19,446 nt of DNA. Origin: an uncultured Syntrophomonas sp. GTDB lineage: Bacteria; Bacillota; Syntrophomonadia; Syntrophomonadales; Syntrophomonadaceae. The translations under genes were made by a program, and so were the position numbers. The stretch is taken from the NCBI GenBank assembly GCA_964647245.1, contig CAZYJA010000019.1, positions 1 to 19,446 of the forward strand, in the 5' to 3' direction. The stretch's first letter is position 1. Every line of letters starts with the position of its first letter. Positions 1-19,446 of this stretch are shown piece by piece. The notes under the pieces were generated by a model that was not told the DNA's origin, did not search any database, and saw only the letters and a program-made list of their open reading frames with translations.

Positions 1-1125
1 ATAGCGCCTGACAGGGATTGAAACCACTTTTTCAATATCCTCAGTCTTTATGTCGCGGCCGGCCAGACCGTAAACGATATCAATCAGATACGGGCGTTCC
101 TTCAAATCATACAAAGCACTACGGGTCTCGGCAAACAAAGGGCCTCCGTTTGCCGAAAAACCCTCAGACTTATCCATGACGGCTACGGCCCTGGTTTTAG
201 CCAGAGCGCGGGCCAGTTCCTCGCCTGGGAAAGGACGAAACACTCTGATTTTAACAAGACCTGCCTTTACTCCATCCCCCCGCAGTTTATCGACAGCTGC
301 TTTTGCAGTTCCGGCAGTGGATCCGATTAAGACCAGAGCAAACTCCGCATCCTCCATCCTATATTCTTCAAACAAACCATAGCTACGCCCGGAAACCTTT
401 TTAAACTCTGCGGCTACCTCCAGTATGCGGGCCTTAGCCGCCTTCATAGCCTCCGCCTCCTGCACCTTGTGTTCCATATAATAGGGACTCGCATCGTACG
501 GTCCTACCGCAAGCGGATTTTCTTTTTTCAGCAGGTAGTTTGCAGGGTTATATTCCCCGATAAACTTGCGCACAGCATCCGTCTCCAAAAGCTCTATATT
601 CTCTACGGCATGACTGGTAATAAAGCCATCCATACAGGCCATCACCGGTAAGCGTACGCTTAGGTGTTCACCGATCGGCATGGCCATGAGAATATTATCA
701 TAGGCTTCCTGATTGTTTTCCGCATAGATTTGGATCCAGCCGCTGTCACGAGCGCCCATCGAGTCGGAGTGGTCGTTATTGATGTTAATTGGCCCCGTAA
801 GAGTGCGGTTGACGCAAGCCAAGGTAATCGGCATCCGGCATGAAGCCGCCACGTATAAAAGCTCATACATCAGTGCCAGGCCACAGGCAGAAGTAGCACA
901 GACAGACCTGGCTCCGGCAGCTTGCGCAGCAATACATACGGACATTGAACTATGCTCTGACTCCACAGTAACATATTCGGTATTAACCTCACCATTGGCC
1001 ACATACTGAGCAAAGTATTCCGGAATTTCAGTGGAGGGAGTGATAGGGAAAGCGCCCATGACATCAGGATTTAACTGTTTGAGGGCAATAGCTACAGCCT
1101 CGTTGCCGGAAAGGGGCTTACTCAT
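1..1125 (-). CDS. porA: Pyruvate/2-oxoacid:ferredoxin oxidoreductase alpha subunit (PorA/VorA-like). The N-terminal ~375 codons are present and the gene continues past the window start.
   Basis: The reverse-strand reading frame stays open from the ATG at 1125 to position 1. The translation begins MSKPLSGNEAVAIALKQLNPDVMGAFPITPSTEIPEYFAQYVANGEVNTEYVTVESEHS, which is a typical POR alpha N-terminus. A GGAGGTGAGG ribosome-binding site lies upstream. The gene is absent from the ORF track only because no stop codon falls inside the window. Confidence 0.9.
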   Translation of the reverse strand, partial: MSKPLSGNEAVAIALKQLNPDVMGAFPITPSTEIPEYFAQYVANGEVNTEYVTVESEHSSMSVCIAAQAAGARSVCATSACGLALMYELLYVAASCRMPITLACVNRTLTGPININNDHSDSMGARDSGWIQIYAENNQEAYDNILMAMPIGEHLSVRLPVMACMDGFITSHAVENIELLETDAVRKFIGEYNPANYLLKKENPLAVGPYDASPYYMEHKVQEAEAMKAAKARILEVAAEFKKVSGRSYGLFEEYRMEDAEFALVLIGSTAGTAKAAVDKLRGDGVKAGLVKIRVFRPFPGEELARALAKTRAVAVMDKSEGFSANGGPLFAETRSALYDLKERPYLIDIVYGLAGRDIKTEDIEKVVSIPVRRY

Positions 1126-1429
1126 TGACCTCACCTCCTGCCACCATTGTTATTGCAGGGAAAGGACACACATCCTCACATATGCCGCAGCCCTTACAGT
1201 ACATATAATCGAAGTCCAGGCGTTTCCCGTCCTTTACCGGTATCGCACTGTCCGGACAGAAGGGAACACAAAGCATACAATGTTTACAAGCTTCTTCGTG
1301 AAAAATGGGTGTGTTGGTCCGCCAAGTACCGGTATTAAAAGCCCGCGCGGTTCCCGGTTCGTAGATTTCCCCGCCGGGAGTCAAATCCTGCCAAGGGGTA
1401 TTTTCGTTAATATCCTTCGCATAAATCAT
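1118..1429 (-). CDS. porD: 2-oxoacid:ferredoxin oxidoreductase delta subunit (a 2x[4Fe-4S] ferredoxin).
   Basis: The 103-aa product carries two CxxCxxCxxxCP motifs (CKHCMLCVPFCP and CKGCGICEDVCP). Its start overlaps the end of the gamma subunit gene in an ATGA arrangement, and its stop lies 5 nt before the alpha subunit start. Confidence 0.9.
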   Translation of the reverse strand: MIYAKDINENTPWQDLTPGGEIYEPGTARAFNTGTWRTNTPIFHEEACKHCMLCVPFCPDSAIPVKDGKRLDFDYMYCKGCGICEDVCPFPAITMVAGGEVNE

Positions 1430-2028
1430 CCTAGCTGCACCTCCGCCATGGAATTTTTCAGCGCTGCCATGTTGCCCGCAATAACATGGGGCTTGGAAGC
1501 AAATTTGTGTTTATAGGAATCTTCGATATCCACTAAAAAACGCTCACTTTCCAAAACGCCGCTCACCTTAACTACCGCAGCCAGCATCGGAGTATTGGGT
1601 AAATTCTTGCCCAAACTCTCTTCCGAAATGCGGCGGGCATCGATAGTACAAACTTTTCCGCTCCATCCCTCCAGTTTTGAACGCATCTCCTGAGGAGAGC
1701 GAGGAGTGTTAATGATTATCGCGCCGCCCTCTTTCAGTCCGCCGGTAACGTCGACGCTGTCCAGCAAAGTTTCATCAACCACAACTACATAGTCCGGATA
1801 GTAAATATTGGAATGGACTGTACACCGTGTTTCACTAATGCGATTATAAGCCGTAATCGGGGCTCCCATACGTTCCGGTCCATACTCCGGGAATCCCTGC
1901 ACAAATTTCCCTTCTAAACCGGCCACATCCGCCAGCAGCAGGCAGGCCATCTTGGCTCCTTGTCCGCCCCGGCCGTGCCAACGAATTTCTACCATATCAT
2001 TGGTTGCCACTCTTATTCCTCCCATCAT
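1426..2028 (-). CDS. porG: 2-oxoacid:ferredoxin oxidoreductase gamma subunit. The true start may be the GTG at 2009.
   Basis: The 200-aa product contains the conserved gamma-subunit block MVEIRWHGRGGQGA. A GGGAGGAA ribosome-binding site is placed to serve either the ATG at 2028 or the GTG at 2009. Whether this is a pyruvate, ketoisovalerate or other 2-oxoacid enzyme cannot be decided from sequence alone. Confidence 0.88.
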   Translation of the reverse strand: MMGGIRVATNDMVEIRWHGRGGQGAKMACLLLADVAGLEGKFVQGFPEYGPERMGAPITAYNRISETRCTVHSNIYYPDYVVVVDETLLDSVDVTGGLKEGGAIIINTPRSPQEMRSKLEGWSGKVCTIDARRISEESLGKNLPNTPMLAAVVKVSGVLESERFLVDIEDSYKHKFASKPHVIAGNMAALKNSMAEVQLG

Positions 2029-2183
2029 TATAATTTAAAAAATAAAGAAAACCGGCTTGCGCCGCAACCTTAATTGCGAACGAGAGAGAGCATCAGTAGT
2101 ACCCGAAGGGTGAGCCATTAACAACGGCGAAAGTCTGGTTGCACTTATACTATCCACCTTAAAGGTTATATTGCTGATAGTAT

Positions 2184-2440
2184 AAAAAAAGCTTTCGTCC
2201 CAAAAAGGGACGAAAGCTCGAAAGACATTCGCTGTACCACCCATTAATTCAAAGCATACCATCATATGCGTTCCCTGTTACGGGGGAACCCGTCGGAGCC
2301 TACTGGATTACTCGTTCGGTCCGCAGCTCAGGAGTGATTTTCGGGTTCAGACTACTAGTACCGGGCTTACACCTTCCCCGGCTCGCTGTAACGTTCGGCT
2401 GAAACGTACTCTCTCCGTCAATGCCTTTGTAATTTGAAAT
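2184..2440 (-). promoter_or_regulatory. Candidate T-box riboswitch leader (tRNA-responsive transcription antitermination) upstream of the por/vor operon.
   Basis: On the minus strand there is an AGAGAG/AGUA-containing 5' region at ~2400-2420 that could be the base of Stem I. Further 3' lie AGUAGUCUGAAC, a Stem III hairpin GTTCCCCCGTAACAGGGAAC (2269-2290), and an F-box-like CCGUAA. The T-box motif AAUUAAUGGGUGGUACAGCG (2230-2249) is a close match to the consensus AAUUAGGGUGGNACCGCG. Its 3' part overlaps the 5' arm of a terminator hairpin GCUUUCGUCCC-UUUUU-GGGACGAAAGC (2191-2217), which is followed by U7. Confidence 0.6.
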
Positions 2441-2448
2441 TATAAATA

Positions 2449-2477
2449 AATATAACCACTTGCCTGGGTTTTGTCAA
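2449..2477 (-). promoter_or_regulatory. Sigma-A-type promoter TTGACA-17-TATATT that would drive the T-box leader and the por operon.
   Basis: On the minus strand TTGACA lies at 2477-2472, followed by a 17-nt spacer and TATATT at 2454-2449. That placement fits the inferred leader start near 2440. Confidence 0.5.
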
Positions 2478-2699
2478 TCACAAATCCAGGAAACAAGGGA
2501 ACTGATTCCGTTGCTAGCTTGGCATATAAATATTCTATAGTTTCACCTCATAGATTTTCATCCTCCACTGCTTTTTAACAAAGCTTATTTACCGCACTTT
2601 GCTTGCCCGCAAAAAGGGCAGATAATAAAAAAGTATACTTTGCCCGAAATTACAGTGTATATTATTTTATAACGAGATCTAGGAAGGGGATTTGTTCCG

Positions 2700-3806
2700 A
2701 TGGGGCACTTGATTCATTCTAAAGATGAAGTCTACCGGGCATTGGCCGAACGTTTAAACAGAGAGCCAATAGGAGCTCCCTTAGACGATACCCTCATGAC
2801 AATTCTGCAAAGACTTTATACTGAAAGCGAAGCGGTTATCGGCAGCAAATTCCCTTTGGTGCCGATAAAACTCGAAAGAATCGCCAAAATTACCGGTACT
2901 GATGTCGAACAGCTAAAACCAATTCTGGATAGTATGGCCGACAAAGGTTTGGTAATGGACTTTCCTCGCCGGGACACCGCCTTATACATGCTGGCACCCA
3001 TGGTTATTGGCTTTTTCGAATACACCTTCATGCGGGTACGCAACGAACTAGATATGCCAGAGCTGGCCCAACTTTTCAATAGTTATTTTCATAATGAAAG
3101 GGTTAGAAAAGAGTTCTCCGGTATAGATACCCGGATGATGCGAACCTTGGTATATGAGCACCTAATCCCGGTAGCGGTAGAAACTGAGGTTTTAACCTAT
3201 GAAAGAGCTAGTGAGATTATCCGCCAGGCCGGTGGTGGAGCACTTTCCATGTGTGCTTGCCGCCATAAAGCGAGTCACCTGGGCCAAGCCTGCGACGCCC
3301 CGCTGGAGGTATGTACTTCCTTAGGCACTGCTGCCGAGTGGGTTATACGGAGAGGAATGGGCCGCCCTGCTACGGTGGATGAATTGCTGGAGGTACTTGA
3401 TACAACCGAGGAATTGGGGCTAGTCCATAACTGCGATAATATCCTGAATAATCCCACCTATATATGCCATTGCTGCGGTTGCTGCTGCGTAGTGATGACT
3501 GGTATAAGTCAACATGGACAATATGCTACCCATCCGAGTAATTTTATCCCGGTATTAAATCAAGAACTATGTATTGGCTGCGGTATTTGCGCTGATAGCT
3601 GCCTTATTGCTGCCATTACCATGCCGGAGAATACGGAAATTGAATTTCCCGAAATTAATAAAGCTAGCTGCATCGGTTGCGGGGTCTGTGTATCAACCTG
3701 TCCCAATGACTCTTTAACCCTGGCCCGCAGGTCTGTCCTGCACGTCCCTCCAACCAATGCCAATGACAAGTTCAGACGAATCGCCTCAGAGAAGGGCAGA
3801 ATCTAG
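2700..3806 (+). CDS. Uncharacterised 4Fe-4S dicluster-domain protein of 368 aa.
   Basis: The C-terminal region has two ferredoxin motifs, CIGCGICADSC and CIGCGVCVSTCP, plus an unusual Cys cluster CHCCGCCC and CAC/CDAPLEVC. A GGAAGGGGA ribosome-binding site lies 8 nt upstream of the ATG. The gene is transcribed divergently from the por leader. Confidence 0.75.
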   Translation: MGHLIHSKDEVYRALAERLNREPIGAPLDDTLMTILQRLYTESEAVIGSKFPLVPIKLERIAKITGTDVEQLKPILDSMADKGLVMDFPRRDTALYMLAPMVIGFFEYTFMRVRNELDMPELAQLFNSYFHNERVRKEFSGIDTRMMRTLVYEHLIPVAVETEVLTYERASEIIRQAGGGALSMCACRHKASHLGQACDAPLEVCTSLGTAAEWVIRRGMGRPATVDELLEVLDTTEELGLVHNCDNILNNPTYICHCCGCCCVVMTGISQHGQYATHPSNFIPVLNQELCIGCGICADSCLIAAITMPENTEIEFPEINKASCIGCGVCVSTCPNDSLTLARRSVLHVPPTNANDKFRRIASEKGRI

Positions 3807-3846
3807 TGGCAGATTCCAGGGTATCCCAGATTTTGTGTCAAACAGC

Positions 3847-3972
3847 AAAAGGGGTTTCAGTTTAAGTCTGAAACCCCTCGGCATTTCGGTTATGGCGAAT
3901 TTTTCTAATCTGATTACTTATTTTAATGAGTTTATCACTACATCTATTTGTCCAGCTAGACTAACATTAAAT
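3847..3972. repeat. Copy A of a ~126-bp repeat. It comprises a hairpin AAGGGGTTTCAG-N7-CTGAAACCCC followed by the last ~17 codons of a paralogous gene.
   Basis: By eye it is about 90% identical to 9487-9612, with roughly 10 mismatches and one 1-nt indel. The hairpin alone recurs at 17776-17809. Confidence 0.8.
3851..3877. terminator. Stem-loop GGGGTTTCAG/CTGAAACCCC with the U-tract on the minus side. It is a convergent terminator for the 2700..3806 gene and for minus-strand transcripts.
   Basis: The stem is a perfect 10 bp. On the minus strand it is followed by TTTTGCTGTTTG. The same hairpin ends the minus-strand genes at 9558 and 17897. Confidence 0.5.
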
Positions 3973-3992
3973 CCATTTGATTTCATAAACAT
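3918..3992 (-). pseudogene. A 24-codon remnant (MFMKSNGFNVSLAGQIDVVINSLK) of the 3' end of a paralog of the 9558..10397 secreted protein.
   Basis: The last 17 residues match the C-terminus of the 279-aa protein (FNVDLAAQIDVVINSLK). The rest of the gene is absent. Confidence 0.45.
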
Positions 3993-4003
3993 CCCACCCT
4001 ATG

Positions 4004-4495
4004 CTACTTGGAAGTTTCTACTTTATGTGCCTTTTTCAGGGCTTCTAAATCTGCCAAATATTCTTTCGATACCTTTTCTGTGTTGGTTAGCTTTCCGTTT
4101 ACCGCTTCTACCATTTTCTCATCACTCTTTTGAGCTGCCTGTAGTAACATATTAAACGCTTCATGTTGTTCAGTTACTAACGCTACATATTTACTGTGTA
4201 CTTTGCGCACTTCTTCGGTGGCAGGAACAATTGCTTTCGTTTTTGTAAGCAGTTCAGTAGAAGCTGGAATAATCACATCTTTTAATCTAGTCGCCAACGT
4301 TGGATCGTCAACAAAATTCTTTCCTGTACTAGCTTCATATTGGGTGGTTACTTTGTTTTCCGCCTCAACAATTGTTGGCAATTGTTTATTTATATAATTA
4401 ATTAAGTCCTCTTGCACTGGATCGGCTTTACCACAACCCGTTAACATTGCCACACACATAACCAATATTGAAATTGTTGTTATAATTTTTTTCAT
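4004..4495 (-). CDS. Small lipoprotein of 163 aa with a coiled-coil or helical C-terminal region. It is paralogous to the C-terminal half of the 4938..5882 product.
   Basis: It has a signal peptide with a lipobox (MLTGC) and an AAAGGGGA ribosome-binding site. Its C-terminal region resembles that of the 314-aa lipoprotein, which may make both YkyA-like. Confidence 0.7.
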   Translation of the reverse strand: MKKIITTISILVMCVAMLTGCGKADPVQEDLINYINKQLPTIVEAENKVTTQYEASTGKNFVDDPTLATRLKDVIIPASTELLTKTKAIVPATEEVRKVHSKYVALVTEQHEAFNMLLQAAQKSDEKMVEAVNGKLTNTEKVSKEYLADLEALKKAHKVETSK

Positions 4496-4547
4496 TATAA
4501 ATAATCCCCTTTACGTCTTTTTTGTTTAAACCATTAAAATGTCACAC

Positions 4548-4700
4548 ACTTCATTAAATCCCTCCTAATTTCATCTTCTTGTAAAGTAATAAACTGAATG
4601 AAGGGTTCCCGCTCATAGCACCAGCCATTTGTATGGTAGTGTATTTGTCAACATTACCTACAAAGGATTGTCCGGCAATTCTTGCCGCCATTTTCTAAAG
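4548..4700 (-). pseudogene. Two collinear fragments of an SPFH/YdjI-like paralog, namely the 3' end plus downstream intergenic region and an internal ~75-bp piece. A deletion of ~315 bp separates them.
   Basis: The stretch 4548-4620 matches 10463-10530. The stretch 4625-4700 matches 10845-10918, which encodes ...MAARIAGQSFVGNV.KYTT.QMA. Confidence 0.55.
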
Positions 4701-4736
4701 TTTAATACAAAAAGAATCACCCGGTACCGCATCTGC

Positions 4737-4766
4737 ATGAAATGTCGTTTTTGCGTTATGAAATGT
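4737..4766 (+). promoter_or_regulatory. LytTR-type direct repeat ATGAAATGT-N12-ATGAAATGT that appears to be an orphan, because its -10 has degenerated.
   Basis: The 9-mers lie at 4737-4745 and 4758-4766 with the same 21-bp periodicity as the cassettes at 7289, 13251 and 15129. Upstream is the conserved AAGTTTAATACAAAAAGAATC element. At the position where the other copies read CTGGTATAAT, this copy reads CTGGTACCGC. Confidence 0.5.
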
Positions 4767-4829
4767 AATTTGTGGCATTTTACGGTAACGGCTCTGGTAC
4801 CGCCACTGATGGCCGGGGACAAAAGCGAG

Positions 4830-4881
4830 ACAGGCCCACTGCTTAGCCGTTGCTTGCTCCTGCAGGGGGCCTGTTCTTTTT
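4830..4881. terminator. Bidirectional intrinsic terminator that probably terminates the 4938..5882 gene.
   Basis: The stem ACAGGCCC...GGGCCTGT is followed by TCTTTTT on the plus side. On the minus side it is followed by CUCGCUUUUG. Confidence 0.55.
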
Positions 4882-4937
4882 GGTATATTGTTTACCGATC
4901 AATAAGTAGATAAATTGGTGTCAGGCACTAGAAACCC

Positions 4938-5882
4938 CTAAGCCCCTAAATCCTTTTTCATAGACTCAGCTTTGGTTAAAAATTCATCAAACTTCGCATC
5001 AGATTCATCTAACTTAGCAAATGCAGCATCTACTGCCGAATCAGTAGCAGGCTTAGTTAAAACTTCATGTAATTGTGCATAGGCTTCTTTTCTTAATTCG
5101 ACAGCCTTAATAAAAATGTTATGCAATTCTTTAACTTCAATAGTTTTTGGCGTGTAAGCTTTCATTTTTTCAAGCATTGCATTATTCTTGGCGGGAAGTG
5201 TTTCTGATAACGCTTTTGCAAGAATCTTGCCATCCTTAGCTACGCCCGCCTCTGTGTAAATTTTTATAATATCATTATTTAAAGGATGATAAATTGCAAT
5301 CTGATTCAGATATTCTTTAAAATCGTCTTTTACAGAGGTAGCAACTGGAGTAGTGGCAATCGTTATGCTGTCGATAACAGATTGTTGGTTCTTGGCAAGG
5401 GAGCCATCGGTATTAGTGCTTCCATAACCAAGACTTACAATATAATTATTTTTCCCATCAGCAACCATAACTAATACCATGGTAAGAGGATTGCCATTTG
5501 GAGTTGTCAAGGTTAACTTGGATACCAAAGATTCTTTGCCGTTGATTTTTTTACCATTTTCAAAGCTTTTAATCACAACATCTTTATACTTACTTTGGTA
5601 GGTAGCTAGAACATTTTCCGATTTCCAGGCTGAAAGTGGGGTTTCACCCATTTCTGATACCCCAAAAGATGCAACATCACCTGTTTTCGAATTGAGATAA
5701 GTAAGATTTTCCTGGACTTTCATATCGCTGGGAAGCTTAAGGCCAATGCCTTGTTGGGTGGTAACATCAACTAAAGTAACTGATTCAGCCGGTTTGCTGG
5801 TTTCGACTGGTGTATCTCCTCCACAGCCAGCCAGGCTAAATATCATTATAAATGCCAGGGTAAGTAAAAATATTTTTTTCAT
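4938..5882 (-). CDS. Lipoprotein of 314 aa.
   Basis: It has a signal peptide with the lipobox LAGC and an AAAGGAAT ribosome-binding site. Its C-terminal ~130 aa are paralogous to the 163-aa lipoprotein. Confidence 0.75.
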   Translation of the reverse strand: MKKIFLLTLAFIMIFSLAGCGGDTPVETSKPAESVTLVDVTTQQGIGLKLPSDMKVQENLTYLNSKTGDVASFGVSEMGETPLSAWKSENVLATYQSKYKDVVIKSFENGKKINGKESLVSKLTLTTPNGNPLTMVLVMVADGKNNYIVSLGYGSTNTDGSLAKNQQSVIDSITIATTPVATSVKDDFKEYLNQIAIYHPLNNDIIKIYTEAGVAKDGKILAKALSETLPAKNNAMLEKMKAYTPKTIEVKELHNIFIKAVELRKEAYAQLHEVLTKPATDSAVDAAFAKLDESDAKFDEFLTKAESMKKDLGA

Positions 5883-5927
5883 AAAATATTCCTTTCGGGT
5901 TATAGGATAATTTCCTATAGTTAGTGT

Positions 5928-6863
5928 CTATTCTACTGCACTATCCCAAAGAAGTTCTGCAGCTACAAACAGGCCGATATATTCACCCATTTTTTCATCA
6001 GAAATAGTAGCATTTCCTGCATTGACTGCATCTATCATCTCTGCCATGGCCATGAAAGCATCAGTATAGGCAGCCATGGCGAAGGCAATATTCTTATGAG
6101 CCTCCAGGTAGTCGTTCGGTACCATAGGTGCTATTTCTATCATCGCATCAACAGATACAGTTGATGCCGCATATACATTTGCAAAGGCGTCAATCCACTC
6201 TTTCGAACCATCGTAATCTGCAAGCAGCTCATCAGTTGCGGCAATCATTTTTGTGTAATCAGTTACAAGGGGTCCCATAATCTTTTGGTACTGTTCATTT
6301 GTCAGCTTGTTATTGGCTGGAACAGATGTAGAAGGTGCAGCATAAGAAATGGAAGTATCTATACCAACTGTACTGCTGGCTGCATCCCAGGTAACGCCGA
6401 TATCGAAAAGCTGTGCAACATCACGAAGTTTGAAAAAATTGTTGCTGTTGATTGTGTAAGCAGTTAGATTTACTGCGCTTCCGTCCTTATATATTTTAGA
6501 CGTGCTAAGTGTAGCTGACTTTGCCAAGCCGTCACCCTTATTTAGCTCACCACCTACGACAGTATAAGCTCTACTGGAAACAAGGTTAATTGCATTTTTA
6601 GAACCATCCCAAGTAACCTCAAATTGTTTTCCGCTGCCTGATACAACCTTCGCAAGATCACGCAGCTTAAAATAGTTGCTATTTTCAATTGTATATGCAT
6701 CAAACGAAATTACATTTCCATTCACAATGACCTTTGAGGCAGTAGGTGTTGCAGCTTTAGTAGTTGCTGCAAATGCTGGGGTTACAAAAATACTAACCAT
6801 TAATGTTATCATTACAAAAAACGAAAATACTTTAGTGCTCATACTCTTGTTTACAAAACTCAT
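5928..6863 (-). CDS. Secreted 311-aa protein with two tandem copper-amine-oxidase N-terminal-like repeats and a helical C-terminal domain.
   Basis: It has a signal peptide ending AFA and an AAGGAGG ribosome-binding site. Two ~45-aa repeats are present: VIVNGNVISFDAYTIENSNYFKLRDLAKV... and IYKDGSAVNLTAYTINSNNFFKLRDVAQL.... Confidence 0.75.
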   Translation of the reverse strand: MSFVNKSMSTKVFSFFVMITLMVSIFVTPAFAATTKAATPTASKVIVNGNVISFDAYTIENSNYFKLRDLAKVVSGSGKQFEVTWDGSKNAINLVSSRAYTVVGGELNKGDGLAKSATLSTSKIYKDGSAVNLTAYTINSNNFFKLRDVAQLFDIGVTWDAASSTVGIDTSISYAAPSTSVPANNKLTNEQYQKIMGPLVTDYTKMIAATDELLADYDGSKEWIDAFANVYAASTVSVDAMIEIAPMVPNDYLEAHKNIAFAMAAYTDAFMAMAEMIDAVNAGNATISDEKMGEYIGLFVAAELLWDSAVE

Positions 6864-6967
6864 ATTTATTCCTCCTTAAATTTTCAATAGATTTATTAAG
6901 AAATAGCTCCAAGCTCCTCTGTTGCAGTAGTAACTCCTTTCTATTATGTTTTAACAATCGCTCTTAT

Positions 6968-7207
6968 TTATTTATCCATCTCCTTCCCATGGCTTCGGTT
7001 TAGGGGAAACCTGCACACGCTGTGGGTCCGATGCTCACTGATATTTTTCCTGAAATCCGAATGCTTGCAGTACCAGCACTCCCGCATGGGGGCCAGGCTG
7101 TCGCTTGCTGCACATTCCCAGTGAGAGCAGGTATCGTCTTCCCTCACCACTGGATAGGTATCGTCGGTCTTATCCCTGTCCTTTGGCCGCATATTTCCTT
7201 TATCCAA
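6968..7207 (-). CDS. Small hydrophilic Cys-rich protein of 79 aa (TTG start), carrying C-x4-C...C-x2-C motifs and an additional Cys-x-x-x-His motif. It is a paralog of the 12921..13160 ORF.
   Basis: A GGGAAGGAGTGG ribosome-binding site lies 9 nt before the TTG. The ORF is conserved in the second copy, with 65 of 79 residues identical. Its reality is uncertain because the opposite strand also carries an open 74-aa ORF in both copies. Confidence 0.35.
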   Translation of the reverse strand: MDKGNMRPKDRDKTDDTYPVVREDDTCSHWECAASDSLAPMRECWYCKHSDFRKNISEHRTHSVCRFPLNRSHGKEMDK

Positions 7208-7288
7208 CTGCAGCCACTCCTTCCCTGCAAATCCATATACCGTTAATTCTAATATTCAAAAGTTTAATACAAATAGAATCGCCTGGTA

Positions 7289-7366
7289 ATAAATCTGCAC
7301 GAAATGTCGCTTGTGGGTTATGAAATGTAATTTCCAGTAATTTTTTGTAATTCCTGTGGTATAATG
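7289..7366 (+). promoter_or_regulatory. LytTR-box promoter cassette made of ACGAAATGT-N12-ATGAAATGT followed by the extended -10 TGGTATAAT.
   Basis: The 9-mers lie at 7289-7297 and 7310-7318, 21 bp apart. TGGTATAAT lies at 7358-7366. A GAGGTGA ribosome-binding site and the ATG at 7402 follow. Confidence 0.65.
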
Positions 7367-7401
7367 GATGGGATTTGAGGGGATGACTTTGAGGTGACAT
7401 A

Positions 7402-7924
7402 ATGAAAATCGCTATTTGCGATGACGACAAGGGGGACTTTTACATAAAATTATTTTTTTGACTTCATCCTCAATTTGCGGTAGATTCTTATTCTGTGGGT
7501 GCATTTAACTATTATTAAAACCCATTCAAAAAGACCCACTCTTTTCCGTTTTAAAAAAAGCCTGCAAGCATATTTTTTAAGCGGACTGAAGCAATATATC
7601 GTCGTCAAAACGCCCAGCAGCCTTTCTAAGTTCTTCCTCAACGAGCTGATCTAGGTTGAAGTAAGGGGCAGAACCGTGTGCTTTTATCAAAAAGGCGGGA
7701 GCACGTTAGAAAGTACCAGTACGATTTCTCAAGTTGAAGCTGTTTTATTAATCGATAAACGTTTCATTCCGGATCGCTCCGATATCGAAAACCTTGATTA
7801 TATAAAGAGCCTTTCTCATGATGGCCTTACAACCACCAGCAATCGATTTATACCTATATCAAGCAAGGTTTTCAAAAAAGTAAAGCAGTTGTATATCAAT
7901 CATTCCTTTCACGCGGAAGCTTAA
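7402..7924 (+). pseudogene. Disrupted LytTR response regulator.
   Basis: The first 30 nt (MKIAICDDDK) are identical to the intact regulator gene at 13354. Unrelated sequence at 7432-7625 then replaces the receiver domain and hits a stop after 19 codons. From ~7625 the LytTR-domain half resumes in homology with 13785-14082 (FLNELI*VEV...QKGGSTLES...LLIDKRFIP...FIPISSKVFKKVKQLYINH). This half carries an in-frame TAG where the intact copy has TAT. Confidence 0.75.
7468..7496 (+). promoter_or_regulatory. Sigma-A-like promoter TTGACT-17-TAGATT inside the segment that replaced the receiver domain. It could drive the downstream kinase gene.
   Basis: The hexamers and 17-nt spacing were read directly from the sequence. 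No other support exists. Confidence 0.35.
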
Positions 7925-7938
7925 TGGAGGTTAAAATC

Positions 7939-9207
7939 ATGCTGGATTATATTAGGTCTCTGCTTGCCTTTATTTTTGCAATCAGCGTAATGTATATGCT
8001 CTTGGATTGTGAGATCAAGCACCAGAAGAACCGCTATCTATTGGGTTTGTACGTTACTATCCTACTAATCTGTAATGTGCTTGTTTTATATAACTTTGGG
8101 TATATATTCTTCATGAAACTATATCCCCTTCTGGTTCACTTTCCGGTATTCTTGGCCTTTGTTTTTGTATCCCGGTTCAAACCCATCAAGGTCTTTTTTG
8201 TTCTTTGTACACTTATCGCTTTCTCCACGTCGTTTTCTGTGGTTGGACTGATTATTTCATATTTTTTTGGCTCCAGCAGGGAAGTCGTAAACATTGTTTC
8301 CTATATGCTGTTTATACCCACCGGGTTGATCATTTACCAGTATATCCGTCCGTCTTTTCTGTATATGATGCGCAACACCGATAAAGGCTGGTTAGGTTTT
8401 TCCATCGTACCCCTTTCATACTCAGTGCTTATTTATTCTATTGGAATGTATAATTTGGATACAGTGAACATTGGACCTTTATTAAAGAACGCTGTGCTGC
8501 TATTTATTTTGGCTTTTTCAGCTTATTATATGATTATCCGTTTTTTTAAACAGACCCAAGAACAGCTCACCCTGCAAACTGAACAGGATTTGTTGATAAA
8601 GCAAGCTACCGCAGCCCAGCACCAGTTGGCAGCATTGCAAGAATCACAAGAAATGACCATTATTTATCGCCACGATATGCGACACCATCTAAATCTAATC
8701 AGTGCCTATCTTGCAGAAAACAACCCGGCAGCAGCCCAAAACTATATTAACGAAGTTGAAAAAACCATTGCCAGTGCTGTGGTTGAAAAATATTGCAGCA
8801 ACTATACCGTCAATTTAATACTATATTTCTATATTGCGAAGGCCAAGGATGCACTGATTGCAGTTGAAACCCAAATCGATCTCCGGGAGCAAAACCCGGT
8901 ATCCGATATGGACCTTTGCGTTATCTTTGCAAATGCCCTGGAAAATGCGATGAATGCCTGCCAGCGTATTCCTAACGCCAATGATAGATGCTTAAAAATC
9001 TTCTGCCAAACCAAAAGTGATAAGCTCTTCATCCAAATTGCCAATAGCTACACCGGCACGGTCACGTTTGATGACGACATGCCGGTAAGCACGGAAGAAA
9101 ATCACGGCTTGGGCACGAAAAGCATTGCCGCGGTAGCACATAAATACGACGGTTTATTTTCTTTCACGGCCGAAGATGGGATCTTCAAGACCAATATAAT
9201 CCTGTAA
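7939..9207 (+). CDS. HPK10 (AgrC/ComD-like) sensor histidine kinase with a 6-7 TM N-terminal domain and a C-terminal GHKL ATPase.
   Basis: Multiple hydrophobic helices occupy the first ~200 aa. The H-box is YRHDMRHHLN, the N-box is VIFANALENAMNA, and the G-box is GLGTKSI. A GGAGG ribosome-binding site lies 8 nt before the ATG at 7939. The ORF track instead begins at the in-frame ATG at 7924, which overlaps the pseudogene stop. Confidence 0.85.
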   Translation: MLDYIRSLLAFIFAISVMYMLLDCEIKHQKNRYLLGLYVTILLICNVLVLYNFGYIFFMKLYPLLVHFPVFLAFVFVSRFKPIKVFFVLCTLIAFSTSFSVVGLIISYFFGSSREVVNIVSYMLFIPTGLIIYQYIRPSFLYMMRNTDKGWLGFSIVPLSYSVLIYSIGMYNLDTVNIGPLLKNAVLLFILAFSAYYMIIRFFKQTQEQLTLQTEQDLLIKQATAAQHQLAALQESQEMTIIYRHDMRHHLNLISAYLAENNPAAAQNYINEVEKTIASAVVEKYCSNYTVNLILYFYIAKAKDALIAVETQIDLREQNPVSDMDLCVIFANALENAMNACQRIPNANDRCLKIFCQTKSDKLFIQIANSYTGTVTFDDDMPVSTEENHGLGTKSIAAVAHKYDGLFSFTAEDGIFKTNIIL

Positions 9208-9216
9208 TACCTGTAT

Positions 9217-9271
9217 CAAGGGGACGGTTCTTTTGTTACGCTATTTTAAAAGCAATAGAGCCGTCCCCTTG
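9217..9271 (+). terminator. Long GC-clamped hairpin CAAGGGGACGG...CCGTCCCCTTG lying 10 nt after the kinase stop. It has no clear U-tract.
   Basis: An 11-bp outer stem encloses an inner stem CTATT/AATAG. The lack of a trailing T-run makes its role as a terminator uncertain. Confidence 0.3.
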
Positions 9272-9399
9272 CGTCTACTTAGATGTATCATTTTTCGTTA
9301 TGAAATGAACAAATTATTGTTCCTGACTGTAAACCATGCTGATTGAGACTCCTGTGTATCCAAGAAGACCACGCTTGAAAGCAGCATGAAATTACTCAC

Positions 9400-9480
9400 C
9401 CAGATAGAAAGCGGCATACCCGGGTTGAGATATTTATATGGGTTGATATTTCTGATATCCCAGGCAGTTGCAAACATATA
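9400..9480 (-). pseudogene. Fragment resembling the C-terminal end of the 14204..14980 secreted protein.
   Basis: The minus-strand translation FATAWDIRNINPYKYLNPG matches FETACDIRDINPSIYLNAKG in that protein. Nothing upstream of it is homologous. Confidence 0.4.
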
Positions 9481-9486
9481 ATAATA

Positions 9487-9612
9487 AAAGGGGTTTCAGT
9501 TCTAAGTCTGAAACCCCTCGGTATTTCGGTTATAGCGGATTTTTCTAGTCTTATTGCTTATTTTAATGAGTTTATCACTACATCTATTTGGGCAGCTAGA
9601 TCAACATTAAAT
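9487..9612. repeat. Copy B of the ~126-bp repeat. In this copy it forms the genuine 3' end and terminator of the 9558..10397 gene.
   Basis: It matches 3847-3972. The hairpin at 9489-9516 is followed on the minus strand by a T-rich tract. Confidence 0.8.
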
Positions 9613-10397
9613 GATGCTTCAGGGGTAGCGAAAGCGCCAGCATAGATGCCTGCGTCTAATAATTTATAAGCGTAAACAATGACCATCCCGTCTTCCTTGT
9701 AGATAACAACCGCGGTAAAACCTTTAACAAATGTTTTCAACGAGTCTTTATTGGCATACTCCTTCAAGAATTCTTCTGCAAATTCATTAAAATTACTTGC
9801 GTCGGTACCTTCACCTTTGTCAGTTACGCCGACTTGGACTTGACATGATCCCGGGGCAGATATTTTGACTCCTTCAATTACTTCTTCATCAACTACCCAA
9901 TCAGCGGGCAGGACCATCTCAAAAGCTTTATCCAGGCTAAAATATTTTTTCATCGAAATAGCAATTGCCCGGGTAGTCGCTTCATAGTCTACTTTGGCAC
10001 CAAGATTTTCGCTGATGAATCTTAGGGGAACATAGGTGCTTCCATTAATTAATTGAGCCGGCACCTGAACTTCCCTCTGGGTGCCATTAATGACTGCATA
10101 GTTCTGTCCGATTGGTACCTCGATGGTTTGGTCGACCAGTACCACTGTTGCCGTACGCGTATCATTATTCCACAGAACCTCACACCCAAAAGCCTCACTG
10201 ATAAACCTCAGGGGAACCAGGGTTCTTCCCTCAACTACTTGGGCTGGAGCAGACATGGTAACGCTTTGGTCATTAATCTGGGCCTGACTCTCCCCAATCA
10301 CCAGATTAACACTTCTGTCCCTTACTTCAGCACTGGCGGTGCCTGCAAGGATAAGAACCAATGATAAAGTAATTAAAAATAATAATGATTTCTTCAC
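9558..10397 (-). CDS. Secreted 279-aa protein with two copper-amine-oxidase N-terminal-like domains. It uses a GTG start.
   Basis: It has a signal peptide ending ASA. The motifs EGRTLVPLRFISEAFGCEVLW and NGSTYVPLRFISENLGAKVDY are present. An AAAGGGG ribosome-binding site lies 9 nt before the GTG. Confidence 0.75.
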   Translation of the reverse strand: MKKSLLFLITLSLVLILAGTASAEVRDRSVNLVIGESQAQINDQSVTMSAPAQVVEGRTLVPLRFISEAFGCEVLWNNDTRTATVVLVDQTIEVPIGQNYAVINGTQREVQVPAQLINGSTYVPLRFISENLGAKVDYEATTRAIAISMKKYFSLDKAFEMVLPADWVVDEEVIEGVKISAPGSCQVQVGVTDKGEGTDASNFNEFAEEFLKEYANKDSLKTFVKGFTAVVIYKEDGMVIVYAYKLLDAGIYAGAFATPEASFNVDLAAQIDVVINSLK

Positions 10398-10524
10398 TAA
10401 GAATTACCCCTTTCTAATATTTGATTTCACTACATCCTATCCTGGGCTAAATTGTCATACCCTTCATTAAATCCCTCCTAATTTCATCTTCTTGGGAAAA
10501 GACAAACAATATAAAAAGTTCCCG

Positions 10525-11595
10525 CTACACGGTTTGAGTTCCACAATCCGGACAGAATTTACCCGCTACCATTTTGCGGCAGGTGGGACAGAATTGTGGG
10601 GCCCCTGCCGCTTGCTCTGCTCCGACAGCCTGCATAGGTTGGCCACACTCGGGACAAAACTTCATAGGGGTAGTACTGGTATTTCCGCAACCGGTACAGG
10701 CAAAGTTAGCGACTGCTGGCCGCAGTACCGGTGCTCCGGCTCCGCTCATGGCGCCAGCCATCTGCTGTGCCATCTGGGCTCCTATAGCCATTTGCGCTCC
10801 CATGGTTGCTAGGTTATTCCCGCCCCCAGGGGAGTCAAAGCTGTCCGCCATTTGAACGGTAGTGTATTTACCAACATTACCTACAAAGGATTGTCCGGCA
10901 ATTCTTGCCGCCATTTCCTGTACTTCAGCCGGGTAGTTGATGCTATGGATATTTACATCAACCGCACCCAATCCAAAATCCAACAGCTCTTTATCCAATT
11001 CATCATTAATTGCTTTACCCAATTTACGGCTATTCTGCTGCAGGCTAACGAGAGCGTTTATACCAATGCTCTGCTGTCCACCTAAAATAGCTTCTGCAAC
11101 CACCGGGTTCAACTCGCCCATAATACGCTCGGCAATGTCCTCCAGGGAATAGGAATCCTTTATACCTGCAACCTTCTCGATGAACTTTTGATAATCACGA
11201 AATTCCACAATCAGGTTTCCGTTACAACCTACGGGGATTCCCGTCGGTACCTCCGGGGTTGGAATCATAATGCGCTGACGGGTCCCCCATGACAAAAGAA
11301 GTTCCTTGCTGTTCACAAAATAGACCTCCGCCCGCATTCCGGTATCACCTCTGAGGGCAAACACCCCTTTGAGCGTTGATAGAAATGGAACAATCTCGGA
11401 GGCAATATCATAACTGCCCGCTTTTTCAAACACACCCTCGACTTGACCGTTGGCATAGAAAATTGCCTTTTGTCCCATACGAATAATCAGCTTCGCATTT
11501 TTTTTAATTTCTTTGGCAGGCCACTTGAAGAATAACATATCATCCCTGAATTCTTCCCATTCAACCGTATCCTTGCCTTGCCCAAACCATGCCAT
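10525..11595 (-). CDS. SPFH/band-7-like protein of 356 aa with a Gly/Ala/Met-rich linker and C-terminal tandem zinc ribbons. It resembles Bacillus YdjI.
   Basis: The N-terminal ~230 aa are consistent with an SPFH fold. The C-terminus carries CTGCGN...CPECG and CPTC...CPDCG. An AGGGGG ribosome-binding site is present. Confidence 0.7.
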   Translation of the reverse strand: MAWFGQGKDTVEWEEFRDDMLFFKWPAKEIKKNAKLIIRMGQKAIFYANGQVEGVFEKAGSYDIASEIVPFLSTLKGVFALRGDTGMRAEVYFVNSKELLLSWGTRQRIMIPTPEVPTGIPVGCNGNLIVEFRDYQKFIEKVAGIKDSYSLEDIAERIMGELNPVVAEAILGGQQSIGINALVSLQQNSRKLGKAINDELDKELLDFGLGAVDVNIHSINYPAEVQEMAARIAGQSFVGNVGKYTTVQMADSFDSPGGGNNLATMGAQMAIGAQMAQQMAGAMSGAGAPVLRPAVANFACTGCGNTSTTPMKFCPECGQPMQAVGAEQAAGAPQFCPTCRKMVAGKFCPDCGTQTV

Positions 11596-11609
11596 ATAAT
11601 CTCTACCCC

Positions 11610-12695
11610 CTATATAATGGATACCAAGGTAACAAATATTATAATCACCGCCATAATGAAGGTCACGATTTTCGGAATGCTGTAGGGCCGCTGCCCGTCG
11701 ATCACTCCTGTTTCGCCGTTGACGAAGTATTGGTAGGTTTTACCTTTATAGCCATAAGCCGAACCCCATACCGGCAGCAACAGATGCTTATAAGTTACAT
11801 TGGAGTGTATGGTGTCCAGACTGCTCACCCGGGCGGTATTATATCTCCTGCGTATATCTTGATCGGCCAGAGATCGAAGCTCACCCTCCATGATCTGTTT
11901 TGCCGATTCAAAGGCTTGGTCCGCCTTAATTGTATAGAGCTCCGCATGAAAGCCGGACAAATACGATGGGGCATAAGGCCTAGTATTCTCAACCGTATTA
12001 AAGGGCAGTATCCCATTAATATCTTGTTTCTTTTCTGATGCGCACACCTGCAGATCGTCAAAGCTAGAACTCACCACACCTGACACCGGTGTCCAGTCGG
12101 TTACCGTTCTATTTTTTCCGTCCTGGTCCTTTTCCGTGCGATAATTGCCGCCCTGCCCCCGGTAATTTGCAATGGCGGTGGCATCAAACGTCCAGTAGGG
12201 TATATACATTCCCTTTAGCGAACCCTCGACGCACTTCTTCTTAAAGTCATTGGGCGCAAACCATCTTGATTTTACCCACTCTTTAAATTCTTGTCCGGCT
12301 TCAACTTTATCAATCTTGAACGGCACAATCCCCTCCGGTGGAATTCCCCCCTTTTGTTTTACAGTGGCCACCTGAGTTGAGGAACACATTGGGCAGGTGG
12401 TTGCTATCTGTTGCTCATCAAAGGTAATTTCGCACCCGCAGTTTTGGCAATGCACCACTGCCACACCCGCAAACGCTACCGATTCTTTCTCCCGCTCGGA
12501 GTACTGGCTAAAGTCATATTCTGAAACCGTTGCCGCCAGATTCTCTATCAGGCTTTCCGCTTTACAAGATGAACACCGGAATTTCTCTTTACCGATGTCA
12601 TACTTTATAACCCCGCCGCAATTGGCGCAGACAAAAGTTTGGGTATCAACCGCGACCTTTACCGGAACCTCACTAATTTCGGTCTGTTTATCCAT
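11610..12695 (-). CDS. Zinc-ribbon protein with a C-terminal TM anchor, resembling Bacillus YdjG. It lies upstream of and co-oriented with the SPFH gene.
   Basis: Two CxxC...CxxC ribbons are present (CANCGG...CSSC and CQNCGC...CPMC), along with a C-terminal hydrophobic helix IVTFIMAVIIIFVTLVSII. The likely start is the second ATG at 12695 (MDKQTEI), which has a GAGGAG ribosome-binding site. The ORF track starts at 12707. Confidence 0.65.
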   Translation of the reverse strand: MDKQTEISEVPVKVAVDTQTFVCANCGGVIKYDIGKEKFRCSSCKAESLIENLAATVSEYDFSQYSEREKESVAFAGVAVVHCQNCGCEITFDEQQIATTCPMCSSTQVATVKQKGGIPPEGIVPFKIDKVEAGQEFKEWVKSRWFAPNDFKKKCVEGSLKGMYIPYWTFDATAIANYRGQGGNYRTEKDQDGKNRTVTDWTPVSGVVSSSFDDLQVCASEKKQDINGILPFNTVENTRPYAPSYLSGFHAELYTIKADQAFESAKQIMEGELRSLADQDIRRRYNTARVSSLDTIHSNVTYKHLLLPVWGSAYGYKGKTYQYFVNGETGVIDGQRPYSIPKIVTFIMAVIIIFVTLVSII

Positions 12696-12839
12696 GTTAC
12701 TCCTCATTTCATGTGCATAATATTCCTGGAAATATGCGGGTAGAACCCATTTAAACTACCATAATTTGCATCTCGAAGAGGCTTATTCCATACCCGCAGT
12801 AATTATAACCCAAAAAACTCCTGCAAAATGCACCTTTGT

Positions 12840-12869
12840 ATGAGATGTAGTTTGTGCGTCCTGAAATGA
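12840..12869 (+). promoter_or_regulatory. Degenerate LytTR-like direct repeat ATGAGATGT-N12-CTGAAATGA with 21-bp periodicity.
   Basis: It is oriented rightward, toward the 12921-13200 small-ORF region, and would be antisense to the minus-strand 79-aa ORF. No convincing -10 follows it. Confidence 0.35.
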
Positions 12870-12920
12870 AAGTTCTCGTCTTTGAGGTGCACTGCTTGGT
12901 AACTGATATTACTTTCAGAT

Positions 12921-13160
12921 TTATTTATCCTTCTCCTTCCCCCCGATTCGGTTTAACGGACACCTGCATACGCTGTGGGTCCGATGCTGGCTAATCTCTT
13001 TGCGAAAATCTGCATATTTGCAGTACCAGCACTCCCGCATGGGGACCAGGCTGTCACCTGCTGCACATGCCCAATGAGAGCAGGTATCGTCCTCTCTCAC
13101 TATTCTATAGGTATCGTCGGTCCCATCCCGGTCCTTTGGCCGCATATTTCCTTTATCCAA
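12921..13160 (-). CDS. Small hydrophilic Cys-rich protein of 79 aa (TTG start), paralogous to 6968..7207.
   Basis: It has the same GGGAAGGAGTGGCTGCAGTTG start context as the first copy. The Cys positions are conserved (C27, C32, C45, C48, C65) and there is an extra Cys at position 67. Confidence 0.35.
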   Translation of the reverse strand: MDKGNMRPKDRDGTDDTYRIVREDDTCSHWACAAGDSLVPMRECWYCKYADFRKEISQHRTHSVCRCPLNRIGGKEKDK

Positions 13161-13250
13161 CTGCAGCCACTCCTTCCCTTCAAGTCCATATTCCGTTAAC
13201 TCTAATAGTTAAATTTTATAACAAATGAAACCGCCCGGTGATATATCTGC

Positions 13251-13318
13251 ATGAAATGTCGTCCTGGGGTTATGAAATGTAAATTTCCATTATTTATTCG
13301 TAATTGCTCTGGTATAAT
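13251..13318 (+). promoter_or_regulatory. LytTR-box promoter cassette in front of the intact response regulator. It consists of ATGAAATGT-N12-ATGAAATGT followed by TGGTATAAT.
   Basis: The 9-mers lie at 13251-13259 and 13272-13280. TGGTATAAT lies at 13310-13318. A GAGGTGA ribosome-binding site and the ATG at 13354 follow. The arrangement suggests autoregulation. Confidence 0.7.
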
Positions 13319-13353
13319 AGATAGGATTTGAGGGATGACTTTGAGGTGACATA

Positions 13354-14082
13354 ATGAAAATCGCTATTTGCGATGACGACAAGCCGGAACTGTTACGCAT
13401 CAGTCGGCTGGCACATGAATATTTGAGCTCCGGCTTTACCGAAAGCCTACCGGAAATCCACAGCTTTGAAAGCAGTCTGAAGTTGCTCGAACAGCTGGAA
13501 AGCGGCATACATTTTGATCTTTTTCTTTTGGATGTCATAATGCCTAACCTAAACGGCATCCAGCTGGCCAACGAGATAAGAAAAATGGATGAGGTAGCCA
13601 AAATTATATTTTTGACTTCAAGCTCGGAATTTGCGGTAGAGTCTTATTCAGTGGGCGCTTTTAATTATCTTATAAAGCCTATTCAAAGACCCCAACTCTT
13701 CTCTGTTTTAGAAAAAGCCGGCAACGATATTATAAGTGACCTGAAACAATTTATCGTGGTTAAAACCCCCAGCACCTTGTCCAAGGTATTCCTCCACGAG
13801 CTGATCTATGTTGAGGTGATTGGCAGAACCGTATGTTTTCATCAAAAAGGCGGGGCTAGGGTGGAAAGCATCATTACGATTTCTCAAGTTAAAGCTGCTT
13901 TATTAATAGATAAACGTTTTATCCAGCCTCATCGCTCCTATATCGTCAACTTAGACTATGTCCAAAAACTATCCCCGGATGGCTTTACAACGAAAGACGG
14001 CCAGTTTATTCCCATATCAAGAAATGTTTTCAAAGAAGTAAAACAGGCCTATATCAATCATTGCTTTCGGTCGGAAGGTTAA
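13354..14082 (+). CDS. LytTR-family response regulator (AgrA/ComE-like) of 242 aa.
   Basis: An N-terminal receiver domain is present (MKIAICDDD...DVIMP...IIFLTS). A C-terminal LytTR DNA-binding domain is present (VKT.S....F..ELIYVE......VCFHQKGG...I...RS.IVN). Confidence 0.9.
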   Translation: MKIAICDDDKPELLRISRLAHEYLSSGFTESLPEIHSFESSLKLLEQLESGIHFDLFLLDVIMPNLNGIQLANEIRKMDEVAKIIFLTSSSEFAVESYSVGAFNYLIKPIQRPQLFSVLEKAGNDIISDLKQFIVVKTPSTLSKVFLHELIYVEVIGRTVCFHQKGGARVESIITISQVKAALLIDKRFIQPHRSYIVNLDYVQKLSPDGFTTKDGQFIPISRNVFKEVKQAYINHCFRSEG

Positions 14083-14153
14083 TAGGATGGCAAAAAAAAT
14101 ATCCTGTATAAATCTGGTGCAAAGGGTGCTCCTGAAGGTAACGCTAAATAAGT

Positions 14154-14188
14154 AAAAAAGCCGATTGCAACAACCATCGGCTTTTTTA
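14154..14188. terminator. Bidirectional intrinsic terminator between the response regulator and the convergent 14204..14980 gene.
   Basis: An A6 tract precedes the stem GCCGATTG...CCATCGGC, and a T6 tract follows it. Confidence 0.6.
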
Positions 14189-14203
14189 CTTAACGGGGGT
14201 AAA

Positions 14204-14980
14204 TTACCCTTTAGCGTTGAGATATATACTGGGATTGATATCTCTGATATCGCAGGCGGTTTCAAACAAGCTTATATTTACTTGATTTCTAAAATAGGTT
14301 GACATTTGATGATTTAAGTCTTGCTTCAGTCTATCCAAATCAGGATCTGCATAGCCATCCACCAATTCCCACCAGCGTGCAATTAACGATACAACCTTAT
14401 CCTGCTCCGTATCGGTTAAATCCAACCAGCTTTGAGTCCTAAATCTTAAAACATAACTGATTTCTTCGTTGGTGATCGGTATCGTTTCGCCTATGCCTTC
14501 GCCAATTTGATTATTTATATAAGCAGGAGAGAAAAGATATACATCACCATTGTCAACATTATAGTCAACCTTATAACCAATAGCCTCGGAAATAAATCTT
14601 AACGGAACCAAGGTCCGGCCATTAATAATTACGGGAGGAGAGTCCAGCTCATACTCGATCCCAACTCGGTCATTAAGCATGGCATCAAATTTGGAATAGT
14701 TGGCTGTCTTATTTCCGATTTGCATTTCAATAATAAGCCCATTGCTGGCAGGGTCGTAAATTTCAACCTGTTGTTGATCAGCTATCCATTCAACCCGGCA
14801 GCCAACCATTTCAGCAATCGCCCTAACTGGAACCATGGTTCTTTGGTTAATAATCTGTGGTGCAACTTCGGTCTTTACTTCCTCCAAGTCAACCAAAATC
14901 TGGGCGGCCAAGCTTGGGCTGGCGAAACAAAAAGTCAGAACCCATACCAGAGTTACCATAAGTATTGCTTTCTTGCTCAT
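14204..14980 (-). CDS. Secreted 258-aa protein with two copper-amine-oxidase N-terminal-like domains.
   Basis: It has a signal peptide ending LAAQ. The motifs NQRTMVPVRAIAEMVGCRVEW and NGRTLVPLRFISEAIGYKVDY are present. A GGAGGAGG ribosome-binding site is present. Confidence 0.75.
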   Translation of the reverse strand: MSKKAILMVTLVWVLTFCFASPSLAAQILVDLEEVKTEVAPQIINQRTMVPVRAIAEMVGCRVEWIADQQQVEIYDPASNGLIIEMQIGNKTANYSKFDAMLNDRVGIEYELDSPPVIINGRTLVPLRFISEAIGYKVDYNVDNGDVYLFSPAYINNQIGEGIGETIPITNEEISYVLRFRTQSWLDLTDTEQDKVVSLIARWWELVDGYADPDLDRLKQDLNHQMSTYFRNQVNISLFETACDIRDINPSIYLNAKG

Positions 14981-15128
14981 ATTCCTACCTCCTCCAATTA
15001 TTTTTTATTACTTCCCAGGACCAACCTGGTCAAGTGGATGCTTTTATTGATCGGTATGGTTATTTGCATACTCGCTAATTCTATTCGTCTAAGTTTAGTA
15101 CAAAAAGAATCCTGTGGTTACTCATTTG

Positions 15129-15190
15129 CATGAAATGTCGTTTTTACGTCATGAAGTGTATTATAGGTGCTTTTAAGGCTCTGCTATAAT
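15129..15190 (+). promoter_or_regulatory. LytTR-box promoter cassette in front of the protease gene. It consists of ATGAAATGT-N12-ATGAAGTGT followed by TATAAT.
   Basis: The 9-mers lie at 15129-15137 and 15150-15158. TATAAT lies at 15185-15190. Upstream is the conserved element AAGTTTAGTACAAAAAGAATC. An AAAGGAGG ribosome-binding site precedes the ATG at 15279. Confidence 0.65.
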
Positions 15191-15278
15191 TTATATTGCA
15201 TACAGGCTAATCTTCGGATGTTTCCCCAGAAGTACGGTATTAATTAGTTTGCAAAATGAAAGTTAAAAGGAGGAAAAA

Positions 15279-17666
15279 ATGAAAAAAAGTATTTCGATTA
15301 TGGTTTTAGTGTTATCCCTTTTTTTCGCCGGTAGCTGCGCGTATGCTGCTGAGGGTGGCGTATATCTGGAAGAAGCGCAAGCGCTTAAGCAGATGGGTTT
15401 ATTTAGGGGCTCCGACCAGGGCTTTGAGCTGGAAAGAGCACCCTCCCGAGTTGAGGCGGCAGTTATGCTGATCAGAATTCTCGGCCAGGAAGAAATTGCG
15501 CTGTCAGCTCATTATTCCCACCCATTCAATGATGTACCCGCCTGGGCCAATGATTATATCGGTTATATGTATGAAAGTAATTTATCCAAGGGTATTTCCG
15601 CCACCGAATTTGGCTCCGCCCAGCTAACCTCTGCTAATCAATATGCTACCTATATTCTGCGAGCATTAGGTTACAGCGATCAGGAAGGCGATTTCATATG
15701 GAGCGAAGCCCTAAATAAATCCCTGTCCATAGGCTTTCTTACCGAAACTGATCTAGCTAATCTAAATCAAGCCAATAAATTATTTGTGAGAGATGATATG
15801 GTGCACCTATCCTATACCGCTCTGGCCAATAAATTAAAAGGCCAGACGATTACCCTACAGGATAAGCTGGCTCAGGAAGGGGTGTTTGATAAAGCCGCCT
15901 ATACCATCATGATGTATTTAAATGGATCTGATTTAGAGAGTCTAAATGGTATGGCAACCTCCGATTTGAATGAAATTCTGGGCGCGGATTTCTCCCATCA
16001 GGATATAAATATGATTATTCAAACTGGCGGCACTGCCCAGTGGCAGAATAATGTAATTCCAGCCCACCAGCTCGCTCGCTGGGCAGTAACTGACAATGGC
16101 TTGGAGCTATTGCAGGAATTACCTCTGGCCAGCATTGGTGATAGTAAAACCTTAACTGATTTTATCGACTTTGCCATTAATAATTACCCCGCTCAAAAGT
16201 ATGGGCTGATTTTCTGGAACCATGGAGGAGGATCAGTATCTGGCTATGGAGTAGATGAACTATTTAATTATGATGGCTTAAGCTTAAAGGAACTAGATAT
16301 TGCGTTTGAAAACTCGCGGCTAAATACTAACCAGCTGGAATTTTTGGGATTCGATGCCTGCTTAATGGGGAATTTGGAAACCGCCAATATCGCCAAAGAT
16401 TACGCCAGCTACCTGATAGCCTCGGAGGAACTTGAGCCGGGCTATGGTTGGGATTATGATTATTTTCTTACCCGGCTGGGCCGTAATCCTGGCATGGATG
16501 GTAAAGAACTAGGGGCAAACATTGTGGATGGCTTCATCTCTTTTTATCAAAACAATGGCATGGCCGATGAAGCAACTACCCTTTCGGTTATCGATTTAAA
16601 AAAGGTACCGGCAGTAGTAAATGCTCTGGAAAGCTTTATTGATGTGGTTGATATCTCGGCAGCAAATTTCGCCACCTTATCTAAACCAAGGTCGAAGACC
16701 AAGGAATTTGGTATGCCCTCGGCCCATGGTGGCTGTACCGATATGGTTGACATGGTGGACTTAGCGAAACAATTCCAAAGTGTTATTCCGGCACCGTCAG
16801 CTAATTTGGTTAAGGCTATAAACGAGGCCGTCATATACAACCGCATGGGAGATTATGTTGACAAAGCCGGCGGGCTTTCTATGTACTTCCCCTACTCAGC
16901 CAAGGATGAAGTGGGGGATCGTATTCCAGTTTATCAAACAACCGGATTTTCTCCTAAATATATTGATTATGTAACCGAATATGCTAATCTGCTAACCGGC
17001 ACTAGCTTAATATCTTTTGATTTGTCTTCTGATATGCCGGAACAATCGGACGAGAGCTTTAGCATATCATTGTCTCAGGAAGAGCTGGATAACATTGGTC
17101 AAATCAATTTTACTGCCTGGGTTAAGGATGATGAGAACTTCTATACCCAGATTTTACAGGACAGCTATGTGGAAATCGATGAATATGGCACGATAGTAAC
17201 CGAGTTTAACGGTCAGATCACCACCATTAATGGAGAATGGGCTTGTCTTTATGAACTTGATCGCGGTGAAGATTATGTCCGCTATGGGGTGCCCGCCTAT
17301 TTGAATGACGCAGAAGTAAATATCGTACTGCTCTATGATAATGAAAATCCAAACGGCCTGATCGTCGGTGCTATGCCGGTCTATGATGAAATAACCGGAA
17401 TGGCTCCCAAGAGCATGATTGATTTCCAGACCGGGGACCGCATTACGATGCTTTATTACACCAGTAAATTCGTGGATGTGAATGATGACACTGAAGCCAC
17501 TGAGGAAGACTTTTATTGGTATGAAGGAAACACCTTTACCCTAGGTGAAGAACTAACCTTGGAAACCTGGGAGGTTGAGGATGGAACCTATCTATACGGG
17601 TTTACAGTTGTAGATTTGCAGGGCAATGAATATTATACCGATTTTATTGAGGTAGCTTACGAATAA
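15279..17666 (+). CDS. Secreted clostripain-family (C11) cysteine peptidase of 795 aa with up to three N-terminal SLH (S-layer homology) repeats.
   Basis: A signal peptide is present. Three ~55-aa SLH-like repeats occupy residues ~25-190. The catalytic His lies in LIFWNHGGGSVSGYG and the catalytic Cys lies in LGFDACLMGNLE. A long beta-rich C-terminal region follows. Confidence 0.8.
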   Translation: MKKSISIMVLVLSLFFAGSCAYAAEGGVYLEEAQALKQMGLFRGSDQGFELERAPSRVEAAVMLIRILGQEEIALSAHYSHPFNDVPAWANDYIGYMYESNLSKGISATEFGSAQLTSANQYATYILRALGYSDQEGDFIWSEALNKSLSIGFLTETDLANLNQANKLFVRDDMVHLSYTALANKLKGQTITLQDKLAQEGVFDKAAYTIMMYLNGSDLESLNGMATSDLNEILGADFSHQDINMIIQTGGTAQWQNNVIPAHQLARWAVTDNGLELLQELPLASIGDSKTLTDFIDFAINNYPAQKYGLIFWNHGGGSVSGYGVDELFNYDGLSLKELDIAFENSRLNTNQLEFLGFDACLMGNLETANIAKDYASYLIASEELEPGYGWDYDYFLTRLGRNPGMDGKELGANIVDGFISFYQNNGMADEATTLSVIDLKKVPAVVNALESFIDVVDISAANFATLSKPRSKTKEFGMPSAHGGCTDMVDMVDLAKQFQSVIPAPSANLVKAINEAVIYNRMGDYVDKAGGLSMYFPYSAKDEVGDRIPVYQTTGFSPKYIDYVTEYANLLTGTSLISFDLSSDMPEQSDESFSISLSQEELDNIGQINFTAWVKDDENFYTQILQDSYVEIDEYGTIVTEFNGQITTINGEWACLYELDRGEDYVRYGVPAYLNDAEVNIVLLYDNENPNGLIVGAMPVYDEITGMAPKSMIDFQTGDRITMLYYTSKFVDVNDDTEATEEDFYWYEGNTFTLGEELTLETWEVEDGTYLYGFTVVDLQGNEYYTDFIEVAYE

Positions 17667-17775
17667 CACAGGTTCAACCAAGTTGTTCTCAGCACTTATT
17701 TAGTATCTATTGTCTTTCCCGGCTATACCTACCTATCGCGGTTACCGGCCTATACCATTTACACAAAAATACTCC

Positions 17776-17809
17776 AAGGGGTTTCAGCTCTAAGTCTGAA
17801 ACCCCTTGG
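17776..17809. terminator. The AAGGGGTTTCAG-N8-CTGAAACCCCTTGG hairpin (third copy), terminating the 17897.. minus-strand gene.
   Basis: On the minus strand it is followed by a U5 tract. A second hairpin at 17873-17915 (AATGCC...GGCATTTTTT) serves the plus-strand protease gene. Confidence 0.55.
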
Positions 17810-17896
17810 TCGTGGAGAAGCAGAAACGATCGTTAAATAACGATAAGGCAGATTAGATACTGGTATACAGAGTAATGCCCTTTATGAAATCCGGCG

Positions 17897-19446
17897 TTAA
17901 TAATGAAGGCATTTTTTCTGTCGTATTCGCCACCCATACACAATACCAATAAATAGCGAGAAAAGAATTAGTCCCCAGGCAGGGTGAAATATGATAAACA
18001 CCGCCAATATCAGCGGGCTCAGCAATGTTCTTACCACTAGCTTCAGGAACTCACTATCAGCGATAAAACGGGCTAAGGGCGGTGAGTTGTGATAATAGAA
18101 ATTTACAAATGATCGACCCCATGAATTGGTGAGCAAGAACTGATCTCGGAACTGGCGCAGAAGTACTACCGGTTGTTGGTAGATTGAGCCGTATGCGGCA
18201 GTCGCGATAAAGCATTCGTCTATTGCTATTGCCTCAGCAATAATTATATCTAGTTGTTTGGATATATAATTACCGTCACTGTCGAGCAAGCCAATGGTAA
18301 CGGTAAATGTTCCGGCCTCACTTGGCACACCATAGATCACCCCTGTTGCCTCATTAATACTTAAGCCCGGTGGAAGATTAACTGCATTCCAGGTCCCATC
18401 ATCATCCCAGGGGATCATTCCACCTTGGGATTCCAATGTATGACAATAGCCGGTGTTTACCGTCCCTTGGGGCAAGCTGGGAGAATCAATATTTAACGGT
18501 TCAAGTATGTAGAAAAACAAACTATGCGAGACCGTCTTTAGATCTCCTGGTAAATGTACCGTTACTCTTATTCTAAATTCCCCTGCATCTGCTGTTGTCC
18601 CACTGATAAAGCCCGTGGTTTCATTGATGCTATACCCATTGGGCAAACCCTCTGCACTCCAAACAAAGGAGGTATCATCATAGGCATTACCCGCTTCAAA
18701 CTGGGCCCCCGGATATTCCTGGCCAATGAACCCGTTAGGTATTGACTGCGTGATAATATGGGCAAAGTCAGGATAACAATCCAGGGTATACTGTTTTTCA
18801 TCATACTTACCTGCAGCATCGGTGGCTTTAATTATTAAAGAGCATGGCTGAGGTTGAACCCCAATTCTGATTACCCCCTGCAGTACCCCCGTGACAGGAT
18901 CAAAAGCCAACCCATCGGGCAAGCTGGTTGATTCACTGGAATTCTGCCAATAGGCGGTATAGCTCCAGGTATAGGGCTCCTGTCCTCCTGCAGCGGTCAT
19001 AGCGGCTGTATAAGCTTGATTAGCTTCTCCATAATAAACTGGCGGCAGTTCTGTGGTAGTGATATTTACCTGGCGAACTGTTAACGTAAGGTTAACTGGA
19101 GTTGTTATTCCCATACTATCTTGTACAATTATAGAAACCGGATAGGTTCCTGCGCTGAGCGTAGTTCCGCTAATGTCCCCGGTAGAATCATTTAGAATTA
19201 ACCCTTCCGGAAGCCCCAACCCACTCCATGAATACATGGGTTTGCCGCCATCTGCTTTCAGTATAATACTATAGGGCGATGATACGTAAGCTATAGGAAG
19301 TTCTGTTGTCATAATTCTCAGCGGTTTATAAGCATTGAGCCTTAAAGATACGGTCTTTTGGGCAACTGAGCTCGCACTGTCAGTGACGGTAACATTAATA
19401 GAAAACTCACCGGTTTCAATCGGTATCCCGCTAATTGCCCCAGTGG
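17897..19446 (-). CDS. Cell-surface protein with tandem putative Ig-like (He_PIG/cadherin-like) repeats, a conserved CFIATAAYGS motif and a C-terminal TM helix. Its 5' end lies outside the window.
   Basis: At least 5 repeats of the pattern LP.G(L/Y)S(I/L)...TG.ISG(T/V)....G.(Y/F) are present. The frame stays open from 19312 to the window end, where the translation reads ...TGAISGIPIETGEFSINVTVTD.... The C-terminus reads CFIATAAYGS...NFYYH followed by a hydrophobic helix and RIRQKK. Confidence 0.75.
   Translation of the reverse strand, partial: TGAISGIPIETGEFSINVTVTDSASSVAQKTVSLRLNAYKPLRIMTTELPIAYVSSPYSIILKADGGKPMYSWSGLGLPEGLILNDSTGDISGTTLSAGTYPVSIIVQDSMGITTPVNLTLTVRQVNITTTELPPVYYGEANQAYTAAMTAAGGQEPYTWSYTAYWQNSSESTSLPDGLAFDPVTGVLQGVIRIGVQPQPCSLIIKATDAAGKYDEKQYTLDCYPDFAHIITQSIPNGFIGQEYPGAQFEAGNAYDDTSFVWSAEGLPNGYSINETTGFISGTTADAGEFRIRVTVHLPGDLKTVSHSLFFYILEPLNIDSPSLPQGTVNTGYCHTLESQGGMIPWDDDGTWNAVNLPPGLSINEATGVIYGVPSEAGTFTVTIGLLDSDGNYISKQLDIIIAEAIAIDECFIATAAYGSIYQQPVVLLRQFRDQFLLTNSWGRSFVNFYYHNSPPLARFIADSEFLKLVVRTLLSPLILAVFIIFHPAWGLILFSLFIGIVYGWRIRQKKCLHY

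What the first reader, a model, noticed from the sequence alone, without database searches (positions are those of the whole stretch)
6968..14082. Agr-like LytTR/HPK10 two-component system split across two reciprocally decayed duplicate modules
Module 1 (6968-9207) contains a small Cys-rich ORF, a LytTR-box promoter, a response-regulator pseudogene and an intact AgrC-type kinase. In the pseudogene the receiver domain has been replaced, and the LytTR half carries an in-frame TAG. Module 2 (12921-14082) contains the paralogous small ORF, the same promoter cassette and an intact LytTR regulator, but no kinase. The two modules share an identical 30-nt start to the regulator gene and an ~85% identical divergent region.

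The only complete kinase and regulator pair is therefore encoded in trans, 4 kb apart. That looks like a snapshot of subfunctionalisation or decay after a segmental duplication. Alternatively the kinase may now be expressed from the inserted TTGACT-17-TAGATT promoter at 7468.
Basis: partly seen in the sequence, partly recalled or inferred. Interest (0 to 1): 0.7.

Follow-up and report, generated by a model that had tools for sequence, protein, structure and literature searches.

The report
Split LytTR kinase–regulator pair, reciprocal loss
Two old copies of a bacterial sensor-kinase/regulator gene pair each lost the opposite partner, leaving one kinase and one regulator 4 kb apart under the same type of promoter; regulator loss turns out to be common in this gene family, so the case is instructive but not extraordinary.

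Summary
Window 6966-7936 and 12919-14095 are paralogous (77-86% nt). HMMs confirm an AgrC/ComD-type GHKL kinase (7939-9207, 422 aa) and a receiver+LytTR regulator (13354-14082).

Two details are wrong. The module-1 receiver was not replaced. It carries a 202-nt internal deletion (codons ~13-80, including the phospho-acceptor Asp60), four more indels and a TAG at 7652-7654. The "inserted" TTGACT-17-TAGATT is ancestral regulator coding sequence.

Module 2 carries a kinase-deletion scar: only the kinase's last codons and its downstream terminator survive at 14101-14190. The loss is therefore reciprocal.

The copies are old paralogues, not a fresh duplication (dS ~0.6). Module 1 is orthologous to an intact metagenomic module (L089, 86% nt). 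The RR2 body is closest to another species' regulator.

Both survivors keep a conserved LytTR-box promoter (ATGAAATGT-N12-ATGAAATGT plus TGnTATAAT). It occurs four times in the window, once before a C11 peptidase gene.

Among about 39 orthologous kinases from other species, about 21 lack the adjacent upstream regulator. At least 10 of those keep the promoter and regulator vestiges with different breakpoints, implying about six independent losses.

Most likely the kinase signals in trans to the surviving regulator. This is not an agr quorum-sensing locus, because agrB and agrD are absent.

The parts
3847..3972 (.). Hairpin terminator plus 3' gene fragment. Left boundary of duplication unit A.
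   Evidence: 91% identical to 9486-9612. A third hairpin copy lies at 17768-17810.
4004..4495 (-). 163-aa lipoprotein gene (weak EMYY-lipoprotein similarity). It is the last gene of the small-ORF operon in relatives.
   Evidence: NCBIfam lipo_EMYY at 8e-07, below the cutoff. The same 163-aa gene sits in L002 and L003.
4535..4696 (-). Remnants of an SPFH gene 3' end and its downstream spacer.
   Evidence: 4535-4613 matches 10448-10526 (81%). 4624-4696 matches 10847-10919 (93%).
4690..4799 (+). LytTR-box cassette copy 1 (repeats at 4739-4766). Its rightward -10 is lost.
   Evidence: Homology ends at 'ctctggta|ccgcc', where the other copies read TGGTATAAT.
6968..7207 (-). Small Cys/His-rich protein gene, copy 1 (79 aa from TTG, or 74 aa from ATG 7192).
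   Evidence: Coding frame supported. dN/dS is 0.25 against copy 2. Homologues P0001-P0010 share invariant C27, H29, C44, C47, H59 and C65.
7252..7365 (+). LytTR-box cassette copy 2. ATGAAATGT repeats at 7299-7307 and 7320-7328, extended -10 TGGTATAAT at 7357-7365.
   Evidence: Conserved across species.
7402..7924 (+). Response-regulator pseudogene. It has a 202-nt deletion after 7439, indels at 7471, 7515, 7573 and 7768, and a TAG at 7652-7654. Translation from the ATG stops after 19 codons.
   Evidence: The 82-aa residual ORF (7676-7924) has no Pfam match. The HRSYIVN motif has changed to DRSDIEN.
7939..9207 (+). Intact AgrC/ComD-type histidine kinase, 422 aa, with its own RBS (GGAGG at 7926-7930).
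   Evidence: HATPase_c_5 at 3.9e-20. All invariant family columns are present. 85% aa identity to L089 with dN/dS 0.20. Hydrophobic N-terminal 204 aa.
9296..9476 (.). Scrap of a third module: promoter half-site, a receiver fragment (9364-9419) and a fragment of the 3' end of a Cu_amine_oxidN1 gene (9424-9476).
   Evidence: 9364-9419 matches 13453-13510 (78%). 9424-9476 matches 14216-14268 (83%).
9487..9521 (-). Hairpin terminator. Boundary between duplication units A and B.
10525..12707 (-). Zn-ribbon membrane protein (11610-12707) and SPFH/Band_7_1 + double-zinc-ribbon protein (10525-11595), downstream of small ORF copy 2.
   Evidence: Pfam. The same gene pair (361 and 358 aa) is in L002.
12921..13160 (-). 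Small Cys/His-rich protein gene, copy 2.
13204..13318 (+). LytTR-box cassette copy 3 (repeats at 13253-13280, TATAAT at 13313-13318).
13354..14082 (+). Intact LytTR response regulator RR2 (242 aa). D8, D9, D60, T87 and K108 are present.
   Evidence: Pfam. Full-length match to ComE 4cbv at 2.4e-06. Residue check.
14083..14190 (+). Kinase-deletion scar: RBS remnant TAATAGGA, then the last kinase codons ATCCTGTA at 14101-14108, then the kinase-downstream spacer and a bidirectional terminator (14154-14187).
   Evidence: Aligns to L004 8620-8730, which is the kinase end 'ATTATCCTGTAA' plus terminator.
15083..15192 (+). LytTR-box cassette copy 4 (repeats at 15132-15159, TGCTATAAT at 15182-15190).
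15279..17666 (+). Clostripain-family (C11) peptidase gene downstream of cassette 4. Candidate regulon member.
   Evidence: Peptidase_C11 at 2.3e-45.

Best explanation
The contig carries two substantial copies and one scrap of a module that is conserved in Clostridia. The module is a small Cys-rich protein gene, then divergently a LytTR-box promoter, a LytTR response regulator and an AgrC/ComD-type kinase. The copies lie in an imperfect ~6-kb tandem duplication (3847-9486 and 9487-~15190).

Shown:
- In copy 1 the regulator gene is dead. A 202-nt deletion removes the phospho-acceptor region, and frameshifts and a stop codon follow. The kinase is intact.
- In copy 2 the regulator is intact and the kinase was deleted almost exactly. 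Its last codons and its terminator remain as a scar.
- Both survivors keep the same activator-type promoter: two 9-bp ATGAAATGT repeats 21 bp apart, then TGnTATAAT.
- The copies are old paralogues whose left ends were homogenised. The pseudogenisation is recent.
- Regulator loss with promoter retention has happened repeatedly and independently in this kinase family.

Inferred:
- The kinase phosphorylates RR2 in trans.
- Phosphorylated RR2 binds the repeats at its own promoter (13253), at the pseudogene-kinase promoter (7301), at the C11 peptidase promoter (15132) and at the orphan cassette at 4739. Positive feedback on both partners is therefore kept although they are on separate transcripts.
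- The kinase is transcribed by read-through from the promoter at 7360 across the ~540-nt dead leader, and is translated from its own RBS.
For: Anatomy:
- Alignments and self-BLAST define the paralogous segments.
- Domain assignments come from Pfam and the full-length ComE match.

Promoter:
- The repeat is enriched, 5 matches against 0.28 expected.
- The cassette is conserved across six loci from different sources.
- The 9-bp repeat / 12-bp spacer layout equals the ComE site layout (PMC4005675).
- No plus-strand terminator-like site lies between 7366 and 7939.

Survivors are under constraint:
- Kinase dN/dS is 0.20 against L089.
- The kinase has all invariant family residues.
- RR2 keeps D8, D9, D60, T87 and K108.

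Cross-pairing is plausible:
- The kinase DHp region is 84-86% identical between the window kinase and the kinases of L018 and L004.
- L018's regulator is the closest relative of RR2. The sensor domains of these kinases are only 55-61% identical to the window's.

Age and polarity:
- dS is 0.61 between the two regulator copies, and 0.41-0.43 between module 1 and L089.
- All five indels and the TAG are unique to the window.

Recurrence:
- 18 of about 39 orthologous kinases have an intact adjacent regulator.
- About 21 lack it, and at least 10 of those keep vestiges with different breakpoints.
- On the kinase tree the window and L004 each sit inside regulator-intact clades.
- L004 and L002, parts of one contig, show the same split: a kinase-only unit, a regulator-only unit and an RR(1-40)::HK(356-422) scrap.
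Against: - The window is a whole 19.4-kb contig of an unidentified assembly. The rest of the genome is unseen, so other kinases or regulators of this family may exist and be the real partners.
- No expression or phosphotransfer data exist.
- A ~540-nt mostly untranslated leader could reduce kinase expression through polarity.
- RR2 comes from a paralogous module, and its alpha-1 helix differs at several positions from the regulator orthologous to the dead copy. Insulation between the modules cannot be excluded.
- Leftward (small-ORF) promoter activity of the cassette is a guess. The consensus scan did not call a minus-strand promoter there.
Confidence: 0.6

Rival explanations
1. The two survivors are not partners. 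Each works with a kinase or regulator encoded elsewhere in the genome, for example in a many-kinases-to-one-regulator network, and their nearness here is incidental.
For: Related genomes hold several paralogous kinases and regulators within a few kb. D. lacus L007 has two kinases without a regulator and a distant regulator. L040 and L074 are two kinases on one contig. L014 and L025 have a different regulator downstream of the kinase. The contig is only 19.4 kb.
Against: Both genes keep the same promoter cassette, and the DHp interface is nearly invariant across the family. No other partner lies within the 19.4 kb.
Confidence: 0.22
2. The whole system is being lost. The kinase and RR2 are the last intact pieces of a decaying, non-functional island.
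For: The region is littered with scraps: a third-module remnant at 9296-9476, an SPFH fragment, a dead cassette at 4739 and a gene fragment at 3886-3972.
Against: The kinase and RR2 have no lesions and show dN/dS of 0.20-0.27 against orthologues. Kinase-only units with a retained promoter persist across whole clades, such as Desulfosporosinus, which argues for function.
Confidence: 0.1
3. The kinase is now driven by a sigma-70-like promoter TTGACT-17-TAGATT inside the pseudogene (7458-7486).
For: The motif exists as a 9/12 match. The 2-nt deletion at 7471 changed the hexamer spacing from 19 nt (module 2) to 17 nt.
Against: It is not an insertion. It is ancestral coding sequence, also present in RR2 and L089. 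Promoter-like matches in the region are not above chance, 5 against 7.8 expected. The strong conserved cassette promoter lies 100 nt upstream with no terminator in between.
Confidence: 0.06
4. The pseudogene and the missing kinase are sequencing or assembly artefacts.
For: One indel (+2 at 7573) lies in a T-run. The source assembly could not be identified.
Against: There are six separate lesions, including a 202-nt deletion and a substitution that creates TAG. The copies are only 77-86% identical, so they would not be collapsed or chimerised. Similar architectures recur in independent assemblies.
Confidence: 0.02

Closest known systems
ComD/ComE (Streptococcus pneumoniae) and AgrC/AgrA (Staphylococcus aureus) LytTR two-component systems
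   Same: - The kinase has a polytopic membrane sensor plus a GHKL domain of Pfam HATPase_c_5.
- The regulator has receiver + LytTR architecture, with a full-length match to ComE 4cbv.
- The promoter is autoregulated and has two 9-bp direct repeats separated by 12 bp (PMC4005675).
   Different: - There is no peptide-pheromone gene and no AgrB or ComAB-type processing or export gene.
- The sensor domain is conserved between species (up to 92% identity) rather than hypervariable.
- The regulator and kinase are not co-transcribed here.
- The kinase has no significant sequence match to any solved structure.
Orphan histidine kinases generated by lineage-specific expansion (Alm et al. 2006, PMC1630713)
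   Same: Duplicated kinases end up without an adjacent cognate regulator. Numbers of orphan kinases and orphan regulators co-vary across genomes.
   Different: Here the mechanism is visible. Whole-module duplication is followed by deletion of the regulator gene, leaving vestiges and the intact autoregulatory promoter. In this window the complementary kinase deletion sits in the sister module.
Canonical orthologous modules L089 (Ga0351930_1112), L005/L047 (uncultured Syntrophomonas MAG CAZEDT010000035.1) and L003
   Same: They have the same small Cys-rich ORF, the same cassette, a 242-aa regulator and a 422-aa kinase. L089 is 86% nt identical to window 7446-9210.
   Different: In those loci the regulator is intact and directly precedes the kinase. 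The window lacks 202 nt (L089 module positions 507-706) and has additional frameshifts and a stop.

Membership tests
AgrC/ComD-type (HATPase_c_5, HPK10-like) sensor histidine kinase | C-terminal GHKL ATPase domain of the HATPase_c_5 type | tested here: met
   PF14501 at 3.9e-20, 72 bits against a cutoff of 22, residues 327-427.
AgrC/ComD-type (HATPase_c_5, HPK10-like) sensor histidine kinase | Conserved H-box histidine in a dimerisation helix, plus N and G boxes | tested here: met
   RHDMRHHL, N332/E335/N336 and G390/G392 are invariant columns in 35 orthologues and are present in the window protein. There is a weak SPOB_a match at residues 247-282.
AgrC/ComD-type (HATPase_c_5, HPK10-like) sensor histidine kinase | Polytopic N-terminal membrane sensor (5-7 TM helices) | tested here: inconclusive
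   A Kyte-Doolittle scan shows several hydrophobic segments within residues 4-204. No dedicated topology predictor was run.
LytTR (AgrA/ComE/AlgR) response regulators | N-terminal receiver with phospho-acceptor Asp, plus C-terminal LytTR DNA-binding domain | tested here: met
   RR2 matches PF00072 at 5.9e-17 and PF04397 at 6.7e-12. D8, D9, D60, T87 and K108 are present. ComE 4cbv aligns over residues 2-227. The module-1 copy fails: the receiver core is deleted and the residual ORF has no Pfam match.
LytTR (AgrA/ComE/AlgR) response regulators | Target promoters with paired 9-bp direct repeats about 12 bp apart, next to a weak -35 | tested here: met
   ATGAAATGT-N12-ATGAAATGT occurs 4 times exactly or near-exactly, 5 matches against 0.28 expected. 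It lies 31 nt upstream of TGnTATAAT and is conserved across species. Binding itself was not tested.
agr-type peptide quorum-sensing locus (agrBDCA) | AgrB peptidase and AgrD autoinducer-peptide precursor genes next to the kinase and regulator | tested here: not met
   No AgrB or AgrD family appeared among the 19 ORFs scanned, which include all long non-overlapping ORFs. Related loci also lack them. Very small ORFs were not scanned exhaustively.
agr-type peptide quorum-sensing locus (agrBDCA) | Hypervariable sensor domain that defines specificity groups | tested here: not met
   Sensor residues 1-200 are 78-92% identical among L089, L003 and L005. A second sensor type at 50-61% identity exists, but each type is conserved across taxa.

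The most novel reading that the evidence does not exclude
This kinase family follows a repeated evolutionary path.
- Whole autoregulated regulator-kinase modules duplicate, and the copies differ in sensor type.
- The redundant regulator gene is then deleted again and again while the LytTR-box promoter is kept.
- The result is promoter-kinase units wired in trans to one surviving regulator through an almost invariant DHp interface, that is, many sensors feeding one regulator.

The window would be the youngest known stage of this path, and the only one seen here that also carries the complementary kinase deletion as a scar. The repeated 110-nt promoter cassette may itself be the substrate for the recombination and gene conversion that drives these rearrangements.
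Probability: 0.4. Interest if true: 0.55.

Novelty: new member of a known kind. Interest (0 to 1): 0.4.

Why it matters
The window gives a dated, base-level view of how 'orphan' kinases and regulators arise. A whole module is duplicated and complementary deletions follow. The cis-regulatory cassette outlives the coding partner. Because roughly six independent regulator losses occur in the same family, the process looks directional rather than accidental. That makes a concrete hypothesis testable: a trans pair that shares positive feedback, and several sensors converging on one regulator. For genome annotation, it warns that kinase-only and regulator-only LytTR units in Clostridia may be halves of one working system. 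It also warns that 'AgrC'-style names given to these proteins do not imply peptide quorum sensing.

Tried and rejected
- Structure of the small Cys-rich protein: AlphaFold2 on an 11-sequence alignment gave mean pLDDT 44.6 and pTM 0.21. That is too poor for a fold search, so none was run. Pfam and NCBIfam found nothing for it.
- Solved-structure searches with the kinase, both as a single sequence and as a profile of 35 sequences, gave no significant match.
- Identifying the source organism failed. The exact-sequence look-up gave no accession. The encoding-contig look-up found no record. The genome is not among the GTDB species representatives. A second kinase or regulator elsewhere in the genome therefore could not be checked.
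- A functional short protein from 7402-7924 was rejected. Translation from the ATG ends after 19 codons. The 82-aa GTG ORF has no Pfam match and a destroyed HRSYIVN motif.
- The plus-strand ORFs that overlap the small gene (7022-7246 and 12975-13199) were rejected on substitution pattern.
- A leftward sigma-70 promoter in the conserved left half of the cassette was not called by the consensus scan. It is kept only as a guess.
- A literature search found no description of this family or of recurrent regulator deletion in LytTR systems.

Full report

Yes, in the main. A pairwise alignment, the repeat finder and a self-BLAST show two paralogous stretches:
- 6966-7443 matches 12919-13396 at 85.7% (E 3e-135).
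- 7446-7936 matches 13600-14095 at 76.9% (E 8e-104).

A 52-nt stretch (7380-7431 = 13332-13383) is identical. It covers the ribosome-binding site and the first 30 nt of the regulator gene.

- The kinase matches Pfam HATPase_c_5 at 3.9e-20.
- The module-2 protein matches Response_reg at 5.9e-17 and LytTR at 6.7e-12.
- The module-2 protein also aligns over its whole length with ComE, PDB 4cbv.

The true kinase start is ATG 7939, preceded by GGAGG at 7926-7930. This gives the 422 aa that all orthologues have.

The small Cys-rich ORF on the minus strand is the real reading frame:
- It shows 12 synonymous and 14 non-synonymous codon differences between the copies. The overlapping plus-strand ORF shows 3 and 19.
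- Its dN/dS is 0.25.
- It belongs to a small conserved family of 10 clusters with invariant C27, H29, C44, C47, H59 and C65.

**2.

The receiver domain of the module-1 regulator was not replaced. Module 1 lacks 202 nt, corresponding to module-2 13392-13593. These are codons ~13-80 and include the phospho-acceptor Asp60.

Downstream of the deletion the rest of the receiver, the linker and the LytTR domain are all still aligned. This part carries further lesions:
- a 2-nt deletion at 7471;
- a 1-nt deletion at 7515;
- a 2-nt insertion at 7573;
- a TAG at 7652-7654;
- a 3-nt deletion at 7768.

The LytTR motif HRSYIVN, which is invariant in ten orthologous regulators, reads DRSDIEN in the pseudogene. 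Translation from the retained ATG stops after 19 codons. The residual 82-aa ORF (7676-7924) has no Pfam match.

The 'inserted' TTGACT-17-TAGATT lies at 7458-7486. It is the old coding sequence for FLTSSSEFAV. The same bases occur in RR2 and in the orthologue L089. Promoter-like matches in the region are not more frequent than in shuffled sequence.

**3. Module 2 did lose a kinase**

Directly after the RR2 stop codon comes TAATAGGA, a remnant of the kinase ribosome-binding site. About 15 nt further on comes ATCCTGTA (14101-14108).

From there the sequence aligns with a related contig, L004. In L004 the same bases are the last kinase codons (ATT ATC CTG TAA). They are followed by a spacer, a hairpin terminator and the 3' end of a Cu_amine_oxidN1 gene. 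The kinase ORF was therefore removed almost exactly, and the loss is reciprocal.

A third, heavily deleted module copy lies at 9296-9476. It consists of a promoter half-site, a receiver fragment similar to 13453-13510, and a fragment similar to 14216-14268.

All copies sit in an imperfect, colinear ~6-kb tandem duplication (3847-9486 and 9487-~15190). Its unit boundaries carry the same hairpin.

**4. Age and origin**

The two regulator bodies are not each other's closest relatives:

| Comparison | nt identity |
|---|---|
| RR2 vs L018 regulator | 85% |
| RR2 vs module-1 pseudogene | 77.7% |
| Window 7446-9210 (pseudogene + kinase) vs L089, an intact metagenomic module | 86% |

The 200 nt missing from the window correspond to L089 module positions 507-706.

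Synonymous divergence gives the same picture:
- dS is 0.61 between the two window regulator copies.
- dS is 0.41-0.43 between module 1 and L089.

The pseudogene's dN/dS against L089 (0.29) is hardly higher than that of RR2 against L089 (0.27). All six lesions are unique to the window. Inactivation is therefore recent relative to those divergences.

The left part (small ORF, intergenic cassette and first ~42 nt of the regulator) behaves differently. It is more similar within the genome (85.5%) than to any other locus (72-80%). This points to gene conversion, with a breakpoint close to where the 202-nt deletion starts.

So these are old paralogous modules with recent complementary losses. They are not a snapshot taken just after a duplication.

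**5. The promoter cassette**

The intergenic region holds two ATGAAATGT repeats 21 bp apart, followed 31 nt later by TGnTATAAT.
- The repeat pattern occurs at 4739, 7301, 13253 and 15132, with a weak copy at 12842. That is 5 matches against 0.28 expected.
- It is embedded in a ~110-nt cassette family.
- It is conserved in loci from other sources.
- The layout equals the ComE binding-site layout of 9-bp repeats and a 12-bp spacer (PMC4005675).

Cassette 4 precedes a clostripain-family C11 peptidase gene. Cassette 1 has lost its -10 element.

No plus-strand terminator-like site lies between 7366 and the kinase start.

**6. Comparative survey**

Contexts of homologues show the canonical arrangement: small ORF, then divergently the regulator (242 aa) followed by the kinase (422 aa). 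This is seen in L003, L005/L047, L018 and L089.

I scanned one genome per species with a kinase profile and classified the upstream regions:
- 18 of about 39 orthologous kinases (at least 50% identity) have an intact regulator directly upstream.
- About 21 do not.
- At least 10 of those 21 keep the cassette promoter plus recognisable vestiges of the regulator gene.

The vestiges have different breakpoints, given here as nt retained at the 5' / 3' end of the regulator gene:

| Locus or group | 5' / 3' nt retained |
|---|---|
| L004 | 24 / 110 |
| Three Desulfosporosinus genomes (L010, L012, L015) | ~70 / 15 |
| Natronincola (L013) | 24 / 50 |
| L028, L029 | 0 / 115-150 |
| L035 | 75 / 35 |
| L038 | 75 + a middle piece + 3' end |
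| L014, L019, L020, L021 | ~11 / 10 |

On a neighbour-joining kinase tree the window sits in a clade whose other members all have intact regulators. L004 does likewise in another clade. I read about six independent losses from this tree. This is a rough parsimony reading of a distance tree, not a formal reconstruction.

The contig that yields L002 and L004 shows the same split as the window. It has a kinase-only unit, a regulator-only unit with the small ORF, and an RR(1-40)::HK(356-422) deletion scrap. Two metagenomic loci, L090 and L092, add further regulator-less units next to the small ORF.

**7. How it most likely works**

Shown: one intact kinase and one intact regulator, each behind the same activator-type promoter. 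Both are under purifying selection. Kinase dN/dS is 0.20, all invariant kinase residues are present, and the regulator's active-site residues are present.

Inferred:
- The kinase phosphorylates RR2 in trans.
- Phosphorylated RR2 activates its own promoter, the pseudogene-kinase promoter and the peptidase promoter.
- The positive feedback loop is therefore kept on two transcripts.

Cross-pairing is plausible because the DHp region is 84-86% identical between the window kinase and the kinases of L018 and L004. L018's regulator is the closest relative of RR2. The sensor domains of those kinases are only 55-61% identical to the window's. The family thus has at least two sensor types on a nearly invariant transmitter.

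The stimulus is unknown. No AgrB or AgrD is present and the sensor is conserved across taxa, so a strain-specific peptide pheromone is unlikely.

The neighbouring genes encode lipoproteins, Cu_amine_oxidN1 wall-associated proteins, a Zn-ribbon/SPFH pair and a secreted peptidase. From my own knowledge of the B. subtilis pspA-ydjGHI operon (PMC8581546), this suggests a cell-envelope role. Homology to that operon was not tested beyond the Pfam Band_7_1 match.

**8. Comparison with what is known**

The components belong to the AgrC/ComD kinase family and the AgrA/ComE LytTR regulator family. The locus is not an agr-type quorum-sensing locus.

Orphan kinases as a product of lineage-specific expansion are established (Alm et al. 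2006, PMC1630713). What this window adds is the footprint of the mechanism and its recurrence in one family. My literature search found no description of this family or of recurrent regulator deletion in LytTR systems.

**9. Limits**

- The window is a complete 19,446-nt contig. Its assembly could not be identified, so partners elsewhere in the genome cannot be excluded.
- The tree is a distance tree.
- The breakpoints of the very short vestiges were read by eye.
- No binding, expression or phosphotransfer evidence exists.

**10. Verdict**

This is a real and well-documented case of reciprocal loss in paralogous LytTR two-component modules. I rate it a new member of a known kind, of moderate interest.

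Noticed in passing
window 7939-8540 (kinase residues 1-200), compared with L018, L004, L026, L030 and L024: The kinase family has two sensor-domain types. Identity is 78-92% within a type and 50-61% between types. The DHp and catalytic domains stay 70-86% identical across both types.
   Followed up: partly
window 3840-3882, 9480-9522, 17768-17810: Three copies of the hairpin AAGGGGTTTCAG...CTGAAACCCCT. Two of them have about 90 nt of shared flank that is the 3' end of a Cu_amine_oxidN1 gene. The copy at 3886-3972 is a gene fragment.
   Followed up: partly
window 15083-17666: A fourth LytTR-box cassette with TGCTATAAT lies in front of a 795-aa clostripain-family (C11) peptidase gene, which is a candidate regulon member.
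   Followed up: partly
window 4690-4799: An orphan cassette keeps both LytTR repeats and the conserved left half but has lost the rightward -10. It is fused directly to an SPFH gene fragment (4624-4696) upstream of the 163-aa lipoprotein gene. It might still act leftward.
   Followed up: no
window 7246-7298 and the homologous parts of all cassettes: The left half of the cassette (AAGTTTAATACAAAAAGAATC..CC.GGTAA) is as conserved across species as the LytTR repeats. It could be a divergent promoter for the small-ORF operon or a further binding site.
   Followed up: no
window 10525-12707: A Zn-ribbon membrane protein (365 aa) and an SPFH/Band_7_1 + double zinc-ribbon protein (356 aa) lie downstream of small ORF copy 2. 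The pair recurs in L002. It recalls B. subtilis YdjG/YdjI of the PspA membrane-stress operon, but that link is from memory only.
   Followed up: no
L095-L120 (metagenome loci): Distant relatives (37-48% identity) of the small Cys-rich protein occur in soil metagenome contigs, mostly without a LytTR regulator or this kinase nearby. The small protein is therefore not strictly tied to the two-component module.
   Followed up: no
L024, L028, L030, L036: Modules 55-65% (protein) and 72-80% (nt) identical to the window occur in MAGs labelled Solirubrobacterales, Calditrichales, Pirellulales and Lutibacter. This means either horizontal transfer of the module or mis-binned Firmicutes contigs.
   Followed up: no
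L004 8120-8200: A tandem GATTCTGAT repeat (4-5 units) sits between the frameshifted small ORF and the cassette of the RR::HK deletion remnant.
   Followed up: no

What the first reader, a model, noticed from the sequence alone, without database searches (positions are those of the whole stretch)
6968..7207. Paralogous 79-aa Cys-rich small ORFs divergent from each LytTR regulator copy, as a possible novel small zinc-ribbon protein
Both duplicate modules retain an open 79-codon ORF on the minus strand (6968..7207 and 12921..13160). Each has a strong AAGGAGTGG ribosome-binding site, a TTG start and a conserved C-x4-C...C-x2-C...C pattern, with 65 of 79 residues identical. Each sits divergent to the regulator gene, in the position RNAIII occupies in classical agr loci.

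No AgrD/AgrB, ComC or ABC-exporter genes are present. These small proteins are therefore the only unexplained conserved element associated with the system. They could be a co-regulated effector, a regulator or an unusual signal precursor.

There is one caveat. A 74-aa ORF is also open on the plus strand in both copies, and the degenerate box at 12840 points into it. Which strand is coding is therefore unresolved.
Basis: partly seen in the sequence, partly recalled or inferred. Interest (0 to 1): 0.55.

Follow-up and report, generated by a model that had tools for sequence, protein, structure and literature searches.

The report
Conserved four-cysteine partner of LytTR systems
The two small ORFs are real genes for an undescribed, soluble four-cysteine protein that sits next to, and appears to be switched on by, AgrC/AgrA-type (LytTR) two-component systems across Clostridia, which makes it a likely unrecognised third component of these sensors.

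Summary
Both 79-codon minus-strand ORFs exist as described.

The strand question is settled. The minus strand codes: dN/dS is 0.25 against 0.65 for the plus ORF, third-codon positions change about twice as often, and the plus ORF is broken in one relative.

The protein belongs to an unannotated family with no Pfam, NCBIfam or PDB match and no paper found:
- at least 284 proteins and 75 genome loci across Clostridia;
- signature C-x16-(E)CW[YF]C[KR]x[SA]DF-x~12-[SG][VI]C.

It is not a classical zinc ribbon.

In 57 of 75 loci a LytTR regulator and/or AgrC-like kinase lies within 3.5 kb, in several gene orders. LytTR-type direct repeats precede the gene in many lineages, including both window copies.

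The protein is hydrophilic, has no leader, and is sometimes fused to (PAS-)GGDEF. It is more conserved than the kinase's membrane sensor. This argues against a pheromone precursor.

I favour a cytoplasmic, regulator-induced, metal-binding accessory regulator or co-sensor. The metal, the partner and the direction of action are untested.

Regulator copy 1 is a pseudogene. The box at 12840 drives the downstream minus-strand operon.

The parts
6968..7207 (-). Small Cys4 protein gene, copy 1. It is 79 codons from the TTG start, or 74 if the ATG at codon 6 is used.
12921..13160 (-). Small Cys4 protein gene, copy 2 (79 codons; 65/79 residues identical to copy 1).
7217..7222 (-). AAGGAG ribosome-binding site of copy 1, 9 nt before the TTG.
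   Evidence: Read from the sequence. Conserved in relatives.
13170..13175 (-). AAGGAG ribosome-binding site of copy 2.
   Evidence: Read from the sequence.
7299..7328 (-). LytTR-type box (ACATTTCAT-N12-ACATTTCGT) in the divergent promoter region of module 1.
13251..13280 (-). LytTR-type box (ACATTTCAT-N12-ACATTTCAT) in the divergent promoter region of module 2.
7264..7269 (-). Conserved TATTAA element 29 nt from the box, on the small-ORF side. It is a putative -10; the transcription start is not mapped.
   Evidence: TAyTAA is conserved in relatives. The promoter role is inferred.
13215..13220 (-). TATAAA element 30 nt from the box, on the small-ORF side of module 2. Putative -10.
   Evidence: The promoter role is inferred.
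7360..7365 (+). TATAAT 31 nt from the same box, on the regulator/kinase side. Putative -10 for the pseudo-regulator and kinase genes.
13313..13318 (+). TATAAT 32 nt from the box, on the regulator side. Putative -10 for regulator copy 2.
7403..7924 (+). LytTR response-regulator pseudogene. It has lost about 200 nt (receiver residues ~8-75) and carries frameshifts and a stop.
7924..9207 (+). AgrC-like histidine kinase. The N-terminal ~205 aa are polytopic, followed by a HATPase_c_5 domain. It is the only kinase in the window.
13354..14082 (+). Intact response regulator (Response_reg + LytTR domains).
12840..12869 (-). Degenerate fifth LytTR box. A TATAAT at 12807..12802(-) follows 32 nt downstream, so it drives gene 11610..12707(-) downstream of small ORF 2.
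4737..4766 (-). LytTR box in the first copy of the ~110-nt promoter cassette.
15130..15159 (-). LytTR box in the promoter cassette between 14204..14980(-) and the clostripain-like gene 15279..17666(+).

Best explanation
Both ORFs are translated genes on the minus strand. They encode a small, soluble, cytoplasmic protein that holds a metal through four conserved cysteines (C27, C44, C47, C65). Whether the metal is Zn or an Fe-S cluster is undetermined.

The gene belongs to a widespread, undescribed family of Clostridia that travels with AgrC/AgrA-type (HPK10 kinase + LytTR regulator) two-component systems. It is placed behind the regulator's direct-repeat boxes.

Proposed mechanism:
1. The phosphorylated LytTR regulator (13354..14082), fed by the only kinase (7924..9207), activates a bidirectional promoter. 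Its single repeat pair lies about 30 nt from a -10-like element on each side.
2. This promoter makes the small protein on one side and the regulator/kinase genes on the other.
3. The small protein then acts inside the cell as an accessory regulator or co-sensor of the same pathway, either as feedback or as a redox/metal input on the kinase core or the regulator.

Shown here: coding strand, purifying selection, family, signature, synteny, repeat boxes, lack of export signals, and fusions.

Inferred: metal binding, the promoter function of the boxes toward the small gene, the interaction partner and the direction of the effect.
For: Coding:
- dN/dS is 0.25 between the two copies and 0.11-0.43 against five relatives.
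- Differences by codon position are 201/172/404.
- The sense frame is open in all 7 sequences, while the antisense frame has 2 stops in L004.

Family:
- 15 close homologues and 62 representatives at 50% identity. 284 proteins and 75 genome loci span Syntrophomonas to Butyrivibrio.
- C27, C44, W45, C47, F52 and C65 are invariant in 116 sequences.

Linkage to LytTR systems:
- 57 of 75 loci have a LytTR regulator and/or AgrC-like kinase within 3.5 kb, in at least 6 gene orders.
- Precomputed Pfam labels confirm this in L001, L003, L004, L081, L083 and L084.

Regulation:
- The window has 5 boxes where 0.04 are expected.
- Direct repeats 20-22 nt apart occur upstream of the small gene in 26% of loci, against 4% of control windows. 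The repeat sequences differ between lineages.
- In L009 the box stays with the small gene although no regulator gene is present.

Cytoplasmic sensor-like role:
- GRAVY is -1.2 to -1.35 and there is no hydrophobic stretch.
- N-terminal fusions to PAS-GGDEF and GGDEF occur without TM segments.

Not a specificity ligand:
- The small core is 64-68% identical where the kinase membrane domain is 18-20%.
- Medians are 79% against 41%, and the small core is more conserved in 171 of 171 pairs of Lachnospiraceae-type loci.
Against: - There is no direct evidence for metal binding, for any interaction, or for expression.
- AlphaFold2 models are of low confidence (pLDDT 59 and 63), so the fold is unknown.
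- The putative -10 toward the small gene (TAyTAA) lacks the usual final T, and the promoter scan did not call it.
- 18 of 75 loci show no nearby LytTR system.
- Some relatives sit beside NHLP-type ABC exporters. One (L046) carries a double-glycine leader in front of the Cys4 domain, which would mean export.
- In four loci the gene directly follows an ECF-like sigma factor gene. This would fit an anti-sigma-like role rather than action on the two-component system.
Confidence: 0.55

Rival explanations
1. Downstream effector. The small protein is the main output of the LytTR system, as ComX or RNAIII are for ComE and AgrA. It would act on something other than its own kinase or regulator, for example on RNA polymerase or a sigma factor as a Cys4 anti-sigma-like or adaptor protein.
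For: - The gene lies directly behind LytTR boxes in many lineages.
- It is the most conserved part of the module, as expected for a partner that is itself conserved.
- It directly follows an ECF-like sigma factor gene (13-nt gap) in L028, L031, L032 and L035.
- Orphan copies without a nearby two-component system exist.
Against: - There is no HxxxCxxC anti-sigma motif; the residue four before C44 is P, V or I.
- Sigma adjacency is seen in only about 4 of 75 loci.
- N-terminal fusion to GGDEF enzymes suggests a sensory or regulatory module rather than an RNA-polymerase binder.
Confidence: 0.25
2. Signal precursor. The small protein, or a fragment of it, is exported and sensed by the AgrC-like kinase. 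It would be the missing pheromone of an agr-like system that lacks AgrB and AgrD.
For: - A small gene next to an HPK10-type kinase and LytTR regulator, behind the regulator's repeats, is the classic position of comC, plnA and agrD. In 9 loci it lies immediately upstream of the kinase.
- No other peptide gene was found in the window or in close relatives.
- L046 has a double-glycine leader in front of the Cys4 domain, with two NHLP-type ABC exporter genes next to it.
Against: - There is no leader, signal peptide or hydrophobic segment in the window proteins or in nearly all relatives.
- There is no exporter in the window.
- The protein is more conserved than the kinase's membrane sensor in every comparison. 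Pheromone and receptor normally diversify together, so this is the opposite pattern.
- Cytoplasmic GGDEF fusions exist.
- In L027 and L036-39 the domain lies in front of the double-glycine site. It would therefore stay in the cell.
Confidence: 0.08
3. Regulatory RNA. The conserved 240-295 nt element works mainly as an RNAIII-like RNA, and the ORF is incidental or secondary.
For: - It is transcribed divergently from the regulator operon, as RNAIII is.
- The untranslated region just upstream is also conserved, at 89% between the copies.
- A local 8-bp hairpin brackets the start codon.
Against: - The substitution pattern is codon-like, and amino-acid conservation extends to relatives at 30% identity.
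- Folding z-scores are +1.49 and -2.01, so they are inconsistent between the copies.
- There is no Rfam match.
- The hairpin shows no compensatory changes.
Confidence: 0.03

Closest known systems
Peptide-pheromone three-component systems of Firmicutes (ComC/ComD/ComE, PlnA/B/C/D, AgrD/AgrC/AgrA)
   Same: A small gene sits next to an HPK10-type polytopic kinase and a LytTR regulator. 9-10-bp direct repeats about 21 nt apart lie upstream of both the small gene and the regulator operon, forming an autoregulatory loop.
   Different: There is no double-glycine leader and no AgrB. The window has no exporter. The small protein is the slowest-evolving part rather than the fastest. It carries four invariant cysteines and occurs fused to cytoplasmic GGDEF enzymes.
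MgrB and other small regulator-induced proteins that feed back on their kinase (PhoQ/PhoP), and Sda/KipI-type kinase inhibitors (from general knowledge)
   Same: A small protein whose gene is a direct target of the response regulator, proposed to modulate the same pathway. In MgrB, cysteines matter for function.
   Different: MgrB is a membrane peptide with periplasmic cysteines. This protein is soluble and unrelated in sequence. No interaction with a kinase has been shown here.
RNAIII / hld of the staphylococcal agr locus
   Same: It is divergently transcribed from the agr-like operon under LytTR boxes, and it contains a small ORF.
   Different: Here selection acts on the protein (dN/dS 0.1-0.4). 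There is no conserved stable RNA structure and no Rfam match.
Small Cys-based metal/redox sensors (ZAS anti-sigma factors such as RsrA; WhiB-like Fe-S proteins) (from general knowledge)
   Same: It is a small soluble protein with four conserved Cys/His-type ligands including one CxxC, and it is linked to transcriptional signalling.
   Different: The spacing differs (C-x16-CxxC-x17-C), there is no HxxxCxxC, and there is no sequence or profile similarity. A sigma factor is adjacent in only a few loci.
Classical zinc ribbons (Pfam Zn_ribbon families)
   Same: It is Cys-rich and small, and contains one CxxC.
   Different: The second knuckle is absent. Pfam scores are far below the cut-offs, and there is no fold match.

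Membership tests
New Cys4 small-protein family linked to LytTR systems (defined here) | Signature C-x16/17-[EG]CW[YF]C[KR][YFW][SA]DF[RH]-x11-13-[SG][VI]C in a hydrophilic protein of about 65-95 aa. | tested here: met
   Both window copies carry it. C27, C44, W45, C47, F52 and C65 are invariant in 116 sequences.
New Cys4 small-protein family linked to LytTR systems (defined here) | Gene neighbourhood with a LytTR regulator and/or an AgrC-like (HATPase_c_5) kinase. | tested here: met
   In the window, the pseudo-regulator plus kinase and the intact regulator lie divergent to the two copies. 57 of 75 genome loci show the same linkage.
Classical zinc ribbon | Two CxxC/CPxC knuckles on two beta-hairpins, and a match to a Zn_ribbon profile. 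| tested here: not met
Double-glycine-leader pheromone or bacteriocin precursor (ComC/BlpC/PlnA type) | N-terminal leader ending in GG/GA. | tested here: not met
   The window proteins have none, and the pattern scan of the window and close loci was empty. Only L046 among the 75 loci has one.
Double-glycine-leader pheromone or bacteriocin precursor (ComC/BlpC/PlnA type) | Dedicated ABC exporter (C39 peptidase type) in the locus. | tested here: not met
   No large window ORF scanned against Pfam is an ABC transporter. Paired full-length NHLP-type exporters are present in about 10 of 75 relatives' loci.
Double-glycine-leader pheromone or bacteriocin precursor (ComC/BlpC/PlnA type) | The signal evolves fast and co-diversifies with the receptor's membrane domain. 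| tested here: not met
   The small core is more conserved than the kinase membrane part: 64-68% against 18-20%, and 79% against 41% with 171 of 171 pairs.
Double-glycine-leader pheromone or bacteriocin precursor (ComC/BlpC/PlnA type) | Small gene adjacent to the kinase and regulator and preceded by the regulator's direct repeats. | tested here: met
AgrD / agr system | AgrB processing enzyme, and an AgrD-type precursor of about 45 aa. | tested here: not met
   No AgrB among the window ORFs scanned. NCBIfam gives no hit for the small proteins.
RNAIII-like regulatory RNA | Conserved, stable secondary structure with function independent of coding. | tested here: not met
   Folding z-scores are +1.49 and -2.01. 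Substitutions are codon-like. There is no Rfam hit.
ZAS anti-sigma factor | HxxxCxxC motif and a co-transcribed ECF sigma factor. | tested here: not met
   Position -4 from C44 is P, V or I. The window has no adjacent sigma gene. An ECF-like sigma is adjacent only in L028, L031, L032 and L035.
Regulator-induced feedback modulator of a two-component system (MgrB-like logic) | Physical and functional interaction with the kinase or regulator. | not testable with these tools
   This needs two-hybrid or pull-down experiments, phosphotransfer assays, or multimer structure prediction.

The most novel reading that the evidence does not exclude
The family is a new class of intracellular Cys4 (Zn or Fe-S) sensor module. 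It would give AgrC-type kinases, which have only a membrane sensor, a second cytoplasmic input such as redox state, metal or oxygen.

The same module would also work in cis on GGDEF cyclases. When fused in front of double-glycine leader peptides, it would be released into the cytoplasm on export and so report export flux.

Many 'orphan' agr-like systems of anaerobic Clostridia would then really be three-component systems.
Probability: 0.3. Interest if true: 0.8.

Novelty: new variant of a known kind. Interest (0 to 1): 0.62.

Why it matters
AgrC/AgrA-like LytTR systems without AgrBD are common in gut, rumen and syntrophic Clostridia, and their inputs are mostly unknown. A small protein that is conserved with them, placed behind their boxes and more conserved than the sensor itself is a concrete candidate for a missing component.

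The candidate is directly testable by metal analysis, interaction and phosphotransfer assays, and knock-outs in cultured relatives such as Butyrivibrio, Faecalicatena and Agathobaculum.

The finding also defines a new protein family or domain for annotation. All members are currently labelled 'hypothetical protein', and the family is short enough to be missed by gene callers.

Tried and rejected
- **Known families.** Pfam, NCBIfam and a PDB sequence-profile search gave no family. The weak DUF2387 and Zn_ribbon_3 hits appear in 7 and 3 of 116 members and are not significant.
- **Literature.** Searches by concept and by motif string found nothing relevant.
- **Plus-strand ORF.** Rejected. dN/dS is 0.65, there are 23 amino-acid differences, the frame has stops in L004, and the fastest-changing position would be its first codon position.
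- **RNA element.** Rejected as the main function.
- **Another peptide gene.** A scan of the window and close loci for double-glycine-leader ORFs found none.
- **Spurious hits.** The multi-stretch hits P0050 and P0071 are repeat translations and were ignored.
- **Record look-up.** The closest genomes are Syntrophomonas MAGs at 70-72% identity.

Full report
**1. What is in the sequence**

The two minus-strand ORFs exist exactly as described. ORFs 6968..7207 and 12921..13160 are each 79 codons with a TTG start. AAGGAG lies 9 nt upstream of each start.

The copies share 65 of 79 residues and differ at 35 of 240 nt. They sit in a 295-nt duplicated block of 86% identity, and the similarity begins at the stop codon of the small ORF. 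The overlapping plus-strand 74-codon ORFs also exist.

**2. Which strand codes**

The minus strand codes.

| Measure | Minus ORF | Plus ORF |
|---|---|---|
| dN/dS between the two copies | 0.25 | 0.65 |
| Amino-acid differences between the copies | 14 | 23 |

A protein search found 15 homologues at 61-82% identity. I fetched five of their loci.

- Across the seven sequences the sense frame is always open.
- Pairwise dN/dS is 0.11-0.43.
- Differences fall 201/172/404 on codon positions 1/2/3.
- The antisense frame carries two stops in L004.
- Both copies were also called as genes in the source assembly, without a name.

The exact start is not certain. In L007 the conserved TTG is out of frame, and only the ATG that corresponds to codon 6 can be used.

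**3. The family**

A profile search of 1.84 billion representative proteins gave 62 clusters. Almost all are proteins of 64-95 aa. A second word-indexed search gave 284 proteins, all 'hypothetical' and none with a Pfam domain among the 120 listed.

A scan of one genome per species gave 75 loci. They come from:
- Syntrophomonas, Desulfosporosinus and Peptococcaceae;
- Oscillospiraceae, Lachnospiraceae/Butyrivibrio, Anaerovoracaceae and Eubacteriaceae.

In 116 aligned sequences C27, C44, W45, C47, F52 and C65 are invariant. V21, E43 and K48 are nearly invariant. The signature is therefore C-x16-(E)CW[YF]C[KR]x[SA]DF-x~12-[SG][VI]C.

No known family or structure matches:
- Pfam, NCBIfam and PDB sequence profiles give nothing significant.
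- Two AlphaFold2 models are of low confidence, with pLDDT 59 and 63.
- Neither model finds a structural neighbour.
- Five literature searches, one of them on the motif string itself, found no description.

**4. Genomic linkage**

I called ORFs crudely in the 75 genome loci. I then searched them with HMMs built from the regulator and kinase clusters.

- 57 loci have a LytTR-type regulator and/or an AgrC-like kinase within 3.5 kb, and 39 have both.
- These two gene clusters are by far the most common neighbours, in 46 and 44 loci. The next most common clusters are in 16 loci.

The gene order varies:

| Order | Loci |
|---|---|
| regulator-kinase-small | 12 |
| regulator-small-kinase | 9 |
| regulator-small | 9 |
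| divergent, as in the window | 8 |
| small-regulator-kinase | 6 |

Precomputed Pfam labels on independently fetched contigs show the same pattern. These include the complete Agathobaculum genome. Several of the 18 'unlinked' loci are truncated on the relevant side.

**5. Regulation**

The window holds five matches to ACATTTCAT-N12-ACATTTCAT, where 0.04 are expected by chance. Four of them lie in a cassette of about 110 nt that occurs four times.

In both small-ORF modules the single repeat pair is flanked on each side:
- 31-32 nt away by TATAAT on the regulator side;
- 29-30 nt away by a conserved TAyTAA/TATAAA on the small-ORF side.

I read this as a bidirectional LytTR-dependent promoter. 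That reading is an inference, because the transcription starts are not mapped and the scan tool did not call the leftward -10.

Relatives support regulation of the small gene:
- Unrelated lineages have their own direct repeats, different in sequence but 20-21 nt apart, 70-120 nt upstream of the small gene. A -10-like element follows about 30 nt further on. Examples are L029, L043, L046 and L051.
- Such repeats occur in 26% of upstream regions, against 4% of control windows and 1% of shuffles.
- In L009 the box has stayed with the small gene although no regulator gene is next to it.

The 'degenerate box at 12840' lies on the minus strand, 32 nt upstream of a TATAAT. It therefore serves the next minus-strand gene (11610..12707), not the plus ORF.

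**6. State of the two modules**

Regulator copy 1 (7403..7924) is a pseudogene. It has lost about 200 nt that encode receiver residues ~8-75, and it carries frameshifts and a stop.

The only kinase is 7924..9207. It has about 205 polytopic residues followed by a GHKL domain. The only intact regulator is 13354..14082.

The working system is therefore split between the two modules. Both small genes remain intact under purifying selection.

Other box-linked genes encode secreted or envelope proteins:
- EMYY-type lipoprotein-like proteins;
- proteins with a copper-amine-oxidase N-terminal domain;
- a clostripain-like peptidase;
- SPFH and zinc-ribbon proteins.

**7. What it most likely does**

The protein is strongly hydrophilic, with GRAVY -1.2 to -1.35, and has no hydrophobic stretch or leader.

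Relatives occur as N-terminal domains of PAS-GGDEF and GGDEF proteins that lack TM segments. This is the position and context of a cytoplasmic sensory or regulatory module.

It is also the best-conserved part of the module.

| Comparison | Small protein | Regulator | Kinase cytoplasmic part | Kinase membrane part |
|---|---|---|---|---|
| Window vs L011/L012/L018 | core 64-68% | 25-39% | 30-35% | 18-20% |
| 19 Lachnospiraceae-type loci (medians) | core 79% | 71% | 60% | 41% |

In the Lachnospiraceae-type set the small core beats the membrane part in 171 of 171 pairs. Over the whole family it is about as conserved as the regulator (28% vs 30%) and more conserved than the kinase (19%).

Pheromones normally diversify together with their receptors, so this pattern is the opposite of what a pheromone would show.

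I therefore favour a regulator-induced, cytoplasmic, metal-binding accessory regulator or co-sensor of the LytTR pathway (confidence 0.55).

Rival readings:
- a downstream effector, possibly anti-sigma-like (0.25);
- an exported signal (0.08);
- an RNA function (0.03).

**8. Observations that do not fit neatly**

About ten loci carry paired NHLP-type ABC exporters (TIGR03797, above its cut-off) next to the Cys4 gene. They also carry double-glycine-leader, zinc-ribbon-like peptides.

In L027, L036-39, P0064, P0077, P0137 and P0148 the Cys4 domain is fused in front of a double-glycine leader plus a Cys-rich core. In P0053 it is fused in front of a Nif11-like leader. In these proteins the domain would stay inside the cell after cleavage. 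In L046 the leader precedes the Cys4 domain, which would mean export.

In four loci an ECF-like sigma factor gene lies 13 nt upstream.

These cases keep the effector and signal readings alive for parts of the family.

**9. Verdict**

The 'zinc ribbon' label is not supported, and the 'signal precursor' reading is unlikely.

The finding points to an undescribed, widespread third component of AgrCA-like systems in Clostridia. Its biochemical role remains to be tested.

Noticed in passing
window 2203-2430 (-): T-box leader match of 91.2 bits, just under Rfam's gathering score of 93 (E=4e-19). It lies upstream of a 76-codon ORF and a pyruvate/2-oxoacid:ferredoxin oxidoreductase gamma-type gene (1426..2028).
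   Followed up: no
window 7403-7924 (+): LytTR regulator copy 1 is a pseudogene (deletion of about 200 nt, frameshifts, stop). The kinase directly downstream (7924..9207) is intact, and module 2 has an intact regulator but no kinase. The two modules therefore complement each other.
   Followed up: yes
window 4690-4799, 7252-7361, 13204-13313, 15083-15192: A cassette of about 110 nt occurs four times. It holds one LytTR repeat pair flanked by -10-like elements on both sides. It sits in front of lipoprotein-like, copper-amine-oxidase-N-domain and clostripain-like genes as well as the small ORFs. The copy at 4690 has a degenerate rightward -10.
   Followed up: partly
window 3840-3882, 9480-9522, 17768-17810: The same GC-rich hairpin (GGGGTTTCAG...CTGAAACCCC), terminator-like, occurs three times at the ends of the repeated modules.
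   Followed up: no
window 4624-4696 vs 10847-10919: A 73-nt fragment is 93% identical to an internal part of the SPFH/double-zinc-ribbon gene (10525..11595). It is a remnant of rearrangement between the two modules.
   Followed up: no
L027 5417-5886; L028, L031, L032 and L035 between 3800 and 5100; L046 2886-3083: Genes for double-glycine-leader peptides with Cys-rich, zinc-ribbon-like cores lie next to paired NHLP-type ABC exporters and the Cys4 gene. One example is MSEEKKAVELTEMELESVDGG|AGTYNGHRITTG...CGAC.... They are possibly exported zinc-binding peptides.
   Followed up: partly
L028 5413-5952, L032 5413-5952, L031 5295-5951, L035 5379-5951: An ECF-like sigma factor gene ends 13 nt before the Cys4 gene, in a sigma/anti-sigma-like arrangement. 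It is followed by the LytTR regulator and kinase genes.
   Followed up: no
window 7175-7216 and 13128-13169 (-); L007 around 5986: An 8-bp hairpin (UGGCUGCA/UGCGGCCA) brackets the TTG start and overlaps the ATG at codon 6. Relatives show no compensatory changes. In L007 the TTG is out of frame, so the start codon of the family is ambiguous.
   Followed up: partly
window 9375-9419 vs 13466-13510: A 45-nt stretch downstream of the kinase gene is 80% identical to the part of regulator copy 2 that is deleted in copy 1. There is no protein-level match, so it may be a relic or chance.
   Followed up: partly
window 14097-14190 (+): A weak Thr_leader match (27.8 bits against a gathering score of 55, E=0.13), most likely chance.
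   Followed up: no
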